In this document: in pieces, positions 1-64,000 of the stretch
Layout: the number at the start of each line of letters is the position of its first letter
How positions within the stretch are numbered: the first letter of the stretch is position 1
DNA from: a virus
Lineage: Duplodnaviria > Heunggongvirae > Uroviricota > Caudoviricetes
Virus record (IMG/VR): IMGVR_UViG_3300031760_000026
Strand: one strand, 5' to 3'
DNA: 64,000 nucleotides
Notes under the pieces: model-generated
Told to the model about the DNA's origin: nothing
Databases searched by the model: none
Seen by the model: the letters and a program-made list of their open reading frames with translations, nothing else
Position numbers and translations under genes: made by a program

Positions 1-4
1 ATGC

Positions 5-40
5 AGGAGGGGGGTGTATTTTTTAATGGCACCCTCCCCC
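5..40. other. GC-rich inverted repeat (GGAGGGGGGTG ... CACCCTCCCCC) at the window edge; possible terminator or structured element
   Basis: Near-perfect 11-bp G/C stem with a 13-nt AT loop seen directly in the sequence. It is the only GC-rich stretch in an AT-rich region. Confidence 0.3.
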
Positions 41-162
41 ATAAGCAGTATATCCCCCGAAAGATTCTATTTTTATATTATTTTAACCCGTTTTAATTAC
101 ATTTTTTATAAAAACTAATAAATTTCTTTGAATTAAGACAGGTATGGGCAATTACCTATTCA

Positions 163-396
163 TTATTTCTTAACTTTAATGTAATTACCATATAGATTGT
201 ACTTTAAAATCTCATCAATTGCTTGATTAACCACATAGTTCTCGTCTTCGGGGGACAGATCCGAAGAATCCTTTGCAATTCTAGCTATGTAGCCGCATGT
301 GTGATAGCCATGGCGTTCATCAAATGCAAACCATTCGTCGAATTGAGTAAAAGGATCATACGGATTGTCAGTGGTAGTCAACATGTAATGATCCAT
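163..396 (-). CDS. hypothetical protein
   Basis: 77-aa ORF with coherent, acidic/aromatic composition. No motif recognised. Confidence 0.35.
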   Translation of the reverse strand: MDHYMLTTTDNPYDPFTQFDEWFAFDERHGYHTCGYIARIAKDSSDLSPEDENYVVNQAIDEILKYNLYGNYIKVKK

Positions 397-659
397 ATTG
401 CATAGTCCTCGCGTTTTACACTATTCATAATTTCTCATTTAGGCATCGATTAAGTCATGCAATAAGCGATTTTAGAATTAATCCAAAAGCTATAGAAGCA
501 TTCCTGTTTTAAGGCATTCCTAAATATTTCATTGGCATTTAGTTAGAAAGCTTTCTTTTATTGGTCATCTCAAATAGATACTAAAAGGCATATAGAAACA
601 GATAAAAACTATTGCAAACCAAAATGGGTTATAAGAATTCCTAATAATAGGTGCCAATA

Positions 660-1312
660 AGTCAATTAAAAAATATCCATAAACCAACTTAGAGATCACT
701 CATAATAAGTGCAATAGCATAATGGTTATTAAAAGACTAGTTTAAAAATATCCATAAACTAGCTTAGAGAGTTCTTATAAAAGGTATTATGGACGCTAAA
801 AAGTCTATTTGAAAATATCCATAAACCAACTTAAAGAGCTCCCATAATAGATACTAAAAAGCCTGTTTAAAAATATCCATAAACTAACTTAAAGAACTCT
901 TATAATAGATACTAAAAAGTATGTTTGAAAATATCCATAAACCAACATAAAGAGTTTCTATAATAGATACTAAAAAGCCCGTTTGAAAATATCCATAAAC
1001 CAACTTAAAGGGTTCCTATAATAGATACTAAAAAGCCCATTTGAAAATATCCATAAACCAACTTGGAAAGCTCCTATAATAGATACTAAAAAGCCCGTTT
1101 GAAAATATCCATAAACCAACTTGGAAAGCTCCTATAATAGATACTAAAAAGCCTATTAAAATATCCATAAATGAACTTAAAAGATTCTAGTAGATGCAAT
1201 AAATGCCAAAAAAGGCCTAATTGAAAATATCCATAAGCCAACTTAAAGGATTCTAATAACTGTAATAGATACTAAAAGGCCAGATTGAAAATATCCATTA
1301 AGTTAATTATTC
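660..1312. repeat. tandem array of ~11 direct repeats with a ~59-60 bp period (unit approx AAAATATCCATAAACCAACTTAAAGAGCTCCTATAATAGATACTAAAAAGCCCGTTTGA); candidate iterons/origin or binding-site array
   Basis: The core AAATATCCATAA recurs at ~672, 757, 817, 877, 937, 997, 1051, 1110, 1167, 1227 and 1290. The units are contiguous with no spacers, diverge only mildly, and sit immediately 3' of the 915-aa RNAP-like gene. Confidence 0.85.
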
Positions 1313-4054
1313 ACTTAATTCTCTATTAAGAGTGGAAGTGGATACTCCAATCGCATCTGCAACTTCTGCATAAGTATAACCCTTATTAAGAAGAGTTCTA
1401 GCCCTCGATTTAGCAGCTGCAGACATTCCTTTATTAGCTCTAGGAGTCGCACGCTGTTTCAAATCATCGATATTAGTATACTTAAGAATTTCTGTCAGCA
1501 GATTGTCACTAATTGCTCCGGCTTGAATCGCTTTCCATTCTCTATCAGAAATGGTAATTGCAATGTTGTTTGGATTACTAGGATTTCTGCTTCTAGTGCC
1601 AACGGCTTTTCTGGCTCTTTCGATTTCCTGGGAACGAATCTTCTTTTTATCGTCTTTGTCCAAATTTGGATTTGCATTGATTCTCGCTGAACTTTTCACA
1701 CTAGCAATCATCTGAGCCTGGCGCTCCAAAGGAGAATTCTTTTTAGCAATATTAAGCTGGCTAATCAAAGAGGCTCTTTCAGAGGCATAAGCTTCTTTTG
1801 CAGAAGCATTTTGCTTAAGCCGGCCAGTATTAAGCATTTCTTTTCTAGCGCTATTAGCAAGACTTTTCAGCTTATTAGCATGATTAGCATAAATATCTTC
1901 AATGATCGTACCGGAGGACAGATCGTATGCGTTTCCACCTTTATTATAGATTTCAGTCATCTTGTCGCTCTTAATAGTTTTTGGCTGATAACTTCCATCT
2001 TTTTGTTGCTTCATCTTTCCGGTGGTTCTAAATATCTTATTGCCCTCAAGATAAGAAGCTTTCTCTTCATCGGTCATCTTGCTAAGAGACCTTACTTCTG
2101 TGCGATCAAGGACATACTCAGGAGACTTAGCTTTGGATATCAAAGTAGAAGATCCACCATTTGCTTTTCCTTGGTATTTCTTATTAAGCTCCTTGATACC
2201 ATTATCCTTTTCAGATGCGCGCCAATCCAGATTATGCTTTTCGGCATCGATGACAACCATTGAATGACGAACTGCCCTAGCAATTTCCTGATCTGTAGCA
2301 TTCCGAATTGTCATATCGGTTATAAGATTCGAAACTTTGCCCATCTGCATTTGCTTATGGAAACCAGTATCAGGACCGGTTTTAGGCATTCCTTCATATG
2401 CAGAATATCTTTCTTTAGGGTCAAAGTCTCTTAAGCCATAAAGTGGGGAAGATGGATTAACTTTCTCGCCAGCAATAATTTTAATTCCTTTGGTGGGAAT
2501 AACAGTTACAGTATCGCCGTCAAAATCTGCTCCGGACAATTGTTTTGCAACATTAGCGTTAATTCCAACTGCGGTTTTTGCATTGCCGAGAAGTTTTCTA
2601 CCTTCTTCATTATTGTTATTAACTCGAAGTCTCGGCATTTCAAAAGGACCAGCATGAGGATATCTTATTAAGACAACTTCTTCTCCGTTCTCATAATTAG
2701 GAGCATAGATTTCGGAGTCTTTAAGAGAACCAACTGGTAAAATAACGTGTGCGGCTTGTCTTGGGAGAGCAGCGGCTTTTAAATGCACCGCATTAGAATC
2801 GCAATCATCAGCGAATGATTCCAGAAGTTTACGCTTGATCGTTGGGTTAGTTAATGAACAAATCTCATCAAACTCCTGCTTCTTCTCTTTATAAGTAATA
2901 TCCAGCTGCTTCTTGGCCAACTGTGGAGGTTGCTTTGAAAGAAACTGAGAAGAAAGATTCTTAGACCACTTTTGCCAATCTTCATCTTCATTGACAATAT
3001 TTAAAGCTCCACGTTGATCTTTGATGGATGCTCCAAATGGGTTGCTTTCATCAACTTTACCAGTCGACTTATCCTTCTTCATTTCTTTAAGAACATCCAT
3101 TTTAGGAGTTCCTTCATGTTTATTGGTATTAAAGACAATATCCACGCCTTCAGGCATATTGTCCCCATACATCGCCATGCCCTTAAGATAGTGAGTGCCA
3201 TCGACAGCGATTCTCACCTGAGCATAGCGACTTTGGCCAATATCCAGATCCGGAACACCTTCACGAATCTCAATAACGCCATCTTTTTCAGAGCCGCCTT
3301 CTTCAGAATATCTTATTTGAACTCTATCAGAACTGATGCTTTGGGGCTTCTGAAAGGTCTTAACAACCTCGCCATAATCTTCAAACTTAATTCCTTCAGG
3401 AGAAGAAATCTGATCTCGATGTTGATACACTTCGGAGTACGGAACATCGTCTTTTGTAAGAACGATAACATTGGTTTTTTGAGTCGGATCACTTGCTTGA
3501 GGCACAGAGATTCGATGATAAGAATATCCATCCTGCTTAAGAAGCTCGACGGCCGCTTTCATCTGCTCTTTGGAAACATTAAGCTGAAGTTCAACACCTT
3601 CGCCAACATCCAAATATTTTCTTTCTTCAACTTGTTTTTTAAGCTCATCAGCAAGAAGTGTAGCTTTATCTCTACGAGCTTGGAAAGTAGGATCTAAATA
3701 ATGACGAACTGTAGATTCTGGAATTCCCAATTCTCTAGCAATCGCCATCTTGGAATTTCCAGCATCATATAAAGTCTGGACTCTGCGAATAGTATCTTTC
3801 TTCTGTTCATTCACAGCAATAGTGTGCATCGCTCGATACTGGCCAGTACTCATTCCAAAAGCTTCCGCAACTTGCTTATCTGTCAAACCTTGCTTCTTAA
3901 GATCGTTTGCTCTCTGAAGAAAGTTCTTATTTCGTTGAGGGTTTTTACCAGAGCCCCAAGGATATCTACCGGAATGCCTAGGGGTTCCATAATGTTCAGC
4001 ATCTTCTTCAACGTCTGGTAAATATCCATGATAGTTACTAAGCATCTTACTCAT
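1307..4054 (-). CDS. Large HTH-containing protein with an RNA-polymerase beta-prime-like double-psi beta-barrel catalytic motif (YonO/crAss-like non-canonical single-subunit RNAP or RNAP-like primase)
   Basis: The segment RYPHAGPFEMPRL...TAVGINANVAKQLSGADFDGDTVTVIP aligns with the beta-prime active-site region (R.P..H...NADFDGDQMAVH.P), with the DFDGD codons at about nt 2506-2532. There are sigma region-4-like HTHs near the N-terminus (LTDKQVAEAFGMSTGQY; MAIARELGIPESTVRHYL) and at the C-terminus (YTYAEVADAIGVSTSTLNREL). An AGGAG-type RBS lies upstream. Confidence 0.55.
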   Translation of the reverse strand: MSKMLSNYHGYLPDVEEDAEHYGTPRHSGRYPWGSGKNPQRNKNFLQRANDLKKQGLTDKQVAEAFGMSTGQYRAMHTIAVNEQKKDTIRRVQTLYDAGNSKMAIARELGIPESTVRHYLDPTFQARRDKATLLADELKKQVEERKYLDVGEGVELQLNVSKEQMKAAVELLKQDGYSYHRISVPQASDPTQKTNVIVLTKDDVPYSEVYQHRDQISSPEGIKFEDYGEVVKTFQKPQSISSDRVQIRYSEEGGSEKDGVIEIREGVPDLDIGQSRYAQVRIAVDGTHYLKGMAMYGDNMPEGVDIVFNTNKHEGTPKMDVLKEMKKDKSTGKVDESNPFGASIKDQRGALNIVNEDEDWQKWSKNLSSQFLSKQPPQLAKKQLDITYKEKKQEFDEICSLTNPTIKRKLLESFADDCDSNAVHLKAAALPRQAAHVILPVGSLKDSEIYAPNYENGEEVVLIRYPHAGPFEMPRLRVNNNNEEGRKLLGNAKTAVGINANVAKQLSGADFDGDTVTVIPTKGIKIIAGEKVNPSSPLYGLRDFDPKERYSAYEGMPKTGPDTGFHKQMQMGKVSNLITDMTIRNATDQEIARAVRHSMVVIDAEKHNLDWRASEKDNGIKELNKKYQGKANGGSSTLISKAKSPEYVLDRTEVRSLSKMTDEEKASYLEGNKIFRTTGKMKQQKDGSYQPKTIKSDKMTEIYNKGGNAYDLSSGTIIEDIYANHANKLKSLANSARKEMLNTGRLKQNASAKEAYASERASLISQLNIAKKNSPLERQAQMIASVKSSARINANPNLDKDDKKKIRSQEIERARKAVGTRSRNPSNPNNIAITISDREWKAIQAGAISDNLLTEILKYTNIDDLKQRATPRANKGMSAAAKSRARTLLNKGYTYAEVADAIGVSTSTLNRELSE

Positions 4055-4608
4055 TCTCCTTCATCCTGAATTTGAGACAATCTCTTATCAAAGAAAATAA
4101 TTTTATCCATAATCGTAAGAATGTCTTCCGGCTCAGGATTCAACACGGAAATTTCATCCGACTGGTAAATGCGGAGTTCCATTTCAATCTGATTTGGATC
4201 AACACTATACTCTAAACAAAAAAGAGCAGCATAAATCATAAGCTGCTCCATATGTGCCGGAGTTATTCCAGATTTCAGATCGTGTATCCGCAAAAAGTTG
4301 TTTCTAAAAGAAATAGAATCTGCAGTCCCAAAGCAATTATTTGAATAATATAAAGGCTGTTCGGGGGTCATCTTGAAACCAATTGCGTCATTAACATACA
4401 TATTCAATGTCTTTTTTGACTTCGGCAATTTGATTCCAAGCTCAATCGCTTTTCTAGCAAAATCATGAAGCTCGGTCCCTCTTTGGATAGCCAAATTACT
4501 CTGGTATGCAGATATCAATTTCTCTTCATCATAGTTTAGCCAATGATACTTAGATGCGCTTAGAAATGCATGTTTTCCTTCTAGGTTGAAGTGCTTGTTG
4601 AAGTTCAT
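4051..4608 (-). CDS. PD-(D/E)xK family nuclease (Cas4/RecB/YqaJ-like)
   Basis: Motifs GTELHDF ... GTADSISF ... LRIHDLKSG match the D...(D/E)xK signature. The start overlaps the upstream VRR-NUC ORF. Confidence 0.5.
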   Translation of the reverse strand: MNFNKHFNLEGKHAFLSASKYHWLNYDEEKLISAYQSNLAIQRGTELHDFARKAIELGIKLPKSKKTLNMYVNDAIGFKMTPEQPLYYSNNCFGTADSISFRNNFLRIHDLKSGITPAHMEQLMIYAALFCLEYSVDPNQIEMELRIYQSDEISVLNPEPEDILTIMDKIIFFDKRLSQIQDEGE

Positions 4609-4870
4609 TCAGTACCTCCGCCTCATTCTCTGGAAATATAAAGCGAGCAAATGACATTTGATTTGCTTGCTCTACATAGTAATCTTGATTGCTTTGATGA
4701 ATCTCATTTTTAGACTTTTTGCACTCAAGGAATGCCCATCGATCTTCATAAAGAATTGTAAGATCTGGAATCCCTTGAATATAGTTTGGATCATTTTTTA
4801 AAACTATGCATCCAGGAAATTCATCTTTAATTTTTTTAATCAAGTTACTTTGAAACTTGTTTTCTTTCAT
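4550..4870 (-). CDS. VRR-NUC-like PD-(D/E)xK nuclease
   Basis: GIPDLTILYEDRWAFLECKKS has a D..ExK arrangement typical of VRR-NUC. Small protein (106 aa). Confidence 0.45.
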   Translation of the reverse strand: MKENKFQSNLIKKIKDEFPGCIVLKNDPNYIQGIPDLTILYEDRWAFLECKKSKNEIHQSNQDYYVEQANQMSFARFIFPENEAEVLNELQQALQPRRKTCISKRI

Positions 4871-4944
4871 AGTCTTTTCCGCTCCGAAATATAAAAGGAG
4901 CTGCCATATCTCCTCTATTATAAGGAATGTATTTCTTGCGAATT

Positions 4945-6177
4945 TTAAGAATATACAAAACCACTTTCGTTGAAGTTTTTCTTCTGTTTAAGAGCTCTCG
5001 AGATAGCCAAGTCCAAAGGGCAACTGGATTTTAGCCGATAGTAATATAAATCTTTGTATGGAGTGTTCATCCGATCTATTCTTCCGGCCGACTGAACCAT
5101 AATTTTGTAAGAATAGTTCAATGAATAAAAAATTATCGTGTCGGTCTGTATGCAATTCCAGCCTTCTGCTCCGGCAGTATACTGCACCAAATATACCCAC
5201 TTTTCACCATTTGGAATGTACTCATGTTTATGCCCATTCCATTCGGCGACCTGAACACCGGGGCCATAATCAATAGATTTTAAAATATCCAATTCGTAAT
5301 CATAATTATAGAAGATTATTGTCCTAGGATGATTCTTCCTCAGTTCTAATATGGCTTCTACTCTACTTGGATCACTATTAATTACTCTCCTTGCTGTATA
5401 ACATAGTTCTGCAGCATTTACGATTGGGGAATCTGAAAATATATTCCATCTCTTTCCCATTACAAACTTATATGTTTCTTTGTCATAATCGACGGTAATT
5501 GTTTCATGATGTGTGACTGTTGGACGAGTATAGTCCATATTGATAAGGATCTTATTTCTTAGTTTAATCAATCGACCTTGGTCCAAATATCTATCAACTT
5601 GTGGAAACTTGGCAAACCTCTTGTATACAACATGCCTGGTTATGAACTCGCTTTTATTCTTGTAAAAACCATTTGCTACAAACACCGGCATGTAATCCAT
5701 CCATGTATCACCTGGAGTTGCGCTTAATAATATCCATCTATTCCTTTTGGCTATTTGCCAGAAAGATTTGGTCCACGCTCCAGATCCGACGACCCTTTGT
5801 TCATCAAATATAAAGAATGAGTCTTTCACATTAATGTACTTCTTAATGTTGTTCCAAGAATCAATCACCAATGACATCTGACCAAAATATAAAGAATCTT
5901 CATTATTTGAAATTAGAAATGGGGAGCATTCTTTTTCCCACTCTTTGGTATCTCTTTTTCTAGCAGTGGTAATAATATAAAGGTCTTTCGGGTTCTTCAT
6001 TGGATAATAGTCATCTTTTAAGCCCTTTGAAAACCCATCAAGTATGCCATTACACTCTTTTGTGAAAAAATATGCCAATGACGTTCTTGATTTGCCAGAC
6101 CCAACTCCTCCGCAAAGAATAGATCCATTACCCAATCGATCAACAGCATCCCATTGGTAATCATATAAAAAACTCAT
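4945..6177 (-). CDS. SF2 DEAD/DExH-box helicase
   Basis: Walker A is GGVGSGKS, motif II is FIFDEQRV (DExx) and motif III is LLSATPG. Helicase C-terminal-like region follows. Confidence 0.8.
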   Translation of the reverse strand: MSFLYDYQWDAVDRLGNGSILCGGVGSGKSRTSLAYFFTKECNGILDGFSKGLKDDYYPMKNPKDLYIITTARKRDTKEWEKECSPFLISNNEDSLYFGQMSLVIDSWNNIKKYINVKDSFFIFDEQRVVGSGAWTKSFWQIAKRNRWILLSATPGDTWMDYMPVFVANGFYKNKSEFITRHVVYKRFAKFPQVDRYLDQGRLIKLRNKILINMDYTRPTVTHHETITVDYDKETYKFVMGKRWNIFSDSPIVNAAELCYTARRVINSDPSRVEAILELRKNHPRTIIFYNYDYELDILKSIDYGPGVQVAEWNGHKHEYIPNGEKWVYLVQYTAGAEGWNCIQTDTIIFYSLNYSYKIMVQSAGRIDRMNTPYKDLYYYRLKSSCPLDLAISRALKQKKNFNESGFVYS

Positions 6178-6195
6178 TTTTAATTAGACCTTTCT

Positions 6196-6233
6196 GAAAA
6201 AAGAAAAAGGGCTGCTTAGTTTAGCAGCCCTTT
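6196..6233 (-). terminator. rho-independent terminator downstream of the SSB-like gene
   Basis: Hairpin GGGCTGC-TTAGTTTA-GCAGCCC followed on the minus strand by a T-rich run (TTTTTCTTTTTT). Confidence 0.6.
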
Positions 6234-6243
6234 AAAATATCTT

Positions 6244-6732
6244 TTAGAATGGAGTGTCCTCATCCAGGCCATCTTCTTCAAGATTCCTGTATTTCTTCTC
6301 GAATTCATTCTCGACAATCGTAACATACATGTTCTTGACATACGCCTTAATTCCGCCCTTTCCATTTACTTCCCAAGTATAAGGACGAACAATAATATCC
6401 ACATTCTCAATCTCAGCGTAATCCAGAACCGCGACTGTGTCCTCATTCAGCTCGGTTTTCTTTCCTCCAGAAACAAGCCAAATCTTAGGCGGGAAATTAT
6501 CAAAAGCTACGGCAACCTGAAGGTATGCCTGCGGCTCATCATCCGGATCTCGAGGATTAAGATACTTCACATTCCAGCCAATATCCTTAAGATCCTCAGC
6601 GACATCGTTATCAAGAACAAGGCAGAAATTGCGCTTGCCCTTTGCATTAAACTTGCTTTCCTTACCTGCAAAATTTCTGAAAATGATTCTTGCATTCTCC
6701 ACAGAAATATTAGAAACTCTCTGATTAGCCAT
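6244..6732 (-). CDS. ssb: single-stranded DNA-binding protein-like (acidic C-terminal tip LDEDTPF)
   Basis: The C-terminus EEDGLDEDTPF resembles the conserved SSB tail (DDDIPF). It lies in the replication module and has a strong RBS. Confidence 0.45.
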   Translation of the reverse strand: MANQRVSNISVENARIIFRNFAGKESKFNAKGKRNFCLVLDNDVAEDLKDIGWNVKYLNPRDPDDEPQAYLQVAVAFDNFPPKIWLVSGGKKTELNEDTVAVLDYAEIENVDIIVRPYTWEVNGKGGIKAYVKNMYVTIVENEFEKKYRNLEEDGLDEDTPF

Positions 6733-6766
6733 AATTAATAGCTCCTTTCAAAAATATAAATAATTA
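6733..6766 (-). promoter_or_regulatory. example of the recurrent upstream motif TTATATTTTTGAAAGGAG-N(7-10)-ATG (promoter-like element fused to the RBS)
   Basis: On the minus strand: TTATTTATATTTTTGAAAGGAGCTATTAATT ATG. The same motif precedes ~20 genes in the window (see findings). Confidence 0.5.
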
Positions 6767-9700
6767 AGAGGCAAATGCCTCGAAATCTCCATACTGAGAA
6801 ATCGAAGTAATTGCCTCATCTACCATTGCCGCATAATATCTTCGGTCGATGTCATCTTCTTTATGCAGAGTCTTTACCATTTCGGACTCCATCCAACGAT
6901 ATCCCTTCGTCCCCGTGGCTGCGCTATACTTACCATTCTTTTCTCTCAAAAGAATTCCGCCGCCACATCCTGGTTTAATTGGGCAGAAAGAACCGGCTTT
7001 ACCAACAAATTGGTAGTTATGACCAGAACAAATCCGAGAATATAAATCTACAGCTTCTTTTAATGCTGACTGATACTCTTCGTTCTGGTATGAAATATCC
7101 ATGTCTCCAGCAGCAAATGCTTTCGCAGTATTCTGAATGCCAATTAGATCAAATCCATGTTCCTTACAGATTTTATCAAGATGCTTCTCATACTCGCTAA
7201 CATCTGGAAGATTCTCATTCATGTCCAAATATAAGGCCGAGGTTACAGTTTTAGTTTCGCACATGTCTCGGAATCCGATTGCAGATTTACTAAACAATGT
7301 TTTGAATACATATGGAACCTGAAACTGTGTGCCTGTTGCAGTCCAAGCGGTTTTTACACTTTCGCCAGTAGGAAGCTCAAAGTCATGCTCGCCATCATCA
7401 TACTTAGCAATATAAACTGCATCATTAACTAAGCACATCTTGGCATATGTGGCCTCATGCTCAAAAGTATATCCATACTGCTTTCCATAATTCATAACAA
7501 ACTCAATGATCTCTGGAGTCGCATCAGGAATCTTGATTGAGTCTGTTTTAATATGCGCCACAGTATAGCCACGATCCTGAACCTCATGCTTCAAATTAAT
7601 CATGAATAAGGCTCCACGTTTAGCCACGATATTATCAATGTTGCGAGGATCTTTGAATGGATTCTCAAATGTTGCCGATGTCAAACCATATACACTATTA
7701 ATCGCAATCTTTAATGCATATGACAAAGCCTTTGCCTGCTTTCCATCAGTTAAATATTTAGAAAGTTTTCCACCAAACAGATTTCCTGCTGCCTCAAAGT
7801 CTTTATGCTTAATATAAATTCGAGCTTGCTTAATGTCACTGAAGTTCTTTGTATACGGACCAAACAGATTTAGGCACTCAATACTCGTCGGGTGCATAGA
7901 AGCGATGTCTAGCAGTGCCACATTGGAGTACATGCCAGGCTCAGAATATACATAGCCACCTTCACCAGTTTCCTCACCTCTATAAGTACTCTTTCCATGA
8001 TCATACTTATACCCAGGAAACATTTCTGAAAGATCAGTATACACAAACTGAGATTGGGGCTTCTTTTCTGATCCAAATATAATTCTAGTAGTATGCATGT
8101 TTGTCGTGGCATTCACATTCAAACCGGAAATATCCGCCAGAATCTCTCTTGCCACAAAATCCTCGTGACGTGCATTAAATACTGCTTCAGTAGCAATGAC
8201 ATCATTATCGCAATACTCAGCCACCTTCTCCCAAAGTTCTTCTGGAACAGGCTGATCCCACGGAAGACCGAGTTCCTGATGATGAATATCAAGTTCGATT
8301 TCCCACTTTTTCAAGCTCTGTTTCTTAGCACAGAAGTCATATACATCTGTGTAAGAAATATCATACGCTTCTCCAAAGAAGGCATTAGAACTTCCGCCAA
8401 TAATCCTTTGAGACAGCTCATAAATCTGAGATTCGGAATATCCAAGCATTCTGGCATAAAGAATGTGGTTATCGTAGCGTCGACAGTTAAAACCAACAAG
8501 TTTAAATCTAATCAGATCCTCAATCTCATTTGGAGACGGATTGATCATTCTATTTACCGGATTTCCTTCTCCTTCTTTCTTCCAGTTAACAAGAAGAAGA
8601 TTAGGGAAAACCTCGACATCATAGAATATCAAGAAGTCTTCCAAAGATTCCATTGCTTCTGATGGTTCATCTGACTTAAAGTGCATTTGATCAACCATCT
8701 TTAAACAATCAGATGCATGGTGACTACTCTTAGCCGCAAAAGTCATAATATAAGGTCTAAGATTTGTCACATCATAATGCATTCCACTTTCGTACGCGTC
8801 GTTTAAAACCTTCTTAATAAACTCACAGCTAGTAACTGTCGCATGTGGAGCATACTCTTTTGCCAGACTTCTCCGAATGATTGTTCTTAGGGCTTTCTCA
8901 TTTTTAATAGATTCAAAATTTACCACTTTGTCCTCCTTTCGAAGTGGTAAGCCAGAACTGATAGTTGCAAATATCAATGGCGCACACTTGGTAAGCTTAC
9001 GTCTCAATGAAGACTTACCACTAAACACCTTAACTTCGATTCCATCCTCATAGATTCTACTAAGCTTACTTACATCGCCATTGTAAATATAATGCAGATG
9101 GATTCCTTGCCCGCTCTTGCTAAGCTCAGCGTAAGTTTTAGGCCATTTAGAAGCTGCCTCGATGTTCCTTTCAAGAGACTTGTTGCCTTCGCGATCCTTT
9201 AAATCGAAATCGATTACGATATGATTCTCAGGCACTCTAACATAGTGGAGCTTGCTAGTGTCAAGATCTGATAGTCTTGTTGTAACTTCATCCCACTTTT
9301 TCCAAGGCCCCTCAGTGTCTGGGTTAGCATATTGAGCTAAAGCTGTAGCCATCTCCAAATCAAACGGAGACTTAGTCTCAACAAACTGAAGCCAAGTTCG
9401 ATCTTCAGAATTGCCTAGCTCTTCAGCCCCTGAAATATCTTGCTCATTAGATTGCTCCTCCTCGATGCCAAACTTACTAAGCTTTAAGCCGCTATAATAG
9501 TTTCTAACTTGATTGTCATCCTTATCTCTAGCTCTATCATCAAAATGTTCAAAATAGTTTTTAAGCTCTTCTTTAAATAGCCTCTTGCTATATGGATAAG
9601 GAACTTTAGCTTCTTCACAGTATTCCTTGTATCTAGTCCATGCTTGCTGAAGAGTAACTCCATCCGCCTGCCTAAAATCAAAGAAATTTTCCTCCATATA

Positions 9701-10759
9701 GTTAAAGAAGTCGTTAGTAGCTCCAAGCATTGACTTAGGAATATAATTTTCATATGCTTCTTTATCTTCTTCATATACTTTAAGGCAATGATATGCAATT
9801 GCCCCAAGTTCGAAGTCGATCTTTTTCATAAGTTGATTATATCTCTTATAAGGAATCTTCTTTTCAGTAGGGGAAACATCGATAAGCCTTCGAATAATAC
9901 CTGATTTACTATCTGTAATCCTGACTGGACTATTTGTTCCCATAAACAGCATTGCATGGAATCTCGTAGAATATAATTTAGAATACTTCTCATTCACGGT
10001 CATTTCTTCATGGGAAACCAAACTATTTAAACGAGTATTATCTTCAATTCTACTCAAATTACCATCATGCTGAATTCCAACTAATGGATTATTCTTGAAT
10101 GGTTCGAGAGCAAAAGCGTCCGTGCTACTTCCAAGTGCTTTGGCATCAAACGAAGCACAATATCCATTAAATAACTTTTGGATAATATTCAAGATAGTTG
10201 ACTTGCCAGTACCGGCGCTTCCATAAAAAACTAGAAACTTTTGAATTAACTTGCTATCACCATTCACAACAGATCCAATAGCCCATTCGATCTTATGTCG
10301 CTCTGGTGCAGAATATAAAGTTCCAACTAATTCATCCCAAGCTTCGATACTTCCTTCTTCCAATGCATAAGGCAATCTCATACTCGCATAGTCTTCTCTA
10401 TTTACCGGACTATTTGCAAATATCAATTTCTCATCAAGATTATGAAAGTTATCTCTCATTTGCTTCTGGCAATACTTGTGCCACTTGTCAATCATCCCAG
10501 TATCGCCATTCCACAAATATAAAACTTTTGCATCTGCCAAAGCAGGATTATTTTTCTTGTATTGATCTAACTCATGGTCGATTAAGTCTACTACATCATC
10601 CTGAGATTTAGACCATAAACCTTTATTCTCATCCCATATAGCATAAAAATCGCCGCCACGAATCATTAAATCTTTTGATGCCTTTGTGATAAATACTGGA
10701 TAGATTTCTGCAGGACCAGTCTTTTTCTGCTGTCGCCAAGTAACTTTTAGAAAATCCAC
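6764..10759 (-). CDS. Replicase fusion: SF3 (P4/D5-type) helicase, archaeo-eukaryotic primase (AEP), 3'-5' exonuclease and family B DNA polymerase
   Basis: SF3 motifs are Walker A FYGSAGTGKST and motif C FMGTNSP (aa ~180-280). AEP motifs are HIVIDFDLKD (DxD) and SGQGIHLHYIY (sxH) at aa ~520-560. Exo I is FYDVEVFPN and Exo II is YCDNDVIA. PolB motif A is DIASMHPTS, motif B is KIAINSVYG and motif C is HIKTDSIKI. Confidence 0.85.
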   Translation of the reverse strand: MDFLKVTWRQQKKTGPAEIYPVFITKASKDLMIRGGDFYAIWDENKGLWSKSQDDVVDLIDHELDQYKKNNPALADAKVLYLWNGDTGMIDKWHKYCQKQMRDNFHNLDEKLIFANSPVNREDYASMRLPYALEEGSIEAWDELVGTLYSAPERHKIEWAIGSVVNGDSKLIQKFLVFYGSAGTGKSTILNIIQKLFNGYCASFDAKALGSSTDAFALEPFKNNPLVGIQHDGNLSRIEDNTRLNSLVSHEEMTVNEKYSKLYSTRFHAMLFMGTNSPVRITDSKSGIIRRLIDVSPTEKKIPYKRYNQLMKKIDFELGAIAYHCLKVYEEDKEAYENYIPKSMLGATNDFFNYMEENFFDFRQADGVTLQQAWTRYKEYCEEAKVPYPYSKRLFKEELKNYFEHFDDRARDKDDNQVRNYYSGLKLSKFGIEEEQSNEQDISGAEELGNSEDRTWLQFVETKSPFDLEMATALAQYANPDTEGPWKKWDEVTTRLSDLDTSKLHYVRVPENHIVIDFDLKDREGNKSLERNIEAASKWPKTYAELSKSGQGIHLHYIYNGDVSKLSRIYEDGIEVKVFSGKSSLRRKLTKCAPLIFATISSGLPLRKEDKVVNFESIKNEKALRTIIRRSLAKEYAPHATVTSCEFIKKVLNDAYESGMHYDVTNLRPYIMTFAAKSSHHASDCLKMVDQMHFKSDEPSEAMESLEDFLIFYDVEVFPNLLLVNWKKEGEGNPVNRMINPSPNEIEDLIRFKLVGFNCRRYDNHILYARMLGYSESQIYELSQRIIGGSSNAFFGEAYDISYTDVYDFCAKKQSLKKWEIELDIHHQELGLPWDQPVPEELWEKVAEYCDNDVIATEAVFNARHEDFVAREILADISGLNVNATTNMHTTRIIFGSEKKPQSQFVYTDLSEMFPGYKYDHGKSTYRGEETGEGGYVYSEPGMYSNVALLDIASMHPTSIECLNLFGPYTKNFSDIKQARIYIKHKDFEAAGNLFGGKLSKYLTDGKQAKALSYALKIAINSVYGLTSATFENPFKDPRNIDNIVAKRGALFMINLKHEVQDRGYTVAHIKTDSIKIPDATPEIIEFVMNYGKQYGYTFEHEATYAKMCLVNDAVYIAKYDDGEHDFELPTGESVKTAWTATGTQFQVPYVFKTLFSKSAIGFRDMCETKTVTSALYLDMNENLPDVSEYEKHLDKICKEHGFDLIGIQNTAKAFAAGDMDISYQNEEYQSALKEAVDLYSRICSGHNYQFVGKAGSFCPIKPGCGGGILLREKNGKYSAATGTKGYRWMESEMVKTLHKEDDIDRRYYAAMVDEAITSISQYGDFEAFAS

Positions 10760-10789
10760 ATGTTATCCTCCTTTCCGGTCATCACGGAC

Positions 10790-11045
10790 CAAAAATCACT
10801 CATGTGACACTTTTTACACTTTTTCGCTTCTACTTTATATATAAATATTAATTTTTCCTCACGCAATGATAATAAAAAAGTGTCACAAGTGTCACAAAAC
10901 ACCCAAAAACTTTAATTTTACCCCATTTTTACCCTAAAATACCCCATTTTGAGGTCAAAATTGACCATTTTTGAGATATTTTTGTGACACTTTTTTCTGT
11001 CACAAAGTGCTCAAAAGTGTCATAAGTGTCACAAAACCTAATTTT
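10790..11045. promoter_or_regulatory. intergenic cluster of at least 7 copies of the palindrome GTGTCACA/TGTGACAC upstream of the replicase gene; candidate operator array and promoter
   Basis: Copies at ~10803, 10877, 10887, 10983, 10998, 11018 and 11027 (for example AAAAGTGTCACAAGTGTCACAAAAC) in an ORF-free 300-bp region. Confidence 0.6.
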
Positions 11046-11055
11046 TCTCAATTTT

Positions 11056-11568
11056 TCACCACATATACTTACTCTTCAAGTAGTAGTTCAGTTGATACCA
11101 CAACTCAATTTTTCGCATATCTCTTCGGAATCCTTCGACAAAGAATGGCCCGCCATATCCATCTCTATCATACTTTCTATCTAAAAATCGCTTCACAATT
11201 TCATCGAATCTGTCAATATCAAACGACCAATCATCGAGTGCATCTAGTCCTAAATTTTCAATCATATCCCAAAACCAAATGCTAGTTCTGTCACCTTCGT
11301 CAGGGTCGTACATAATATAATTTTCACACCCCATAGCAAGTGCCAGCATCATTTCGAATAGAGAACAAGGGCCCTCCTTTTCACAGAAGAGCCCAGTCTC
11401 ATCCTCATAGATTCCTCTTAATTGCTCGCCATCAACAGCTCGATTTCCGTCATTTGAAACCGACCAATAGAAGTCCTCAGAATATAATGCGAGTGTCATT
11501 TTCTGGTATAAAATACGCCGTTCGTAATCTGGGATAGCTACCTCACATAGCCACTCATAGTAGGTCAA
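11056..11568 (-). CDS. hypothetical protein
   Basis: 170-aa ORF, Trp/Tyr-rich. No motif recognised. Confidence 0.4.
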   Translation of the reverse strand: MTYYEWLCEVAIPDYERRILYQKMTLALYSEDFYWSVSNDGNRAVDGEQLRGIYEDETGLFCEKEGPCSLFEMMLALAMGCENYIMYDPDEGDRTSIWFWDMIENLGLDALDDWSFDIDRFDEIVKRFLDRKYDRDGYGGPFFVEGFRRDMRKIELWYQLNYYLKSKYMW

Positions 11569-12326
11569 TCATACTCCCCGGAGAGCATCGCAAAGTCTCG
11601 GTACTGTCGAATTACCTCGTAATCAGCACTTCTTTTTTCATTGCGAATATAAACCACATCGGGTTCAAACTCCCCAATTCTATCCAAGTTTTTCATTCCT
11701 ACAGTTCCATTTACATCCTCAATTATCTCTTCGGTTTCGGATGCAAGAACCCCATCATCATATAAGAACAGCGTAATTTTATCGAAATAAGGCTCTTCAT
11801 TCACAAATTTATCAGATGCTGTACTGTCCTTATCGTCCTCTAAAACGTAAGGTCCAGAGGCATCTTGTGATGGTGTAGTATCGAGAATATCAGGATCATC
11901 TTCGTCTTTCTCATTCTCATAAGTAATCTCAAGATCCTCATTTTCATCATACCCATTGTGAATATCTTTAGCCTTTGGCGGGTTAGAAAACAGGTTGTAC
12001 TCAGTTTTATGTGTATTTACATATACGCCATCATAACCGTTTTCTTTAGAAATATTACTATTTGTTATCATTGCCTCTTTTTCTCTCGCATTACGGATTG
12101 CCCGATCACGAGGAGATTCATTTTCATTTGCGACACTTTTTTCTGAATTCTTTTCGACGTTATTTTCAGAATTTCTGTCATTTCCGTCATATTTAGCGGC
12201 ATAAACCTGCTTTACACTGGCGATTTCAGCCTCAATTCGCTGTTCCATGCGTCTATTCATGACAACATAGGTGCCGATGCAGCCACCGATTACACCGCCT
12301 ACAAAATATAAAATTTTCGAGTCCAT
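11565..12326 (-). CDS. hypothetical membrane-anchored acidic protein
   Basis: N-terminal TM helix (ILYFVGGVIGGCIGTYVVM) followed by a long acidic, low-complexity region. Confidence 0.4.
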   Translation of the reverse strand: MDSKILYFVGGVIGGCIGTYVVMNRRMEQRIEAEIASVKQVYAAKYDGNDRNSENNVEKNSEKSVANENESPRDRAIRNAREKEAMITNSNISKENGYDGVYVNTHKTEYNLFSNPPKAKDIHNGYDENEDLEITYENEKDEDDPDILDTTPSQDASGPYVLEDDKDSTASDKFVNEEPYFDKITLFLYDDGVLASETEEIIEDVNGTVGMKNLDRIGEFEPDVVYIRNEKRSADYEVIRQYRDFAMLSGEYD

Positions 12327-12397
12327 ACTCCTTGCCTTTCTGTATTAAGTTGTGTTTTTATTACGTTTTGATAACAGGATGTAATCAAAATATCTAA

Positions 12398-13324
12398 TTA
12401 AATCATATCCCAAATCGGTCCATCTACATTGAAGTTTAGATGAATGTTCTGCTTGCACAAGTCACTATCTGTCCGATAATCACGAATGAAACCGTCCAAA
12501 TAACCGAAGTCAATGTAATCATCTCCAGCTCCCTTGATCCAACCACAAACCTGGCCAGCAGGAGTACGCTTCAGACCAAGATGATCCAAGACCTCATTAA
12601 GAAAGACATGGCCTCTTGCCTGGAGCAGATCATTAAAGTAATTCTGACTATTTCTAAGAAACATTTCGCTATAATCCGGATTAGCATTCCAAGTCAGAGG
12701 GGCAGTATGGCGATTAAAATCGAATTCATAAGGAGATTTACTGCCATTTCCGAACACCATATTATGGCCGTTCTTTGTAACAATTTCCCCATTTTCATCC
12801 TCAATTTGAATATCTTTTTCAACTTTTCCGTCAGCCATGAGAACTTTTTCCGCATCTTCGCCAATAAGCTCCTTAACACGCCCTCTATAGCCCGTAAAAG
12901 CCTCGTTAAGCGCTCCTAGGGCTGCCGTCGTATTGAGATACCTGTTATTTAAAATGCCGTGAGAAAGCAAAATAAGGGCAATAGAGGCCACTTCCAAACC
13001 GACCACAGGAGCCAGTGCACGAGCAACTCTCCATACCATTTTGTTATAGGCACGCCAAGTCATCTGCTTGACTTCCTTAACTTCTTCCTTCGTAGGATTC
13101 TCTTTTTTGTCCAGTTCATTACGCTTGGTCTGAATATCATCCAGATCCTTATGGGCATCGTCAATGGCCTCACGAATCTTCTTAGCTCTCATGACGCCAA
13201 CAACGACAGCGCCAATACCACAAGCAACACCACCAGCAAGAGCCAACTCAGGACTAATCTTGCGGAGTTTCATATATCCCTTAAACATTACAGTTTTCAC
13301 TGTGCCAAAATTAATAGCGTTCAT
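12398..13324 (-). CDS. hypothetical membrane protein
   Basis: Two predicted TM helices (GGVACGIGAVVVGV; LAPVVGLEVASIALILL) plus a soluble domain. Confidence 0.4.
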   Translation of the reverse strand: MNAINFGTVKTVMFKGYMKLRKISPELALAGGVACGIGAVVVGVMRAKKIREAIDDAHKDLDDIQTKRNELDKKENPTKEEVKEVKQMTWRAYNKMVWRVARALAPVVGLEVASIALILLSHGILNNRYLNTTAALGALNEAFTGYRGRVKELIGEDAEKVLMADGKVEKDIQIEDENGEIVTKNGHNMVFGNGSKSPYEFDFNRHTAPLTWNANPDYSEMFLRNSQNYFNDLLQARGHVFLNEVLDHLGLKRTPAGQVCGWIKGAGDDYIDFGYLDGFIRDYRTDSDLCKQNIHLNFNVDGPIWDMI

Positions 13325-13355
13325 AAATATAATTCCTTTCTACACAAATTCTTAA

Positions 13356-14006
13356 TTACTCAAGAGCCATGCAGCGTGGGAGATCCACAAAATATCCACG
13401 ACTCGCATTTCCAATCACACGAGCACCACGCAGATCTGTCCAACCCCACTTATTATCAGTAAACTCAGTTGTCACACCGGCAAGATCATAAAAGTCTGCA
13501 ACGGTGACCTGCTTGTAGTCACCAAGGATCTCAAGCATGTTATCAAGCACTAATTCAGCCTCTCCACGGCTCTCAAAGCGAATATCATCAAATTCATGAA
13601 CCCCTCTGGAACGAATGTCACGAGGCATACGCTCGCTTCTAGCGCCAGAGTTAAAATATCCACCATAGTTTACTTTGGAGCCCGTAGAGGAGCCTCCAGA
13701 GCGTCTAGGAGGCCTTCTAACAGCCTCTCCGAAGAATATCATGCCGACTGCCGAATTAATCAGATCAGCAATGTTCTCCTTGATAGCCGGGACCAGCACA
13801 TCATACAGCAAATATGATTTGACGTCCCCAACATTCTCATCTACAAACACGTCAAAGAATCTTCGCCCAATACTTTTCTTAGTCCTGGTCGCCGATCCCT
13901 GAACCACCTTCTCAACTTTCTTTGCCACGGCGCTTTCCTTAGCCTCTTGCTCCTCATGGTATTTACGAGAGTTTGGCTTGAAATCCTGGATATCAACTTC
14001 TGCCAT
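13356..14006 (-). CDS. hypothetical protein
   Basis: 216-aa ORF with coding-like composition. Basic/Gly-rich middle region. Confidence 0.4.
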   Translation of the reverse strand: MAEVDIQDFKPNSRKYHEEQEAKESAVAKKVEKVVQGSATRTKKSIGRRFFDVFVDENVGDVKSYLLYDVLVPAIKENIADLINSAVGMIFFGEAVRRPPRRSGGSSTGSKVNYGGYFNSGARSERMPRDIRSRGVHEFDDIRFESRGEAELVLDNMLEILGDYKQVTVADFYDLAGVTTEFTDNKWGWTDLRGARVIGNASRGYFVDLPRCMALE

Positions 14007-14110
14007 AATTACATTTCCTCCTTATAAGTTTTTGGCAAAAATTAAAGAGGCTGGGAATTCCCAACCCCTCTCATTATTAACTATGTATTTTTTGCGAATT
14101 ACATCGCGGT

Positions 14111-14929
14111 TTAGCACCTAAATGGCATTTCGTCTTTTGGCAATTCATTAGGATGAATCTCATAATCCATCTCAAAATATGTATTGCCATCAGGTTTTTC
14201 CACTTTTATGGGAACGAATGTGATCCAAGCTGCTCTGGAGGGACTATAGTCAATCGCCTCCAGGAACATCTCGTCATCCATGCTCCAACCAATAATTTCT
14301 CCTAGTTTCGTTTTCTTGCACCCATCGTATAAAGCTAAAATATCATTTAGTTTAACTTTGTAAGTCTGCTGCAGCATCTTATTGGCGGTCAGTTCGGCCC
14401 ACAGGATTTCTTGCTGAGACGCTCGAAACCACTGCTTTGTATATGGCTCATAGATAGTCATCTTAGTAGATTCCTTAGGCTCCCAAGGAGGACGCTCATC
14501 TTCCAATTTCTTTTCGGCAATATCTTTTTTGAGGTCCTCAAGAGCGTCTTCGCCATACTTTTCCTTGATAGCCTCTTTAAGTTCGCCTTCGGATGCTTTG
14601 TAAAATGCTACAGCCGCTGCCATGGCACCCTCTTTACTTAGATGCCAGTAGTTTACACCGACAACACAGGCAATAGTGCCGACTCCAACAACTGTCGGTA
14701 TAATATAATTCTTAAAATGCTTTTTAGTTACTTTTTTCTTAATTTCCTTAATTGGCGTTTCACTATTCTCTGGACGTTTGACTTCCGAGGCAATTTCCAT
14801 TGTGACTTTTTCAGTTGCCTTATGCGTCAAATATCCAGTAAGTACCACACCTACTGCTGCTATACCAGTGAGGATAGATGGCCCATGCTTTTCAAGAACA
14901 TTGCCAATCAATTTTAAATTAATTTTCAT
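14111..14929 (-). CDS. hypothetical membrane protein
   Basis: Two TM helices near the N-terminus, then a charged soluble domain. Confidence 0.4.
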   Translation of the reverse strand: MKINLKLIGNVLEKHGPSILTGIAAVGVVLTGYLTHKATEKVTMEIASEVKRPENSETPIKEIKKKVTKKHFKNYIIPTVVGVGTIACVVGVNYWHLSKEGAMAAAVAFYKASEGELKEAIKEKYGEDALEDLKKDIAEKKLEDERPPWEPKESTKMTIYEPYTKQWFRASQQEILWAELTANKMLQQTYKVKLNDILALYDGCKKTKLGEIIGWSMDDEMFLEAIDYSPSRAAWITFVPIKVEKPDGNTYFEMDYEIHPNELPKDEMPFRC

Positions 14930-14964
14930 ATATGCTCTCCTTTCTTATGGTCTTGCCAACTTAT

Positions 14965-15153
14965 TTACACTCTTCCTCGATAGTCATCCCGAATATCAAT
15001 AGTGACACTCGGAGAGTGCTGCATGATTTCATAGATGCAGTTACAGGCGATAATAAAGCTTTGGTCATCAGCTTTTACAGTTTTCAAGTTTTGAATTTCT
15101 TTCGCCATGTAATCCGCATCTACGTAAGTTTTCATCTTGGGCATGTCTGTCAT
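14965..15153 (-). CDS. hypothetical small protein
   Basis: 62-aa ORF abutting neighbouring genes. Confidence 0.3.
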   Translation of the reverse strand: MTDMPKMKTYVDADYMAKEIQNLKTVKADDQSFIIACNCIYEIMQHSPSVTIDIRDDYRGRV

Positions 15154-15428
15154 TTAAGTTCCTCCGGCGCCTTAAGCTCTTCCAAAAATATCATTACTTG
15201 CTTTTCGACTTGCCGCTTGATTATAAAGTCGCTAAGTGCCCCGCTTTCATAGTAAGGCCTAAGCGTGAATACCCGATGAAAGTCAGTAGGCTTGTAATCG
15301 AGTCTAACGTCGTATTCAATATAGGATAAGTCATGTGGATCTATTCGGCAGGAGAAGTCATTTGGGTCAAAACCGGCTTTCAAAGCCAGCTCACTCAAAA
15401 TTGCAAATATAATAGCCGAGATGCTCAT
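15150..15428 (-). CDS. hypothetical protein
   Basis: 92-aa ORF. Its start/stop overlaps the neighbours by 4 nt (operon-like coupling). Confidence 0.35.
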   Translation of the reverse strand: MSISAIIFAILSELALKAGFDPNDFSCRIDPHDLSYIEYDVRLDYKPTDFHRVFTLRPYYESGALSDFIIKRQVEKQVMIFLEELKAPEELK

Positions 15429-16279
15429 TCTTTTTCTTCTAACTCTTTCTTAGGAATATACTTTTTGAATTTGTTCTCATCACCAACGCCAAAGTCCTCG
15501 AAGCTCATACCATACTCTTTCATGCGCTCCAGAATAGCGTCAGCCAATTCCCGCTCGTACTTATGATCAACATAGTTAAAGAATCGAATAGCAGACTTCA
15601 CATGATCAGCATCCGGCAGAGGGAACTTTTTCTGCTCAGGCACACCAAATTTCTTGTCGTCTTCTTTTTCTTCCTTATCGGCATGCTCCACGACTTCGTC
15701 AGTATTTTTAGGTTCCTCGTCTTCTTCAATAAGAATCTTCTTCATTTCTTCAAGAATATAATTCACCGTCCGTCTAGTCCTCTTATGGAAACGAATCCAA
15801 TCCTTATGCTCATCCCACCACTTAAAAATAGTAGTCAGATCATCGGCCCTCCAGCTGAAAGACCACCAGTCACAGATCATCTCGAAAATATAACTGAGCG
15901 GCATCTCAATAATCTTCTCGCCATCACCCTTGCTATCATCCGTAAGAACCCAATACTGCCAATGATGCGGATTCCGATGCATATGGATAAGGAAGGCTTT
16001 ATTGAATTTGTCTACAACAAAGGAAGAACGATTGTCTTTTTTCAGATAAAAGTAGTCGTCATAAGGGAAATACTCTTCTGGGTCAGTCTTAGATGCATCA
16101 TGATACTGTACAAGTTCCCGAATCTCAAAAATATCAATCGGATCAAACTCTTCCTGATACTGCTCACGAATCCAGCTATCAAAACTCTCTCTATTTAGAA
16201 GATTTTCCTCCATCCATGCCCAGCCTTTCTGGACAGCTCCAATATGTTCTTTCAGGTATTCATCATACGCTAAACTCAT
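15425..16279 (-). CDS. hypothetical protein with a His-rich cluster (HMHRNPHHWQYW)
   Basis: 284 aa with a QYHDASKTDP ... HMHRNPHHW motif that may bind metal. Lys/Glu-rich C-terminus. Confidence 0.35.
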   Translation of the reverse strand: MSLAYDEYLKEHIGAVQKGWAWMEENLLNRESFDSWIREQYQEEFDPIDIFEIRELVQYHDASKTDPEEYFPYDDYFYLKKDNRSSFVVDKFNKAFLIHMHRNPHHWQYWVLTDDSKGDGEKIIEMPLSYIFEMICDWWSFSWRADDLTTIFKWWDEHKDWIRFHKRTRRTVNYILEEMKKILIEEDEEPKNTDEVVEHADKEEKEDDKKFGVPEQKKFPLPDADHVKSAIRFFNYVDHKYERELADAILERMKEYGMSFEDFGVGDENKFKKYIPKKELEEKE

Positions 16280-16323
16280 TTGTTTACCTCCAAAATATAA
16301 TTAGAAAAAGAAAGAGGGATGCA

Positions 16324-16647
16324 TTAAGCTCCCTCAGTCTTGTTAGCTTCAACAGTTACATCTTTTTCGTCTTTCTTAAGAATATCAATGTATTCCTTTG
16401 TCTGGTCAACAACAGCCTGGATCTGATCAAATTGCGTGTCGACAACATCGCTCACAGGTTTATCGATACACATCGCGACAACACAGCTTCCTACGTACGC
16501 AGCAACTTTATAGATAATGCTCACGTTTACAGGAACCACTGCAGCCACGATACCTCCGATCATCATCTGAGTGCTCGCCGTCCCAGCAAGTTTGATAAGA
16601 CCCTTCACTTTATCAATTTTTCTAGCCATATTATTTACTCCTTTCAA
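16324..16647 (-). CDS. small membrane protein
   Basis: 107 aa with two hydrophobic helices. Confidence 0.35.
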   Translation of the reverse strand: MKGVNNMARKIDKVKGLIKLAGTASTQMMIGGIVAAVVPVNVSIIYKVAAYVGSCVVAMCIDKPVSDVVDTQFDQIQAVVDQTKEYIDILKKDEKDVTVEANKTEGA

Positions 16648-16697
16648 GATTCAAATATAATTCCTGTCATTATAGACGGTGTAAAAGTTGCGGGTTA

Positions 16698-17237
16698 TTA
16701 GGATTTCTCCCAGCACCAAATAAAGTCGGAAATGGCCTTTGCTGTTTCCCAACAATAGACATTAGGAATTTGCATTTGGTAGAAATTTACTTTTGCCTCA
16801 AAGCATGGACTAAATGATCTAACATCATTACTTAATCGTTGACGTATTTTTTCAGGAGAATCTCCCCTTAATTCCATTCTCTTTTGGCATTCATCAAGAT
16901 CCACCAGAAGACGAATGGCAATTACTCCTTTATTTCCATGATACTTTTGCCTCAGATAATCAACTCCATATGGATCAATCACGTAAATATCATTTTGGTC
17001 AATTACTTCAGGAGTGACTCCATAGCGATGCCCATCGTATTCCGTATAGGCGCACATCTCACCAAGAGCATCAAACTCCTCATCAGACACAAAAATATGC
17101 CCTTCCTCATTTGGATAACGAGGAGGGCGTGTCGTGTAGGATTCAACAAGATTCAATCCATAATCACGCTCGAGGATTTTAGAAATAGTCGACTTGCCAG
17201 ATCCAGAAGGCCCGACAATACAGTAAATGTTTTTCAT
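16698..17237 (-). CDS. guanylate-kinase-like nucleoside monophosphate kinase
   Basis: GPSGSGKSTI (P-loop) ... SYTTRPPRYPNEEGHIFVSDEEF matches the Gmk signature S.TTR..R.GE.DG..Y.FV. Confidence 0.6.
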   Translation of the reverse strand: MKNIYCIVGPSGSGKSTISKILERDYGLNLVESYTTRPPRYPNEEGHIFVSDEEFDALGEMCAYTEYDGHRYGVTPEVIDQNDIYVIDPYGVDYLRQKYHGNKGVIAIRLLVDLDECQKRMELRGDSPEKIRQRLSNDVRSFSPCFEAKVNFYQMQIPNVYCWETAKAISDFIWCWEKS

Positions 17238-17584
17238 GATCCAAAATACACTCCAAAAATTACACTTAAATATAATGTCTCATAACTGACTCGACCTTTC
17301 TGAGCAGCGACTAACTTATTGATTGCATCAGCCTCATCACGAGAGCATCCTTTGGACATAGCCCATTTTCGAAAGGACTTCTTTGTATGCTTAGATTTCA
17401 ATTTGCATTTTGCAGTAAATTCGACGTCGTCTAAATATAATTGCTTATTAGACCATTTTTCTTCAAGTGGTTCATTTACAGTTTCAATATTTACAGTTTT
17501 CAGGCCTTTCCAAGTAACTGATTCGCCAGTATATGTTGACAAAATCAATCCTTCTTGTTCTGAGACTGACTCCCTAATTAGCAT
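17234..17584 (-). CDS. hypothetical protein
   Basis: 116-aa ORF, translationally coupled to neighbours. Confidence 0.35.
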   Translation of the reverse strand: MLIRESVSEQEGLILSTYTGESVTWKGLKTVNIETVNEPLEEKWSNKQLYLDDVEFTAKCKLKSKHTKKSFRKWAMSKGCSRDEADAINKLVAAQKGRVSYETLYLSVIFGVYFGS

Positions 17585-18189
17585 TACTTCAGTCCCTCCA
17601 AACTCTCTCGAAGCTCCTTAAGCCACTGATTCGTCACAGCAACGCTCATAGTTTGCCTAGTTGTCTGATCTCTCCAGTAAGAAATATCATTATTAAGTCG
17701 ATTAATTTGGTTTCTATACCAATCATCATCTGAAATGCTTTGGATCTTCTTAATTTCCTTTTCAATATCACAAGTATTTTCTCTAGATATTCCGAGCTGC
17801 TCAATAGCAAAATATCTAAGGTTATTGATGCTATCATGCTTAGGCTGCCAAGCTTCAAGCTTCTTAGTCATTTCAGTAAGCCTGGAGTTTTCAAGAGTTA
17901 GCTTTTCATGAAATTCCTTCTCAGATTTGATCTTATCCTGTCTCCATTTCTCAGCCTCTCTATGAATGTCATTCTCATCCATCACAAGAAGTTCGGACAA
18001 TTCCTTCTTGGCTTTTTCGTAAAGATTTTGATAGTAATCATCTTTTTGTCTGGTCTCTGGAATAGGAGTGTCCATCGGCTCATCTCGTATAAAGGCAAGA
18101 TAGTCAATTTCCCGAGCACATCTCAAAATATAATCCTTCGCCGAGGTCATCTTTCCATCCATAACAGGTTCTGTATACCAAGTGGGCAT
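17584..18189 (-). CDS. hypothetical coiled-coil protein
   Basis: 201 aa, rich in Glu/Lys/Arg heptad-like segments. Confidence 0.35.
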   Translation of the reverse strand: MPTWYTEPVMDGKMTSAKDYILRCAREIDYLAFIRDEPMDTPIPETRQKDDYYQNLYEKAKKELSELLVMDENDIHREAEKWRQDKIKSEKEFHEKLTLENSRLTEMTKKLEAWQPKHDSINNLRYFAIEQLGISRENTCDIEKEIKKIQSISDDDWYRNQINRLNNDISYWRDQTTRQTMSVAVTNQWLKELRESLEGLK

Positions 18190-18204
18190 ATGCTAAGTCC
18201 TCCT

Positions 18205-18732
18205 TTAGTCGAAAGATCTATATGCAGGAAGGGATAGCTCCCATGTTTCATCATCAAATGGAATAATATCTCTTGTAGGCCTTACTCCTACAATATCACT
18301 TTCTTTCCAGCCAATTTTATTAAATGTAAATTTATTAGGAACCATCGTGTCCGGCCTTAAATCGCATAAGTCTGCTATAGTGACAGTTCCATATGTTTTG
18401 GCGAGATCCTGAAGATCCGCAAGTATAATTTCTGCAGCACTACGGCTATCAAATGTAAGCAATTTATTTAGATCTTCTGGCGAAATGTGTCCATCATATT
18501 GAATTTTCGGCTTATACCGGTAAGTTGGTTTATGGCCGTTTCTTCTATTTGAATGCATTTCTCCACCATAAAACAAAATATCAAGTTTATTGATCACAAG
18601 TTCATGGAAGTAATCTGAATAACTAATTCTATTCGGATTATAAGGTTTATAGGTGTGCACTTTTGTAAGAGTGTACTTATTACTAAGAAAATATCCGACT
18701 CCTACCAGCCCAAGTCCTTTCAAGAGATTCAT
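18205..18732 (-). CDS. hypothetical protein
   Basis: 175-aa ORF directly downstream of the ATPase gene. Confidence 0.35.
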   Translation of the reverse strand: MNLLKGLGLVGVGYFLSNKYTLTKVHTYKPYNPNRISYSDYFHELVINKLDILFYGGEMHSNRRNGHKPTYRYKPKIQYDGHISPEDLNKLLTFDSRSAAEIILADLQDLAKTYGTVTIADLCDLRPDTMVPNKFTFNKIGWKESDIVGVRPTRDIIPFDDETWELSLPAYRSFD

Positions 18733-19370
18733 TATTTTGCTCCTTTCTTATACCTTCTGCCTTTAATTTCTCGTGTCCTCATAATCATGTTGCGATAGGT
18801 ATTATACGTTTTGAATCGTCTATGCTTGCCAGTGCATACGACGATACAATCTTCATCCGCAGCCAATTCATAGCTGTTAGCCGAGCAGATGATGTAAATA
18901 TCATTTTCCTTGTTCTCGAAGTCTTTGATGATTACTTTAAACAGACTTTCTTTAAGTTCAATAATGTTGTCGATCGAGAATCCAGAATCAACTCCATCGA
19001 GCAATACAAAAATATCCTTCCCGGGATTTTTTCTGATAAATTCACCAATTTGATAGGCAAGGCTCTCAAGCCTGACCATGATTTGCTCGCCTTCAGAACA
19101 GCTTACCCATGAAAAGAATTCCCTGGCATCAGCATCGCCTTGAATAAGCCTATTATCTCGTTCCAGTCTTTCACGATCGTATTGGAAAAATATAACAGGT
19201 TCCCCGACTCCATCTAGCTTCTTTCGGATCTGCTTTAAAAGGGTTGTTTTGCCAGATCCATTGCAGCCAATAAGCACAGTAAGCCCTGTCTCGAATACAA
19301 ACTTTCCAGTCTTATATAAGTAGACTCCGTGCTCATAAATATCACGGTCAACCCTCATTCTAATGCTCAT
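18732..19370 (-). CDS. P-loop ATPase (ABC/AAA_21-like)
   Basis: Walker A LIGCNGSGKTTLL and Walker-B-like IFVLLDGVDSG. Confidence 0.5.
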   Translation of the reverse strand: MSIRMRVDRDIYEHGVYLYKTGKFVFETGLTVLIGCNGSGKTTLLKQIRKKLDGVGEPVIFFQYDRERLERDNRLIQGDADAREFFSWVSCSEGEQIMVRLESLAYQIGEFIRKNPGKDIFVLLDGVDSGFSIDNIIELKESLFKVIIKDFENKENDIYIICSANSYELAADEDCIVVCTGKHRRFKTYNTYRNMIMRTREIKGRRYKKGAK

Positions 19371-19560
19371 ACGCCTTCACCGCCTCGAGAATATACTCTG
19401 CGATCTCCATCTGCCTTTTCTTTTTCTCCATAGTGATCTTTCCGCCATGCGAATTTTCATAGTTGAACTTCATCATCTTGAATCGGGTCTCTGCACTTTC
19501 AATTGCTCGCTCACGAATAGTCAGATTTTCATCAAGTTCGTTCATTCTTATCCTCCTCAA
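19360..19560 (-). CDS. hypothetical small protein
   Basis: 66-aa ORF. Confidence 0.3.
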   Translation of the reverse strand: MRRIRMNELDENLTIRERAIESAETRFKMMKFNYENSHGGKITMEKKKRQMEIAEYILEAVKAYEH

Positions 19561-19765
19561 TTACTTGGAAGTGGTCCACACCAAAAGGATACTTGTTTCT
19601 AAATATCACAACTGCTTCAGGCACTTGCTCAAGATGTTCGTCCATTCCATAGCCTCTAGTTTCGCTTTCTACTTTCACGAGTACATCGTATTCAGGTACA
19701 CCATAAGTTTCAGCAATGAGTTTCTGAATATCTTTTTCATTGAGAGTTACTACACAATGCATCAT
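19532..19765 (-). CDS. hypothetical small protein
   Basis: 77-aa ORF. Confidence 0.3.
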   Translation of the reverse strand: MMHCVVTLNEKDIQKLIAETYGVPEYDVLVKVESETRGYGMDEHLEQVPEAVVIFRNKYPFGVDHFQVIEEDKNERT

Positions 19766-20367
19766 TCACCCTCCTTCCGAGTAAACCATCCGCACTTAAA
19801 ATATTGGTATGTATTGACGTCAAAATTCTGGACGTCGTAATCAGGAATTACTTTTCTGCCACAATATAATCTGATAGAAAGCGGATCTTCGGTGATGGTG
19901 CGTTTAAGTTCAAAATACTCATCTTTTGGAAATCTATAACCCGTCATCTGCATCCAAGTCGATCCATATGGCATAATTCCTATAAACCTCTCAGGATGCT
20001 GATTCGTGGCTCCAAATATAATAGGGCCATCACCGTATTTGACTTCTTTACCGCCTTCTTTAAGATATGCGACATAGTCAAAATCATGAATAATATGGAT
20101 CTTACGTATTGTTTCATTATTCTTAGCGTTAAATGCAAATCTATCCGCAGAATAAATAATATCGCTTGGGATGATGAGCGCGATCAAATCTAATAAAGTA
20201 GACTTCCCAGTTCCTGGTCCGCCAGAAAATATCAAATTAGTTGGTATTTCTTCTAACTTTCCTACAGCTGCAAGTCCAATAATCTCTTCAAGTCTTTCTG
20301 CCTGAGGATACCAAAGAACACAATCTACTAAGCTGTTCCAAGCCAAAACAGAATCTGAGTAAGCCAT
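19762..20367 (-). CDS. P-loop NTPase with SF3-helicase-like core
   Basis: Walker A FSGGPGTGKST and motif-C-like IIFGATNQ. Confidence 0.45.
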   Translation of the reverse strand: MAYSDSVLAWNSLVDCVLWYPQAERLEEIIGLAAVGKLEEIPTNLIFSGGPGTGKSTLLDLIALIIPSDIIYSADRFAFNAKNNETIRKIHIIHDFDYVAYLKEGGKEVKYGDGPIIFGATNQHPERFIGIMPYGSTWMQMTGYRFPKDEYFELKRTITEDPLSIRLYCGRKVIPDYDVQNFDVNTYQYFKCGWFTRKEGE

Positions 20368-20430
20368 TTTTCTCCTTTCAAAAATAAAGAAGGGTGTAAA
20401 AAGTACTCCACACCCTTCTTTGCATTTGCC

Positions 20431-21864
20431 TTACCAGCAATACTCCTCGATCCTCTTCTCCAGGTTTCCTTCTCCCTGCTCAGCAAGAAGGATGAAGTCA
20501 AAGATCTTCTCAGACCAGCCGGCAATAATGTTGGTATGCTTGCCATGGAACTGCTGAGTGCCATAACCATGCAAATCAATGGCGTGGACCCAAATATCAT
20601 TGTCAGTCATCCGGCGATACTGATCAGCATAGGACTGAATTGTGGACTTTCCGCACCATCCGCCATTGCACTCATTATCTGAGAGAATGATGATGCGGTC
20701 GGCTTTGATCTTGCCATCGATCATAGCCTGAAACGGAAGCCTCATGTCAGTGCCGCCAGAAGGATGAGCATAGCGGATAGTGTTCTCAATGAGTCCACCA
20801 CGTCTGGAGATATCCATTCTCTTAATGGAATGATTGAACGTATACACGATGGAGTCATCGCAGATACGGTTGGCAATCAGACCAAGAAGAACGGAAATAT
20901 CGCAGCACTTAACATCGGACTTAGAGCTGATGCATGAGCTCATCGAGCCAGAAGTATCCATGGCAATGATAGTTCTACCTGGAATCTTCGGAAGATTCTC
21001 AACAGAAATATCAATGGCGTCCTCAAGAGTGTCGAAGACCTTGCTGCTGGCGATTCCATTAAGGCTTCTATAAGCATTGAGGAAACGGAAGGGGAGCTGC
21101 TTGGATTTCCGAACTGCCTCAGGATTCCGAATATAATTAAGCGCCTCATCCAGATTGTCCGGACCGGCATTAATAGTATTTCTCAGATTCCGAAGCATAG
21201 CCATGTAGCCAACTTTATGGCTGGCGATGAGTTCCTCCCAGACTTCCTTTGTATTGCCTTTAGTGGACAGCTCAGTTTCCCAGGTGTAAGGAGTCTCGAG
21301 AGTTCCTTCAAGGCAGTGCTTCCAAAGAGCTTCCTGCTCCTTATTTACTGGCTTAGGTCTGCAGAGGCAAAGCAGGTCTCTCATCTTTACTTCCTTACCA
21401 GAGCCCTTGTATTTGGCAAGAGAGTACTCGTCGAGAGTCTGCATGACTTCGCCAATGCCCTTCTTCAGAGAGTTCGGAATAGGCTTGCCAAACTCCGAAA
21501 TATAAAAAGCCATAATCTCAGTCAGGTCATCGCCTCTGAGACATACGCCTTTTACAGTGGAGCGGACAAAGGGCTTACCCTCAACCTCATGTGCCAAATA
21601 TCCCGTAAGGACATGAGACACAGAGCGCATGTTGAACTCTCGTCTTGCAAAGACTGCAAGATTGGAGACAAACTGCGGGTCCTCCTTAATGACCTTAGGA
21701 ATGAGCTCCTTCATTTCCTTGGAGTTGTCTCCATAGAACTTCTTCTCGTTGAAGAAGCTCGTGAGGACCTGAGTAACAAGCTTGGACTTATTACTCATCT
21801 TGTACGCTACATGGCCCTCGTGGTTAGTGGTCTTAATGCTCGGGGAAGAATTGAATTTTGCCAT
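20431..21864 (-). CDS. rsr: Ro60-like protein (TROVE domain + vWA/MIDAS), bacterial Rsr homolog
   Basis: The N-terminus is NHEGHVAYKMSNKSKLVTQVL...FYGD (TROVE-type start). A C-terminal vWA domain carries the MIDAS motif IIAMDTSGSMSS. The start is refined to ATG at 21864 (MAKFNSS) with a GGAGG RBS; the track's 55-aa N-terminal extension runs through an ncRNA. Confidence 0.75.
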   Translation of the reverse strand: MAKFNSSPSIKTTNHEGHVAYKMSNKSKLVTQVLTSFFNEKKFYGDNSKEMKELIPKVIKEDPQFVSNLAVFARREFNMRSVSHVLTGYLAHEVEGKPFVRSTVKGVCLRGDDLTEIMAFYISEFGKPIPNSLKKGIGEVMQTLDEYSLAKYKGSGKEVKMRDLLCLCRPKPVNKEQEALWKHCLEGTLETPYTWETELSTKGNTKEVWEELIASHKVGYMAMLRNLRNTINAGPDNLDEALNYIRNPEAVRKSKQLPFRFLNAYRSLNGIASSKVFDTLEDAIDISVENLPKIPGRTIIAMDTSGSMSSCISSKSDVKCCDISVLLGLIANRICDDSIVYTFNHSIKRMDISRRGGLIENTIRYAHPSGGTDMRLPFQAMIDGKIKADRIIILSDNECNGGWCGKSTIQSYADQYRRMTDNDIWVHAIDLHGYGTQQFHGKHTNIIAGWSEKIFDFILLAEQGEGNLEKRIEEYCW

Positions 21865-21914
21865 TTTCAAGCACCTCCGAAAATATAAATGTTTTAGTGA
21901 ATGCAGAGAAAATT

Positions 21915-22016
21915 GGTTACGGACTATAAAGCTCTTTGATCTACCAACTGATCTACTACTCACGTTGAGTAGATTGGATTTGAACCAATGACACAAAAGG
22001 TGAAGTAACCGTAACC
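21915..22016 (-). ncRNA. Y-RNA-like (YrlA-like) ncRNA A: tRNA-like module with permuted order (T-arm, loop-closed acceptor stem, D-arm) enclosed by a terminal stem
   Basis: The minus-strand RNA reads GGTTACGG...ATTGG-TTCAAAT-CCAAT, then CTACTCA-ACG-TGAGTAG, then TA-GATC-AGTTGGTA-GATC...CCGTAACC. The ends pair over 8 bp (GGTTACGG/CCGTAACC). It lies immediately upstream of rsr. Confidence 0.55.
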
Positions 22017-22235
22017 TACACTGCTGCATAAATATAATTGCCTAGCGTTTCAAGCCCTTTTTAGCGGTGTCTCTGTTTCCGCAATCACGCATTGTCCAAT
22101 AGGGCTATGGGCTATAGGACTCACTCTATGTCGCCGACAGCATTTCAGCTTCCGCACGCATAGAGGATGGTCGATATTTTTATTCCGCATCATCCACTCT
22201 GCGGTAAATATGAATTGCGAGAGCGGAGAAAAGAA

Positions 22236-22340
22236 TTCACAGCTTGTGTTTACCAACTCACAGACAGTCCAATGGACCGCTATAGGATTTGAACCTATGC
22301 ACTTTTTCATATCGAAGTAACTGTGAATATCACTTCCGCT
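22236..22340 (-). ncRNA. Y-RNA-like ncRNA B (permuted tRNA-like module plus GAAGU...ACUUC hairpin)
   Basis: Minus-strand RNA has hairpin GGAAGTG-ATATTCACAGTT-ACTTC, T-arm ATAGG-TTCAAAT-CCTAT, a 7-bp acceptor-like stem GCGGTCC/GGACTGT closed by the loop ATT, and D-arm TGTG-AGTTGGTAAA-CACA. TTCACAG/CTGTGAA is a candidate closing stem. Confidence 0.5.
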
Positions 22341-22347
22341 TGCTCTG

Positions 22348-22779
22348 CTAAAGATTCTGATTATTGTAGTCTAGAATATATCTATGAACTATTGATTTAA
22401 GTTCTTCAAACATTGCCTTATATTTATTTGGATCACAACCAATAAATGAAGTTCTCATGGCGATCCATGTTCCTTTATGGGCTTTAGAAATTTTTGGTTC
22501 ATAATTTCCAAGAGAAATATCACAAATGGTATACAAGGCATTAGTAACTTTCCAGTTTAATTCAGAAGCGATCTCTGGATAATGAGTAGGATCATCTTCT
22601 GACCATTCGTAATTACTTTTTGCGTAGCAGTCATCTTTGAATCTAGAAGCAAGAATAGTTGTTAAATTAGAATTAAGACTGCTTTTGTACAATGCTTCAT
22701 TTTCTTTTTTCTTTTTAATCTTTGCGATTTTCTTTTCAAGCTCTATAAGTTCTTTGTAACTCAAGTTTTCTAGATTCAT
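22348..22779 (-). CDS. hypothetical protein
   Basis: The start is refined to MNLENLS (ATG ~22779), preceded by CAATTATATTTTGAAAGGAGTCTT. The track's longer N-terminus overlaps ncRNA C. Confidence 0.4.
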   Translation of the reverse strand: MNLENLSYKELIELEKKIAKIKKKKENEALYKSSLNSNLTTILASRFKDDCYAKSNYEWSEDDPTHYPEIASELNWKVTNALYTICDISLGNYEPKISKAHKGTWIAMRTSFIGCDPNKYKAMFEELKSIVHRYILDYNNQNL

Positions 22780-22814
22780 AAAGACTCCTTTCAAAATATA
22801 ATTGCCGAGAAAAG

Positions 22815-22930
22815 CCATCACAGTATTTTTAGCGCTCTACCAGACTGAGCTACACCCTAATTCGGATGGCAGGATTCGAACCTACAACCTCTCGCTTAGC
22901 AGGCGAAGTAACTGCAATGTACACTTCGGC
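22815..22930 (-). ncRNA. Y-RNA-like ncRNA C (permuted tRNA-like module plus 5' hairpin)
   Basis: Minus-strand RNA has hairpin CGAAGT-GTACATTGCAGTT-ACTTCG, T-arm GTAGG-TTCGAAT-CCTGC, acceptor-like stem CATCC-GAATTA-GGGTG, and 8-9 TA with canonical D-arm GCTC-AGTCTGGTA-GAGC. No anticodon arm follows before the downstream CDS start. Confidence 0.55.
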
Positions 22931-23065
22931 ATAAAATATAAAACAAAGAGCAAGACCCTAAACATGATAAAGATTAAAACGGTTTGAGTAGGAGGTTAGA
23001 AAGGAGATCAAAAAATGGAAACCAATAATAGAAGGTCAATAAAAATCATTTTTGAAGTAACCGTC

Positions 23066-23095
23066 TTCTACAATGCATGCTTAGAGCCTTGCCAA
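23066..23095 (-). ncRNA. isolated copy of the GAAG-ACGGUUA-CUUC hairpin motif (no tRNA-like module)
   Basis: A sixth occurrence of the GAAGTAAC motif. It may belong to the 3' extension of ncRNA D or be a remnant. Confidence 0.25.
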
Positions 23096-23129
23096 ACGCG
23101 GAGAAATATCATTACGGGCAAATTCTTAT

Positions 23130-23261
23130 TACTGCTCTACCGACTGAGCTACTACTCTCGGCTTACTTACACTTTTCAGCTTCCACGAGTAGATCGGATT
23201 TGAACCGATGACAAATAATCCTATATGAAGTAACCGTAATGTGCACTTCCGCATAAATATC
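23130..23261 (-). ncRNA. Y-RNA-like ncRNA D (permuted tRNA-like module with a 25-nt insertion in the acceptor loop)
   Basis: Minus-strand RNA: CATTACGG ... ATCGG-TTCAAAT-CCGAT, CTACTCG, insert TGGAAGCTGAAAAGTGTAAGTAAGC, CGAGAGTAG, TA, D-arm GCTC-AGTCGGTA-GAGC ... CCGTAATG. The terminal 8-bp stem is CATTACGG/CCGTAATG. Confidence 0.55.
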
Positions 23262-23263
23262 AT

Positions 23264-23491
23264 TTAAGGCATACTAAAATGGAGACTACGAAGACCATTT
23301 TCATTATAGACAAAGTGCCCAGTCTCCATCCGACGCTTAGCCTCGACAGGATTCCAACCGCAATGCTTACAATTTACCTCACAGTCCACGGCAGGCCATT
23401 CCATGATCTCATTGCCACGACGATCCTGACTCTTAGTCCCACAAGGAGCATTCATGAGAGCTTTCGAACGATTATTATTGAGTTCAGACAT
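23264..23491 (-). CDS. small Cys-rich (zinc-ribbon-like) protein
   Basis: 75 aa with CGTK ... CEVNCKHCGW, consistent with a treble-clef or zinc-ribbon fold. Confidence 0.35.
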   Translation of the reverse strand: MSELNNNRSKALMNAPCGTKSQDRRGNEIMEWPAVDCEVNCKHCGWNPVEAKRRMETGHFVYNENGLRSLHFSMP

Positions 23492-23886
23492 TAATGCTTA
23501 CCTCCAGTCATGTACTTCTTTTTCAGCATTGGAATCCCAAGTTCAATTCTTGCTCGATCTTCATCGAGATGGAATCCAACATAGTCGACAAGTACCAGCA
23601 GGAACATCATGATTCTAACAAGTTCTTCCCGACTTGCACCTTTCATGGCCGCAAGTCTAAAAAGCTGCTCTGGGCCGTATGTATTAAATTTTCTAGTAAT
23701 ATCATACTTCTGATGCCATGCTTCATCAGTCATAGCATACCGAGTTCTATAATCCCAAGTCTTGAGTTCGGGCCAAATATCATTTCCTTCCTCAAGGAAA
23801 CTATGCATGAGATCTCTAGTAGCCTTCTCATGCAGCTTTCTCATTTCCTCGGGGGTAATAGTCTTAGCAGTCTTTTCGTTAGCCAT
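23491..23886 (-). CDS. hypothetical protein
   Basis: 131 aa. Start overlaps the upstream stop (ATGA coupling). Confidence 0.4.
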   Translation of the reverse strand: MANEKTAKTITPEEMRKLHEKATRDLMHSFLEEGNDIWPELKTWDYRTRYAMTDEAWHQKYDITRKFNTYGPEQLFRLAAMKGASREELVRIMMFLLVLVDYVGFHLDEDRARIELGIPMLKKKYMTGGKH

Positions 23887-23919
23887 TTGCCAATTTCTCC
23901 TTTTCTTATTTAAATATAA

Positions 23920-24375
23920 TCATGCCAAGCCGAGCCAGTCGACTACGGTGGCAGGATCTGCTTCAAGCCAGTCCCAGGTTTTAGTCTTTCTATCGAACAT
24001 CTCCCCATAGACTGCATGGTAACGATTGTCCGAATCAAAATATCCAACCTGGATCGCATGAATTGGTTTTGTCGCTTTATCAGAGGTTCTCCGATTTGCC
24101 CAAGGAGCATCAACGGAGAAACACTGAATATAATGAGGGTCTGGATTCTTTTTCAGATTAGAAAACCAGTTCCAATGGTCACTGAATCTGAAGGACTTAG
24201 CTGGCTTCCCAAAATAGCTGAGATCTTCAATACTGCCTTTGGGAATCAAATAGCTGGAAATATCAGCATTACAGGACGCAACCACCTCATAGTTTTTGGA
24301 AAGGACATCTTTTAAATTATCAAAGAATTCAATGCACTTCTTCACTTTTTCCTCGTTGGTCAAATGATTCATCAT
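23920..24375 (-). CDS. hypothetical protein
   Basis: The start is refined to MMNHLTNEEK (ATG 24375), preceded by TTTATTTTTGAAAGGAGATTTTATC. Confidence 0.4.
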   Translation of the reverse strand: MMNHLTNEEKVKKCIEFFDNLKDVLSKNYEVVASCNADISSYLIPKGSIEDLSYFGKPAKSFRFSDHWNWFSNLKKNPDPHYIQCFSVDAPWANRRTSDKATKPIHAIQVGYFDSDNRYHAVYGEMFDRKTKTWDWLEADPATVVDWLGLA

Positions 24376-24424
24376 GATAAAATCTCCTTTCAAAAATAAA
24401 AAGAGACCAGACGTAATAAATATC

Positions 24425-24590
24425 GAAATCAGCTCATCATGCCCAATACGAAGTATCTGATTTCTGCAATATACGTCTAGTCTCCTAAAAGTAAGAGGCG
24501 GAGAATATCGAAAATGGTCTAGTTTCTTTTAACAATTACAAGCAAGTTAATATCGAAGTAACCATCTTCTTCACTTCCGCCTCACTATAG
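24425..24590 (-). ncRNA. structured intergenic RNA candidate carrying the GAAGUAAC...ACUUCC hairpin (degenerate relative of ncRNAs A-D)
   Basis: Hairpin CGAAGTAACCATCTTCTTCACTTCCG, long-range complementarity GGCGGAG (24496) with CTTCCGCC (24574), and an 8-bp hairpin GAAATCAG...CTGATTTC at 24430-24468. No clear T-loop and no ORF. Confidence 0.3.
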
Positions 24591-24610
24591 GGGCTGTAAT
24601 TTTTGCGAAT

Positions 24611-25036
24611 TTATTTATCCTTTTTCTTAAACACATCCATCAACTTCAAGTCTGCCATGATCTGTTCTTCATTAAGCCAATTATTAGCTTGCATGAAAGC
24701 CACCATAGAATTAGGTTTGTTAGCTACTTCATGATCTTCGCACCAGTCTAAATATAATTCCTCGATCTGCATTCTTTGAGTAAAGAGAACCATACTCGGA
24801 CCAGAGTAAAATCCGACATCTTCTGGAAACTTACCATCATAGAGGCCGAAGACAATATGCTCTGCGAGTGCTAAAATATCAGACTTAGAGAAGCAGCAGT
24901 TATCGAGCTTCGTTTGATTAAGCGCCGAATCAAGAACCTCCTCCATATTGTCCTGCTGCTTCATGGCTCGGATTGTGTCATCCAAAAGTTCTTCGATAGA
25001 CTCATACTCGATATCAGTCATGCCTACTTCCCTCAC
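24611..25036 (-). CDS. hypothetical protein
   Basis: 141-aa acidic ORF. Confidence 0.4.
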   Translation of the reverse strand: MREVGMTDIEYESIEELLDDTIRAMKQQDNMEEVLDSALNQTKLDNCCFSKSDILALAEHIVFGLYDGKFPEDVGFYSGPSMVLFTQRMQIEELYLDWCEDHEVANKPNSMVAFMQANNWLNEEQIMADLKLMDVFKKKDK

Positions 25037-25421
25037 TCATCAAATATGAATAGCCTTTATACTCTTTTGGCCGTTCACCATTTCCTTCATATGCAGAAGT
25101 TATTTCATGTTTTACCTCAAGCCACCACGAACTCCTTTTATCTCTACTTGTGGCATTGGTGTAAGCCGTAAACAATCTAGTTAAGCATTCCGGAGAACAA
25201 ATATGATGTGTTTCACATGAGTCACAAGAATCATTTCCCCAATCGTTATGGCCGGTATATGCCTCATAAAATACGACAGATAAAGAATTTTTTGGAAGTT
25301 CGTCAGATTCTTCTAGCGATTTTTTATAAACTTGCCGTCCACAAATATCACAGGTACAGGTTTCTTTAGCGTCTCTTCGAGCCGTTATTTTAATGATGAG
25401 GCTCTCTATTTCTTTACTCAA
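25014..25421 (-). CDS. Cys-rich zinc-binding protein
   Basis: Contains CTCDICGRQ ... CDSCETHHICSPEC. Overlaps the downstream gene start (coupled). Confidence 0.4.
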   Translation of the reverse strand: MSKEIESLIIKITARRDAKETCTCDICGRQVYKKSLEESDELPKNSLSVVFYEAYTGHNDWGNDSCDSCETHHICSPECLTRLFTAYTNATSRDKRSSWWLEVKHEITSAYEGNGERPKEYKGYSYLMSEGSRHD

Positions 25422-25432
25422 AATATCACTCC

Positions 25433-26434
25433 TTACTTAAGTTCTTCGTCCGTAGAAGCTCCCCCAACGTCTCCAAGGTTAAGCATGTAGTTGCTATCCT
25501 GGCCAAGCACAGTCGTAGGAAGTTTGCCATCCCACTGTTTAATCCAATAGTAGTCAACCAGACCGCCGGTAAGAGACTCGGAGATGCGCTTATTCATCTC
25601 TGCTTCCTTCTCGCCAGCATACAGAGCTGCTTCGGCCTGAACTTTTACAACCTCAAGATCTGCATTAGCAGCAATAATAGCCTTATCTGCATCTGCCTGA
25701 GCTGCAATCACGGCTCGTTCGGCAGCCGCCTGTTCCTCCATAGTCTTTTGAGCCTGCTCTGTTTCGGCAGTAAGCTTATTCTGAGCTGCAACCTGCTTCG
25801 CCTCAACGGCATTGGTGAAAGCATCTGTGAAGTCAATATCCTCGACTGCGAAGCTTACAATTGTGATGCCATAGGAACCAAGGTCATTCCGAGTATTTTC
25901 CGCAATCTGCTCAGAAAGAAGTTCACGCTTAGCAATGAGGTTTTCGGCAGTATACTGGGAGAACACAGCCTTTACATTCTCCTGGATGCGAGGGAACATC
26001 ACGGTTTCATAATAGTTTTCGCCAACAGTTCGATAAAGAGTCTGAGCAGTAGACTGATCGATGCAATAGTTTACGGACATCTTCAGATCTACCTGCTGAA
26101 TATCACTAGAAAACGCAGAAGTAGCGATCTCAACCTTCTGCGTGCGATTGTCCATCTTAATGACTTTCTGCCAAGGAGCAATAAAGTTTGCACCGGCAGA
26201 GATTGTGCGATCCTCTACTCGTCCAAAGGTTGTCAGGATGCCTGTATAACCTGTAGGCACAATTGCTACACAACTTGCAACAAATATAATTACTGCAAGA
26301 ATGATGCAGATGAGCAGGGGAAGAGTATTAAACTTATAAGGCACGTCATGCTCGGACTCGTTGAACTTACCAAATACGATGCCGATAACAATGCCTGCAA
26401 TGATCAAAATAATAGGAATAATAATGCCAGCCAT
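25433..26434 (-). CDS. SPFH (band-7/prohibitin/HflKC-like) domain membrane protein
   Basis: N-terminal TM helices, then an SPFH-like core (VPTGYTGILTTFGRV ... ) and an Ala/Glu/Gln-rich coiled-coil tail typical of stomatin/HflC. Confidence 0.65.
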   Translation of the reverse strand: MAGIIIPIILIIAGIVIGIVFGKFNESEHDVPYKFNTLPLLICIILAVIIFVASCVAIVPTGYTGILTTFGRVEDRTISAGANFIAPWQKVIKMDNRTQKVEIATSAFSSDIQQVDLKMSVNYCIDQSTAQTLYRTVGENYYETVMFPRIQENVKAVFSQYTAENLIAKRELLSEQIAENTRNDLGSYGITIVSFAVEDIDFTDAFTNAVEAKQVAAQNKLTAETEQAQKTMEEQAAAERAVIAAQADADKAIIAANADLEVVKVQAEAALYAGEKEAEMNKRISESLTGGLVDYYWIKQWDGKLPTTVLGQDSNYMLNLGDVGGASTDEELK

Positions 26435-26452
26435 AATTTTTCTCCTTTCAAA

Positions 26453-26995
26453 TTATAAACACCTATAATTTCCGTTAAGCCATTTTTCTTTTATTTGGTT
26501 CACCATTCTGCTTATAATGGTCTGAGATTTCCCGATATGCATAGCTATTTCTTTTTGAGTATAGCCATACATCTTTTCAAATATGATTTGCTTTTCTTTT
26601 TTCGTTAAGCTTTCAAGAAATTCTTTCACTTCTATGCCAGTTGTATTTAGTTGATAAGTTCCAAAAATATCATTTATCCGTTCAATATAGTCTTTTCCAT
26701 CATCTTCATCATTAAGCGGGGTATTGTAGGAAAATATCAATTCTTCTGGAATTTGATTCCCACCGCTAAGATGCCTCCAGTATTGATAGCATTCATTACG
26801 CATAACAAAATAAGTGTATGTGCTGAATGCATACCCTCGATTTGGATCATATGTCTTTGCAGCTTTGCATAATCCAATGGCGAGCAAATCATAGTATTCA
26901 TTAATGTCAAGATTCATCTTATTGGCGTATGAATATATCAAGTTATGGTTGTCGCTCACCAAATCTTGCTGATCTTTTGAAAGTGCTTCATCCAT
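26453..26995 (-). CDS. sigma-70 family RNA polymerase sigma factor (regions 2 and 4 only)
   Basis: Region 2.x-like GYAFSTYTYFVMRNECYQYWR and region-4 HTH GYTQKEIAMHIGKSQTIISRMVNQIKEK. 180 aa. Confidence 0.65.
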   Translation of the reverse strand: MDEALSKDQQDLVSDNHNLIYSYANKMNLDINEYYDLLAIGLCKAAKTYDPNRGYAFSTYTYFVMRNECYQYWRHLSGGNQIPEELIFSYNTPLNDEDDGKDYIERINDIFGTYQLNTTGIEVKEFLESLTKKEKQIIFEKMYGYTQKEIAMHIGKSQTIISRMVNQIKEKWLNGNYRCL

Positions 26996-27043
26996 TATTC
27001 ATCTTTTCGAGTTCATCGATTTCCACTTGAGAAGTATGGAGCA

Positions 27044-27301
27044 TCACTCCTCAATCTTAGTCAAAAACGGATCTCGGATTTCATCCATAACGCACTCATA
27101 TGCCATCTTGTAGCAATCCAATTCATCAAATCCAAAGCTACAAACATGCAGGTTTTTAAATATAATTTCTACTGAGTAGCCACAGTCCTTACGTCTCCAA
27201 CCTGGTTCTGAAACAAAGTGAGGGTCCCGGATTTCACACCCGAGAGCCCTCAACTTCTTTTTGTATCGTTTAGCGATTTTACGCCTCACGAATACCACCA
27301 T
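27044..27301 (-). CDS. hypothetical small protein
   Basis: 85-aa ORF, basic N-terminus. Confidence 0.35.
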   Translation of the reverse strand: MVVFVRRKIAKRYKKKLRALGCEIRDPHFVSEPGWRRKDCGYSVEIIFKNLHVCSFGFDELDCYKMAYECVMDEIRDPFLTKIEE

Positions 27302-27358
27302 CCTTTCAAAAAAATATAAAAGGGACGTAATTATTTATTACATCCCTTTTACTTTGAG

Positions 27359-27658
27359 TCAGACAGTTTCTTCCGTCACAGGCTCAGTCGATTCTGTATG
27401 GTCAACGAAAGTCACGTCAGTTTCCGTCAGGTTATCACTCGAGCTGGTACTAGAGGCGGAAGTGGACGAATCTGCGCTCATGCCAATTGCTGCCAGGGTA
27501 AGTGCTGCTCCAACTGCGAACACCACAATACCACCGACAACTTTCAGGCCGGTGAACACCGCATTCTTCACTTTCTGACCTCTTTCTTCAGCTTTCTTGA
27601 TTTCCTCTTCGGTCTTTTCTTTCTTCTTAAAAATTGCCATTTTAATTCTCCTTTTCAA
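27359..27658 (-). CDS. small membrane protein
   Basis: 99 aa. Lys/Glu-rich N-terminus, one TM helix, Ser/Thr-rich tail. Confidence 0.35.
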   Translation of the reverse strand: MKRRIKMAIFKKKEKTEEEIKKAEERGQKVKNAVFTGLKVVGGIVVFAVGAALTLAAIGMSADSSTSASSTSSSDNLTETDVTFVDHTESTEPVTEETV

Positions 27659-27777
27659 GTTAGTAAGACTATCTGTCTCATTATAGTCATTGTAAATTTT
27701 GCGAAAATATCATCAGATATAGATGATTGCCACAATTGCAAGCATAAGAAGACCGAGCATTGCATATAGAAACTTCA

Positions 27778-28695
27778 TTAGATACCCCTCCACTTCATAT
27801 CAGTCTCATCATCATCTACGTCATAATCCAGTCTTTCAGCATCTTCTCCATTACTATCCTCTAGATTCAGATGCCATTTCGGAGATCCGGATCTGGTGAA
27901 GCCAATAATATGGCAAGGAGTATCATCGGGGAGCAGCATTACTGTAATCTTCAGTTCAATTGGCGTATTGTACCAACCAATATCCTTTCCGATATGGACA
28001 TAGGACAGTTCATGCTCAGAGTTTGGATTCTCATGAGATGCTGGCAGATCAAGATAATCTCGGAACGTGTCATAATTCATGGCGGATTTACGCATTCCCC
28101 AACGAGTATGAGTCATCTCCATATTCATCTTATCGACAGTCTTCCGAATATAATCCAGATCGCTCCAATAATAGTCATGAATAATCGGATCAAAGCATAG
28201 AGTATTGCCATGGCCGGTATTAATAACCGTTGAGTAATCTACCGGATGGGCCTTCACTTCATCTTGGGCCATCTCATCCTTCATCTTCTCATACTCTTTA
28301 TCACCATACTTCTCTATGAACTTCTTTTCCCACTTCTCGGCCTCTTCCGTCTTGCTTGCCAGAGCTGCTGTTGCGATAGCCGCTTGAGTATACTTAATCT
28401 TATATCCGCCAAATATCATCAGCATACCTAGAAGCATCATTACTGCCGGCCAACCAAGATGATAAGCAAGGATCATGGTCTTCTTTTTAAAATAGTCTCC
28501 ATGAGATAAACTCTCATCTTCTTTCAACTCGTCAAGTTTCTCCTTCATCTTAGGAGTCTCGATGCCAGTCTTAACAGTTGCACCAGCCATCAGTCCAGTT
28601 CCAACAATTACTCCAAGAGTTGGGGCAGCTTTAATAAGCCATTTGCCACTAATTTGTAGACCAGTTTTAATTGCCTGAGGTGTCAATTGAATCAT
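27778..28695 (-). CDS. hypothetical membrane protein
   Basis: The start is refined to ATG MIQLT (28695) with AAGGAGG 8 nt upstream; the track start is an upstream TTG. Several TM helices. Confidence 0.4.
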   Translation of the reverse strand: MIQLTPQAIKTGLQISGKWLIKAAPTLGVIVGTGLMAGATVKTGIETPKMKEKLDELKEDESLSHGDYFKKKTMILAYHLGWPAVMMLLGMLMIFGGYKIKYTQAAIATAALASKTEEAEKWEKKFIEKYGDKEYEKMKDEMAQDEVKAHPVDYSTVINTGHGNTLCFDPIIHDYYWSDLDYIRKTVDKMNMEMTHTRWGMRKSAMNYDTFRDYLDLPASHENPNSEHELSYVHIGKDIGWYNTPIELKITVMLLPDDTPCHIIGFTRSGSPKWHLNLEDSNGEDAERLDYDVDDDETDMKWRGI

Positions 28696-28700
28696 AAATA

Positions 28701-28832
28701 TCAATCCTCCTTAGTTTCAGTTTTGTCCTTAACGAACACACCATACCCAAGAACAACGCCAAGGAAACCACCAGCAAGGAACGATGCTGTGACCATAATT
28801 CCTCCAGTGGCCATTGCGATTACGTACTTCAT
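28701..28832 (-). CDS. 43-aa micro membrane protein (below the ORF-track cutoff)
   Basis: The ORF MKYVIAMATGGIMVTASFLAGGFLGVVLGYGVFVKDKTETKED has AGGAG 10 nt upstream of ATG. Its stop overlaps the RBS of the next gene. Confidence 0.35.
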   Translation of the reverse strand: MKYVIAMATGGIMVTASFLAGGFLGVVLGYGVFVKDKTETKED

Positions 28833-28918
28833 TGTTTTATACTCCTTTCAAAAAATATAAGAGGATGCAACCCACTCAAGCGCACCCTCTTCATTATTAG
28901 CATTGTATTTGTTGCGAA

Positions 28919-29944
28919 TCAGAGATGGCTAGCAACACTGAATACAAACTTCCCGTATCGATAAACGAGATAGCCTGTAGGAATAAGAGGAAGAGAACCT
29001 GCAAATATCACTCCACCCTTAGTCCAGCCATGAGATTTAAGCCACCATGCAAGACGCTCAGCCTGAGGGGTCTCAGTGGCGATTGCAGAAGCTCTAGCGC
29101 GATCATTTGTATCCTGTACACGCACAAACTCCTCATTATCCTGGGCCATTAAGACACAATCGGCTTCTTCTTCAGTGCGTTTTGCCTGAATATCAGTAGT
29201 GATCCTGCTTTTAGCGTCCTCAAGATCTTTCTCAAGGTCAGTTACTGCCTTAGAAGTCTTCTCGTCAATCCTCCGCTTCTCCTTGGCAATCTTTTCTTCC
29301 ATGCTGCGGATGGATTCACGCTTCTTTTTCTCAAATTTCTCCTTCTCAGAAGCCAGCTGTGCCTCAAGAGCATTCTTTTTCTCAGTTGCTTTCTTGATGG
29401 TCTCATTTTTAGCTTCTTCGGCCGCATGCTTGAGTTTCAGAGCAGTATCGGAGATATTATCGTCAGCAAGCGCGCAAAGCTTCTCCTGAGCTTCCCACTT
29501 CTCGGTTGCATCAGCGATCTCTTTATCAAGCCCCTCAACCACATCGTCATAATTAACAGAGGCCTTGAATGCAGAAATCGAGTCCTCCATATCTTGCTCA
29601 ATAGACAGAAGCTTATCTTCGTATCCGAGATTGGCTTTGAATTCCTGAAGAGCTTTCTCGCCCTCGGAATATAAACGGTTCTTCTTACTTGCAAAGCCAC
29701 TGGTCTGCTTGTAACTAGCAAGCGCTTCGGCGATGCCCTTCTTTTCACGAGACAGAACGGCCTTTTTTACCTCAATATCATGCTTGGCCTTTATATACTT
29801 TTCGATATCCTCGGAAGTATGCTCTGCCACGGCCATGTCGAGAGCCCTCTTAGATTCAAATCTAGAATCTGCATAGTCCCCAACGAGTTTGAATGTCGCG
29901 AAGAATCCGAGCATTGCCAATTCGGATACTAATTTCATGTTCAT
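28919..29944 (-). CDS. hypothetical coiled-coil protein with N-terminal signal/anchor
   Basis: 341 aa. Hydrophobic N-terminus, long Lys/Glu/Ala-rich heptad region, hydrophobic C-terminal segment. Confidence 0.4.
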   Translation of the reverse strand: MNMKLVSELAMLGFFATFKLVGDYADSRFESKRALDMAVAEHTSEDIEKYIKAKHDIEVKKAVLSREKKGIAEALASYKQTSGFASKKNRLYSEGEKALQEFKANLGYEDKLLSIEQDMEDSISAFKASVNYDDVVEGLDKEIADATEKWEAQEKLCALADDNISDTALKLKHAAEEAKNETIKKATEKKNALEAQLASEKEKFEKKKRESIRSMEEKIAKEKRRIDEKTSKAVTDLEKDLEDAKSRITTDIQAKRTEEEADCVLMAQDNEEFVRVQDTNDRARASAIATETPQAERLAWWLKSHGWTKGGVIFAGSLPLIPTGYLVYRYGKFVFSVASHL

Positions 29945-29976
29945 TATTTCGTATCTCCCTTCAAGATAAATATAAT

Positions 29977-30177
29977 TTATTCTTCTGAGTCAAACGCACT
30001 ATTATAGTCTTTTGGATAAATATGGATTGAAAGACCTTCGTCGGTGAAAGACGATGTACTGAGCGTGCCAAGAGTGTTCGATTTTTCGGAAGAAAGCTTT
30101 TTCTCCATGTGGATCTCGTGCCCATTTTCTAATGCTTCTCGCACGACGCTTCGCATGAACTCATAAATATCATTCAT
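29977..30177 (-). CDS. hypothetical small protein
   Basis: 66-aa ORF. Confidence 0.3.
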   Translation of the reverse strand: MNDIYEFMRSVVREALENGHEIHMEKKLSSEKSNTLGTLSTSSFTDEGLSIHIYPKDYNSAFDSEE

Positions 30178-30303
30178 TAAGCTGCATCCCTCTCAGTAAT
30201 TTCTTTTACTATTTCGCTATAGCTATCTGCAGAAAAAAGAAAAGCACCACGGTCATCGAAGACTTCGTAGTGCTCTCCATATTTGCATTTAATTTCGTAT
30301 TGC

Positions 30304-30828
30304 TCACCGTTGATGATTCGCTTCACGGATTCTCATCTCCTTCTCCCGAAGCATACAGGTGTAAATAGTCTCAGTGGACCGCATGTTTTTAAATTTTGCA
30401 ATCTGGTCAGGAGTAGTCCGGATCAGATCGTCGATTGTGTTAACACCATTCTCGGAAAGGAGAAAATATAAATTCTGAGTGATCTTCTCCTCGTTTCGAT
30501 TTTCAAACTGTACCTTAGCCTTGGCCATGTAATAATCTCGGCTAACGGTGCCCTCTACTTCAGGATAATGCCCGTGATTCGGATAAGGGTTCCTACTCCA
30601 GACCGTATCATGCAGGTACTGAATCTTACGTTCCAGATCGGTATAATGATGCACAAGATCGAAGCACCTATAATTGCGGACGTGAATAAACGCCGGATTG
30701 TTTTGCTGCTGAGTGAAAATATCATTTCCTTCGGCATTTACCACCTCAAGAATCAGGCCCCTGAGAGGACCACTATTCACTCGAACCAGATCACCATACT
30801 CAAGAGTCTCGTATTCTTTTTTAAGCAT
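30304..30828 (-). CDS. hypothetical protein
   Basis: 174-aa ORF. Confidence 0.4.
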   Translation of the reverse strand: MLKKEYETLEYGDLVRVNSGPLRGLILEVVNAEGNDIFTQQQNNPAFIHVRNYRCFDLVHHYTDLERKIQYLHDTVWSRNPYPNHGHYPEVEGTVSRDYYMAKAKVQFENRNEEKITQNLYFLLSENGVNTIDDLIRTTPDQIAKFKNMRSTETIYTCMLREKEMRIREANHQR

Positions 30829-30840
30829 TACTAGCTCCTT

Positions 30841-31245
30841 TCAAAGCATCTCACAAAATTCGTCGCAGAGAATTTCCCATTCGTCAAGAGGAATGGCTCC
30901 ACAATCAAATTTTTCCTCTAAATTATAATAATTTTGCCAAAAATACCTGTCTGTGTGCCAATACTTAAACAACTCATCAAATGGTACATCATCATAATAG
31001 TCATGTATCCACTTGCAGAATGAATTGGCGTCTACATTGTATCCTCGATCTACACATTCATCAAATACAAGCTTCGAATATGACTGAAAGTGAGACATTG
31101 GATACCTCATAATGTTGTTTACTAAAATATGATTTGGCGTTCCATTTACAGCAATATTCCTGGCGATGCAGCAGCATTCTCGCCATTGTCCCAGAAGCTG
31201 TTCCTTTGGCAAGTACTGTATTAACTGTTTATGCCATAGCCTCAA
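30841..31245 (-). CDS. hypothetical protein
   Basis: 134-aa ORF, Cys/Trp-rich. Confidence 0.35.
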   Translation of the reverse strand: MRLWHKQLIQYLPKEQLLGQWRECCCIARNIAVNGTPNHILVNNIMRYPMSHFQSYSKLVFDECVDRGYNVDANSFCKWIHDYYDDVPFDELFKYWHTDRYFWQNYYNLEEKFDCGAIPLDEWEILCDEFCEML

Positions 31246-31343
31246 AACTTATCATCGGCTTTCTGCATGTCGCACAAATATGCTTTTGCCATTTATTTAC
31301 CTCCTACTTCTTTGAATGCGTCACACTTTTGAATGTCTAGCAC

Positions 31344-31739
31344 TCAGCTCGTCGCCTCCGTAACATCAGAATCATCTATACCAAGCTCATGCTTTTTGAA
31401 AATATCTTCGGCTTTACAGCTGATCTCAATGAGCCTCTCTTTTGTAAAGTCAAAGAGTTCTTCTACGGATTTCTTATTAGGGTTCACAGAGATATATTGA
31501 ATAACCTGGTCAATTTCTTTTTCGAGATTCCTATAGGAGAACTTATAGAATCGTTCGCCATTGCCACGACGAATAGCCGGCATGGTCAGGTCGTAGATCA
31601 TGTTGTACTCTTCGTTTGTTAGCCCAAATTTCTCCTTGATGTCTGCAACTGTCACATTGTAATCCGTAAGATTTGCAAGATAGTCGCTAACCTCGATAAT
31701 CTTGTCTTGGTCAACTCCGCTCAGAATAGTCATAGCCAT
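31344..31739 (-). CDS. hypothetical protein
   Basis: The start is refined to MAMTILSG (ATG 31739), preceded by TTTTATATTTTTGAAAAGGAGAAA. Confidence 0.4.
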   Translation of the reverse strand: MAMTILSGVDQDKIIEVSDYLANLTDYNVTVADIKEKFGLTNEEYNMIYDLTMPAIRRGNGERFYKFSYRNLEKEIDQVIQYISVNPNKKSVEELFDFTKERLIEISCKAEDIFKKHELGIDDSDVTEATS

Positions 31740-31821
31740 TTTCTCCTTTTCAAAAATATAAAAGAGAAGCAATCATTTCTGAAAGCTCCTCTTTCATAAT
31801 AGGGTTTGCAATTTTTGCGAA

Positions 31822-32100
31822 TTAGACAAATATCCAACTCGGATCAGTTCGCTTTGGATTTCGGTTAGAGTCATCGAGCACGGCAATTCCCATAATTCGC
31901 TCAACATTGCCAATTCCATGGTTTTCATATTTAACACCGAAGAATTCGCCTTTGATCCATGTTACGATTTGAAAATCAGGAAGATCAAGGCCTTTTCTTA
32001 CCGTGTGACCGTTCAAATAGAATCGATCACCAACATGAATATCATAGGCCTCATCCAGATTCCTCGCCTTAGAGTTGTTCTTCTTTTTTGTACTTTTCAT
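31822..32100 (-). CDS. hypothetical protein
   Basis: The start is refined to MKSTKKK (ATG 32100) to avoid an out-of-frame overlap with the upstream gene. Confidence 0.35.
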   Translation of the reverse strand: MKSTKKKNNSKARNLDEAYDIHVGDRFYLNGHTVRKGLDLPDFQIVTWIKGEFFGVKYENHGIGNVERIMGIAVLDDSNRNPKRTDPSWIFV

Positions 32101-32305
32101 ACTCTTCGATCCTTTCAAAATAGTAAGTAGGAAGTTGCGCAAAGACCTCAGCTTCAAACCGATCCAAATGCTTTTGCGGATCATCGCAATGCTCAGTCAA
32201 AGCATAGGTTTCATTTGCTGTGTGCCTGCAATTTCCACCTTGCATATGGCATCCCGCAGAATTACAGCATAATGGATTCTTCCCAGTGCAAATATAAAAA
32301 GTCAT
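32069..32305 (-). CDS. small Cys-rich protein
   Basis: 78 aa with CTGKNPLCCNSAGCHMQGGNCRH. Confidence 0.35.
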   Translation of the reverse strand: MTFYICTGKNPLCCNSAGCHMQGGNCRHTANETYALTEHCDDPQKHLDRFEAEVFAQLPTYYFERIEEYEKYKKEEQL

Positions 32306-32538
32306 GATTCATCCTTCTTAATGTTCGTATTTTCATAGTATTTGTCCATCACTTTGCAATACTCAGTAAAGCAATTTGGGCATACATCGATCATTTCTCG
32401 ATACTCGTTATTCTTGCCAGGGACAGGAATCAGCCTCCAACCAGGAGCATCTTCTAGGAATATGCCTTTATCTCTAGCCTTCCGAAAATACTCCGTACCG
32501 CATCTATCGCATACAATAAGCTGTCCTGGGTAGTTCAT
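32302..32538 (-). CDS. small zinc-ribbon protein
   Basis: CDRCGTEY ... CPNCFTEYC (a CxxC pair twice). Confidence 0.4.
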   Translation of the reverse strand: MNYPGQLIVCDRCGTEYFRKARDKGIFLEDAPGWRLIPVPGKNNEYREMIDVCPNCFTEYCKVMDKYYENTNIKKDES

Positions 32539-32685
32539 TCCGCTTCCTCAAATTTAATAGGTTTATGAGTTCCTTCATTCCAAGGCTGCGAAAGACAGTC
32601 GTTGCAAGGATCGTGAGTTTCTTTTACGTCCTTATGCTTGCAATGGCTGCAATAATTATAAAAATATACTTCCTTATCACGAAGT

Positions 32686-32922
32686 TCATTCATGGTTAGC
32701 TATCTCCTTCACTCGGTTAATATATTGTTTTTCTCGTTCGTAGCAGTTCCTATCATTCACTGCCGGAACGTATACTCTGGTCCCGCAAATATCACAATTG
32801 GCGACCAGCTCCTCATAAGAAAAAGAGACCTCCCTGACGGAGACCTCCTTTTCTTCAGTATGCATATGATAGGGGACCGATTCATAACAGCAAGTACAGA
32901 AAGTCTTCGGTCGAAGCTCCAA
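32686..32922 (-). CDS. small zinc-ribbon protein
   Basis: CTCCYESVPY ... CDICGTRVY. Confidence 0.4.
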   Translation of the reverse strand: MELRPKTFCTCCYESVPYHMHTEEKEVSVREVSFSYEELVANCDICGTRVYVPAVNDRNCYEREKQYINRVKEIANHE

Positions 32923-33101
32923 TCAATTCACCCTCTTTAAAGTCCATCTGTTTCGACCTTCAACTTTGAAATTGAAAGTCGTGTTATTGTCCATGAAAAT
33001 ATCAATTCCACCGTCTTCATGGTTTGCCTGATACTTAACTGCGGCAGGCTCAAGATAAGGGAATAAGGTCTTGAATCTCTCATACATGGTTTTTGCGGTC
33101 A

Positions 33102-33353
33102 TTATCTCGCCTCCAGAATCACATTACTTGAGTGAGTCATGTACACAACTCCATCAATTTTGAGCTGGATCATATCACTTTCTTCAAAGTCCCTCCAACT
33201 GCTGACTTTGCCTTCGATGCTATTTCCATTTGGCAAGAATATAATTGCGTAGCTAAACTTATAGTCCAGGTCGATAATTTGACGATTATAGCCACATGCA
33301 GCAATGCTAAGACAAATCACCATCACAAGAATAATGCAAATGAGTTTCTTCAT
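33102..33353 (-). CDS. putative lipoprotein
   Basis: Signal peptide MKKLICIILVMVICLSIAACGY with a lipobox-like LSIAAC. Confidence 0.45.
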   Translation of the reverse strand: MKKLICIILVMVICLSIAACGYNRQIIDLDYKFSYAIIFLPNGNSIEGKVSSWRDFEESDMIQLKIDGVVYMTHSSNVILEAR

Positions 33354-33683
33354 TTAAATATCATCCCTTTCTGTTTTACGAGGTTCCGCATCCCAGCAAA
33401 ACCATTCATCTGCTGTAGTCCATTGATAATGAGCCCAGCATGTTCCTTCGGTTTTGCACTCATGTGGATGCCAATTTTCACAATCTCGGCAATAGCATTT
33501 GGCGATTGGTTTCCTGTTGAATCTAGTCTTCCTATGAACAAAATAAATAAGCCTCCGGATTAGTTCTTTGAAACCTTTCCAGAGGCTATCGAGTATCGCA
33601 AATATAAGTAGTCCAATGGCCACAAATCCAGTTGCCCAAATTATTAGTTGAATCCATTCGGGCCAAGAATAAAAAATCTCCAT
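33354..33683 (-). CDS. membrane protein with Cys-rich C-terminal domain
   Basis: N-terminal TM helix, then CYCRDCENWHPHECKTEGTCWAHY. Confidence 0.35.
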   Translation of the reverse strand: MEIFYSWPEWIQLIIWATGFVAIGLLIFAILDSLWKGFKELIRRLIYFVHRKTRFNRKPIAKCYCRDCENWHPHECKTEGTCWAHYQWTTADEWFCWDAEPRKTERDDI

Positions 33684-34075
33684 TAGCTCTCCCTATTTCT
33701 ATAAGCCCATTCAGCATCGCCAATCAAAATATCGAACTCAAGATTTGATAAAACTTCAAGAAATTCTTCTGGATTCTTATAGAAGATTTCTCCAACCACA
33801 TCTTCATCAACGCAGTAAATAAGACGGAGTCCTTCCAAATCAGCATAAACTTGCGCTGGAAGTTCTTCGTCCGTAACAGTGCTATACGCAATCGGTACTA
33901 AGGTTAAATCTGAGAAATCTGCATGACTGCCAAATTCCTTCATACAGAATTCATCGACTAATTGCCTTGCCTGATCAATATTGTATGCGCTCAAAATATC
34001 ACTCCTCCTTATCCATAGGCCTCTTATCTCTGAATTTGTGCTTACGATTTCTTTCGCACCATGGACAACTTCCAT
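33683..34075 (-). CDS. hypothetical protein
   Basis: 130-aa acidic ORF. Confidence 0.35.
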   Translation of the reverse strand: MEVVHGAKEIVSTNSEIRGLWIRRSDILSAYNIDQARQLVDEFCMKEFGSHADFSDLTLVPIAYSTVTDEELPAQVYADLEGLRLIYCVDEDVVGEIFYKNPEEFLEVLSNLEFDILIGDAEWAYRNRES

Positions 34076-34140
34076 GATTTCGGCATGATGGATCTATTGC
34101 CTTAGATCCTCTGTAAGGCTTTCTTTTTTCCTTACCATGC

Positions 34141-34401
34141 TCAATGGCTTTGTCTAAACTCATTAGCTCTCTCAAATATCATTCCGTCATGGCTTTCCGG
34201 GTTTGCCATCCAATTCTGAAAGCTATTATGGCATCTATCGCAAATCGGTTGCCGATCACCAAATTTGCCAAGATACTCAACAACCTGGATCATATATTTC
34301 TTTTCTTCAATAATATGCCCACAACGAGCGCAAATGATCATTTCCATAAATATCACTCCTCCAAAGTAATAATCTCCGAATACGGTAAGCTCTTGATCCA
34401 A
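34141..34401 (-). CDS. small zinc-finger protein
   Basis: CARCGHII ... CDRCHNSF. Confidence 0.4.
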   Translation of the reverse strand: MDQELTVFGDYYFGGVIFMEMIICARCGHIIEEKKYMIQVVEYLGKFGDRQPICDRCHNSFQNWMANPESHDGMIFERANEFRQSH

Positions 34402-35165
34402 TCACAGAAATCATGCCAACAATCGAGCTTGTGATCCTTACGCTTAGGATAGATGCCGGCCAAAACCTCATAATTCAGCATAACCGTCCGGCGCTGATTA
34501 TAAGAAGAGGGAAGGAGCTGGATCATCTGCCACCAATAGCGCTTATCTTTGGTTTCGAGGAACATTTGCCTTGATCGATTAAGCATAGCAATCGTGAGGT
34601 CCAAAATATCACTTGGCCAGAATCTTCTAAGTTCATTTTCAATTGTAGAAATACCTTCGCCAACGGCAATAATTGGGACTTCCTCAGGTGCTCCATACTC
34701 AATTAAATGTTCGTGGCTAAAGTCATCTCTTGTGAATTCCTTGGCATGAATCTTATGCATCGTACTGCAAGAGTTGGCAACAGTCCCGATTTTGTACGTG
34801 TCAAACTCCTTCCACCAGTATAACGGCGCGGTAATATCAACCGTCACCACTATCATCCGGCGATATTTGGCGTCAACAGAACCGGCCTTGGCAAGATTCA
34901 TCATGAGTTTATGGTCGTTTGGACCAAGCTGAAATGCCGTCTTTGCTAGTTCATAATCATTATTAAATTTTTTCCAGTCGAACCATTCAGGATAATCGCG
35001 GTCTCCGTCATCGTTATCATATGTATTCTTATTAATATCATGACCGATCTCTTCGAGCGGACAATAAAAAATACTATCCGACTTCTCCCAGCTGTTCATC
35101 GGATTTCGCATGCCTCTGATAGCAGCTTCCCAGCCAAGAACCTCAGTATTTTCAAGTTTAATCAT
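34353..35165 (-). CDS. ThyX-like (flavin-dependent thymidylate synthase fold) protein, divergent and lacking the RHR motif
   Basis: Blocks ITAPLYWWKEFDTYKIGTVANSCSTMH and LLPSSYNQRRTVMLNYEVLAGI resemble the ThyX regions [24 protein letters not shown] and [25 protein letters not shown]. Residue similarity only. Confidence 0.3.
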   Translation of the reverse strand: MIKLENTEVLGWEAAIRGMRNPMNSWEKSDSIFYCPLEEIGHDINKNTYDNDDGDRDYPEWFDWKKFNNDYELAKTAFQLGPNDHKLMMNLAKAGSVDAKYRRMIVVTVDITAPLYWWKEFDTYKIGTVANSCSTMHKIHAKEFTRDDFSHEHLIEYGAPEEVPIIAVGEGISTIENELRRFWPSDILDLTIAMLNRSRQMFLETKDKRYWWQMIQLLPSSYNQRRTVMLNYEVLAGIYPKRKDHKLDCWHDFCDWIKSLPYSEIITLEE

Positions 35166-35551
35166 TTGCCAATTCTCCTTTCGTCTTCTTCAACATATCT
35201 CCATCGTTTTCCGCCGGCCGTTACGCGTCTATACCTTGCACAATCCACAATAGCGCTAACATGAGCGCCAGTATCTATTGCGGCATCTGAGATGGATTCA
35301 TAGATTTTTCCAGTATCCAGGCATTTGACTTTTACTCCGTGAGCTCCTCTTCTCTTTTTGTATTGGCGACGCATGGAGTCGACATGCTCAGGAATATAAA
35401 CTCTACCACAAATTCTAATAGCCTCTGGGATTTTGCCTTGCGTGGAATATACTCTTACAGATCCAACATTTGCATGAATCTTCTCGGCAAATTGCTCAAG
35501 GGTTATATACCCAATAGGGGAACCGTCATCATTAAATGAGATAGTGAACAT
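35162..35551 (-). CDS. hypothetical protein with homing-endonuclease-associated DNA-binding-like motif
   Basis: The C-terminal VKCLDTGKIYESISDAAIDTGAHVSAIVDC resembles the NUMOD/I-TevI-type G.IF.S..eAar..g motif. Weak. Confidence 0.25.
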   Translation of the reverse strand: MFTISFNDDGSPIGYITLEQFAEKIHANVGSVRVYSTQGKIPEAIRICGRVYIPEHVDSMRRQYKKRRGAHGVKVKCLDTGKIYESISDAAIDTGAHVSAIVDCARYRRVTAGGKRWRYVEEDERRIGK

Positions 35552-35730
35552 TTATTTGCCGTTTCCCCCTTTCAATTCATCAACATCACAAGCCGGAGCA
35601 AATATCACTTCTTGGCCACTTTTAGTATTGCCGAATTTAAAACCGCAATTACAGCAATAATGAACGAATTCTACCCAATCTTTTTCAGAAGCTTTGGGAT
35701 GACGATTGAGCCAGTCTTCTTTTTCGATCA

Positions 35731-35913
35731 TTAAATTCTCCTTTCAATGCGCTCCATAGCATTGTTCAGAATCGAGCAAAGCCAACTCGCTTCGGCTTCA
35801 GATTTGCACTTCTGAAGAGGATGCAGGGTAATCCAGCTATTCTCAGAAATATCATACTCAAGGTTATTAATCTGGACTCTAACAACATCCCCAGTTCTGA
35901 CAAATTCAATCAT
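35731..35913 (-). CDS. hypothetical small protein
   Basis: 60-aa ORF. Confidence 0.3.
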   Translation of the reverse strand: MIEFVRTGDVVRVQINNLEYDISENSWITLHPLQKCKSEAEASWLCSILNNAMERIERRI

Positions 35914-36068
35914 TAAAAAGATCCTCCTTCTTCTCTTGCCCTAAACTCATATACTGAGATTGTGTCATCCTCTCCTTGCACTCTTCTGTCCGTAGCAGGT
36001 CTCCGCAAGCCCCATAGAACACGCAGCTTATGCAGGGTCTTTCTGTAAAGAGCTCTTCGAATCTTTGG

Positions 36069-36428
36069 TCACTCATGGCAAACAGCCTCCTTCAAATGCA
36101 TCATCGCAGAGTCCATCCAGGACATATAATCTCTAGTTTTTAGATCGTGCAGAAGCTCATCATCGGAATCATAAGAGACATCTACAAATATCCTGGAATT
36201 TTCATCCTCCGGCAAAATTGCAGAGTATCGCACAAAATCTTCATCCAGATCGACATCAACAGAAATATCATACGGTCCCATTTTAGATTCAAGAAGCCTT
36301 CTATAATTTCCTTCGCGATCTTCAAAGTAGGTTCTCAAATCCATATAGGACAACCCCGTATTATTATGTAAAAAAATCATAATCTGGTCTTGACACTGGT
36401 TAATCATTTCCAGATTCTTCATTTGCAT
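36069..36428 (-). CDS. hypothetical protein
   Basis: The start is refined to MQMKNLEM (ATG 36428) with GGAGG 3 nt upstream. The track's longer start overlaps the neighbouring small membrane gene. Confidence 0.35.
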   Translation of the reverse strand: MQMKNLEMINQCQDQIMIFLHNNTGLSYMDLRTYFEDREGNYRRLLESKMGPYDISVDVDLDEDFVRYSAILPEDENSRIFVDVSYDSDDELLHDLKTRDYMSWMDSAMMHLKEAVCHE

Positions 36429-36585
36429 TATCCTCCTTCTTATTTGTCTTTCCGATAAAATATAAACCATCGGCAATTGCGCAAAGCCCCATTCCAATAC
36501 ATGCTGCCAATACACTCATGTACTGCTTAGTAATGAGTCCTCCAACCAAAATGCCAACCATAATAAACCAACTAATGAAGTGCAT
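36400..36585 (-). CDS. small two-helix membrane protein
   Basis: MHFISWFIMVGILVGGLITKQYMSVLAACIGMGLCAIADGLYFIG, with GGAGG 9 nt upstream of ATG. Confidence 0.45.
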   Translation of the reverse strand: MHFISWFIMVGILVGGLITKQYMSVLAACIGMGLCAIADGLYFIGKTNKKEDNANEESGND

Positions 36586-36603
36586 AATGTTTTTAGTCCT
36601 CCT

Positions 36604-36816
36604 TTAATACCATTTTCCGTCCGTATAAGTGTCTAATAAATCAGATGGTGCAACGCCTACAACTTTACGCATAGCATTTTCAACTGCATTGTGGAGAAGA
36701 ATATCTCGCTCACGTTTACTCAATTTCTTTTCTTTCGGAGGTAGTTTTCCTTCTTTAGCCGCGATAGCCGTAGGATTGTATTTATGTTGTCCCATCAGAA
36801 ACCTCCTCTTTCTCAC
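36604..36816 (-). CDS. hypothetical small basic protein
   Basis: 70 aa, Lys/Arg-rich. Confidence 0.35.
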   Translation of the reverse strand: MRKRRFLMGQHKYNPTAIAAKEGKLPPKEKKLSKRERDILLHNAVENAMRKVVGVAPSDLLDTYTDGKWY

Positions 36817-37309
36817 AATATTTCTGTCTTGTCAGCAAAATATAACGTTTAAAGTCATATTCTGGTGTTTTAGGCCTAAGACAGGGAAGCGACGATTCTC
36901 CCAGACTAATGAGATCGTCGTCATAATAATGAAGAGCATGTTCATAAGCTCTTCTGTTTCTTTTAGAAGGATTGCTTATATACCGGTCTTTTAGTCTTCT
37001 GATCCATCGTCCTTTCATCCAGTTACGAGGGTAAAATATCACTATTCCACCAACTTGCTCTGGAAGACTGAGATTGAGATTCTCAAAATAATCGATTACA
37101 CCAGAATGAGTGCTGCACAGAACTGTGAATCCTTGCTTGGCTAAGTCCATCGCAACCGTGCAATATCTTGGAACCCAAGCATTTGAATCGAGCGAGTAGC
37201 CCATATCATCATGCGAAAAATGACTACTCTCAAGATCCACACAGTTTTTCCATCCGGCTACCGATGACTTACCGACTCCTGGATAGCCACAAATAATAAG
37301 GCCTTTCAT
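36782..37309 (-). CDS. P-loop nucleotide/nucleoside kinase-like protein
   Basis: Walker A ICGYPGVGKSS at the N-terminus. 175 aa, the size of dNMP/adenylate-type kinases. Confidence 0.45.
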   Translation of the reverse strand: MKGLIICGYPGVGKSSVAGWKNCVDLESSHFSHDDMGYSLDSNAWVPRYCTVAMDLAKQGFTVLCSTHSGVIDYFENLNLSLPEQVGGIVIFYPRNWMKGRWIRRLKDRYISNPSKRNRRAYEHALHYYDDDLISLGESSLPCLRPKTPEYDFKRYILLTRQKYCEKEEVSDGTT

Positions 37310-37319
37310 GAAATCCTCC

Positions 37320-37583
37320 TTATCTGCAATCCACGACTACTTCATCTTCCGGCAGCAGAACTTCTTCAAGCTTATCCATAATATTGCCTGCCACCTTGGC
37401 CATACGAATAGGATCAAAATCGTGATAATACTTGGCAAACGTATTGATCATATCGTTTTGACTATATGCTGCTTCCACCTGATCGAAAATATCCGCAACG
37501 GTCTGCTCGGTCAGCATATTACAAAGCTGCATGAGAAGATGCGCATCATTTTCCCTAAGTTTGATTGCAATGATTCTTTCCAT
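37320..37583 (-). CDS. hypothetical protein
   Basis: 87-aa ORF. Confidence 0.35.
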   Translation of the reverse strand: MERIIAIKLRENDAHLLMQLCNMLTEQTVADIFDQVEAAYSQNDMINTFAKYYHDFDPIRMAKVAGNIMDKLEEVLLPEDEVVVDCR

Positions 37584-37599
37584 TTTGAATTCTCCTCCT

Positions 37600-37827
37600 T
37601 TAAATAAGCCCTAAATTTTTCAGAGTTTCCAAGTCAATAAACCGCTTTAAATAGTCAGCGTATGGCATGAGCATTGCTTTGCAAATAATCTGGATTAGGC
37701 GAACTTCTTGGTCAATTTCAAGCCGACGTTGATAACTTGGTCCAGCTTTAAGCTCCTGGTTTAAAGAATCAAGTAAGTTTGCAGCATTCTGAGATAATTG
37801 GCCAATGCGATAAAAAGGGATTGCCAT
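37600..37827 (-). CDS. hypothetical small protein (paralog of 38539..38775)
   Basis: It ends ...DLETLKNLGLI, while the paralog ends ...EDVLRNLGLL. Similar length and helical pattern. Confidence 0.4.
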   Translation of the reverse strand: MAIPFYRIGQLSQNAANLLDSLNQELKAGPSYQRRLEIDQEVRLIQIICKAMLMPYADYLKRFIDLETLKNLGLI

Positions 37828-37917
37828 GCTTATTCTCCTTTCAAAAAATAAAAAGCCCTTAGCATTTCTGCCAAGAGCTTCTCCTCTGTTTCATTATTAG
37901 GGATGTATTTTTTGCGA

Positions 37918-38124
37918 TTAATCTGCATCATCTGAATAGACGCGGGATGTGTCAACTTCTCCGTAAATATCATCATAGTCATCATCCGCATACTCTGCTT
38001 CCATGACAATCTCGTCTCCATCCTTATAAACTTCGACAATCATGTCGCCGTCTTCGAAGCTCTCAAGAAATTCTCTAGGCATTCGGTCCACACTCCTTTC
38101 ATGGATGCCATCATTATAGCACAT
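37918..38124 (-). CDS. small highly acidic protein (possible DNA mimic)
   Basis: 68 aa with runs such as EAEYADDDYDDIYGEVD. It carries its own upstream terminator and TATAAT cassette. Confidence 0.35.
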   Translation of the reverse strand: MCYNDGIHERSVDRMPREFLESFEDGDMIVEVYKDGDEIVMEAEYADDDYDDIYGEVDTSRVYSDDAD

Positions 38125-38154
38125 ATGAAACGAAAGTGTAGGATTAATTGTAAA

Positions 38155-38484
38155 TTAAATATAATCTTCCCAGAATTCCTTTGGGATCGGTTTCATTCTA
38201 AGTGCCCACATAAGCTTTCTGACGGGGATGATAGGGTAATCCTTATCCGTAGCATGCTCCGAAAAGTATTGCGGGAATTTTGGATGTAGGTAAATATCAT
38301 TAGCAAGCCATGGATCGATCTTATCCCAATAGACATACTTAGCAGTGAATCTGCGCTGCACAACAATCAGCCCAAGCCCGTCTTGCTCAAATAGTGTGCC
38401 AATCTTATACACAGGATGCTCTAAAAATATCACTTCTCCGTAGAGTTGTGTAGTGAGTTCCGGCTTTTCGTAAAAATATTTCAT
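38155..38484 (-). CDS. hypothetical protein
   Basis: 109-aa ORF, aromatic-rich. Confidence 0.35.
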   Translation of the reverse strand: MKYFYEKPELTTQLYGEVIFLEHPVYKIGTLFEQDGLGLIVVQRRFTAKYVYWDKIDPWLANDIYLHPKFPQYFSEHATDKDYPIIPVRKLMWALRMKPIPKEFWEDYI

Positions 38485-38538
38485 GAGGTAAAAAATATAA
38501 GAAGTGTAAAAAAAAAGAGGACGCTTGTAAGGTCCTCT

Positions 38539-38775
38539 TTATAATAATCCTAGATTCCTTAAAACGTCCTCTCCAACGATAGGTTTGAGTACATCGACAT
38601 ACGGATAAACAGCCATGTTAACAATTTTATTAACCAATTTGGCATCGCGCTCGATCTCCTTAGCTCGCTTTGGGGTAACTCCCGAAGCTAGCTCCTCATG
38701 ATACTCCTGCAATACATTCATTGCGTTAACAAGAATTTCGCTTACTCTGTTAAGTGGTAATGCCATTTTATACAT
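38539..38775 (-). CDS. hypothetical small protein (paralog of 37600..37827)
   Basis: See the paralog. Own promoter cassette and terminator. Confidence 0.4.
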   Translation of the reverse strand: MYKMALPLNRVSEILVNAMNVLQEYHEELASGVTPKRAKEIERDAKLVNKIVNMAVYPYVDVLKPIVGEDVLRNLGLL

Positions 38776-38852
38776 CTCCTTTCATTACAAGGAATGCAAA
38801 ATATGCGAAAAAAGAAAGCCCATGTATAAAACACAGGCTTCCAAAAAAAATA

Positions 38853-39233
38853 TCACTTAATCCAGCAAGATGACCCATAAGACAAGATGATCTCAACTGG
38901 CAGGTCAGCATTTGCCTGAGTAGCCAGGTCATTAATCAGAAGATCTCCAAGTTTTCCGAGATCATAAGGATGACAGTTGAGAATCATGTTCTGGTAAAGC
39001 CCTTCGTTCCAATGCTCAAGAACCTCAATGCCATCCCAAGTAGGTTTCGGCAGGTCATTATTCATGGCCGTCTTAGCCACTGCAAATAGTTTAGGAATAT
39101 AATCTTTTGCGATGTCGGGAACTTTTCCTTTGAGCAACTTCCATGCCACGATTGATCCAGCAGCAACTGTGATGACTACTCCGCCAATGATGAGTTCTTT
39201 TTTGTGGTCCTTTGCAAACTTTTTAATATTCAT
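38853..39233 (-). CDS. membrane-anchored hypothetical protein
   Basis: N-terminal TM helix ELIIGGVVITVAAGSIVAW. Confidence 0.35.
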   Translation of the reverse strand: MNIKKFAKDHKKELIIGGVVITVAAGSIVAWKLLKGKVPDIAKDYIPKLFAVAKTAMNNDLPKPTWDGIEVLEHWNEGLYQNMILNCHPYDLGKLGDLLINDLATQANADLPVEIILSYGSSCWIK

Positions 39234-39248
39234 CTCATAATCCTCCTT

Positions 39249-39446
39249 TTAATTAATCACAAAGCCAATTTTGCCAACGGGCTTGTTTGAATCATCCTCG
39301 TTATTTTCAATCTCTCGACGTTCGCCTTTAGAGTCTTTAGTTTTCTTATCCAGTTGCCTCTTAAGACTTTTAGCTCCCTCAAGTAACACATTGTGAGTAA
39401 ACACACAAATAGAATATACGCCAATCCAATAAACTACTTTCTGCAT
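39249..39446 (-). CDS. small membrane protein
   Basis: 65 aa. N-terminal hydrophobic helix, Lys/Glu-rich tail. Confidence 0.3.
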   Translation of the reverse strand: MQKVVYWIGVYSICVFTHNVLLEGAKSLKRQLDKKTKDSKGERREIENNEDDSNKPVGKIGFVIN

Positions 39447-39560
39447 AATGTCCTCCTCAAAAAATATAAGAAGCGTAGTCTTTCTTAAAGCCGGCCTCCA
39501 TTCCGTCTATACGCTTCTACTATAGAGTCTGCAAAACTTGCGAAAAAGAAAGGCCGTGTA

Positions 39561-39833
39561 TTAAGCGGCCAATCCTTTTTCTTGAAGATACTTCGTGATT
39601 TTATCTTGCTCGAAATCAAATGACAAAATTACCACGACCGGTGCGGCATTACCAGGATCATACCATCCAGGCTCGTCCTTATAAATTATCCATCTGCGTT
39701 CTCCTCTTTTTCCTCCAGGACCGCGTCCAAATATTTTTGTAAGAACCTCGATAGTTTCCTGTAATTTACCAGACCGAATTCTAACAAATTTAGCAAAGAA
39801 ATCCATTTCAAACCTCCTAAAAGTATTCTTCAT
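39561..39833 (-). CDS. hypothetical small protein
   Basis: 90 aa with its own terminator-promoter cassette. Confidence 0.35.
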   Translation of the reverse strand: MKNTFRRFEMDFFAKFVRIRSGKLQETIEVLTKIFGRGPGGKRGERRWIIYKDEPGWYDPGNAAPVVVILSFDFEQDKITKYLQEKGLAA

Positions 39834-39904
39834 TATAAGAGGTGAAAAATATGCGAAAAAAAAGAAAGGAAGTTGCGTAAATTATCAACTTCCAAATCTT
39901 TTAT

Positions 39905-40213
39905 TTACCGTATAGAACCAGCTGCCGTTGCTTGGTATGCGCCATAGTCGGCATGAGCCTCTCGGTTTCTACGTTCTGCATGATCTAAATCCGCAAAATA
40001 TAATTTATTCCAGAACGCATTCGCATAAGCATACTCAACATACTTTTTGCCGAAAATATGCTTCTCATGAATGTATTCCTTTGAAACAATTACTTTATGT
40101 GGATTCTCGATTATGTCTCCGCAATACCAGACCTCATCTCCAACTTTAGCATGCACAGGCAATGACCCATCATTAAGTCTATACCGCCTTAAAAGATCTT
40201 CATAGTCAATCAT
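39905..40213 (-). CDS. hypothetical small protein
   Basis: 102 aa with its own cassette. Confidence 0.35.
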   Translation of the reverse strand: MIDYEDLLRRYRLNDGSLPVHAKVGDEVWYCGDIIENPHKVIVSKEYIHEKHIFGKKYVEYAYANAFWNKLYFADLDHAERRNREAHADYGAYQATAAGSIR

Positions 40214-40274
40214 TTAGATTGCCTCCTTTCTATTAAAGAAAGTGTTTATCTTGCGAAAAAAAGAAAGGCTCTGT

Positions 40275-40583
40275 TTAAGAGCCAATCTTTTTAATAATTA
40301 TCTCATATCCAAGGGATTTCAACTGTGCTCTAAGTTCAATCAGGTCTTTAGGCTCGATAATAGTTAATCTTTCAATAATTAGTTCATTTGAAAGAGTGCC
40401 AACCACCTCTTTATCGTCTGGAAACCATTTCAAAAAAGTCTTTTGTTTAGGGATATACTTCCCATTTTTTACTTTTGAAATAATTGCCGGATCTACAGAA
40501 ATAGCATTGGCCATCGCTCTCAATGAACCATATTTAGAAATTTCATCTTCTACTCGCTTAATAACATATGCATTATAGGTCAC
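40275..40583 (-). CDS. hypothetical small protein
   Basis: 102 aa with its own cassette. Confidence 0.35.
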   Translation of the reverse strand: MTYNAYVIKRVEDEISKYGSLRAMANAISVDPAIISKVKNGKYIPKQKTFLKWFPDDKEVVGTLSNELIIERLTIIEPKDLIELRAQLKSLGYEIIIKKIGS

Positions 40584-40652
40584 AATAAATCTCCTCCTTT
40601 CTATTAAAGGAGCTGTATTAATTGCGAAAAAGAATGAGCCCTGTAATAGAGC

Positions 40653-40967
40653 TCATGCTTCGTAGATAGTAAATATCACATCCACTGGGTATTTTTCTTC
40701 TTCACCTTTTACCTGATACGTAAAATGTCTGTGCTCTTCATAGTAGCTTTTGCCCGTAGTCGATCTAGTTCCGAATTCTCGCTTAAGGCTATGTAGATTC
40801 TCCGTGATAGTCATTTCGTACTTAGAAGCTATGACCTTTTCATAGTCATAGTCAGCCAAGAGCTCAAATGCTCTAAAAGAATCCTCTGCAACGCCAACGA
40901 GATCCGTGAAGATCGGATAATCGCCAAAGTTAAACAATGCCACAACAACAAACGCTCCAGTAATCAT
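40653..40967 (-). CDS. hypothetical small protein
   Basis: The start is refined to MITGAF (ATG 40967) with GGAGG upstream. The track's N-terminal extension reads through two terminator/promoter cassettes. Confidence 0.35.
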   Translation of the reverse strand: MITGAFVVVALFNFGDYPIFTDLVGVAEDSFRAFELLADYDYEKVIASKYEMTITENLHSLKREFGTRSTTGKSYYEEHRHFTYQVKGEEEKYPVDVIFTIYEA

Positions 40968-41315
40968 GCTTATAATCCTCCAGTTTTGTTTTAGTACTTC
41001 TCTACTAAAACACCTGTAAAATATGCGAAAAAAAATAAGGATTGTTAGCTTCGAACTAACGTCTCTCGACCTAAATATCATCGAGCGTTCTACCATTGAA
41101 CTATTACATGGTCTAGGGAATTTCACCCTTCGCCTGGCATAACCCAGCGATTCCATTCTCCTCATTATAAGGAGTGTAAAATATGCGAAAAAGAAAAAGA
41201 GATGTATGGCTTGAACATACAATACCACCTTGCCAAGTGGCGTTTTACCAATTATAACTAATCTCCTTCATTATAAGAACTGTTAAACTTGCGAAAAAGA
41301 AAAGCCACTGTTTTA

Positions 41316-41585
41316 TTAGTGGCCTTTCTTTCTGATTCTAATCAGTTTGAGAGCAGCATAAGCATACTCTTTCAGAGTCTTCTTAACGTCACGTCTGATC
41401 TGTTTCTTCCTGGCGCTGTCCACCATGCTCATCAGATCCAGGTAAGCCATCATGTCGTCGATAGTCTTGAATCTCTCCTCTTTCGTCATTCCTTCATTGG
41501 AGAGAGCCTCAGACATCTCGTCAACTTTAGCCCCCAGGATTTTCATGAATTCGGCAGCCCGCTCCTCGGTCCAAATATCATTCAT
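41316..41585 (-). CDS. hypothetical small helical protein
   Basis: 89 aa. Confidence 0.35.
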   Translation of the reverse strand: MNDIWTEERAAEFMKILGAKVDEMSEALSNEGMTKEERFKTIDDMMAYLDLMSMVDSARKKQIRRDVKKTLKEYAYAALKLIRIRKKGH

Positions 41586-41646
41586 TGTTTAGTCCTCCTT
41601 TAATAGATTTTATGTCTCTCTATTAAAGAGGGTGTTTTATTTGCGA

Positions 41647-42300
41647 TTACTTAGATGCTTTGGGTTTAGAGCTGTCTTTTTTCTTATGAGGAATTGCTGA
41701 AGAAACTGCAACTGTGATTAATGCTGCAGGAATAATGATAGGTGATAAAAGAATACCACCAACAATTATTGCTCCAGTTTGCACCTTATCCGTTTTATAA
41801 GTATCTCTCGCAGCTTCTTTGCCATATTTAGCAAGTATTTTTTGATCAGCATATTTCTGCCCCTCTTCATGGTACTTGCTAAAATTCTTTGCGTAATTAC
41901 TGCTAGCGGTTTCATATTCTTCAAGTTCTGCGGCTAGTTTTGAATCTTTATGACTCTTTTGTTCGAGCCTATCGAAGTAATCGCTTTGTGCATCCGCAGA
42001 TTCCATTTTGTCCAGGCCGTATTTTTTCTCAAAAGAATCGATTATCTGCATATACCCCTGCATCGTTTCATCTTTGCTAAGCAGCGCATTTGTTTTTCGG
42101 GTTGCGATTTTAAAACGTTCATCTGAAATCTGTTTGTGCGAGGGTCTATTATCTATCCCAAATTCTCCGTATCTCTTCTTTCCGGCATTTGTAAGAGTGC
42201 CATCAGGATTCTGATACCTTCTTACGCCCCATTTTTGGCCTAAAATACCATGATGAGAAAGATCTTTTTCTCTATGCATTTCATACCCGTATAATTCCAT
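41647..42300 (-). CDS. paralog 1 of the MELYGYE(I/M)HREKDLSHHGILGQKWG N-terminal family; C-terminal TM segment
   Basis: Shares the N-terminal ~25 aa and the SD-ATG region (AGGAGAATTCAAAATGGAATTATAC) with the other two paralogs. C-terminal hydrophobic helix, then a Lys-rich tail. Confidence 0.5.
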   Translation of the reverse strand: MELYGYEMHREKDLSHHGILGQKWGVRRYQNPDGTLTNAGKKRYGEFGIDNRPSHKQISDERFKIATRKTNALLSKDETMQGYMQIIDSFEKKYGLDKMESADAQSDYFDRLEQKSHKDSKLAAELEEYETASSNYAKNFSKYHEEGQKYADQKILAKYGKEAARDTYKTDKVQTGAIIVGGILLSPIIIPAALITVAVSSAIPHKKKDSSKPKASK

Positions 42301-42311
42301 TTTGAATTCTC

Positions 42312-43046
42312 CTAAATAAGATCTTCCTTGCTTAAAGTGTAAACAAGGTCATTTACATATATGCCATAATCACCATATGTAGAGTCGATTACTTTTTTAT
42401 CGCCATAAGTTTTGACTATCTCATCAGTGACCTTAGAGCAAACATTTACGTAATTTGACACCGCAGAATCTATCGCATCTAATTTCTTTTTAAAATCTGG
42501 ATACTTACTAGCCGCATCATAATATGCTAAATCCATGGCATCATCCCAGAAAACCTCTTTAGGTGTATCTCCATATTCCTCAAGGAATGCTTTTTCTCCT
42601 CCGACGGATTTAATGAATTCTTTTTTAGCCGAATCCAAATATTTATCTGGGTCAGCATCCAGCATGGAATAAGACTCGTCTTGTATTTTTCTTGCTAATT
42701 CTTTATCCTCGGCAGAAGACAACTGCGCCTTATTCAATTTTTCTTTAGCATCTAATACACTAGCAATTTGCTCTTTACTAAAATAATTCTTTTTAAAATC
42801 CTTTCGAATCTCATTTGCTATTTCAGTATGAGTTTTTCCAGGATTATTCTTTTTAGCTTTATCTATGCCTTTTCGGAATCGTTTTTCTTTTAAGCTTTGT
42901 CTCCACCCAGCCTTCTTTTCTGAAGCAGAATGGTCACTAGCATCTAAAGGATATGGAGGACCGTTTTGTTTACCCCATTTCATTCCTAAAATACCATGAT
43001 GAGAAAGGTCTTTTTCTCTATGTATTTCATATCCGTATAATTCCAT
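42312..43046 (-). CDS. paralog 2 of the MELYGYEIHREKDLSHHGILG... family; unrelated C-terminal domain
   Basis: The start is refined to the ATG of MELYGY (43046); the track start was an upstream TTG. The first ~50 aa are nearly identical to paralog 3, then diverge. Confidence 0.5.
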   Translation of the reverse strand: MELYGYEIHREKDLSHHGILGMKWGKQNGPPYPLDASDHSASEKKAGWRQSLKEKRFRKGIDKAKKNNPGKTHTEIANEIRKDFKKNYFSKEQIASVLDAKEKLNKAQLSSAEDKELARKIQDESYSMLDADPDKYLDSAKKEFIKSVGGEKAFLEEYGDTPKEVFWDDAMDLAYYDAASKYPDFKKKLDAIDSAVSNYVNVCSKVTDEIVKTYGDKKVIDSTYGDYGIYVNDLVYTLSKEDLI

Positions 43047-43095
43047 TTTAAATTTCTCCAAATAAATTTGTGATTGATTATTGAATTGCTAACTC

Positions 43096-43130
43096 AAAAA
43101 AAGAAAAGGCTCTGTTTTAGAGCCCTCTCT
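43096..43130 (-). terminator. rho-independent terminator; same sequence as the one at 45556
   Basis: GGCTCTGTTTTAGAGCC hairpin with a flanking T-run. AAAAAAGAAAAGGCTCTGTTTTAGAGCC is repeated verbatim at 45556-45585. Confidence 0.6.
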
Positions 43131-43135
43131 TTTGT

Positions 43136-43351
43136 TTAGACAAGATCCTTCAATAGCTTCGAAAGATCATCTTTGCTCAATGCCGCCGTTACACTCAACC
43201 GGACATTCGCATTTTCACCATCAAACTTCACAGAGATCGGCTCATTAAACGTGATGCCAAGATCGACACCAAGTTTCTTCGCCACGATCTTTCTCACAAG
43301 TTTCGTGATGATTCCCTGCACAAATCCAGTCTGAATTTTCACTTCGTCCAT
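43136..43351 (-). CDS. hypothetical small protein
   Basis: 71 aa. Confidence 0.35.
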   Translation of the reverse strand: MDEVKIQTGFVQGIITKLVRKIVAKKLGVDLGITFNEPISVKFDGENANVRLSVTAALSKDDLSKLLKDLV

Positions 43352-43444
43352 TTTAGACTCCTTTCTTATAATGAATTCTTGTCATTATAAGGAATGTAAA
43401 ACGTGCGAAAAAGAAGCGGAATTGATAAACCGCTTCTTAGTTAA

Positions 43445-43834
43445 TTAGTCTACTATGATTGCTTCCGGAAAATCTCTTCTGAAATCCTCCATTGTTATTC
43501 CATACGTGTCAATTATTTCACGCACTTTTGCAATGGAGATTTCTCTCTTATTCTTCGGTTTCTTCATAAACAGCTTATTAACTTTTTGTCTATCAATTTC
43601 CGCTTTCTTCTTTTGTTCGAAAGTAATAGTCCCTTTGAGTAAGTCCAGCATCAGTTCATTTGTTTTCTCGAAATCTAAATCTCTAAGTCTAGCAAGTTCT
43701 GCTTCGGCATATTTTTTATCGGCAAGACGCTTTTGCTCTTTAACGGCTTGCTTATAATCTACAACTCCAGCAATTAGGCTAGCACAAACAGACCCGATTC
43801 CGATTATCAGATTTGCTTTTGCTTGGTAATTCAT
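43445..43834 (-). CDS. membrane-anchored coiled-coil protein
   Basis: N-terminal TM helix, Lys/Glu-rich. Confidence 0.35.
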   Translation of the reverse strand: MNYQAKANLIIGIGSVCASLIAGVVDYKQAVKEQKRLADKKYAEAELARLRDLDFEKTNELMLDLLKGTITFEQKKKAEIDRQKVNKLFMKKPKNKREISIAKVREIIDTYGITMEDFRRDFPEAIIVD

Positions 43835-43919
43835 TATCTATTACATCCCCTTTCATTATAAGAGATGTAAAATATACGAAAAATAAAGAGTCCATGCATA
43901 AAGCACAGACTCTTTATCT

Positions 43920-44276
43920 TTATTTGAGTAATCTCATGCTGGAAAGAATTTTGCCCAAAGGTTCTCCATTTTTCTTTCGTCTCTCGATCTCCAGATACTC
44001 ATTCGTGGTCGGCTTCCGTTTAAGCTCGTAGTAGCATTTCAGCGACATATCATAGATGAACTTCTCTTTCAAGTTTCTTTCTTCTTTCAGTTGAGCATTT
44101 CTACTGACGGCTTTAAACACTTTTTCACCAGTAGCAAGCATCACTGGAACAAGAACAACTATGTATTCTTTATTTTCATCCCAAAATCGCTTAGCTTTTT
44201 CAGCTTGATCGGAAAGCCAATTCTGAACTTCCCATTTCTTAATCTTAAGCTTTTCTTTGATTTCTTCCTTTTTCAT
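43920..44276 (-). CDS. hypothetical protein
   Basis: 118 aa, Lys/Glu-rich with one hydrophobic helix. Confidence 0.35.
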   Translation of the reverse strand: MKKEEIKEKLKIKKWEVQNWLSDQAEKAKRFWDENKEYIVVLVPVMLATGEKVFKAVSRNAQLKEERNLKEKFIYDMSLKCYYELKRKPTTNEYLEIERRKKNGEPLGKILSSMRLLK

Positions 44277-44342
44277 TATTTATTCCTCCTTCTAAGAGAT
44301 TTATCTCTCTATAAAAAGAGGTGTAAATGTTGCGAAATATAA

Positions 44343-44627
44343 TTACTTAATATCGGTTTCAGGAATGTCAATAGCGTGAGTATTATTCAGAGCCTCGTCA
44401 AATTTTTTGTCGTCATTTAACAGCATTTCTTCCCAGAAATCATATAAATCATACTGGCCATCAGAATCTGAAATGCTAACAAAAAATGCTGATGGATCAT
44501 CTTTATAATAGTTCTTTCCATATGATACTGAGAAAATATACTTGTGATTATAGACAAAATATGTACGAACCAAATCGTTAGGATGTCTTTTTCGTACGAT
44601 TTTTAAAGCTTCTTCATATGTAATCAT
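44343..44627 (-). CDS. small protein downstream of and translationally coupled to paralog 3; candidate immunity or partner protein
   Basis: 94 aa. Its ATG overlaps the stop of 44624..45514 (ATGA coupling). Confidence 0.4.
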   Translation of the reverse strand: MITYEEALKIVRKRHPNDLVRTYFVYNHKYIFSVSYGKNYYKDDPSAFFVSISDSDGQYDLYDFWEEMLLNDDKKFDEALNNTHAIDIPETDIK

Positions 44628-45514
44628 TTATATCCTCCCACAACATATTGCAATGTCTTTTCTGCTTCAGCCTTTATCGATGCGTTTGAAAAATCAATAA
44701 CCCTAAGTGGCGAATAACGACCAGAACTAATATAGCGAGATATGTCAGTCACGGAGTTAATTTGCGGATCTATTATTGTAACCACGCCGTCCAATGTCTT
44801 TTCGTAATTAATATAGTGGCCGTTGGCCCCGGCACGAATATGAATTACTCCAGTTGATCCATTCTTAATAGTCTTAAACATATCATACATGCTTTCTTGT
44901 TTTCCGCATTCTCGTATATCTAAGTTATCAAAAATCGAATTAAATACTCTATAGTCTCTTCCATGACCGGCCATTCCGCTTATTTCATCTATCCCATTAA
45001 ATGGTAATGCTGTGGTATTCATACCAAACATAGAATTAAGAATATAGCTGGTAGTTGTATGAAAACAATTAGCTCTTCCGCCAGCAGTTCCTTTATTCTT
45101 TGCATTAATTCTTTTCACCATTTTTAGATCTATATCGTCGATAGATTTACCAATTTTGCCGCTTGCAAATGGATCTTTACCTCCAGTTTGAATATCTACA
45201 GCTGATTTACCATTCTTAACATAGTCGCCAATATTATTCAATGCTCCAGATTTATAAAGACCATACCCAATTAATCCAGCCGCAACAACGAAAGCACCGA
45301 TGACAATTGCTTTCTTTTGCCCTGATGTTAATTTAAGCCTTTTATTATCGCTTTTGTCAAGACTTTTTCTCCACCCAGCCTTCTTTTCAGAAGCAGAATG
45401 GTCTTTAGCATCTAGAGGATACGGAGGACCGTTTTGTTTGCCCCACTTTTGGCCTAAAATACCATGATGAGAAAGGTCTTTTTCTCTATGTATTTCATAC
45501 CCGTATAATTCCAT
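44624..45514 (-). CDS. paralog 3 of the MELYGYEIHREKDLSHHGILG... family; TM helix plus candidate papain-like Cys-His-Asp peptidase domain
   Basis: The shared N-terminal 50 aa are followed by a TM helix (AIVIGAFVVAAGLIGYGLY) and a domain carrying GGRANCFHTTTSY (Cys), GANGHYINY (His) and VVTIIDPQ (Asp). Confidence 0.45.
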   Translation of the reverse strand: MELYGYEIHREKDLSHHGILGQKWGKQNGPPYPLDAKDHSASEKKAGWRKSLDKSDNKRLKLTSGQKKAIVIGAFVVAAGLIGYGLYKSGALNNIGDYVKNGKSAVDIQTGGKDPFASGKIGKSIDDIDLKMVKRINAKNKGTAGGRANCFHTTTSYILNSMFGMNTTALPFNGIDEISGMAGHGRDYRVFNSIFDNLDIRECGKQESMYDMFKTIKNGSTGVIHIRAGANGHYINYEKTLDGVVTIIDPQINSVTDISRYISSGRYSPLRVIDFSNASIKAEAEKTLQYVVGGYK

Positions 45515-45555
45515 TTTGAATTCTCCTAAGGAAATAGTTTTGCATGCTATTAAAA

Positions 45556-45590
45556 AAGAAAAGGCTCTGTTTTAGAGCCTTTTCTTTCAG
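45556..45590 (-). terminator. rho-independent terminator (duplicate of the 43096 terminator)
   Basis: GGCTCTGTTTTAGAGCC hairpin plus T-run, immediately upstream of the paralog 3 RBS. Confidence 0.6.
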
Positions 45591-45597
45591 TAGTCCA

Positions 45598-46062
45598 TTA
45601 AATTACTCTCGGTTGTAAAGCCTTGATCCAGGCGAGACATTTGCTCGAGAGGATCGTAGTTTCTTCGAGTTTACCAGTCACCACAACCAACACTGCCGTG
45701 CCACCAATGGTCAAACCAATTTTCGCGAGCCCGATGATTGCATCCATCTTTGCAGCCTTCAGCTTGTCTTTTGCTTCTTTTTCAGCAAGCTCCTGGCGCT
45801 TCTGGTCCTGTTCAATCTTGGCAGCGGTTTCTTTTTCCCGCCGTTCAAGATCCGCTTCTTCCATCTTGCGCTTATGCCTGCTGTCCAAGTCCGCATTGCA
45901 AGCCGCAGACTCCTCGTGGAATGCTCTCAGTAGCTCATGGTAATTCTTATTTGCCACGGTGTACGCTTCAGTTGTCGGATCGAGGTTCTTAAGTACCTCC
46001 TGAATACGATCTAACTCTTTCAGCATATCTTCCTGATTCATGCCTATTCTATCCCCTTTCAT
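45598..46062 (-). CDS. coiled-coil protein with C-terminal TM helix
   Basis: 154 aa. Confidence 0.35.
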   Translation of the reverse strand: MKGDRIGMNQEDMLKELDRIQEVLKNLDPTTEAYTVANKNYHELLRAFHEESAACNADLDSRHKRKMEEADLERREKETAAKIEQDQKRQELAEKEAKDKLKAAKMDAIIGLAKIGLTIGGTAVLVVVTGKLEETTILSSKCLAWIKALQPRVI

Positions 46063-46179
46063 TTAATAGGTTTCTACTATAGAAGGTGTAAAAGTTGCGA
46101 CACATAAAAAGAGACCTACTTTCGTAAGCCTCTTAAATCATGCTATTAAAATATCACTTGCCATGGACCCCTACGTATG

Positions 46180-46608
46180 CTAAATGCCTTTTCGTTCACT
46201 TAGAATCCAGAAGAACCTGCGATAGGCATCATAATACATGTCTGGTCCACAGGGAATGGCGTATTCGGCTTGTAGCTGTACATAAGGAATGCCTTCAGTG
46301 ACTGCCTTAAAAATATAAGGTTGCAATACTAATTCGTCCGTAGCAGTTCTTATACATTCTTCAACAAGTTCCATAGCCCTCGACAATTCATATCTTTTAA
46401 TTGCCAGGTTTTCGCTAGATCTGGAAATATCACTTCCATGGATCTCAGATGGACCATATGCAACCAGCATAGTATTTAACTCGGATAATTTCTTTTTCCA
46501 CTCCGGATACTGCAGGCAATAGTGCTTGAGCTCATAATACCTATGCTTTGGAATCCAATACTTGCTCCTCTGGCTTAGTTCCGGCTTCAAATCAGGCATC
46601 CTGGCCAC
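46180..46608 (-). CDS. hypothetical protein
   Basis: 142 aa. Confidence 0.4.
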   Translation of the reverse strand: MARMPDLKPELSQRSKYWIPKHRYYELKHYCLQYPEWKKKLSELNTMLVAYGPSEIHGSDISRSSENLAIKRYELSRAMELVEECIRTATDELVLQPYIFKAVTEGIPYVQLQAEYAIPCGPDMYYDAYRRFFWILSERKGI

Positions 46609-46900
46609 CTCGCATTCCGCAAATATACTTGAGAGTGTCGCAATTGCATCCAGCCATAGATAAAATCTTGGTGATCACATTAAATGGCGCTTGCTCGAAA
46701 TACTCGACTTTATTTCTATAGCGCCATAAGCTTGATGTGTTGATTCCCAAAATATCACTTAACTCGGATGTAGTAAGCCTATTTGCTCTCATGTATTCTG
46801 TCACGACTGCATCGAACTTGTCCATACGCCGAAGAAGTCTATCGCGCTCTTTAGCCTCCGCCGTTAAATATACTTTTGGCATTTTTACACCCTTTTTCAA
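46592..46900 (-). CDS. HTH (XRE-like) transcriptional regulator, divergent from the integrase gene; candidate lysogeny repressor
   Basis: HTH-like segment LTTSELSDILGINTSSLWRY. Confidence 0.45.
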   Translation of the reverse strand: MKKGVKMPKVYLTAEAKERDRLLRRMDKFDAVVTEYMRANRLTTSELSDILGINTSSLWRYRNKVEYFEQAPFNVITKILSMAGCNCDTLKYICGMRGGQDA

Positions 46901-47046
46901 TATTTTCTTGTCGCGACGATTGGAGATTAACTCTGCTTACGCTAATTGTCAACTGTTCCCATCATATTTCTATTGCAATCTGGCAACAAATATGCTATGC
47001 TCGCAATGGTGGAGCAAAAATCTTTAACAAACTTTAGGAGGGATTT

Positions 47047-48135
47047 TTGTTGAAAATACCGGAACCAAAGCAGCTCCCATCCGGTAGTTGGCGAATCCAG
47101 ATTCAGGTTAACGGCCAAAAATATAGTATCACAGACAAAGACAAGAAAATTGTCAAACAAAGGGCGAAAGAGATCTATGCCGGCAAAAATGTAGATAAGC
47201 ATATCCCTATGACAGTAGAGAAGGCAATGGAGGAGTACATAAAACTCAAAACACCAGTTCTCTCACCGTCCACGATTCTAGGCTACACCAGATACAAGGA
47301 TAACTACCTGAGGCATATTGCAAATATAAATCTTTCGAAGCTCACTCAAGAAGATGTTCAAGCTGCAGTAAACAAAGATGTATTAGCAGGAAAGTCCCCG
47401 AAGACAATTCGGAATGCTCATGGTCTACTGAGCGCTGTGCTAGGCCAATTCAGACCAAATTTTCAACTCAGCACGACCCTCCCTCAAAAGCGTCCGTACC
47501 AGGTTCATATACCAGAAGAGGAAGAGATCAAAAAGATTTGGGAACTGTCAAAAGGTACAGTCTACGAGCTGCCGATTCTCCTAGGTGCTTGCTGCGGGAT
47601 GCGTATGTCTGAAATTCGAGGCCTTAAATTCTCAGATCTGGACGGTGACAGAATCCATGTACAGAGAGCATTAGTCAGGGGTACTAGCTCGGATGGAAAG
47701 AAGACAAAGTCAGTTGAGAAGCTCACAAAGAGTTATTCTGGAGATCGCTGGATAAAATTACCAGATTTTGTCGTGAAACTCATAGAGAAGCAGCCAAGGA
47801 AATCCGAGTACATTTGCCCATATTCTGAGAATGCTATCTACAAAAACTATGTGAAATTCTGTGAGGAGGCCGGGGTTCTTCCAACTAGGTTCCATGACCT
47901 GAGGCATTTCGAGGCATCCGAAGCTCACTCAATTGGCGTGCCTGATGAATACCAAATCAAGAGACTCGGGCATAAGACGGATAACATGCTCAAGTCCACA
48001 TACAGACACACATTGCGGAGTAAAGAGCTTCCATTTGAGGAGCAGATCAATACCCGAATGAGCGAGATTTTTTCAGAATCTTCACACGAAAGTTCACACG
48101 AAAAAGAAAAAGCCGTGAAAACATCACGAAAATAG
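47047..48135 (+). CDS. int: tyrosine recombinase / phage integrase
   Basis: It is the only large plus-strand gene. Catalytic motifs are ACCGMRMSEIRGLKFSDL (R box), HDLRHF (HxxR) and STYRHT (Tyr). It has a TTG start with AGGAGGG 7 nt upstream. Confidence 0.85.
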   Translation: MLKIPEPKQLPSGSWRIQIQVNGQKYSITDKDKKIVKQRAKEIYAGKNVDKHIPMTVEKAMEEYIKLKTPVLSPSTILGYTRYKDNYLRHIANINLSKLTQEDVQAAVNKDVLAGKSPKTIRNAHGLLSAVLGQFRPNFQLSTTLPQKRPYQVHIPEEEEIKKIWELSKGTVYELPILLGACCGMRMSEIRGLKFSDLDGDRIHVQRALVRGTSSDGKKTKSVEKLTKSYSGDRWIKLPDFVVKLIEKQPRKSEYICPYSENAIYKNYVKFCEEAGVLPTRFHDLRHFEASEAHSIGVPDEYQIKRLGHKTDNMLKSTYRHTLRSKELPFEEQINTRMSEIFSESSHESSHEKEKAVKTSRK

Positions 48136-48145
48136 AGCTTTTATT

Positions 48146-48177
48146 AAGGGGTTCGACTCCCATCATCCGCTCCACCA
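48146..48177 (+). other. tRNA 3'-end-like sequence (T-loop GTTCGACTC, acceptor 3' strand, CCA) immediately after int; candidate attP core
   Basis: AAGGGGTTCGACTCCCATCATCCGCTCCACCA looks like the 3' third of a tRNA. It has no D- or anticodon arm upstream, so it is not a full tRNA. Confidence 0.45.
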
Positions 48178-48188
48178 AGAAGAGGCCC

Positions 48189-48233
48189 GAGCCAATGCGG
48201 TTCAGGCCTCTTTTCCTTTGTTTTCAAGGCTTA
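48189..48233 (+). terminator. rho-independent terminator after int/att
   Basis: GAGGCCCGAGCC...GGTTCAGGCCTC hairpin followed by TTTTCCTTTGTTTTC. Confidence 0.55.
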
Positions 48234-48424
48234 GTGGGCTTTCTTGAGTGCAATAAGTTATGCTCATCTGAAAACTAAAATGCACTCAAAAAATCAAAAA
48301 GTTCACACGGAAATTCACACGTTTCCATTATCGTCTACGAAGGTAAAGAATAAACATGCTGCCAGCATAAAAATTACTTCCATTTTGAATTTCCTCCAGA
48401 ATGAAAAATGTAGTCTTGGACTGA

Positions 48425-48664
48425 TTAATATTCGATTGTCGCCACCATCGTCGTGCGATCTCTAGTTACTCTCTTAATCGGACGATAAAGAAAAGACTCA
48501 TCGAGCTTGAGTTTGATCATGAAGAGCTCTCCTTCAGCGAGAATCTGATCATTTTCCTTAACTACAAAATAGTAAGGATCAGTCTCATCAAAATCGGAAA
48601 GCTTGGCGGTCTTGGCACTACCAAGAGTCATGTCTTTTCGAAGCGCGGCGTACATAGATCCCAT
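48425..48664 (-). CDS. hypothetical small protein
   Basis: 79 aa. Confidence 0.35.
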   Translation of the reverse strand: MGSMYAALRKDMTLGSAKTAKLSDFDETDPYYFVVKENDQILAEGELFMIKLKLDESFLYRPIKRVTRDRTTMVATIEY

Positions 48665-49048
48665 TTAGGCGATGTCCTCCTTAACCCATTTATTACCTAC
48701 AAGCTTAATGCCATTTTCGGCAAGAATACCCTCAAGGCGATTGGCCCACTGAGTGAGGGAATCAATCGTGAGATTGGCATACTTAAGATCCTCCTCGAGC
48801 TGGGCTTTCTCGGCAAGAAGCTTATTGTTAGGCTCAATCTTGAGCTTGACCAACTTATCCACAGCTTCTGCCTGCTTTCTGTTGGCTTCTTTTAGCTTCT
48901 CAATCTCCTCTGTAGTGTTCATTTGATAGAGCCTGTAGTCAAAGGTAAGTTCCCTCATTCTACCTCTACCAAATGGGTCAAAGAATTCAAAGCCTCTATG
49001 GTAGTTTTTAAGCTCTTCTTGGGTAAGCATTGTAGTTTCTCCTTTCAA
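48665..49048 (-). CDS. hypothetical coiled-coil protein
   Basis: 127 aa, preceded by TTTTATATTTTTGAAAGGAGAAACTACA ATG. Confidence 0.4.
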   Translation of the reverse strand: MKGETTMLTQEELKNYHRGFEFFDPFGRGRMRELTFDYRLYQMNTTEEIEKLKEANRKQAEAVDKLVKLKIEPNNKLLAEKAQLEEDLKYANLTIDSLTQWANRLEGILAENGIKLVGNKWVKEDIA

Positions 49049-49062
49049 AAATATAAAATTGA

Positions 49063-49138
49063 TGGTGGACCTTCAGGGACTCGAACCCTGGGCCTAAGTA
49101 TTATGAGTACCTTGCTCTACCGACTGAGCTAAAGGTCC
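49063..49138 (-). tRNA. tRNA-Met (anticodon CAT; elongator Met or Ile-lysidine type), CCA encoded
   Basis: Folded by hand: acceptor GGACCTT/AAGGTCC, D-arm GCTC-AGTCGGTA-GAGC, anticodon stem AGGTA/TACTT with loop CTCATAA, T-arm CAGGG-TTCGAGT-CCCTG. Confidence 0.85.
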
Positions 49139-49141
49139 ATA

Positions 49142-49216
49142 TGGCTGGGACACGAGGATTTGAACCTACGAATAACGGAGTCAAAGTCCGTTGTGTTACC
49201 ATTACACCATGCCCCA
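49142..49216 (-). tRNA. tRNA-Gln (anticodon TTG), CCA encoded
   Basis: Acceptor TGGGGCA/TGTCCCA (one G:T), D-arm GTGT-AATGGTA-ACAC, anticodon stem ACGGA/TCCGT with loop CTTTGAC. The T-stem is imperfect (CG(T)AGG/CCTCG with a bulge). Confidence 0.65.
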
Positions 49217-49258
49217 AAATATAAGGACCTATCATATAGACAGGCCCTTAGCTTGTGA

Positions 49259-49603
49259 TTAGTCGTTGAAATCGGCGACAACGTCGATAACGACCTTGGC
49301 AGCCTTGCGACTGATGCCCTTGATCTTGAGCAGGAATGCGACACTCACCATCTCAAAGTCCTGAACAACAAGCTCATCCTTGTCGAACCACTTCTTCAGA
49401 ACATTGTAGACACGAGTGCCTTCGCTCTTGGTAGCGGCATATTTCTGAAACCGCTCCAGCATGGTCAGTTCTTTCTTTTCAGTCATGATTGTTTTCCTTT
49501 CTTTCATTTTGAATTTTTTGGCACAAATCTTAGTTGGTGAATCACGGTTCAACCAATTAACTAAGACTTTGGTGAGGGAGTGCCTTAAGAGGTATTTGTG
49601 CAC
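49259..49603 (-). CDS. hypothetical protein
   Basis: 114 aa, between tRNA genes. Confidence 0.4.
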   Translation of the reverse strand: MHKYLLRHSLTKVLVNWLNRDSPTKICAKKFKMKERKTIMTEKKELTMLERFQKYAATKSEGTRVYNVLKKWFDKDELVVQDFEMVSVAFLLKIKGISRKAAKVVIDVVADFND

Positions 49604-49665
49604 AGCTTTTTTCTCCAGAATGCCGTAGTGCGCAATACTAACATTCTAGATTCCCTCTCTCCCTC

Positions 49666-49743
49666 TGGAGTCGGAAACGGGATTCGAACCCGCGCTATCT
49701 GCTTGGAAGGCAGATGTGCTAGACCGCTGGACACTATTCCGAC
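49666..49743 (-). tRNA. tRNA-Gly (anticodon TCC), CCA encoded
   Basis: Acceptor GTCGGAA/TTCCGAC, D-arm GTGT...GCAC, anticodon stem TCTGC/GCAGA with loop CTTCCAA, T-arm GCGGG-TTCGAAT-CCCGT. Confidence 0.85.
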
Positions 49744-49904
49744 ATAAGTTCTATGGTCATGTTGGTCACAAACCAAGCGCCATTCTTTTTAAATTGCTCT
49801 TCTGCAAAAATGCGAGCCTTTCTTTCCGTATTTGCCTTAACAATTACTGTTTCATAGTGGGAGGCATTCATGTTAAGTTCCGCAGTAACTTTCCATCGCT
49901 TCAT
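49734..49904 (-). CDS. hypothetical small protein
   Basis: The start is refined to MKRWKV (ATG 49904), preceded by TTTATTTTTACGAAAGGAGACAACTA. The 3' end overlaps the tRNA-Gly 5' end by ~10 nt. Confidence 0.3.
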   Translation of the reverse strand: MKRWKVTAELNMNASHYETVIVKANTERKARIFAEEQFKKNGAWFVTNMTIELMSE

Positions 49905-49973
49905 TAGTTGTCTCCTTTCGTAAAAATAAACCAAGATGAATGACTGGATTGCTCCGCGTTCCTCCAAATACAT

Positions 49974-50302
49974 CTAATTCACTTCGAAGATGAATCAAAT
50001 GCCTAATGGATGCCAGTCTCGTTTAAGGAAGCATCTCATCTTGGCGCTAAGGGTACTTTGGATGCCTTATTTCCTCAGCATCCATGTCTCGAACACCGAA
50101 ACGTCGAGATTTGAGAGCTTGCATTGGCTAACGGTTGCTCATCTATAGCCGTACTTAGCCTGGTTCCGGACCCAGCTCCTAAGTAAAGAGTTTTGGTAAG
50201 CAAAGGCCACCCTTGGACCGTCCAATACTTACCGATCGCATGGCGTTAACGACAAACACCATGCCTAGTTTTAAGTGACCACAGTCGTTATTGCAGCCAC
50301 TT
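49974..50302. other. 330-bp ORF-free gap inside the tRNA cluster; candidate structured ncRNA or degenerate tRNA-derived element
   Basis: No ORF of 60 aa or more on either strand, flanked by tRNA genes, and GC content locally higher than its surroundings. I could not fold a canonical tRNA from it. Confidence 0.3.
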
Positions 50303-50388
50303 CTGGTACCGCTGACGGGACTTGAACCCGTACGTCCGAAGACTGCAGATTTTAAGTCTGCTGTGTCTGCCGATTCCACCACAGCGGC
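50303..50388 (-). tRNA. tRNA-Leu (anticodon TAA), type II with long variable arm, CCA encoded
   Basis: Acceptor GCCGCTG/CAGCGGT, anticodon stem GCAGA/TCTGC with loop CTTAAAA, variable-arm hairpin GTC-TTCG-GAC, T-arm ACGGG-TTCAAGT-CCCGT. Confidence 0.85.
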
Positions 50389-50393
50389 AAATA

Positions 50394-50469
50394 TGGTCTG
50401 AGTGGGGAGACTCGAACTCCCGGCATCGTGATCCCAAATCACGCATTCTGCCAACTGAATTACACCCAG
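50394..50469 (-). tRNA. tRNA-Pro (anticodon TGG), CCA encoded
   Basis: Acceptor CTGGGTG/CACTCAG, D-arm ATTC-AGTTGGCA-GAAT, anticodon stem CGTGA/TCACG with loop TTTGGGA, T-arm GGGAG-TTCGAGT-CTCCC. Confidence 0.8.
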
Positions 50470-50487
50470 ATCAAATAAAGGACTCAG

Positions 50488-51168
50488 TTAAGAGTCCTTA
50501 TCGACAGTGATGGTGATGTGGTAGTCTCCGCCAGCGAATCTCATTCTAAGAAAGTCAAGAATATCACTATCCCAGTCATTCATCTCGATTCGCATAGAGC
50601 GGAAATTAGCGAAGACACGAGGCTCTACCGGTTCATCGACTACAGGTTCAGGAGTAATGATCTCGGAAATTGGCTCAGGTGCAGCAAACTTTTCAATCAC
50701 AGGCTCAGGCACAACTTCTTCTTTTGGCTTATTGGCATCCTCAATGGCGATTATAAGCCTCGCTCGTCCTTCGATAGCAATACTAGATTTACTATTGGGG
50801 GCTTTATTAAGATATTGCGTAAGTTCTTTCTTCCTCAGATGCTTAAATAAACCAGTGGGCGTGATATGAAATACTTCCTCGGCAATCGCACTGACCGTGA
50901 CATTATAGCGATTAATCAAACTGTTAATGTACTTCAGCTGAATATCATCTGGGAATGTCTTGAACTCCTCATAGGTATAGAACTTCTTCATGTCATAACT
51001 TACACATTCACCATTCATAGCCATTTTCTCCTTTTTTGTTAAATAATCAGACGGGAACTTGCATCTCTTAGATTTGCTGCCATTTTTCTTGTGAAAAGCG
51101 CCCCTGCCAGCGGACTTCTTTTCTTTGATGTCTTGCCTGTAAACATATTCCTCATCGCTGAGCCACAT
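50488..51168 (-). CDS. hypothetical protein with Pro/Glu-rich repeat linker (PEPV...)
   Basis: 226 aa with repeats EEVVPEPVIEKFAAPEPISEIITPEPVVDEPVEP. Confidence 0.4.
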   Translation of the reverse strand: MWLSDEEYVYRQDIKEKKSAGRGAFHKKNGSKSKRCKFPSDYLTKKEKMAMNGECVSYDMKKFYTYEEFKTFPDDIQLKYINSLINRYNVTVSAIAEEVFHITPTGLFKHLRKKELTQYLNKAPNSKSSIAIEGRARLIIAIEDANKPKEEVVPEPVIEKFAAPEPISEIITPEPVVDEPVEPRVFANFRSMRIEMNDWDSDILDFLRMRFAGGDYHITITVDKDS

Positions 51169-51192
51169 GTTGCTAAGTCCTCCTTATAAATA

Positions 51193-51414
51193 TCAGTCCA
51201 TTGCTATACCAATAAGCAGCCCAATTGCCACCATCATTACCGTCCATAAGAAAAGGAACATAACTTTGATTGGTATTACCGACTCAAAGAGGATAAAATA
51301 GACCATCATGACTAGAGCTGCGATGTAGCACAAAACTAGAAAGACCGTCCATATCTTGTCGTACCACTTTGCCTCCATAAACTCTCCTTTTGCAAATTCC
51401 AGGAATTCTTTCAT
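51193..51414 (-). CDS. small membrane protein
   Basis: 73 aa with two TM helices. Confidence 0.4.
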   Translation of the reverse strand: MKEFLEFAKGEFMEAKWYDKIWTVFLVLCYIAALVMMVYFILFESVIPIKVMFLFLWTVMMVAIGLLIGIAMD

Positions 51415-51669
51415 CTTGCCAAGCCCTCCTTAAAAAAATAAAGAGCCTATGACTTTCATAGACTCTTTATCTGCCCGTTTAAAACTGAGTATACTCGATA
51501 GAAGAATTGAAACCGATCACCATTAACCTGATAAACTCGATGATCTTTTCTTTCATCTTTCGTATCAACTCCTTTCTTATCCTTCTATTTTACAAAATGT
51601 ATTTTTTGCGAATTGGATAAGAAAGAAAAATAGAAAGCCCATGTTTTCATAGACTTTCTATTTAGAAGG

Positions 51670-51924
51670 TCAATAAGCCTTAGAGACGATAATACCGTCT
51701 GCCGACTTATCAACTCGATACATCGACCCCTTCCCAAGCCGCTTCAGTGCAGCCTGGCAGGAGCTCTTCATCGATGCGACCGACGCATGGCCGGTTTCGC
51801 GGAGACTAATCTCCACGGTCCGCCGACCTTCATCGAACATCTTTGAGAGAGCCCTCTCCCACTTGCATGGGCTGAAACTCATCTTAGTCAAGGGTACTCC
51901 GTAGCTGTCAATAATGTTTGCCAT
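51670..51924 (-). CDS. hypothetical small protein
   Basis: 84 aa. Confidence 0.35.
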   Translation of the reverse strand: MANIIDSYGVPLTKMSFSPCKWERALSKMFDEGRRTVEISLRETGHASVASMKSSCQAALKRLGKGSMYRVDKSADGIIVSKAY

Positions 51925-52141
51925 TTTATAATACCTCCTAAAAGTTTTTATTATCCTTCTACTATAGGAGGTGTATATTTTGCGATTTAAAGCGAAAAAG
52001 AAAAGGCTGTGTATTTTTAACAGCCTTTTACTTCCATTTTGAATTTTTTAGTGCTTATCATTATCATCGTCCGAAGCAACTATGCAAGCATAATCAACGA
52101 CTAGAATAATAATGATAAGCACTATTAAAGCAGCTTTCATG

Positions 52142-53023
52142 TTAAGGAATCCTTAAAACTTGGCCAGGTCTAATGAGATCTGAAGTCAAATTATTCACTT
52201 TCTTAATTTCTATCCATCTGGAACCGCTGCCAAGTTCTTTTTGGGCAATTCCCCAGAGAGTATCTCCAGATTTTACAGTATAGCTCTTTTTGGAGTTTTC
52301 GGTTTCTAAAGAATCCTTAGGATTGCTCTTAGTTTCTGGCTTTTTTGCTCCTGGAAGAGTAAGTACTTGACCGGGTCTAATAACATAAGGAGACTGAATA
52401 TTGTTTGCTTTAGCAATCTCAAGATAGTTTACACCAAGCCGTTGCCCAATCATCCAAAGATTGTCGCCGGATTTAACAGTATAAGTGCCATCCTCATTAA
52501 GAGTATTCTCTTTCGGAGTAGATTGAGCTGGTGTAACTGGGGTTTGGGTTGGAATGCTAGCAGACGTAGAATCAGAATAAACAGGCCGATAAGCACCCAT
52601 AATTTTGGAAAATGGCTGAGAATTAAGTCTTACTGCATCACTGGAATTGCCTTCAATAGACTTAGCATATCCACCAGCGACACCAGCGCACCAACCAATA
52701 TGATCAGCTACGCCATCACCATTCCAGTCATATAAAAGAATATCGCCGAGCTGATAGCCCGACGTTACCCATCTATTATGAGTCCTTGCCCAATTCACTA
52801 CAAATGGGCAATAGGCTGTTTTATTACCAGCACAGAAAGTCATGGCGAGTCCGCATTTACGAAATACCCACCAAATGAAAGCACAGCACCATGCATAGTT
52901 ATCACCAGATACTTCATGGCCGTAATAATCTGTGTTATACTTAACATTATTACTGCCCATTGGGTTTTCTCTGGTGCCAATTTCGGCATGGAATGCGGCA
53001 TTAAGTTTAGAAATGTCACTCAT
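52142..53023 (-). CDS. endolysin: CHAP/NlpC-P60-like cysteine peptidase/amidase domain plus two C-terminal LysM repeats
   Basis: The N-terminal domain carries Cys (YAWCCAFIWWVF) and His (ADHIGWCAG). There are two LysM motifs (YTVKSGDNLWMIGQRLGVNYLEIAKANN; YTVKSGDTLWGIAQKELGSGSRWIEIKKVNN). Confidence 0.8.
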   Translation of the reverse strand: MSDISKLNAAFHAEIGTRENPMGSNNVKYNTDYYGHEVSGDNYAWCCAFIWWVFRKCGLAMTFCAGNKTAYCPFVVNWARTHNRWVTSGYQLGDILLYDWNGDGVADHIGWCAGVAGGYAKSIEGNSSDAVRLNSQPFSKIMGAYRPVYSDSTSASIPTQTPVTPAQSTPKENTLNEDGTYTVKSGDNLWMIGQRLGVNYLEIAKANNIQSPYVIRPGQVLTLPGAKKPETKSNPKDSLETENSKKSYTVKSGDTLWGIAQKELGSGSRWIEIKKVNNLTSDLIRPGQVLRIP

Positions 53024-53132
53024 AATACATCACCAAACTTCCATTTTGTAGCGCATATAGCAACTCCGGCGGGTGCCATTCCTAATTTGAGGCATTGGGA
53101 GTAGATTTCTATTTCTGTCATGTTAGCCTCCG

Positions 53133-54182
53133 TTAATAGGAATAGCCCATTGTGCTTGTTCTACAAGCGCCAATTCGTCTCGTTAAAACTTGCCGCAGCG
53201 TTTTGTTTATTGAAATAACGGTAACCGCTTGTTCTGAAACTGTCCCAGCTACACGATCTGTGACGGATATTCCTGAGTAGTAGTTGTCGTTCTCAAACTT
53301 GTCGCATTGGAATGTGGTGTGTTGAAAAGCGCCTATCTTCTCGCAATAGTCAATGTGCTGATGACCGCAGAAATAACCTATGATAGTACCGTTGCAATTG
53401 TTTATGGCAGAGATAATGGAAGAGCCGTTTGACTCGTTGGAGTATGTGACATTTGCCATTTTTGTTAAGGTTACATGACCAAAAACGCACAAACTCCACG
53501 TGGAGTCGGGCAATGTCACGTTCTGCGTAATCCACGATATCTGGGTACTTGACATCACATATGCACTGCCAGTGTCAGATGTGTTGATAAACATATACCG
53601 TGTCTTTTTTGCGGCATCATCAAAATAGTAGTAGTTCTCTGTTGGTGCTCCAACTATATTTGATTTGGATTCCAAAAAGTCATTGTATATGCTTTGCTTC
53701 GCTTCTGCCGTGCCGCTCCCGTATGTTTCGTGGTTTCCCATGCAAGCGTAGATTCTGTCAATAGCATCACTTTCTACAAAAGGCTTCACATACTTATCAT
53801 ACTGTGTTTTGCTCCAATTGCTTACGGAATAATCGCCGCCAAGGACAAGCATTTTACAGTTTGTGTTATGGAGCAGATACAATGCAATTGCTTGGGAGTG
53901 TTGTTTGTTACCAGAACCATGTGGGTCTGTTATAAATATGATATTCTCCCAATCGTTTGACTGGTTGGCGAGGTCTTGAGCAACGGTAAGCGTAGGCTCT
54001 CTAAAATATGAAACGATGTCTTCAATATCAGGGTCTATTTGTTTGCTAAAAACAGCATTGCCGCTCAAATCATAAGCACTCTCAAGGTCATCACCGCGAA
54101 AGGAATAAGGAGCGTAAAACTCCATTCCAGAAATGTCATATATCCCCATTTTTGCTGCCTCATGCGTGTGGAACAACACCAT
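53133..54182 (-). CDS. calcineurin-like metallophosphoesterase
   Basis: Motifs ITDPHG (DxH), VLGGDY (GDxxY), CMGNHE (GNHE) and CGHQHID (GHxH). Confidence 0.65.
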   Translation of the reverse strand: MVLFHTHEAAKMGIYDISGMEFYAPYSFRGDDLESAYDLSGNAVFSKQIDPDIEDIVSYFREPTLTVAQDLANQSNDWENIIFITDPHGSGNKQHSQAIALYLLHNTNCKMLVLGGDYSVSNWSKTQYDKYVKPFVESDAIDRIYACMGNHETYGSGTAEAKQSIYNDFLESKSNIVGAPTENYYYFDDAAKKTRYMFINTSDTGSAYVMSSTQISWITQNVTLPDSTWSLCVFGHVTLTKMANVTYSNESNGSSIISAINNCNGTIIGYFCGHQHIDYCEKIGAFQHTTFQCDKFENDNYYSGISVTDRVAGTVSEQAVTVISINKTLRQVLTRRIGACRTSTMGYSY

Positions 54183-55197
54183 TGTTTAAGCAAGATATAA
54201 GTGCATCCGTATTAGATGACAAAATAAAGTAATAAGCATCTGCTGGGACAGTTCTTGTATTGCTTGCAGTTCGGGATAACTCTGGAATAGCAGATAGCGG
54301 TGTCTTATCTTGTCTAAAAAACCAGTTGCTCTTAACGCCAGCGGTGCCTTCTTGCGGCATTGGTGGAATAACAATCGTACTGGCTCCATTGCAAGGCACA
54401 TAACCAGTTCTGTCCCATCCGTTATAATTGGCCAACTTACCAGAGTTTGCTATGCAATATTGATTCTCGACGATTGTAATATTCGTATACGCAACGCCAT
54501 CAGTCCAACCATTCATATCCGATGTCGGTTCATGTTCAGTCACAGTCACATTAAATGTATCCATCTTCCCGCCGTAGGCTACGGTGATGGTGCTTGCCCC
54601 CACAGTCAGCGTACCAGATAGCGTGTAATCCGTCACAGTTTCCGTTGTACTGTCAGCATATGTAGCAGTGACCGTCAAGTATTGACGTAAAGTGTTGATG
54701 CTACTATTTTCATAAATAACCGCTTGCCCTTGCGTAAACACGGCAGAAATTGAGACGATTGCCGAAGTTGCCGTGACAGTAATAACCAAATTGCCTGTCA
54801 CATTTGGAATGCTGATAGTGCCGTTATTATAAAACCCTGTCACACTTTGACCTCCCATTGTTGCAGTTGCGGTAGCGCCCTCAAGCGTATAGCCCGAAGA
54901 AGCTGTGATAGTTGCCGTATAAGTGCTGCCCTCGGCGATAGATGCAGAATAATTAGATGTAGTGCATCCCGTAAGGTTGTTTGTGATACTGTACATAGTT
55001 GCGGGAGTCAGTGCCGTTTCAAGAGCATCATAATATGTCTGCCCATTAGCATTGACCCATGCAACATTCCGAAAGCAAGCTAACAAAGCCTGTTTTGCCT
55101 GTGCCGACAATCCACCACTGTCTTGCGGCAGATTCTCCAAGGCATTATAGTCGTATCTTTGGACTTGCCCGTTAATGTTGAATCCTTTTATGCTCAT
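54160..55197 (-). CDS. tail fibre / receptor-binding-like protein (Thr/Ser-rich)
   Basis: The N-terminal GFNINGQVQRYDYNALENLPQ motif is shared with ORF 61720..61905. The body is Thr/Ser/Gly-rich and beta-rich. Confidence 0.5.
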   Translation of the reverse strand: MSIKGFNINGQVQRYDYNALENLPQDSGGLSAQAKQALLACFRNVAWVNANGQTYYDALETALTPATMYSITNNLTGCTTSNYSASIAEGSTYTATITASSGYTLEGATATATMGGQSVTGFYNNGTISIPNVTGNLVITVTATSAIVSISAVFTQGQAVIYENSSINTLRQYLTVTATYADSTTETVTDYTLSGTLTVGASTITVAYGGKMDTFNVTVTEHEPTSDMNGWTDGVAYTNITIVENQYCIANSGKLANYNGWDRTGYVPCNGASTIVIPPMPQEGTAGVKSNWFFRQDKTPLSAIPELSRTASNTRTVPADAYYFILSSNTDALISCLNNGVVPHA

Positions 55198-55207
55198 ATA
55201 ATGCTCC

Positions 55208-56242
55208 TTATGATGACATTCCGTAGATTGACAAAGATGCGCTCGTTATTTTCACAGAACTCGTATACGGGAATATCCTCAAATAGTCAAAAGATGTTTT
55301 TGAAGTTGATGTGATTCTGTTTGTGCCAACGGGCTGTGCAAGCGTATAACCGTTGATAGCTTTACTTGCAACAGTCACTTTCGGATAACCAACTATTCTG
55401 TACGCCAGATTAAAAGTTGTCCCTTTTGCTGTATACGATGCGGTGTTTGTAGCCAAAGTATCAAATTGGGTATAAAGCCAATCCGAAGCGGATACCGTCA
55501 CCGTCCCGACAACATACAAAATTGGGTTTGATTTCAGATTCGTTGGTAGAGTCCATCTAATGTCTGATACTTGAGAACTGACAGAAATTGTGTCTAACAA
55601 CGTAAGCGTTGGTGTCCCTGACTGAACATTTACAACCGCAGAAGCATAGTTTGTTACATCGAATGTACCATTCTCGGTAATTGTTAGGCTTCCTGTCGGC
55701 GTAGAACCGCCACTCACATTAACGGTCAGAGAATTGATGAGCGTGGTATCAACTGTTCCATTCTGTGTAACCGTGTCGCTTGTCTGTGCCACAAGAGCGC
55801 CGCTTGAAACAACCTTGCCCTCATCCGCAGAAGTGTATCTGTTCGGCACGTTCACCGTCACTTCGGAAAAGCCGCTCATGCCCTCAGTCGAAGCGGTATA
55901 CGTTCCGTTTGAGACAATCGTGCGTTCGCCAACACCAGGCGTGAACACCTGACTTGTGATGTCCACGCCGCCCATCGTCACGGTAATGTTGCGAATCGCG
56001 TTACCAGCCGTTGGGGTCAAGTCCATGAAAAATGAGTTTCCTGCAAGAACCTGTGTATCATCAACGGTGGTAGTAACATTGGTGAGCGTCTTTGTGATGG
56101 AGTAGGTGGGGGTTACTGGTTTTGTGTATACTACGGTTATATCATCTTCGCAGTATTTACCCTTGGTATTTACTTTTTTCGTCAAGCTCGATGAGAACTC
56201 AGAAATAGCAGAGCCTTTATAACGGATACTTACATCTGCCAT
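55208..56242 (-). CDS. tail fibre-like Thr/Ser/Val-rich protein
   Basis: 344 aa of T/S/V/G-rich beta-type sequence in the tail module. Confidence 0.45.
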   Translation of the reverse strand: MADVSIRYKGSAISEFSSSLTKKVNTKGKYCEDDITVVYTKPVTPTYSITKTLTNVTTTVDDTQVLAGNSFFMDLTPTAGNAIRNITVTMGGVDITSQVFTPGVGERTIVSNGTYTASTEGMSGFSEVTVNVPNRYTSADEGKVVSSGALVAQTSDTVTQNGTVDTTLINSLTVNVSGGSTPTGSLTITENGTFDVTNYASAVVNVQSGTPTLTLLDTISVSSQVSDIRWTLPTNLKSNPILYVVGTVTVSASDWLYTQFDTLATNTASYTAKGTTFNLAYRIVGYPKVTVASKAINGYTLAQPVGTNRITSTSKTSFDYLRIFPYTSSVKITSASLSIYGMSS

Positions 56243-57504
56243 TATGTCACACTCCCGTCATATATCGGTAACTGCAAGGTAAACAAAGAAGCCCCAGAAG
56301 CATTCTTATAGGTAATCAGACCAGCACTATTGATTGACGCTTGCGTTGGGGCGTTTGTCGCAGTTGTAGCAGTAGTAGCGGTAGTGGCGGTGGTAGCAGA
56401 GGTAGCATTTCCAGATAGTGAACCTACAAAATTTGTGGCATATACATTAGCCCACTTCAAAGAAGAAGAGCCTATGTTTACACTATTATTGGAATATGGG
56501 TAAAAGCTTGCTCCATTAAGCAACGATAAGTTATAGCTCCCATCCCAACTATACGGATGCTCAAATTCGCTTCCCTTACCTTGATCGCCCCAACGATGAG
56601 TTAAAAACCTAACAGAGCATAATCCCAAGGAAGCATTACTTGCACTGTTACTATTCCATGTTAAGGTTAAACGCACACTATCTTGGCAAGTCGCTGTATT
56701 TCTTATCCAGATGGGCGTTTGAGTATAATACAGATTTTGAGCGCTCATCATGCTCGTCCAAGTAGAGCCACCGTCACTACTTGTTTCTAATAGAATATCA
56801 AAATGAGCAGATGGGTTTTTATAAGTGACACCCAAAACGACCCAAGAAGCCATAGAAGCATAAAACCCGCCCCTAAGCCAAGTCCATCTGGAACCCTTAA
56901 TTGTAGAAGAAAGCACAGTAGACTCGCCCCACGCTTCTTTATGAGCGAAAAGGTTTTTTTCCAATGTACCCTCTGTCCATGTAGAGCCATCGGTAGATGT
57001 ATAATATTTTGGCGTAGTTGCTCTGCAAAAAGCCCAAATATCATGCCACAGAAACTTAGGGATGGGGGATTGGATAATTGTTTGCGAATTAGCGGGAACT
57101 ACCGTACCGCTTGAAGCTGGATAAGTTGAGCCTACGGATAGAGAAGTTGTTCCAGAAAAGGTTTTATTACCAGCAATTGTTTCATTTCCGCTTGTTGCAA
57201 CTGCACCTACATTGGCGGCGGTAATATTTACATTTCCAGTACGATATGAGCTTTCGGAGTTTCCTTTTACTCCAGTTACACTATTTGCATCCGCACCCCA
57301 TACGACATCATAATCAGTATTACTATTTTTCTTGAGAACTTGGCCTGTTGTTCCTCCAGACGGCAAGCCAGGAATAACAGCAATCAATCCCGCAAGATCA
57401 TCTGAGTTCGCCCCTTGTGGCACAGTAACTCCTTTTGCAGCAACGGCATCAAACGAGTCTGACACATTACCAGAGATGCGATTAATTTCGCTTTGAATGC
57501 TCAT
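56242..57504 (-). CDS. tail fibre-like protein
   Basis: 420 aa, Gly/Ser/Thr/Asn-rich, ending in an Ala/Thr repeat (TTATTATTATTATNAPT). Confidence 0.45.
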   Translation of the reverse strand: MSIQSEINRISGNVSDSFDAVAAKGVTVPQGANSDDLAGLIAVIPGLPSGGTTGQVLKKNSNTDYDVVWGADANSVTGVKGNSESSYRTGNVNITAANVGAVATSGNETIAGNKTFSGTTSLSVGSTYPASSGTVVPANSQTIIQSPIPKFLWHDIWAFCRATTPKYYTSTDGSTWTEGTLEKNLFAHKEAWGESTVLSSTIKGSRWTWLRGGFYASMASWVVLGVTYKNPSAHFDILLETSSDGGSTWTSMMSAQNLYYTQTPIWIRNTATCQDSVRLTLTWNSNSASNASLGLCSVRFLTHRWGDQGKGSEFEHPYSWDGSYNLSLLNGASFYPYSNNSVNIGSSSLKWANVYATNFVGSLSGNATSATTATTATTATTATNAPTQASINSAGLITYKNASGASLFTLQLPIYDGSVT

Positions 57505-57516
57505 TATAGCACCCCC

Positions 57517-59340
57517 TTAAATAGCCGCAAGCGCTTCCTCAATATCTCCCGTAAGACTCACAGTACCGCCAGAAGTATACCCACCAGGAACAGTGTAGGA
57601 AGTGGTGGTAAGGCCGTCAATGCTTCCGCTAATTGCTCCGTTATTGGTCATAGTACCCGTGATCTGCTTGGCAGTACCATTCACAATGGTATGCGCTTTG
57701 ACCCCTGCGAGGATGTTTGCCGCCACAGCGGTATCGCCCGTTGTGTCACCGAATTTTGCGGGAATAGCGGCAACAGTTACAGATGACAGGACTTTACCTG
57801 TAGATGGGGAAATAGTCTGCGAAGAGGTAGTCGGAGTAGCGCTCTTAGTTTCAGTCGTGATTGACACAGTACCGCTGCCGTTGTGGTAACCAGCGGGGAT
57901 GGTGTAGCTCTTGGTGGTGGTGTTAAGCGTCTGGGTAACCGCACCACGGTTGACCATAGTGCCTTCGACCTCAGTGCCATCTGCTGCGACAATAGTTTTA
58001 CCCGCAAGTACATCACCGGCTGCGGCATCGACATTCGTAACATCCTGATATGCCGCAGGAATCGCATTAACAGTTACCTTGCTGAGAACTTTGCCAGCAG
58101 TCGGGGTAATGTTTTGAGCAGATTTAGTCGGGGTTGCAGTCTTAGTTTCAAGCGTGATCTGTACTTTGCCAGATCCGTTATGATAACCGGCGGGGACGGT
58201 ATAAATCTGATTGTTGGTCGAGGCGTCAAGCGTTTTTGACACAGCCCCATTGTTTGGCATTGTGCCGGTTACAGCAACAGCTTTGCTGGAAGTCTCATTA
58301 TAGCTATGAGCAGTCACACCATCAAGAATATTGGCGGCAATAGCTGTATCGCCAGTAGTATCAGCAAAATTTGTAGGAATAGCCGCTACAGTAACCTTAC
58401 TAAGTACTTTACCACTTGTAGGAACGATATCTTGACTTGCAGTAGAAGGTGTTGCAGTCTTAGTTTCAAGCGTGATCTGTACTTTGCCAGATCCGTTATG
58501 ATAACCAGCGGGGACGGTATAACTCTGGTTTCCAGTAGTAGTATCAAGTGTTTTTGATACTGCCCCATTGTTCGGCATCGTACCAGTTACAGCAACAGCC
58601 TTATCAGAAGTCTTGTTGTAGCTGTGAGCAGTTTCGCCAATAAGAATGTGGGCAGCAGTCGCAGTATCATCTGTGGTGTCTGCATACACATCATCAATTG
58701 CGGAAACGGTGACCTTACTGAACACCTTGCCCGCCGTTGGCGTAAGAACTTGTTCATCTTCGCTTGGAAACACTACTCTTTCTTCAAGTGCAATCTGGAC
58801 TTTACCAGAACCACTATGGAATCCCTTAGGAACCGTATAACTCTGATTCCCAGTAGTCGCATCAAGCGTTTTGTTAACTGCCCCAACGTTGGTCATAGTG
58901 CCAGTCACCGAAGCTCCAGTAGCATCGACAATAACTTTGCCAGCAAGCACATCACCTCCAGTAGCAGTAACGGCAGAGACATTCTGATAAGCTTCTGGAA
59001 TTGGGTTCACAGTCACATCGGATAAGCCATAATAACCTGCGTCAGGAGTAACACTCTGCTGATTTTTGGTAGGTGTTGCAGTCTTACTCTGTAAAGAATA
59101 ATTGCCGCCACCAGCTACGCCACTTACGGTGCCACTGCCATTGTGATATCCAGCGGGAATGGTGTATGTGTCACCCTCTCGTACAGTCGCGGATACAGAG
59201 CCACGATTGGTAATTCCATCGACAGCAGTAGCAAGCACGTCGAGCTTACTTGTACTTGTGGCCAAGCCTAGCTCGATCATCTTGTCTCGTATAGTATTTC
59301 TCGCATCTGTTAAACGCGAAATTTCAGTTGCAGTACTCAT
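57517..59340 (-). CDS. tail fibre protein with ~5 tandem ~85-aa repeats
   Basis: The module ...GTMPNNGAVSKTLD.TTGNQSYTVPAGYHNGSGKVQITLETKTATP...KVLSKVTVAAIP recurs about five times. The DNA copies are near-identical (for example ~90 bp at 58141 vs 58461). Confidence 0.55.
   Translation of the reverse strand: MSTATEISRLTDARNTIRDKMIELGLATSTSKLDVLATAVDGITNRGSVSATVREGDTYTIPAGYHNGSGTVSGVAGGGNYSLQSKTATPTKNQQSVTPDAGYYGLSDVTVNPIPEAYQNVSAVTATGGDVLAGKVIVDATGASVTGTMTNVGAVNKTLDATTGNQSYTVPKGFHSGSGKVQIALEERVVFPSEDEQVLTPTAGKVFSKVTVSAIDDVYADTTDDTATAAHILIGETAHSYNKTSDKAVAVTGTMPNNGAVSKTLDTTTGNQSYTVPAGYHNGSGKVQITLETKTATPSTASQDIVPTSGKVLSKVTVAAIPTNFADTTGDTAIAANILDGVTAHSYNETSSKAVAVTGTMPNNGAVSKTLDASTNNQIYTVPAGYHNGSGKVQITLETKTATPTKSAQNITPTAGKVLSKVTVNAIPAAYQDVTNVDAAAGDVLAGKTIVAADGTEVEGTMVNRGAVTQTLNTTTKSYTIPAGYHNGSGTVSITTETKSATPTTSSQTISPSTGKVLSSVTVAAIPAKFGDTTGDTAVAANILAGVKAHTIVNGTAKQITGTMTNNGAISGSIDGLTTTSYTVPGGYTSGGTVSLTGDIEEALAAI
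57700..59100. repeat. intragenic tandem DNA repeats (~255-bp period) within the tail fibre gene
   Basis: GTCTTAGTTTCAAGCGTGATCTGTACTTTGCCAGATCCGTTATGATAACC(A/G)GCGGGGACGGTATA appears at both 58141 and 58461. Related copies occur at ~57820 and ~58780. Confidence 0.6.
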
Positions 59341-59352
59341 TAACTTGTCTCC

Positions 59353-60237
59353 TTAAATTGTAGCTAATAACGCGTTGATATTACCAATTTCAGTATATAC
59401 AGCAGCAGCAGTAATTGGCCTAGTATTATCTTTCTCTGCGGAATTAGCAGGAGGAATCCATGCGACATTATAATCACCATTTGAGGTTTTCATAAGTATA
59501 TCGCCTTCATTTCCTCCAGTAGGCAATGCCTCTGCAGATGAGGCAAGATCTAATTCGGAAGATGTAAGATCACCAACAAGTTCCACACCATTAATGCTTG
59601 GCAAATTATTCAATTTGCTGTAATCATTTGTAAGCTCACAAGTTTGTTCATTTGCCCAGCCTAAAGATGTACATTCAATATATTTTACGGAGATTTTATC
59701 TTCAGAAGATATGCTCTTCGTAAGAGCAAAAAATCTAAAACTGTTTTCAGAATAGCTATAAAGCTCAAAAATATCACCAAGTTGATTTTGAGCAATAATG
59801 TATTTATTATCCTGAAATGCTCTCTGTAATTCAGAATATTCGGTTATAGAAATAGTAGCCCAAAAAACCGAATTAGAAGAGATTGGCTGAATACTATCTT
59901 CCCAACCTGATTCGGTACATAGCAAACTAATAATGGAAAATGAATCCAGACCGTCTTCTTTACAAATAGATTGGAATATGAATTTATCGTTTTCTCTTAT
60001 TGTTAATGCACAAATATAGTCAAGATATCGAACGAGAATCTGTTTTCCACTAGTATATTCAGTCTCTATTCTTTCATATGCAGTTGAGTCATATATTGCC
60101 CAAAATAACTCAGAATCTTTTCCAGGAGCCATACTAATGTTTCCCGTTACAGATCCTATAGACGATAACCGACCAGCAACAATCTTCGGCCTTTCAATCG
60201 AGCTTTGAATAGTAGAGGATTTAATTAACTCAGCCAA
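59353..60237 (-). CDS. tail fibre / tail-associated protein
   Basis: 294 aa. The C-terminal region is Gly/Asn-rich (TGGNEGDILMKTSNGDYNVAWIPPANS). Confidence 0.4.
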   Translation of the reverse strand: MAELIKSSTIQSSIERPKIVAGRLSSIGSVTGNISMAPGKDSELFWAIYDSTAYERIETEYTSGKQILVRYLDYICALTIRENDKFIFQSICKEDGLDSFSIISLLCTESGWEDSIQPISSNSVFWATISITEYSELQRAFQDNKYIIAQNQLGDIFELYSYSENSFRFFALTKSISSEDKISVKYIECTSLGWANEQTCELTNDYSKLNNLPSINGVELVGDLTSSELDLASSAEALPTGGNEGDILMKTSNGDYNVAWIPPANSAEKDNTRPITAAAVYTEIGNINALLATI

Positions 60238-60238
60238 G

Positions 60239-60574
60239 TTAATCGACCTCCTCCGTTAATTTAAATTTCGCTTTCGATATAAATGTATCAACATCACCAT
60301 TTGCATACGTGAGCTGAATATCATATACATAACTAGATGGTTGGGGAAGGTTTTTAGTATCTTCTGGCTCAATATGCAAGAGGAGAGTGTCCGTTGGAAT
60401 ATCTTTAATAAAAATGGGGACCTCATCGTTATAGTCATGTTTAATTGCGAATCTCACGGAGTCCCCTTCTTGAGGAACATATGGAGTACCATCATCGTAT
60501 TCCATCGGAACGTGCACTTTAATAGTATCTCCTCTAGTAGCCACAATTGTGGTACCTGAAACTTTTACGGACAT
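60239..60574 (-). CDS. hypothetical small beta-rich protein (tail module)
   Basis: 111 aa. Confidence 0.35.
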   Translation of the reverse strand: MSVKVSGTTIVATRGDTIKVHVPMEYDDGTPYVPQEGDSVRFAIKHDYNDEVPIFIKDIPTDTLLLHIEPEDTKNLPQPSSYVYDIQLTYANGDVDTFISKAKFKLTEEVD

Positions 60575-60633
60575 TAGCGGCTACCTCGCTTCTATTTTGA
60601 ATTTTCTAAATGAATCTATGATTCGTTGAGGAA

Positions 60634-60987
60634 TTATTCAGCAGTCTCCTCAGCACCAGAAAGATTGGCATTAGGATCAATAGTAAGTCTAATACTCTTC
60701 TTTGAAGTAATATTGTCAATTACAGTATCGCTAACATTAAAGAGCCACTTTTGCTTTTCGCCCTGGCTGTCCACCATAAGAACGCCATCACTCTCAGCTT
60801 CCGGAACACCAAAGACAATGCAAGAAAGAATCGTGTAAACACCAGCAACTGCCGCGACAGACAGAATCTGAAGCCAGTCGAAATCCGTCAGACCCTTTCC
60901 GATAGTCAGCATGCCAAGCGCCACCTCAGCTGCGGTCTTAATTGCACGAACGAGGGTCGCAAGAATCCATTCCTTAGTGAGTTTCAT
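60634..60987 (-). CDS. holin-like small membrane protein
   Basis: 117 aa with two TM helices (AAEVALGMLTIGKGL; LQILSVAAVAGVYTILSCIVFGV) and a charged tail. Confidence 0.4.
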   Translation of the reverse strand: MKLTKEWILATLVRAIKTAAEVALGMLTIGKGLTDFDWLQILSVAAVAGVYTILSCIVFGVPEAESDGVLMVDSQGEKQKWLFNVSDTVIDNITSKKSIRLTIDPNANLSGAEETAE

Positions 60988-61469
60988 AAGTCTTCTCCTT
61001 CTTTTAAGAAATCATTCTGTTGAATATGCTTATCATAACGACGACGAATCTCTTTAATTGCCGATGTGATTTCACCATTCTTAATTTTATTAGATTCCAC
61101 ATAGAGCTCGTATTCATCACATTTCTTGATGACAAACCGATATTGCTCTTGCGTATGCCGTTGACCGTTCATACTGGAACTACAAAAATCGAGAATATCT
61201 CTTCTAGTATCTTTGAGATCTTTTACTTTTGATTCCGTGATATGGTTATCAAGTTTCTTCTCGACCTCTTTAATACTTTCTTTTAATTCGTCAACTTCTT
61301 TTTTTACTCCAGCATTAAGCTTTTTACCCAACCAAGTAAAAATAGTATCCCATGGATTACATTTGATCGGGGTGATCTGGATCAATGTAAGTAGAACAAT
61401 TAAGAGGAAGCCCCCAATGGAGACTCCCTCTTTTAAGTCTACTAGAGATATAAGATTGTTAAGAGACAT
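60984..61469 (-). CDS. membrane-anchored hypothetical protein
   Basis: N-terminal TM helix (VSIGGFLLIVLLTLIQI), then a Lys/Glu-rich helical domain. Confidence 0.35.
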   Translation of the reverse strand: MSLNNLISLVDLKEGVSIGGFLLIVLLTLIQITPIKCNPWDTIFTWLGKKLNAGVKKEVDELKESIKEVEKKLDNHITESKVKDLKDTRRDILDFCSSSMNGQRHTQEQYRFVIKKCDEYELYVESNKIKNGEITSAIKEIRRRYDKHIQQNDFLKEGEDL

Positions 61470-61710
61470 GATCGTTTTCTTCCTTTATTCTCTCTAAATC
61501 GGTCAAATATTCTTTCCTATCTCTGGCATGTTCTTTGGCAGTCTTGATCCATCCGCATACTCCGCATTCTCCGAAGAGAACTCCGTAAAAGCAAGTGCAG
61601 AGAGTATCTGGAATCATGCCATAACGCCAGAATGTAATCAGCATTATCGTCGTGAAGGAAATAAAAAGGAGTGCGAGGATAATGAGCACAAAGTCAAGTG
61701 TTTTCATCAC
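61459..61710 (-). CDS. small membrane protein (two TM helices)
   Basis: 83 aa: FVLIILALLFISFTTIMLITFW ... CFYGVLFGECGVCGWI. Confidence 0.4.
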   Translation of the reverse strand: MMKTLDFVLIILALLFISFTTIMLITFWRYGMIPDTLCTCFYGVLFGECGVCGWIKTAKEHARDRKEYLTDLERIKEENDHVS

Positions 61711-61719
61711 AGCATATAA

Positions 61720-61905
61720 TTAATCGCCAATAATAAAGATACTGACAATTTTATCTCCAACCGCTTTTGCATCCGCAGCCTGACCTTGTTGGGTCAAAGT
61801 GGCATCAACAAATATTTCAGGTGGAATAGTTGGTTTATTTTCGAGACTATTATAATCATACTTCTGGACTGCGCCATTCTGATCTACAAATCCATGAATA
61901 GCCAT
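61720..61905 (-). CDS. small protein with tail-fibre N-terminal motif
   Basis: GFVDQNGAVQKYDYNSLENKP parallels the N-terminus of 54160..55197. Confidence 0.35.
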   Translation of the reverse strand: MAIHGFVDQNGAVQKYDYNSLENKPTIPPEIFVDATLTQQGQAADAKAVGDKIVSIFIIGD

Positions 61906-61908
61906 ACA

Positions 61909-62112
61909 TTATTCTCCCTTATAAGTAAAATATAAAAGCCCATTCTCGTCGACATAGAACCCGGTTCTGGCATTTAGATCCAACGTTCCGGTTATAGCCT
62001 CGCCATTAGCTGCATGGGCGGTCTCTCCAGACATTAATTTTCCCTTTTTTACGGTGTCGTTTGAAATGTCCATTAAAGTCTGGCCATTAAAAGTGATCTT
62101 ACTTATTTCCAT
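61909..62112 (-). CDS. hypothetical small protein
   Basis: 67 aa. Confidence 0.3.
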   Translation of the reverse strand: MEISKITFNGQTLMDISNDTVKKGKLMSGETAHAANGEAITGTLDLNARTGFYVDENGLLYFTYKGE

Positions 62113-63734
62113 TTTGAATTTTCCTCTAGCCCCTTAACATGGTCAGTTAATGTGGTCATCAAATTTCCGCACTTATAAAAGTATCGCCCATCATTTCGAG
62201 TAAGTGTACGAGAAGTGATGATCGTTTCCAAAATCTCTCCACGTAATCTAAGAATCATGGGCTGATAATATTCAAATTGTTTATCACTATAAAACTCGAT
62301 CTTATGATTATCGCTATTGCCAGAAAAAGCACCAGTAGCGACCATTAAAGGAGATTCGTTGATATTTGCCTGATAGACATTCCAAGCTCCCTGCGGCCGA
62401 ACCTCTGGAGGCTCTATGACAATCTGCTTATCGGTTGTAAGATAGTAATCAAGGACTCGATAATAAGTGCCATGTTCTTCGGAATACTCTTCTTGCAAAG
62501 GGCCCTCTTTTATTACAGAGCTCTTAATTAAATCCGGTAATTCCAGAGTAATATATTTATTGTCTCCATCTTGCTGATAAGCTCCATCAACACGAATGAC
62601 GGAATAAAGATTGCACGAATCCGTATCATCAATATCCGAAAGATCATACCATTCAGTAAAATGGTTGCCTGCTTCAGGAGTTCTGTCCCATTCTGGTTCA
62701 GCTCTTAAAAGAACCTTAGTATCATCCCATGTACTACCAAGCACTAAGTCAAATCGGTTATTAGTATATTTCACAGATTCTGTTGCTTGCGTTTCTGGCC
62801 ATTCAATATAGACTCTGGCTTGTAATCTAATTTTGCCTGTGAGTTTCGTATTATGAATATCCTCACGGACCTGGATTAGAAACTTAATGTTATCTCTAGC
62901 AGCATCAGTAAGTTCACTCTGAGCTAAAACATTGGACTGGTCATTAAATTCCTGAAGCACAGTAGCCTTTGCACAATAGCTTGCATCATAGGATTCTGAT
63001 TGAATGATTGAATGCCCATCGCCGAATACAACATAACCAGATTCATAATCGGCGGTCAGGACATCAACTTCCATCGTATTATTTGGTGTATTCTTAAAAT
63101 TGATAATAACCCCGTCTTTTCGAGCTGTTTCGAAAATATCACTTGGAATAATGTATCCAAACTGATCTGGCTCAATAGTGCACTCAGTTTCATCAGTTGC
63201 TGTCACAGTCATATAAGACATTGTGTATTCGGAATCAGGGCAATTGACGCCAAAGTCATTATCAAGAATGTTCTTTATCAAAGTTCCATATGTTTTTGAG
63301 CCATCATATAAGACTGCTCTGCTGAATGCATAAATTGGATGCTGAATTGTCAAATCAAGACTATCATCCGATGGGCTGCATTCAGAAATATAATAGACAT
63401 ATTGATTATTTTCTATAGTCCGAGCGTTAATATTAAACTCAAGACCACCGGTAGCCAATGGATTCTCATAAACATTCAACCCACTACCTGAAATATTTAA
63501 TATGACGCCGCCCTCTTCATCAACTTCAGTAGTAAAAGAGTAGGGGTTATTCTTGTAGCTCGATTTACCATCTCCGATGATCAACCAGCAGCCTACATAC
63601 TTAGTCATAAGCTGAACTGGATCTTTTTCATAGATAGTAATATGGCCATCTTCTCCATCAGTTAATGAATAGCTGACGGCGTCATACTTAGCGATGGTCT
63701 TAAAATCCTTAAAGCTTTTAATGTAACAGATCAT
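62103..63734 (-). CDS. large tail/baseplate-associated structural protein
   Basis: 543 aa in the structural module with GGAGG 6 nt upstream of ATG. No catalytic motif recognised. Confidence 0.4.
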   Translation of the reverse strand: MICYIKSFKDFKTIAKYDAVSYSLTDGEDGHITIYEKDPVQLMTKYVGCWLIIGDGKSSYKNNPYSFTTEVDEEGGVILNISGSGLNVYENPLATGGLEFNINARTIENNQYVYYISECSPSDDSLDLTIQHPIYAFSRAVLYDGSKTYGTLIKNILDNDFGVNCPDSEYTMSYMTVTATDETECTIEPDQFGYIIPSDIFETARKDGVIINFKNTPNNTMEVDVLTADYESGYVVFGDGHSIIQSESYDASYCAKATVLQEFNDQSNVLAQSELTDAARDNIKFLIQVREDIHNTKLTGKIRLQARVYIEWPETQATESVKYTNNRFDLVLGSTWDDTKVLLRAEPEWDRTPEAGNHFTEWYDLSDIDDTDSCNLYSVIRVDGAYQQDGDNKYITLELPDLIKSSVIKEGPLQEEYSEEHGTYYRVLDYYLTTDKQIVIEPPEVRPQGAWNVYQANINESPLMVATGAFSGNSDNHKIEFYSDKQFEYYQPMILRLRGEILETIITSRTLTRNDGRYFYKCGNLMTTLTDHVKGLEENSKWK

Positions 63735-63767
63735 AAGAACCTCCGCTCACAAATATAAGTTTTAAGA

Positions 63768-64000
63768 GTATTGCTGCCAGGAGCCAGCTTTTCGGATGTT
63801 AGCTTGATGCTGCACCCAAGCTCCGCCTCTCCTGACATAAATAGAATAAAGATGCCAAGCGCCTGCCTTCATCATATGAATTGTGGCCATGGCTTTTGCT
63901 GCGATGCTAATTATAAGATTCTTTCCACTAACTGTGCTTGTTCCGCTTGCTGGATCAAGTTTATGCCCAGCTTTAGCGATAGCTGTCCAAGTAACTTTGT
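63768..64000 (-). CDS. 3' end of a further minus-strand structural gene (partial; runs off the window)
   Basis: A minus-strand frame stays open from the window edge to a stop near 63768, with coding-like composition. Not in the ORF track because no start lies inside the window. Confidence 0.25.

What the first reader, a model, noticed from the sequence alone, without database searches (positions are those of the whole stretch)
20431..24590. Ro60 (Rsr) gene flanked by an array of four to six Y-RNA-like, tRNA-mimicking ncRNAs sharing a GAAGUAAC hairpin
The TROVE+vWA protein is a bacterial Ro60 ortholog, and bacterial Ro60 genes are known to sit next to tRNA-like Y RNAs (YrlA). Here at least four elements on the same strand (A-D, with B and C about as well supported as A) contain a canonical T-arm and D-arm in permuted order, with the acceptor-like stem closed by a loop, and each has a terminal stem or the shared GAAGU...ACUUC hairpin (A is enclosed by GGTTACGG/CCGTAACC). 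That is the architecture of YrlA, not of a functional tRNA. Having several diversified copies interleaved with small protein genes in a phage is unusual and suggests that the phage deploys an Rsr/Y-RNA RNP (RNA decay or quality control, or decoying host tRNA-targeting defences). A fifth and sixth hairpin-only copy (23066, 24556) and related sequence at 22030-22235 suggest ongoing duplication.
Basis: partly seen in the sequence, partly recalled or inferred. Interest (0 to 1): 0.85.

Follow-up and report, generated by a model that had tools for sequence, protein, structure and literature searches.

The report
Seven Y RNAs beside phage Ro60
A gut or rumen phage carries the RNA-binding protein Ro60 preceded by seven small structured RNAs that share one docking stem but carry different heads (four tRNA look-alikes, three others), which is an expanded form of a known bacterial and phage RNA-protein system.

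Summary
Window 20431-21864 (-) encodes a Ro60 protein (TROVE plus Ro60-type vWA domains). Its closest solved relative is the Ro60 of Thermus phage phiLo.

Upstream on the same strand lie seven Y-RNA-like elements, not four to six. Three of them give sub-threshold Rfam YrlA matches (36-41 bits; gathering score 69).

All seven share one scaffold:
- an outer stem;
- a conserved internal loop (5' AGUGNA, 3' GAUUUUCUC);
- a variable 8-bp inner stem;
- the invariant UUACUUC.

It has no comparative support.

In about 120 related Ro60 loci the same 5' motif is about 140-fold enriched upstream of Ro60 on the same strand, and both stems covary strongly.

The variable heads are:
- canonical YrlA-type tRNA mimics (A, D, and B in degenerate form);
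- a complete circularly permuted cloverleaf with an anticodon-like arm (C);
- three non-tRNA loops (E, F, G).

Phage Ro60/Y RNA systems are already published. What appears new is the array size, the mix of heads and the anticodon-arm-bearing permuted form. Function is inferred: Ro60 is tethered to several different partners. Nothing here has been measured experimentally.

The parts
20431..21864 (-). Ro60 (Rsr/TROVE) gene, 477 aa
   Evidence: Pfam TROVE 1.1e-31 and vWA_Ro60 1.1e-10. The MIDAS-type D-x-S-G-S is invariant in 8 relatives. Full-length match to Thermus phage phiLo Ro60, PDB 9KOP/9L5Y, E 2.3e-33.
20386..20421 (-). Intrinsic-terminator-like hairpin (16 bp plus a T run) directly after Ro60. 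It is the likely end of the transcription unit.
   Evidence: It is the only terminator-like site on the - strand in 20300-25200.
21901..22029 (-). Y RNA A. Outer stem AUGCAG/CUGCAU, inner stem GGUUACGG/CCGUAACC, UUACUUC, then a canonical YrlA-type tRNA-like module: 5-bp closing stem CUUUU/AAGAG, 5-nt variable loop, T arm, 7-bp closed acceptor-like stem, D arm.
   Evidence: Rfam YrlA 36.5 bits, E 1.1e-5. Unconstrained MFE fold. 90% identical orthologue in L009.
22030..22216 (-). Non-coding spacer between B and A. It is not a Y RNA.
   Evidence: Fold z-score -0.27. No similarity to the elements or to other loci. No Rfam match.
22222..22340 (-). Y RNA B. Outer stem AGCGGA/UCCGCU, inner stem AUUCACAG/CUGUGAAU, UUACUUC, a degenerate hairpin, T arm (AUAGG-UUCAAAU-CCUAU), 7-bp closed acceptor-like stem, variant D arm (UGUG-AGUUGGUAAA-CACA).
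   Evidence: MFE fold. 5' motif with one mismatch. No Rfam YrlA match, so its tRNA-likeness rests on anatomy only.
22803..22931 (-). Y RNA C. Outer stem UGCCGA/UCGGCA, inner stem CAUUGCAG/CUGUGAUG, UUACUUC. The module is a complete circularly permuted cloverleaf: anticodon-arm-like hairpin UUCGC-CUGCUAA-GCGAG, variable loop AGGUU, T arm, closed acceptor-like stem, UA, D arm.
   Evidence: Rfam YrlA 41 bits, E 5.6e-7, and tRNA 23.5 bits (below the gathering score of 29). After in-silico de-permutation ARAGORN calls a 77-nt tRNA with anticodon GCU. Orthologues in L040, L091 and L025.
22959..23083 (-). Y RNA F. Outer stem UAAGCAUG/CAUGUUUA, CAUUGUA, inner stem GAAGACGG/CCGUUUUA, UUACUUC, and a 71-nt pyrimidine-rich, mostly unpaired loop. 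It belongs to the CAUUG...UUUAUC subclass.
   Evidence: Exact 5' motif. Closure found (7 of 8 and 7 of 7 pairs). The same subclass occurs in L001, L013, L014, L024 and L028.
23096..23254 (-). Y RNA D. Outer stem AUGCGGA/UCCGCGU, inner stem CAUUACGG/CCGUAAUG, UUACUUC, then a canonical YrlA-type module: closing stem AUUAU/GUAAU, T arm, extended acceptor-like stem-loop, D arm. It is a paralogue of A.
   Evidence: Rfam YrlA 38 bits, E 4.1e-6. MFE fold. A/D similarity of 91-100% over three segments of 14-27 nt.
24408..24479 (-). Y RNA G. Outer stem UAGACGUA/UACGUCUG, UAUUGCA, inner stem GAAAUCAG/CUGAUUUC, the AUACUUC variant, a 17-nt loop. It is a short, hairpin-type (YrlB-like) Y RNA.
   Evidence: Not in the seed alignment, yet found by the scaffold covariance model R1 at 21.6 bits, E 0.0026. 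MFE fold.
24495..24583 (-). Y RNA E. Outer stem GAGGCGGA/UCCGCCUC, inner stem GAAGAUGG/CCAUUUUC, UUACUUC, a 37-nt A/U-rich loop. Hairpin-type Y RNA.
   Evidence: MFE fold. Exact 5' motif. Partial R1 match.
22348..24375 (-). Four small ORFs of unknown function interleaved with the RNAs: 22348-22779 (143 aa), 23264-23491 (75 aa), 23491-23886 (131 aa), 23920-24375 (151 aa). Elements C, F and D lie inside this span.
   Evidence: No Pfam or PHROG match. Only the 151-aa and 131-aa ORFs have relatives in other loci. The 151-aa ORF also lies inside the arrays of L014 and L015. They are therefore not conserved partners of the system.

Best explanation
This is a phage-encoded Ro60/Y-RNA system with an expanded set of seven Y RNAs.

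Shared scaffold. Each RNA is built on the same scaffold, formed by pairing of its 5' and 3' ends:
- an outer stem (type GCGGA/UCCGC);
- an asymmetric internal loop with conserved sequence (5' AGUGNA, 3' GAUUUUCUC);
- an 8-bp inner stem whose sequence differs in every copy;
- the invariant UUACUUC.
By analogy with the stem-bulge-stem Ro60 site of animal, bacterial and phiLo Y RNAs, this scaffold is the docking site for the phage Ro60 ring.

Variable heads. The inner stem carries an exchangeable effector module:
- tRNA look-alikes with a closed acceptor end (A, D, and B in degenerate form);
- a full permuted cloverleaf that keeps an anticodon-like arm (C);
- loops of 17, 37 and 71 nt (G, E, F).

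Proposed working. The RNAs are most likely cut out of one long transcript that also carries the small ORFs and Ro60 and ends at the terminator after Ro60. Each Ro60-Y RNA particle would then tether Ro60 to a different partner: tRNA-binding enzymes for the tRNA-like heads, and single-strand-binding exoribonucleases such as PNPase for the long pyrimidine-rich loop. This would redirect RNA decay, RNA quality control or anti-defence activity in the infected Clostridia host.

Shown: the protein family, the RNA scaffold and its covariation, the linkage to Ro60, and the anatomy of the modules.
Inferred: Ro60 binding, processing from one transcript, the partners, and the biological role.
For: Protein. 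TROVE plus vWA_Ro60 domains. The closest solved structure is phage phiLo Ro60, which binds two upstream Y-like RNAs and host PNPase (PMC12135203).

RNA in the window.
- Three Rfam YrlA matches on the Ro60 strand.
- Seven copies of the 5' motif against 0.67 expected.
- All seven fold, unconstrained, into outer stem, internal loop, inner stem and module.
- Element G was recovered independently by a scaffold covariance model built without it.

Comparative evidence.
- The motif is present upstream of Ro60, on the same strand, in nearly all 87 viral and metagenomic loci: 226 hits in 196 kb upstream against 10 hits in 1.2 Mb elsewhere. It is also present in Clostridia and Bacillus genomes.
- In 74 non-redundant copies the two stems are 87.9% paired against 56.5% in shuffles. 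The covariation score is 0.818 against 0.22, reached by 0 of 500 shuffles. Thirteen of 15 pairs show changes on both sides, and versions slid by 1-3 columns fall to 41-52% paired.
- Selection bias is small. Stringent closure was found for 97 of 214 real motif hits, against 1.4% with shuffled and 2.4% with swapped downstream sequence.
- The 3' loop motif GAUUUUCUC was not used for selection, yet it is conserved.

Transcription. One strong terminator lies right after Ro60, and sigma-70-like promoters in the array are no more frequent than chance. M. smegmatis YrlA and YrlB are likewise processed from one precursor upstream of rsr (PMC4201824).
Against: - There is no expression or binding data for this sequence.
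- Rfam YrlA scores (36.5-41 bits) are far below the gathering score of 69, and B, E, F and G have no Rfam match at all.
- The published Ro60-associated motif GNCGAAN0-1G is exact only in C (GCCGAAG). It has one mismatch in B, D and E, and is absent from A, F and G.
- The alternative GAAGU/ACUUC pairing cannot be excluded, because both sides are conserved.
- The scaffold model R1 fails on copies with long inserts, so E-values exist only for G (and weakly for E).
- The partners of the non-tRNA modules are guesses.
Confidence: 0.8

Rival explanations
1. The elements are decaying or fragmented tRNA genes (pseudogenes) left from a phage tRNA cluster, with no function of their own.
For: T and D arms are tRNA-like. 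C scores 23.5 bits with the tRNA model. Relatives have real tRNA genes interleaved with the elements (L003, L004, L013, L021, L062).
Against: The arm order is permuted and the acceptor end is closed in every copy. A non-tRNA scaffold with compensatory changes encloses each one. Three copies have no tRNA part at all. The scaffold is 140-fold enriched next to Ro60 across distant phages and bacteria. No tRNA is called at threshold.
Confidence: 0.03
2. The repeated stem is a cis-acting mRNA element, such as a processing site, stabiliser or attenuator, that punctuates a long phage operon. It would not be a trans-acting Ro60 ligand.
For: The elements are interleaved with ORFs in what looks like one transcription unit: no promoters above chance and one terminator after Ro60.
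Against: The elements track the Ro60 gene, not the neighbouring ORFs, which are almost never conserved between loci. In many loci they form ORF-free tandem runs directly upstream of Ro60. The tRNA-like heads and YrlA matches have no role in such a model.
Confidence: 0.07
3. Element C and its relatives are circularly permuted tRNA genes that mature into working tRNAs. This would require ligation at the 26/27 junction and opening of the acceptor loop, as in the permuted tRNA genes of the red alga Cyanidioschyzon (my own knowledge).
For: All 23 de-permuted C-type modules, including window C, are called complete 75-77-nt tRNAs by ARAGORN. Their loops read CU-NNN-AA like an anticodon loop. M. smegmatis YrlA is cut by RNase P and receives CCA (PMC4201824).
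Against: No ligase or splicing endonuclease is seen in the locus. Window C pairs a Ser anticodon (GCU) with a short variable loop, unlike bacterial tRNA-Ser. Its acceptor-like stem has only 5 bp. The conserved Y scaffold would be wasted. The other six elements cannot become tRNAs.
Confidence: 0.04

Closest known systems
YrlA Y RNAs (Rfam RF02553; Salmonella, Mycobacterium smegmatis, mycobacteriophages; Chen et al. 2014, PMC4201824; structure preprint 10.1101/312249)
   Same: Encoded within 4 kb upstream of Ro60 on the same strand. The 5' and 3' ends pair into a Ro60-type stem. The effector domain has the order T arm, closed acceptor-like stem, D arm. The conserved YUAY (here UUAC) sits at the entry to the module. 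A and D have the canonical 5-bp closing stem that stands in for the anticodon stem. Several Y RNAs occur per genome, at least one of them tRNA-like.
   Different: Scores are about half the Rfam gathering score. The conserved stem motif is GGNAGUGNA...GAUUUUCUCC rather than GNCGAAN0-1G. There are seven copies rather than the two found in each of the three characterised species (YrlA with YrlB, or Yrn1 with Yrn2). Element C keeps an anticodon-arm-like hairpin and has no closing stem, whereas S. Typhimurium YrlA 'lacks the anticodon loop'.
Thermus phage phiLo Ro60 with Yrl1 and Yrl2 (PMC12135203; PDB 9KOP, 9L5Y)
   Same: It is the closest solved protein (E 2.3e-33 over the full length). It is phage-encoded. 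The Y-like RNAs lie upstream of the gene and have a stem-bulge-stem layout. Binding to Ro60 and assembly with host PNPase were shown in vitro.
   Different: It has two RNAs, described as hairpins with a CGAA bulge, and no tRNA-like module is reported. The host is different (Thermus). The two RNA sequences were not compared here.
Hairpin-type bacterial Y RNAs (YrlB, Yrn2; PMC4201824)
   Same: E, G and F are long hairpins on the Ro60 scaffold without a tRNA-like domain. F has a pyrimidine-rich loop, as noted for YrlB and Yrn2.
   Different: The published loops are described as small, whereas F's loop is 71 nt. No sequence similarity was tested.
Listeria phage CKA15 (P100-like): three highly abundant non-coding transcripts within 2 kb upstream of an Rsr-like gene (PMC12282133)
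   Same: Several putative Y RNAs lie upstream of a phage Ro60-like gene in the same direction. That case has transcript evidence.
   Different: Their identity as Y RNAs was only suggested. No structures or motifs were compared here.
Circularly permuted tRNA genes (Cyanidioschyzon merolae; my own knowledge) and the dimeric-tRNA origin model for YrlA (Sim and Wolin 2018, as cited in 10.1101/312249)
   Same: Element C has every tRNA arm in permuted order. The order (anticodon arm, variable loop, T arm, then a spacer-derived closed acceptor, then D arm) is what the dimeric-tRNA model predicts for an early intermediate.
   Different: There is no evidence that C matures into a tRNA. Its break lies at the 26/27 junction and is bridged by the Ro60 scaffold.

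Membership tests
Ro60 / TROVE protein | TROVE domain above the Pfam cut-off | tested here: met
   PF05731, 110.9 bits against a cut-off of 23.
Ro60 / TROVE protein | C-terminal Ro60-type vWA domain with a MIDAS motif (D-x-S-x-S) | tested here: met
   PF25045, 42.1 bits against a cut-off of 27.7. D303, S305, G306 and S307 are invariant in 8 relatives.
Ro60 / TROVE protein | Full-length similarity to a Ro60 of solved ring structure | tested here: met
   phiLo Ro60 9KOP/9L5Y, residues 11-468, E 2.3e-33. Deinococcus Rsr 2NVO, E 1.9e-5. The fold itself was not predicted.
YrlA (Rfam RF02553) | Covariance-model score at or above the gathering score (69 bits) | tested here: not met
   A 36.5, D 38, C 41 bits; B, E, F and G have no match. 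The same model at gathering score also finds nothing in 11 other Ro60 loci from Chryseobacterium, Clostridium, Bacillus and others, so the threshold is narrow.
YrlA (Chen et al. 2014 criteria) | Within about 4 kb of the Ro60 gene on the same strand | tested here: met
   All seven lie 37-2719 nt upstream on the - strand.
YrlA (Chen et al. 2014 criteria) | T-arm-like and D-arm-like stem-loops separated by a closed acceptor-like stem-loop | tested here: met
   A, C and D in the Rfam alignments. B by fold, with a variant D arm. Not present in E, F and G.
YrlA (Chen et al. 2014 criteria) | GNCGAAN0-1G motif near the 5' end | tested here: inconclusive
   Exact in C (GCCGAAG). One mismatch in B, D and E (GCGGAAG). 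Absent in A, F and G. The consensus of 74 relatives is GGNAGUGNA.
YrlA (Chen et al. 2014 criteria) | Conserved YUAY at the entry to the tRNA-like domain | tested here: met
   UUAC in six copies and AUAC in G. UACUUC is invariant in the 74 relatives, but this is by construction: those sequences were collected by requiring G(U/A)UACUUC.
Y RNA (general) | The 5' and 3' ends pair into a stem with a conserved bulge or internal loop | tested here: met
   MFE folds of all seven. Covariation of both stems.
Y RNA (general) | Bound and stabilised by Ro60 | not testable with these tools
   Needs RIP or gel shift with the phage Ro60.
Functional tRNA gene | Called by ARAGORN, or by the Rfam tRNA model at gathering score, in the native order with free acceptor ends | tested here: not met
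   No call in 20431-24590. C scores 23.5 bits against 29. The acceptor-like stem is closed by a loop.
Circularly permuted tRNA gene | All four arms present, so that re-joining the ends gives a cloverleaf | tested here: met
   Element C only. De-permuted, it is called tRNA(GCU), 77 nt. The same holds for 22 relatives.
Circularly permuted tRNA gene | Maturation to a continuous tRNA with a CCA end | not testable with these tools
   Needs tRNA sequencing. No ligase or endonuclease gene was recognised nearby.

The most novel reading that the evidence does not exclude
The Ro60-docking stem is a portable arm, and phages of gut anaerobes mount it on a panel of baits.

In this window the baits include canonical YrlA heads and a complete permuted tRNA with an exposed anticodon-like loop (element C). 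In relatives, the corresponding loops read mostly UUU, GUU and UGU, which is the tRNA set cleaved by the PARIS nuclease AriB. In L012 and in the cultured Bacteroides phage crAss001, the same arm sits inside tRNA-shaped RNAs that have open acceptor ends.

On this reading, the array is a counter-defence toolkit. It would present tRNA decoys to host anticodon nucleases or tRNA-modifying enzymes, or recruit Ro60-linked exonucleases to them. Its copy number and 'anticodons' would turn over in an arms race.
Probability: 0.18. Interest if true: 0.85.

Novelty: new variant of a known kind. Interest (0 to 1): 0.6.

Why it matters
Ro60 and Y RNAs are conserved from bacteria to humans, but what the variable Y RNA heads recruit is largely unknown. 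In bacteria, only PNPase has been identified as a partner.

This locus and its roughly 120 relatives give three things:
- A sharply defined docking scaffold with strong covariation. It is missed by the current Rfam model and could seed a new or broadened family.
- Natural 'libraries' of up to seven (nine or more in L012) different heads on one scaffold in a single phage. That is a ready-made experiment for finding partners by pull-down.
- An intermediate form (element C) that keeps the anticodon arm. This bears on the proposal that YrlA arose from tandem tRNAs.

A Ro60-like phage protein was recently reported to counter a defence system (Bas63 gp130 against Ppl, PMC11482910). tRNA-targeting immunity is also now known to be widespread. 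The tRNA-like heads are therefore plausible, testable anti-defence candidates.

Related elements next to the Ro60 gene of the culturable phage crAss001 would make such tests practical.

Tried and rejected
1. Rfam at gathering score gives nothing in the region. Only the permissive mode shows the YrlA matches.

2. Megablast of the locus against 50,697 phage records finds no match.

3. The scaffold-only covariance model R1 (52 positions) recovers G (E 0.0026) and part of E. It fails on copies with inserts of 70-110 nt, because long insertions are penalised. I did not build a full-length model and relied instead on motif statistics, folds and pair counts.

4. My first closure criterion was too loose: 22% of shuffled controls passed. 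I tightened it until 1.4-2.4% passed.

5. I rejected it as the conserved structure, although it cannot be excluded as an alternative conformer or pseudoknot.

6. The spacer 22030-22216 as a degenerate copy or separate RNA is rejected.

7. The interleaved ORFs as conserved partners are rejected: they have no family matches and almost no conservation.

8. Sigma-70 promoters in front of each element are not above chance. The phage encodes its own YonO-like RNA polymerase, whose promoters are unknown.

9. Recent derivation of the C-type modules from neighbouring real tRNA genes is not supported. Identity is only 60-75%, slightly higher to Lys and Asn than to Leu and Glu, so the question stays open.

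10. The anti-Shine-Dalgarno-like motif in F-class loops occurs in only three related elements. Overall enrichment in inserts is weak (1.0 against 0.6 per kb), so it is kept as a note only.

11. The automated search for tRNA-topology chimeras produced many false calls, because ARAGORN latches onto the anticodon-like and T arms. I accept only L012 4220-4349 and the crAss001 case at L088 5193-5336, both of which the Rfam tRNA model also scores above its gathering score. A second crAss001 candidate (about 5440-5590) rests on manual reading only.

12. Two review articles (PMC10870794, PMC6047535) are not held in the library. Published statements about the maximum number of Y RNAs per genome could therefore not be checked beyond Chen et al. 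2014.

Full report
WHAT IS THERE. All genes in this part of the window run on the - strand. The ORF ending at 20431 most plausibly starts at the ATG at 21864 (477 aa). The mechanical ORF start at 22029 would run through element A. The protein has a TROVE domain (1.1e-31) and a Ro60-type vWA domain (1.1e-10), both above Pfam's cut-offs. Its closest solved relative is the Ro60 of Thermus phage phiLo (9KOP/9L5Y, E 2.3e-33 over residues 11-468). The window is phage-like: a primase-polymerase (phrog_4210, 1929 bits; 56% identical to that of Faecalibacterium phage FP_oengus), a helicase and a YonO-like RNA polymerase. The closest Ro60 genes in genome collections (60-65% identity) lie in rumen Clostridia and Ruminococcaceae MAGs, so the host is probably a gut or rumen member of the Clostridia.

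THE OBSERVATION. At gathering scores Rfam and ARAGORN find nothing between 20431 and 24590. In permissive mode, three full-length matches to YrlA (RF02553) appear on the - strand: 22812-22909 (41 bits, E 5.6e-7), 23108-23240 (38 bits) and 21913-22015 (36.5 bits). The gathering score is 69. The longer 5' pattern A.UG.A-N7-G(U/A)UACUUC, with at most one mismatch, hits seven times against 0.67 expected. No shuffle reaches seven, and no hit lies elsewhere in the 64 kb. There are therefore seven elements. In 5'-to-3' order on the - strand they are E (24583-24495), G (24479-24408), D (23254-23096), F (23083-22959), C (22931-22803), B (22340-22222) and A (22029-21901). A ends 37 nt before the Ro60 start codon.

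ANATOMY. Unconstrained MFE folds of all seven give the same layout:
- an outer stem formed by the two ends, for example AUGCGGA/UCCGCGU in D;
- an asymmetric internal loop;
- an 8-bp inner stem with a different sequence in every copy (GGUUACGG/CCGUAACC in A, CAUUGCAG/CUGUGAUG in C, AUUCACAG/CUGUGAAU in B, and so on);
- UUACUUC;
- a variable module enclosed by the inner stem.

Tested on 74 relatives, that pairing shows no covariation. Its second pair is unpaired in 54 of 74 sequences, and a control slid by three columns pairs just as well.

COMPARATIVE EVIDENCE. Searches with the Ro60 protein returned 7 viral loci, 80 metagenomic loci (rumen, termite gut, human gut, bioreactors) and 80 genomic loci.
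- In the 87 viral and metagenomic loci plus the window, the 5' motif occurs 226 times in the 196 kb lying within 3.5 kb upstream of Ro60 on its strand. It occurs 10 times in the remaining 1.2 Mb of both strands, a roughly 140-fold enrichment.
- The motif also accompanies Ro60 genes of at least 44% identity in Clostridium lundense, C. punense, Acetivibrio straminisolvens and a Bacillus cereus-group strain. It is absent from the 35%-identity Chryseobacterium-type loci.
- I joined the 5' 28 nt and the 3' 24 nt of 74 non-redundant closed elements into a gap-free alignment. The 15 tested pairs are 87.9% paired against 56.5% after shuffling. The covariation score is 0.818 against 0.22, reached by 0 of 500 shuffles. 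Thirteen pairs show changes on both sides, and slid versions fall to 41-52% paired.
- Because I had chosen 3' partners by complementarity, I measured the bias. The stringent criterion is met by 97 of 214 real motif hits, by 1.4% with shuffled downstream sequence and by 2.4% with downstream sequence swapped between elements.
- The 3' loop consensus GAUUUUCUC was not used for selection, yet it is conserved.
- A covariance model of the scaffold found element G, which was not in its seed (E 0.0026). The model fails on long inserts.

THE MODULES.
- A and D (paralogues) have the canonical YrlA topology: a 5-bp closing stem (CUUUU/AAGAG in A, AUUAU/GUAAU in D) in place of the anticodon stem, a 5-nt variable loop, a T arm, a closed acceptor-like stem (7 bp in A, extended in D), UA and a D arm.
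- B has a T arm, a 7-bp closed acceptor-like stem and a variant D arm.
- C is different. Directly after UUACUUC comes a hairpin with a 5-bp stem and the 7-nt loop CUGCUAA. It is followed by AGGUU, a T arm, a closed acceptor-like stem, UA and a D arm, and there is no closing stem. When I cut the acceptor loop and join positions 26 and 27, ARAGORN calls C and 22 non-redundant relatives complete 75-77-nt tRNAs, 23 of 23 in all. Twenty-one of the 23 loops with perfect stems read (C/U)U-NNN-AA. C is thus a complete circularly permuted cloverleaf hung on the Ro60 scaffold at the 26/27 junction. The solved Salmonella YrlA, by contrast, 'lacks the anticodon loop' (10.1101/312249).
- E (37-nt A/U-rich loop) and G (17-nt loop) are hairpin-type Y RNAs.
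- F has a 71-nt pyrimidine-rich, largely unpaired loop.

HOW IT PROBABLY WORKS. It is established that Y RNAs bind Ro60 through the stem formed by their ends and use the rest of the molecule to tether or gate Ro60. Examples are the Deinococcus Ro60-Y RNA-PNPase machine, the tRNA-like domain of YrlA that tRNA enzymes recognise, and phiLo Ro60 with Yrl1/Yrl2 and host PNPase (PMC4201824, PMC12135203). From this I infer three things:
- The conserved stem-loop-stem is the docking site for the phage Ro60.
- The seven heads give seven particles with different partners.
- The RNAs are excised from one long transcript. The only terminator-like site on this strand follows Ro60 (20421-20386), and sigma-70-like promoters are not above chance.
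None of these steps has been measured. The four interleaved ORFs have no recognisable family and are almost never conserved between loci, so they look like passenger genes.

KNOWN OR NEW.
- Phage Ro60 genes with YrlA-like RNAs were reported in 22 phages in 2014. The phiLo system was characterised in 2025.
- Three abundant transcripts upstream of an Rsr-like gene were seen in Listeria phage CKA15 (PMC12282133).
- A Ro60-like protein of phage Bas63 counters the Ppl defence system (PMC11482910).
- The kind of system is therefore known. Formal membership of Rfam YrlA fails on score. However, that model at gathering score also misses every one of 11 other Ro60 loci I tried. The anatomical criteria of Chen et al. 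are met by A-D. The GNCGAA motif is the exception: it is exact only in C.

What I did not find described, in a library that lacks two key reviews, is the following:
- the scaffold consensus itself;
- arrays of this size. Among 47 loci with at least 2.5 kb of upstream sequence, most have 2-3 copies, the window has 7 and L012 has 9 or more;
- the anticodon-arm-bearing permuted form.
I therefore rate the finding a new variant of a known kind, with interest 0.6.

BEYOND THE WINDOW. Three observations in related loci raise the ceiling.
1. The anticodon-like triplets of C-type modules are mostly UUU (7), GUU (6) and UGU (3). These are the tRNAs cleaved by the PARIS nuclease AriB (PMC12409363). Near-orthologous elements differ in triplet, with compensating stem changes (L024 GUU against L025/L026 UUU; L072 UUU against L074 GUC). 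This fits a decoy arms race. It equally fits descent from the tRNA-Lys and tRNA-Asn genes that sit inside several arrays. Window C reads GCU, which is not a PARIS target.
2. L012 4220-4349 and crAss001 (L088 5193-5336, just downstream of its Ro60 gene gp96) are tRNA-shaped RNAs with open, perfectly paired 7-bp acceptor stems. The one in L012 has an encoded GCCA end. Each carries the same Ro60 scaffold, closed at its outer stem, inserted between the D arm and the anticodon arm. The Rfam tRNA model scores them 43.8 and 46.6 bits, with insertions of 70 and 82 nt. They are the opposite circular permutation of element C.
3. F-class loops in three related phages share UUUGAUCUCCUUU, which resembles the 3' end of 16S rRNA. 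The enrichment is weak.
These are leads, not findings about this window.

Noticed in passing
L012 4220-4349; L088 (Bacteroides phage crAss001, NC_049977) 5193-5336 and about 5440-5590; hairpin-type element at L088 about 5010-5100: These are tRNA-shaped RNAs with open 7-bp acceptor stems (GAGGAUG/CAUCCUC plus GCCA in L012; GGAGGGA/UCCCUCC in crAss001). Each carries a Ro60-type stem-loop (inner stem, GUUUUCC-type loop, outer stem closed by a loop, UGUA, UUACUUC) inserted between the D arm and the anticodon arm. This is the opposite circular permutation of the C-type Y RNA. In crAss001 they lie in the unannotated 900 nt downstream of the Ro60 gene gp96. The Rfam tRNA model scores two of them 43.8 and 46.6 bits, with insertions of 70 and 82 nt.
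   Followed up: partly
window 22895-22911 (- strand; anticodon-like arm of element C) and 22 relatives, e.g. L020 549, L024 4783, L062 1726: The hairpin after UUACUUC has a 5-bp stem and a 7-nt loop reading CU-NNN-AA, like an anticodon loop. The triplets are UUU x7, GUU x6, UGU x3, GCU x2 and five singletons. Most end in U, as in tRNAs for ANN codons. UUU, GUU and UGU are the PARIS AriB target set. Near-orthologous elements differ in triplet.
   Followed up: partly
window 22985-23010 (- strand; loop of element F); L012 about 3855-3875; L014 about 4370-4390: F-class loops share UUUGAUCUCCUUU(U/C)C, which resembles the 3' end of 16S rRNA (the anti-Shine-Dalgarno region). On the opposite strand the same bases read as a strong ribosome-binding site plus ATG (window + strand ORF 23015-23203, 62 aa; only 11 aa in L012). 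This is probably not a gene.
   Followed up: partly
L067 4851, L068 543, L072 4850, L074 4849, L075 4854 (bioreactor and sludge phages): The Ro60-proximal element in these loci carries a conserved module of about 92 nt (GUGCAGGUG.GAAUCCUGCC...GGUGGCGGAA...GACGCGCC). It is neither tRNA-like nor matched by Rfam in L075. It is a fourth class of Y RNA head.
   Followed up: no
L013 3490-4976; L163 1-3584; L003 149-222; L004 5646-5730; L021 4069-4143; L062 467-1923: In many relatives, genuine tRNA genes (often Lys-UUU and Asn-GUU; 17 tRNA-model matches in L163, 16 of them upstream of Ro60) are interleaved with, or directly abut, the Y RNA array upstream of Ro60. In this window the tRNA cluster lies far away.
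   Followed up: partly
window 49063-50469 and 41044-41267 (- strand): There is a cluster of five tRNA genes (Met, Gln, Gly, Leu, Pro). Two further weak Rfam tRNA matches (41196-41267 at 39.4 bits; 41044-41103 at 31.8 bits, partial) are not called by ARAGORN.
   Followed up: no
window 24580-24593 (+ strand): CCTCACTATAGGGG matches the core of a T7-type promoter (CTCACTATAGGGA) at 12 of 13 positions. It lies on the strand opposite to all genes and overlaps the 5' end of element E. It is probably a coincidence of the outer-stem sequence.
   Followed up: no
window 25433-26434 (-); L088 7191-8408 (crAss001 gp91); L012 8256-9161; L014 8166-9074: An SPFH/band-7-type membrane protein gene (phrog_200) lies within a few kb of the Ro60 gene in this phage, in two rumen relatives and in crAss001.
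   Followed up: no
window 23920-24375 (-); L014 3505-3942; L015 530-967; L004 1833-2270: The 151-aa ORF of unknown function is the only interleaved ORF with several relatives. In L014 and L015 it also sits between two Y RNA elements.
   Followed up: partly
L001 10558-10857 (-); L014 6578-6626 (+): Two matches lie just below their gathering scores. One is a group I intron (45.9 bits against 50). The other is DUF3800-VIII RNA (36.7 bits against 40.2), about 120 nt downstream of the Ro60 gene of L014.
   Followed up: no
window 1307-4054 and 6764-10759 (-): A YonO-like single-subunit RNA polymerase (phrog_4291, 1153 bits) and a 1331-aa primase-polymerase (56% identical to that of Faecalibacterium phage FP_oengus) are present. 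The phage probably transcribes with its own polymerase, so sigma-70 promoter scans say little.
   Followed up: partly

Follow-up and report, generated by a model that had tools for sequence, protein, structure and literature searches.

A run of small genes at 37600-46100 of the window (the whole 64,000-nt stretch of Caudoviricetes DNA analysed here, IMG/VR record IMGVR_UViG_3300031760_000026) carries a recurring sequence motif, which raises the question of what this repeat does and which RNA polymerase, if any, reads it. The initial annotation described the region as moron-like, with about 20 genes that each form an independent unit headed by a terminator hairpin, a T-run, and a perfect TATAAT with a weak -35, and suggested dependence on an activator or an alternative sigma factor, one of which the phage encodes.

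The motif consists of three rigidly spaced blocks, TCGCA-N6-ACA-N5-TATAAT-GA, and occurs in 23 copies in the window, where about 0.7 would be expected by chance; no indels between the blocks are found in any of these copies. All 23 are intergenic and located on the minus strand, which encodes nearly all ORFs of the window. When up to two mismatches to TCGCA-N6-ACA-N5-TATAAT were allowed, 25 matches were found in the window versus 0.68 +/- 0.72 in shuffled sequences, and 23 of these form a separate class scoring 31-43 bits with a 36-nt weight matrix (next-best minus-strand site, 2.9 bits; best plus-strand site, 6.8 bits; best shuffled site, 13.7 bits). All 22 places listed previously are among the 23 copies, and the copy at 16663-16698 had been missed (Table 1). 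Among 519 distinct sites in 130 loci, the sites of every locus are confined to one strand, and conservation extends beyond the hexamer (G31, 0.91; A32, 0.85).

Table 1. Motif copies and related features in the window (bits: 36-nt weight matrix).
Feature	Position	Strand	Bits	Context or evidence
Motif copy	51955..51990	-	40.3	After terminator; upstream of ORF 51670-51924
Motif copy	51581..51616	-	31.3	After terminator
Candidate host-type promoter, TTGACA-N17-TAATCT	46924..46952	-		Read from sequence; between integrase gene and Cro-like HTH gene
Motif copy, TGTCGCAACTTTTACACCTTCTATAGTAGAAAC	46070..46105	-	33.9	After terminator 46109-46134; upstream of ORF 45598-46062
Motif copy, TTTTAT	44305..44340	-	38.1	No upstream terminator; upstream of ORF 43920-44276
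Motif copy, CGTA variant, TATAAT	43849..43884	-	39.1	After terminator 43879-43921; SD of ORF 43445-43834 begins 3 nt past hexamer
Motif copy, TATAAT	43378..43413	-	39.2	After hairpin + T-run; upstream of ORF 43136-43351
Motif copy, TTTAAT	41616..41651	-	32.7	Upstream of ORF 41316-41585
Motif copy, TATAAT	41264..41299	-	40.6	Putative driver of tRNA-like RNA 1 (downstream)
tRNA-like RNA 1	41195..41268	-		Full-length Rfam tRNA match at 41196-41267 (39.4 bits, model positions 1-71); fold
Motif copy, TATAAT	41158..41193	-	42.8	Best match in window; putative driver of structured RNA 2 (downstream)
Structured RNA 2, ~125 nt	41030..41163	-		Partial Rfam tRNA match 31.8 bits at 41044-41103, model positions 8-63; fold
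Motif copy, TTTAGT	40998..41033	-	32.0	Upstream of ORF 40653-40970
Motif copy, TTTAAT	40597..40632	-	39.1	After terminator 40634-40656; SD of ORF 40275-40583 begins 4 nt past hexamer
Motif copy, TTTAAT	40226..40261	-	37.1	After terminator 40267-40283; upstream of ORF 39905-40213
Motif copy, TATAAT	39826..39861	-	38.5	After hairpin + T-run; upstream of ORF 39561-39809
Motif copy, TATAGT	39513..39548	-	36.2	After hairpin + T-run; upstream of ORFs 39249-39446, 38853-39233
Motif copy, TGTAAT	38778..38813	-	38.4	After terminator 38814-38842; SD of ORF 38539-38766 begins 3 nt past hexamer
Motif copy, AATAAT	37887..37922	-	35.9	Upstream of leader hairpin 37850-37883 and of ORF 37600-37827
Motif copy	31790..31825	-	35.2	Upstream of ORF 31344-31772
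Motif copy	28887..28922	-	35.8	Upstream of DUF6353 gene 27778-28704 (Pfam)
Motif copy	27674..27709	-	32.3	Upstream of operon containing phage sigma gene
Phage sigma factor	26453..26995	-		Sigma70_r2 1.3e-11 (Pfam); phrog_351 9e-32
Motif copy, TATAGT	24578..24613	-	37.8	
Motif copy, CCGCA variant	16663..16698	-	33.5	
Motif copy	14067..14102	-	32.9	Heads replication module (DUF6353 genes, primase-polymerase)
Motif copy	4911..4946	-	37.2	Heads operon: 106-aa protein, Cas4-like nuclease, polymerase
915-aa single-chain two-barrel RNA polymerase, proposed motif reader	1307..4054	-		Pfam, PHROG, predicted fold, catalytic motif

Within the array, 14 copies serve 20 ORFs and two RNA genes, and several units contain two or three genes, so the units are fewer than one per gene. 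The terminator hairpin and T-run ascribed to each unit directly precede 12 of the 14 array copies, and likewise the copies at 51990 and 51616 outside it; they are missing directly upstream of the copies at 44340, 41651, and 37922 and of the seven copies in the replication region. Conversely, three paralogous genes (44624-45514, 42312-43046, and 41647-42300) follow terminators with no motif at any of the three. Rigidity, strand bias, and position bias are direct observations on these copies, and they support a promoter-like signal that is strand-specific, intergenic, placed just after terminators and just before an SD/ATG, and devoid of a usable -35. It is very improbable that the repeats are instead non-promoter DNA sites, namely stoperator-like repressor sites, integron-like cassette recombination sites, or priming sites of the primase-polymerase. 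Stoperators are likewise numerous, asymmetric, and in a single orientation, and the array, whose genes are not conserved among relatives, adjoins a divergently oriented tyrosine integrase gene (47047-48135). However, this integrase has a tRNA-fragment attP beside it, which is usual for phage integrases, and the hairpins, plain GC stems with a T-run behind them, are not attC-like. The motif, which comprises a fixed A/T hexamer and conserved initiating purines, is nearly always flanked by a terminator on one side and by an SD or an RNA gene on the other. Lytic relatives that have neither integrase nor repressor carry it to the same extent, and it also precedes replication genes and the polymerase operon.

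Two stretches of the array (41050-41160 and 41200-41260) had been taken for empty or degenerate cassettes, but they encode structured RNA 2 and tRNA-like RNA 1, respectively. The latter folds into a cloverleaf whose anticodon loop has 8 nt (UUGGCAAG), lacks an encoded CCA, and is detected by ARAGORN at a relaxed threshold only; it begins 1-2 nt past the hexamer, and its 3' end is the T-run leading into the next promoter. Structured RNA 2, in which 5' GAGGA is paired with 3' UCCUU, contains D-like, anticodon-like (9-nt loop), and T arms, two extra hairpins, and a final U-run, and has a homologue with one additional hairpin in another IMG/VR locus (L110). Across 11 genes at 11 sites, tRNA-like genes start 0-5 nt (mostly 1-2) past the hexamer and end in a T-run, and at 52 of 445 ORF-linked sites the sole SD lies 0-5 nt past the hexamer. 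This geometry suggests that transcription starts directly behind the hexamer.

A sigma-70-type promoter is disfavoured on four counts: the -35 region, the hexamers, the start geometry, and the covariation of the CGC block with a polymerase helix. The weak -35 noted before is borne out, as no motif copy is among the -35/-10 pairs listed at 16-18 bp spacing; such pairs are not enriched in the scanned region (26 found versus 28.9 expected), and the distance from TTCGCA to the hexamer is 14 bp. A perfect TATAAT, previously claimed for every unit, is present in only 8 of the 23 copies, the remaining hexamers being TATAGT, TTTAAT, TAATAAT-type, TTTTAT, and TTTAGT, and the A at position 2 is absent in five of the 23. 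In related loci, the copies ahead of the polymerase operon most often have TTTTAT (35 versus 25 with TATAAT), and the hexamer of Faecalibacterium phage Oengus is CTTTAT. As a counterpoint, the hexamer consensus in the lineage of the window equals the sigma-A -10 consensus, and some copies might serve the host RNA polymerase.

If the hexamer were a -10, the repeats would be early promoters read by the host RNA polymerase with its primary sigma, and TCGCA and ACA would bind a conserved phage activator or sigma-appropriating factor, which we regard as unlikely. The TATAAT consensus of this lineage favours such a reading, as do the occurrence of the motif on typical early/middle genes, including the polymerase gene, the lack of motif copies in the structural region at 52-64 kb, and the existence of several functionally unassigned conserved proteins, among them three DUF6353 proteins and the 106-aa protein. 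Yet TTTTAT and CTTTAT do not provide the essential position-2 A, and initiation 6-8 nt downstream would cut into the tRNA-like genes and SDs located 0-5 nt past the hexamer. The proposal of the initial annotation, in which the phage sigma factor directs the host core polymerase to these promoters, is scarcely credible: ORF 26453-26995 does encode a genuine sigma-70-family protein, and promoters without a normal -35 speak for it, but no homologue was found in any of the motif-using phages and loci searched: Kardesai, LibertyBell, and Oengus, 120 motif-bearing IMG/VR loci, and 80 genome loci with the polymerase. The sigma gene is itself located downstream of a motif copy (27709), and an alternative sigma-70-family factor would fit the start geometry and the hexamers without position-2 A no better than sigma-A does.

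The best explanation, which is considered probable, is that the repeats are phage-specific promoters for a single-chain two-barrel RNA polymerase encoded by the phage itself, which would initiate directly behind the hexamer. By fold and motif the 1307-4054 product is a polymerase, with predicted activity: it has an N-terminal HTH (residues ~60-120) and a C-terminal HTH (~883-914), matches HTH_23, HTH_38, and, weakly, RdRP in Pfam, hits phrog_4291 at 1153 bits, and contains the catalytic motif ADFDGD. Its structure model is of moderate confidence (pLDDT 75.5, pTM 0.51), with QDE-1 (E 4e-8) and RDR2 as best PDB matches; an HHpred result and a DxDGD motif have been reported (bioRxiv 10.1101/842583). 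A literature search found no biochemistry or transcript 5' ends for any member of the family. The CGC block covaries with the N-terminal HTH helix, which is a direct observation: of 39 distinct helix variants of the form (E/D)S(S/T)(V/I)R, 37 belong to polymerases paired with a CGC block, whereas 8 of 10 variants with other helices (EGFVR, DKTIG, VSTVV, VSTVA, WSTVK, VSTFR, ESTIN, PGSVT) accompany non-CGC blocks (Fisher p = 4e-6, the counts not being independent of phylogeny; 4 of 49 variants break the rule). This covariation also tells against reading by the host polymerase.

The distribution of the motif follows that of the polymerase rather than that of the host. Kardesai, an Arthrobacter phage (10 copies), and LibertyBell, a Streptomyces phage (six copies in a 59% GC genome), have the same blocks at the same spacing, variant forms occur in Oengus and, in another version, in Lactococcus phage P092, and all four encode the polymerase; in contrast, phages 949 and Epona, which infect the same host genera and have no polymerase, contain 0-1 loose matches, i.e., the shuffle level. 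This co-occurrence across host phyla is directly observed, and the retention of the upstream blocks across Actinobacteria and Firmicutes hosts is a further point against a host-polymerase promoter. The motif is also found in more than 120 viral contigs, and core genes of the window's phage type are present in 36 of 58 motif-selected IMG/VR fragments (>=10 kb). In 64 of 91 polymerase loci, a copy is found 813-1059 nt before the polymerase gene, at about -0.9 kb from its start like the 4911-4946 copy of the window, with none on the opposite strand; as a counterpoint, 27 of the 91 loci show no motif under a relaxed pattern. The motif is the putative common promoter of a very large phage group. 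The polymerase is the sole protein with transcription-related domains common to all compared phages, and the lack of a DNA-binding or sigma-like domain in the other conserved proteins disfavours a host enzyme aided by a phage factor. From these sequence comparisons we infer that the reader would be the 1307-4054 polymerase rather than the host sigma-A holoenzyme or the phage sigma factor.

Such a polymerase would bring its own DNA-binding modules: the N-terminal HTH, with recognition helix ESTVR, may touch the TCGCA block, and another part, possibly the conserved C-terminal HTH, may touch the hexamer or the ACA. Melting would take place at the A/T-rich hexamer (TATAAT or TTTTAT), and RNA synthesis would begin at the conserved G or A directly past it (motif positions 31-32). 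In the array, promoters that each follow the preceding unit's hairpin and T-run would yield 14 short units, many of them single-gene, expressing fast-evolving small proteins and two tRNA-like RNAs. Since this promoter also stands before the replication module and the operon of the polymerase itself, positive feedback is expected once a first dose of polymerase has been made or delivered. A polymerase gene behind its own promoter means, as a counterpoint, that the cascade requires a separate first step; the dose might come from the host-type promoter at 46924-46952, from read-through, or from virion delivery. That candidate, read from the sequence upstream of the Cro-like HTH gene (46592-46900; Pfam HTH_26), is a possible entry point for the host RNA polymerase. 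Despite its moron-like look, the array is better viewed as the early region of this type of phage, evolving rapidly, than as a set of lysogenic-conversion morons, because its promoter is shared with the replication genes and the polymerase operon, and lytic relatives have an array of small, non-conserved genes at the same genome position.

Among known systems, YonO transcribes late genes (PMC5467207), and by analogy the motif would be predicted on the structural genes of the window, which differ in carrying none. The same precedent favours the host-polymerase alternative, a corollary of which is that the phage polymerase would transcribe late genes, as YonO does, while the early promoters would follow an arrangement like that of T4 MotA/AsiA.

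The minus strand encodes nearly every ORF in the 64-kb window, and the repeated motif that had been reported on the plus strand was therefore read as its reverse complement, TCGCA-N6-ACA-N5-TATAAT-GA. With the obvious copies as seed, a 36-nt weight matrix converged on 23 sites and no others, each on the minus strand and scoring 31-43 bits, compared with 2.9 for the next minus-strand site, 6.8 for the best plus-strand site, and 13.7 for the best site in shuffled sequence. Searching the window for TCGCA-N6-ACA-N5-TATAAT with at most two mismatches gave 25 matches (0.68 ± 0.72 expected), i.e., the 23 matrix sites and two chance-grade matches. The spacing among the three blocks is constant in all 23 copies, and every copy is intergenic or overlaps a stop codon only. 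Long, fixed in spacing, strand-specific, and repeated before phage genes, the motif fits in its layout the phage-polymerase promoter class (T7, N4, P23-45). The initial annotation had listed 22 of the 23 copies correctly, overlooking one, and had ascribed a perfect TATAAT to each unit, which was found in eight of the 23 hexamers (the TATAAT-like block).

Fourteen copies lie within 37.6-46.1 kb, in an array of small genes whose proteins almost never match Pfam or PHROG families of known function. A hairpin and T-run directly precede 12 of these 14, as well as both copies at 51.6-52.0 kb, and at such copies motif positions 1-6 are overlapped by the T-run; the region is enriched in terminator-like sites, with 17 where 6.3 are expected. 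Where about 20 independent units had been proposed, the array holds 14 candidate promoters for 20 ORFs and two RNA genes. The seven copies at 4.9-31.8 kb have no terminator ahead and stand at the start of longer operons, among them the polymerase operon and the replication module, and the structural genes at 52-64 kb carry no motif. A half-motif, ACA-N5-TATATT without the CGCA block, follows a terminator upstream of an ORF that has no SD before its ATG, and could be a decayed or variant promoter. Three paralogous array genes follow terminators without a motif and have in common the N-terminus MELYGYE(I/M)HREKDLSHHGILG(Q/M)KWG (DUF7211 motif); DUF7211 proteins occur among the head genes of a related locus (L141). 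The conserved polymerase N-terminus, HYGTPRHSGRYPWGSG, was considered as a motif of the same DUF7211 type and rejected, as it has no Pfam match.

Coordinates of the features discussed (window positions unless a phage or comparison locus, L-number, is named)
Feature	Position	Strand	Remarks
Polymerase (915-aa ORF)	1307-4054	-	catalytic loop at residues 509-514, recognition helix at 113-117
58-bp tandem repeat	796-1298		8.5 copies, 83% identity; degenerate copies to about 650
77-aa ORF	163-396		downstream of the 58-bp repeat
Motif copy overlooked earlier	16663-16698	-	
Sigma factor	26453-26995	-	co-transcribed with SPFH/Band-7 gene; the two genes together span 25433-26995
Ro60 orthologue	20431-22029	-	
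RNA 1	41195-41268		Rfam tRNA match 41196-41267
RNA 2	41030-41163		Rfam tRNA match 41044-41103
Half-motif	about 38490-38520	-	upstream of ORF 38155-38484
Array paralogue 1	44624-45514	-	preceded by near-identical terminator GGCTCTAAAACAGAGCCTTTTCTTTTTT
Array paralogue 2	42312-43046	-	preceded by near-identical terminator GGCTCTAAAACAGAGCCTTTTCTTTTTT; matches DUF7211 N-terminal motif
Array paralogue 3	41647-42300	-	matches DUF7211 N-terminal motif
DUF6353 paralogues	27778-28704, 12398-13324, 14111-14929	-	
Candidate host-type promoter TTGACA-N17-TAATCT	46924-46952	-	ahead of Cro-like gene 46592-46900, divergent from integrase; normal geometry
Candidate host-type promoter, extended -10 TGCTATAAT	38113-38121	-	30 nt before ORF 37918-38082; normal geometry
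142-aa protein	46180-46608		
Integrase	47047-48135	+	
3'-tRNA-like sequence GGGGTTCGACTCCCATCATCCGCTCCACCA	about 48145-48178	+	just downstream of integrase
Five standard tRNA genes	49063-50469	-	Met, Gln, Gly, Leu, Pro
Leader hairpins	37850-37883; after copies 31825, 28922, 14102, 4946; Oengus (L140) about 27800		
Promoter + tRNA-like units	L053, L062, L069, L082, L090, L091, L094, L095, L102, L110, L034, L079; L223 about 23600-24100		
Motif in Arthrobacter phage Kardesai			10 copies TCGCGTAAATTACA-N5-TATAAT-RRA, each behind hairpin + T-run and ahead of a small gene
Motif in Streptomyces phage LibertyBell (59% GC)			6 copies CTCGCAGAAAAAACA-N5-TATAATGAGAC
Motif in Faecalibacterium phage Oengus			at least 14 copies ACGCGAAAAATACA-N5-CTTTATGGA, adjoining integrase and ahead of Cas4-polymerase operon
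Motif in Lactococcus phage P092			TTTTACA-N5-TATAATGA kept, no CGC block

Judged by its sequence, the motif is not a promoter of the sigma-70 type, whether by its -35, its -10, or, indirectly, its start position. TTCGCA is the only conserved upstream hexamer, and it does not qualify as a -35 element because it lies 14 bp from the TATAAT-like hexamer in all 23 copies, which is too close (16-18 bp being the spacing looked for). Position 6 of the hexamer is an invariant T in the window; position 2 is A in 17 of the 23 copies, and five copies, of the forms TTTAAT, TTTTAT, and TTTAGT, are without that A, which is likewise replaced by T in the TTTTAT/CTTTAT hexamers of many relatives. For sigma-70-family factors, the position-2 A of the -10 is nearly indispensable. 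Scanning the region for consensus -35/-10 pairs gave 26 pairs compared with 28.9 expected, i.e., no enrichment, and no motif copy was listed among them. Two candidate host-type promoters stand in contrast to the 23 motif copies. An N4-like hairpin promoter was also considered but is not relied on, because complementarity between the spacer (positions 20-24) and positions 33-37 is only weakly enriched (36% vs 25% at the best pair).

Transcription would begin right after the hexamer, because a start 6-8 nt downstream would cut into RNAs and ribosome-binding sites. At 11 sites in 11 loci, a tRNA or tRNA-like gene that ends in a terminator T-run begins 0-5 nt (mostly 1-2) past the hexamer, and Lactococcus phage P092 contains two further units of promoter and tRNA-like gene. 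The sole SD begins 0-5 nt past the hexamer in 52 of the 445 ORF-linked sites, which is also seen in the window units 38813, 43884, 40632, and 40261, and the ORF behind copy 4946 starts 9 nt past the hexamer. The initiating purine is likely the conserved G31/A32, a geometry that resembles T7-class promoters and is unlike that of sigma-dependent ones. Many predicted transcripts carry at their 5' end a hairpin followed by a U-rich stretch and an SD (consensus ...TTATATTTTTTGAAAGGAG); this leader hairpin resembles a terminator placed directly behind the promoter, and could serve as a 5' stabiliser, attenuator, or translational enhancer.

Since megablast of the array against GenBank phages gave no match, relatives were sought via proteins. 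The 915-aa ORF carries an HTH domain at each end and matches Pfam RdRP weakly. It contains the catalytic-loop sequence ADFDGD, gives a full-length match to phrog_4291, and has at least 8000 homologues in the protein database. With its AlphaFold model (pLDDT 75.5), Foldseek retrieved among solved structures QDE-1 (E 4e-8) and RDR2 (1e-4), followed by Pol IV, Pol II, and bacterial beta'. By its DxDGD loop and modeled fold, the ORF is a YonO/QDE-1-like two-barrel (double-psi beta-barrel) RNA polymerase of predicted activity. It is 39-50% identical to the last early-arm gene of 250 deposited phages of Arthrobacter, Gordonia, Streptomyces, Rhodococcus, Microbacterium, Curtobacterium, Lactococcus, and Faecalibacterium; a preprint proposes this protein as a putative polymerase and group signature and is silent on promoters (bioRxiv 10.1101/842583). 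In a profile scan of bacterial assemblies, relatives were found mostly in Lachnospiraceae, Blautia, Ruminococcus, Faecalibacterium, and Butyrivibrio contigs, and for this reason the host of the window is probably a gut or rumen clostridial bacterium, of Lachnospiraceae/Blautia type by similarity. That the polymerase is packaged in the virion is pure speculation. Directly downstream of its gene lies a 58-bp tandem repeat that could be an origin or packaging region; the repeat is upstream of a 77-aa ORF kept beside the polymerase in 76 of 80 genome loci, and in Kardesai and LibertyBell, short repeats of other kinds precede the polymerase operon.

The motif is not restricted to the window. The exact pattern TTCGCA-N5-TACA-N5-TATAATGA, for which a few chance matches are estimated, was found in at least 120 IMG/VR contigs; among the matches listed, many contigs contain 2-4 exact copies, with up to 19 matrix matches per 14 kb. 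Pooling the window with the loci gave 519 distinct sites in 130 loci, each locus having its sites on a single strand, and conservation spans T6 to A34, including G31 (0.91) and A32 (0.85) just past the hexamer. Motif-selected fragments encode homologues of the window's primase-polymerase, helicase, Cas4-like nuclease, and 915-aa ORF, with a core gene on 36 of the 58 that are 10 kb or longer; the motif-selected contigs could be read in part. A motif copy is found 813-1059 nt ahead of the polymerase start (mode about -905) in 64 of 91 polymerase loci, with the hexamer TTTTAT in 35 copies and TATAAT in 25, and no opposite-strand copy was found upstream of the polymerase in the 91 loci. Besides these 64 loci, five reference phages contain the motif, and it is absent from two controls of the same host genera, a limited sample: Lactococcus phage 949 and Faecalibacterium phage Epona, which have no polymerase, gave motif matches at the level of shuffled sequence. 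The motif tracks the polymerase across host phyla and is a feature of a whole phage group rather than of this phage alone.

The window's sigma factor, on which the promoters had been proposed to depend, was not found in any motif-selected fragment, and neither were the Ro60 and SPFH genes. That this sigma directs the motif promoters is highly improbable, since other motif-bearing phages do not share it. It could serve the late genes instead, because the structural genes carry no motif; the sigma and a host-type promoter are both candidates for their transcription. The gene is co-transcribed with that of an SPFH/Band-7 protein (3e-33), and neither was found in the relatives examined.

Variation in the polymerase itself bears on how the motif is recognized. 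Polymerase N-termini were aligned and compared with motif positions 6-10 (the block) of the promoter ahead of each polymerase operon, the block of P092 being taken from its array promoters. The helix (E/D)S(S/T)(V/I)R, ESTVR in the window, is accompanied by a CGC block in 37 of its 39 distinct variants, and the divergent helices (EGFVR, DKTIG, VSTVV, VSTVA, WSTVK, VSTFR, ESTIN, and PGSVT) have a non-CGC block (TCGTA, TCACG, TAACC, TCACC, TGGCG, GTGTA, or TTTTA) in 8 of 10 (37:2 vs 2:8, Fisher p = 4e-6, uncorrected for phylogeny). Such changes in helix and block occur in several separate lineages. These patterns suggest that the polymerase reads the upstream block directly, through its own HTH.

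It is rather likely that the phage's single-chain two-barrel polymerase uses the motif as its promoter and begins transcription right after the hexamer. The main rival, in which host polymerase reads the motif together with a conserved phage factor, is considered unlikely. T4 middle promoters offer a precedent for it: they need host sigma-70, start about 7 nt past the -10, and, like the motif, combine a -10-like hexamer with a conserved box (the MotA box) nearer than a -35, as is TTCGCA at 14 bp. However, their start is incompatible with the one placed here; searches for a MotA or AsiA homologue found none, and among the proteins common to the window, Kardesai, LibertyBell, and Oengus, the polymerase alone has DNA-binding or transcription-type domains. 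A 142-aa protein encoded behind a host-type promoter was considered as an activator and set aside, having no Pfam domain and being absent from actinophages.

If the phage polymerase does read the motif, the array would be an early region of short terminator-insulated units, each re-initiated by the phage enzyme and expressing fast-evolving small proteins and two tRNA-like RNAs, a working mode that may be likened to early transcription in T7, N4, and P23-45. On a broader proposal our judgment is evenly balanced. It envisages a self-contained system, very common in gut and soil phages, in which one polypeptide with a two-barrel core and sigma-like HTH modules would use a three-block promoter and start directly after a TATAAT/TTTTAT melting box. 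This system would transcribe the early and replication genes along with its own gene, and also leaderless tRNA-like RNAs that require no 5' processing, and its specificity could be reprogrammed via a five-residue HTH helix.

Two units described as empty cassettes proved to be RNA genes. RNA 1 matches the Rfam tRNA model end to end (39.4 bits, threshold 29) and is rejected by ARAGORN at default settings because of its 8-nt anticodon loop. RNA 2 (31.8 bits) matches over the D, anticodon-like, and T arms only, with a 9-nt loop; its total of ~125 nt includes paired ends, two extra hairpins, and ~45 nt of additional 5' structure. Across the phage group, small units made up of just a promoter, a tRNA-like RNA, and a T-run are found repeatedly, the RNA having a purine-rich 5' acceptor strand, no encoded CCA, and often a 6-, 8-, or 9-nt 'anticodon' loop. 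The window, besides its tRNA-like RNA genes, encodes a Ro60 orthologue (TROVE 1.6e-31 together with the Ro60 vWA domain; phrog_850, 'RNA-binding protein'). In bacteria, the ligands of Ro60 proteins are Y RNAs having tRNA-like modules; prompted by the Ro60 gene, RNA 2 was considered as a Y RNA, for which there was no Rfam support at E <= 1. Decoys, primers, and Ro60 partners are possibilities for the RNAs of the group. Five standard tRNA genes, ordinary for phages, lie between the integrase and structural genes.

Just downstream of the integrase, a 3'-tRNA-like sequence probably serves as the attP core, with a host tRNA gene as the integration target, and because motif-bearing phage genes flank integrase and attP on both sides, the window was read as the unintegrated form. 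Of three DUF6353 paralogues, two are kept in the replication module of Kardesai, LibertyBell, or Oengus.

Promoters specific to phage polymerases are already known as a kind. The combination of three-block promoter, HTH-flanked two-barrel family, and helix-to-base covariation was not found in the searchable literature; publications on the motif sequences, cluster promoters, and polymerase family, incompletely covered, gave no description of the motif, and a prior description is possible. Single-chain two-barrel polymerases (YonO, crAss gp66, and P23-45) are recent discoveries for which promoter finding is largely open, and the predicted family is very large, spanning phages of Actinobacteria and gut/rumen Firmicutes. 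The consensus, predicted start, and covariation make enzyme activity, promoter code, and HTH role testable with a cloned gene and a short template. Confirmation would allow early promoters to be annotated by rule in thousands of phage genomes, and could provide a compact orthogonal expression system for Gram-positive bacteria.

Several known systems resemble the array in part. The SPO1 host-takeover module, which uses host sigma-A promoters with normal -35 and -10, also has about 20 small poorly conserved genes, many with a strong promoter, SD, and terminator; the array differs in having no -35 and a geometry wrong for sigma-A. Morons are scattered insertions, each under a host-type promoter that allows it to be expressed from the repressed prophage. 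They share with the array units a self-contained build of promoter, one gene, and terminator, but the array uses the phage's general early/middle promoter and is syntenic in lytic and temperate relatives alike. With a promoter that is not host-type, the array does not fit the moron-like character suggested earlier. An integron-like cassette array was rejected, since the hairpins are terminator-like and not of the attC type, and the motif also occurs in lytic phages without integrase; the integrase matches the generic Phage_integrase family and has a tRNA-fragment attP alongside, which argues against an integron. Stoperators were likewise rejected as the identity of the motif.

Closer parallels are found among phage polymerases. 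T7/T3/SP6 promoters are, like the motif, long, near-invariant, fixed in spacing, and on the coding strand only; in T7 (...TATA then GGGAGA) as in the motif (...TATAAT then GARA), an A/T stretch ends at the start and conserved purines follow. In the T7 class, too, promoters are reused before many short units and co-evolve with the specificity elements of the polymerase. However, the motif is divided into three blocks spread over about 30 bp, its start is placed here by inference, and the window polymerase, two-barrel (QDE-1/YonO-like) with HTH domains, is unrelated to the Pol-I-like fold of T7 RNAP. In P23-45, the virion and non-virion enzymes are single-chain two-barrel polymerases, each with its own conserved early-gene motif; motif presence follows polymerase presence among P23-45 relatives, and start sites and ChIP occupancy have been measured (PMC10770324). 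No sequence similarity between the window and P23-45 polymerases was detected; judging from what is reported, the P23-45 enzymes have no HTH domains at their ends, and they use different motifs (AT-rich, GC-rich). YonO of the Bacillus prophage SPbeta and crAss-like gp66 are, like the window polymerase, phage-encoded single-polypeptide relatives of multisubunit/RdRP-type polymerases with a DxDGD loop. YonO serves one long late operon, and its promoter is still undefined (PMC5467207). Lastly, gp66 is packaged in the virion, whereas the window family has HTH domains at both ends and candidate promoters heading many short early units.
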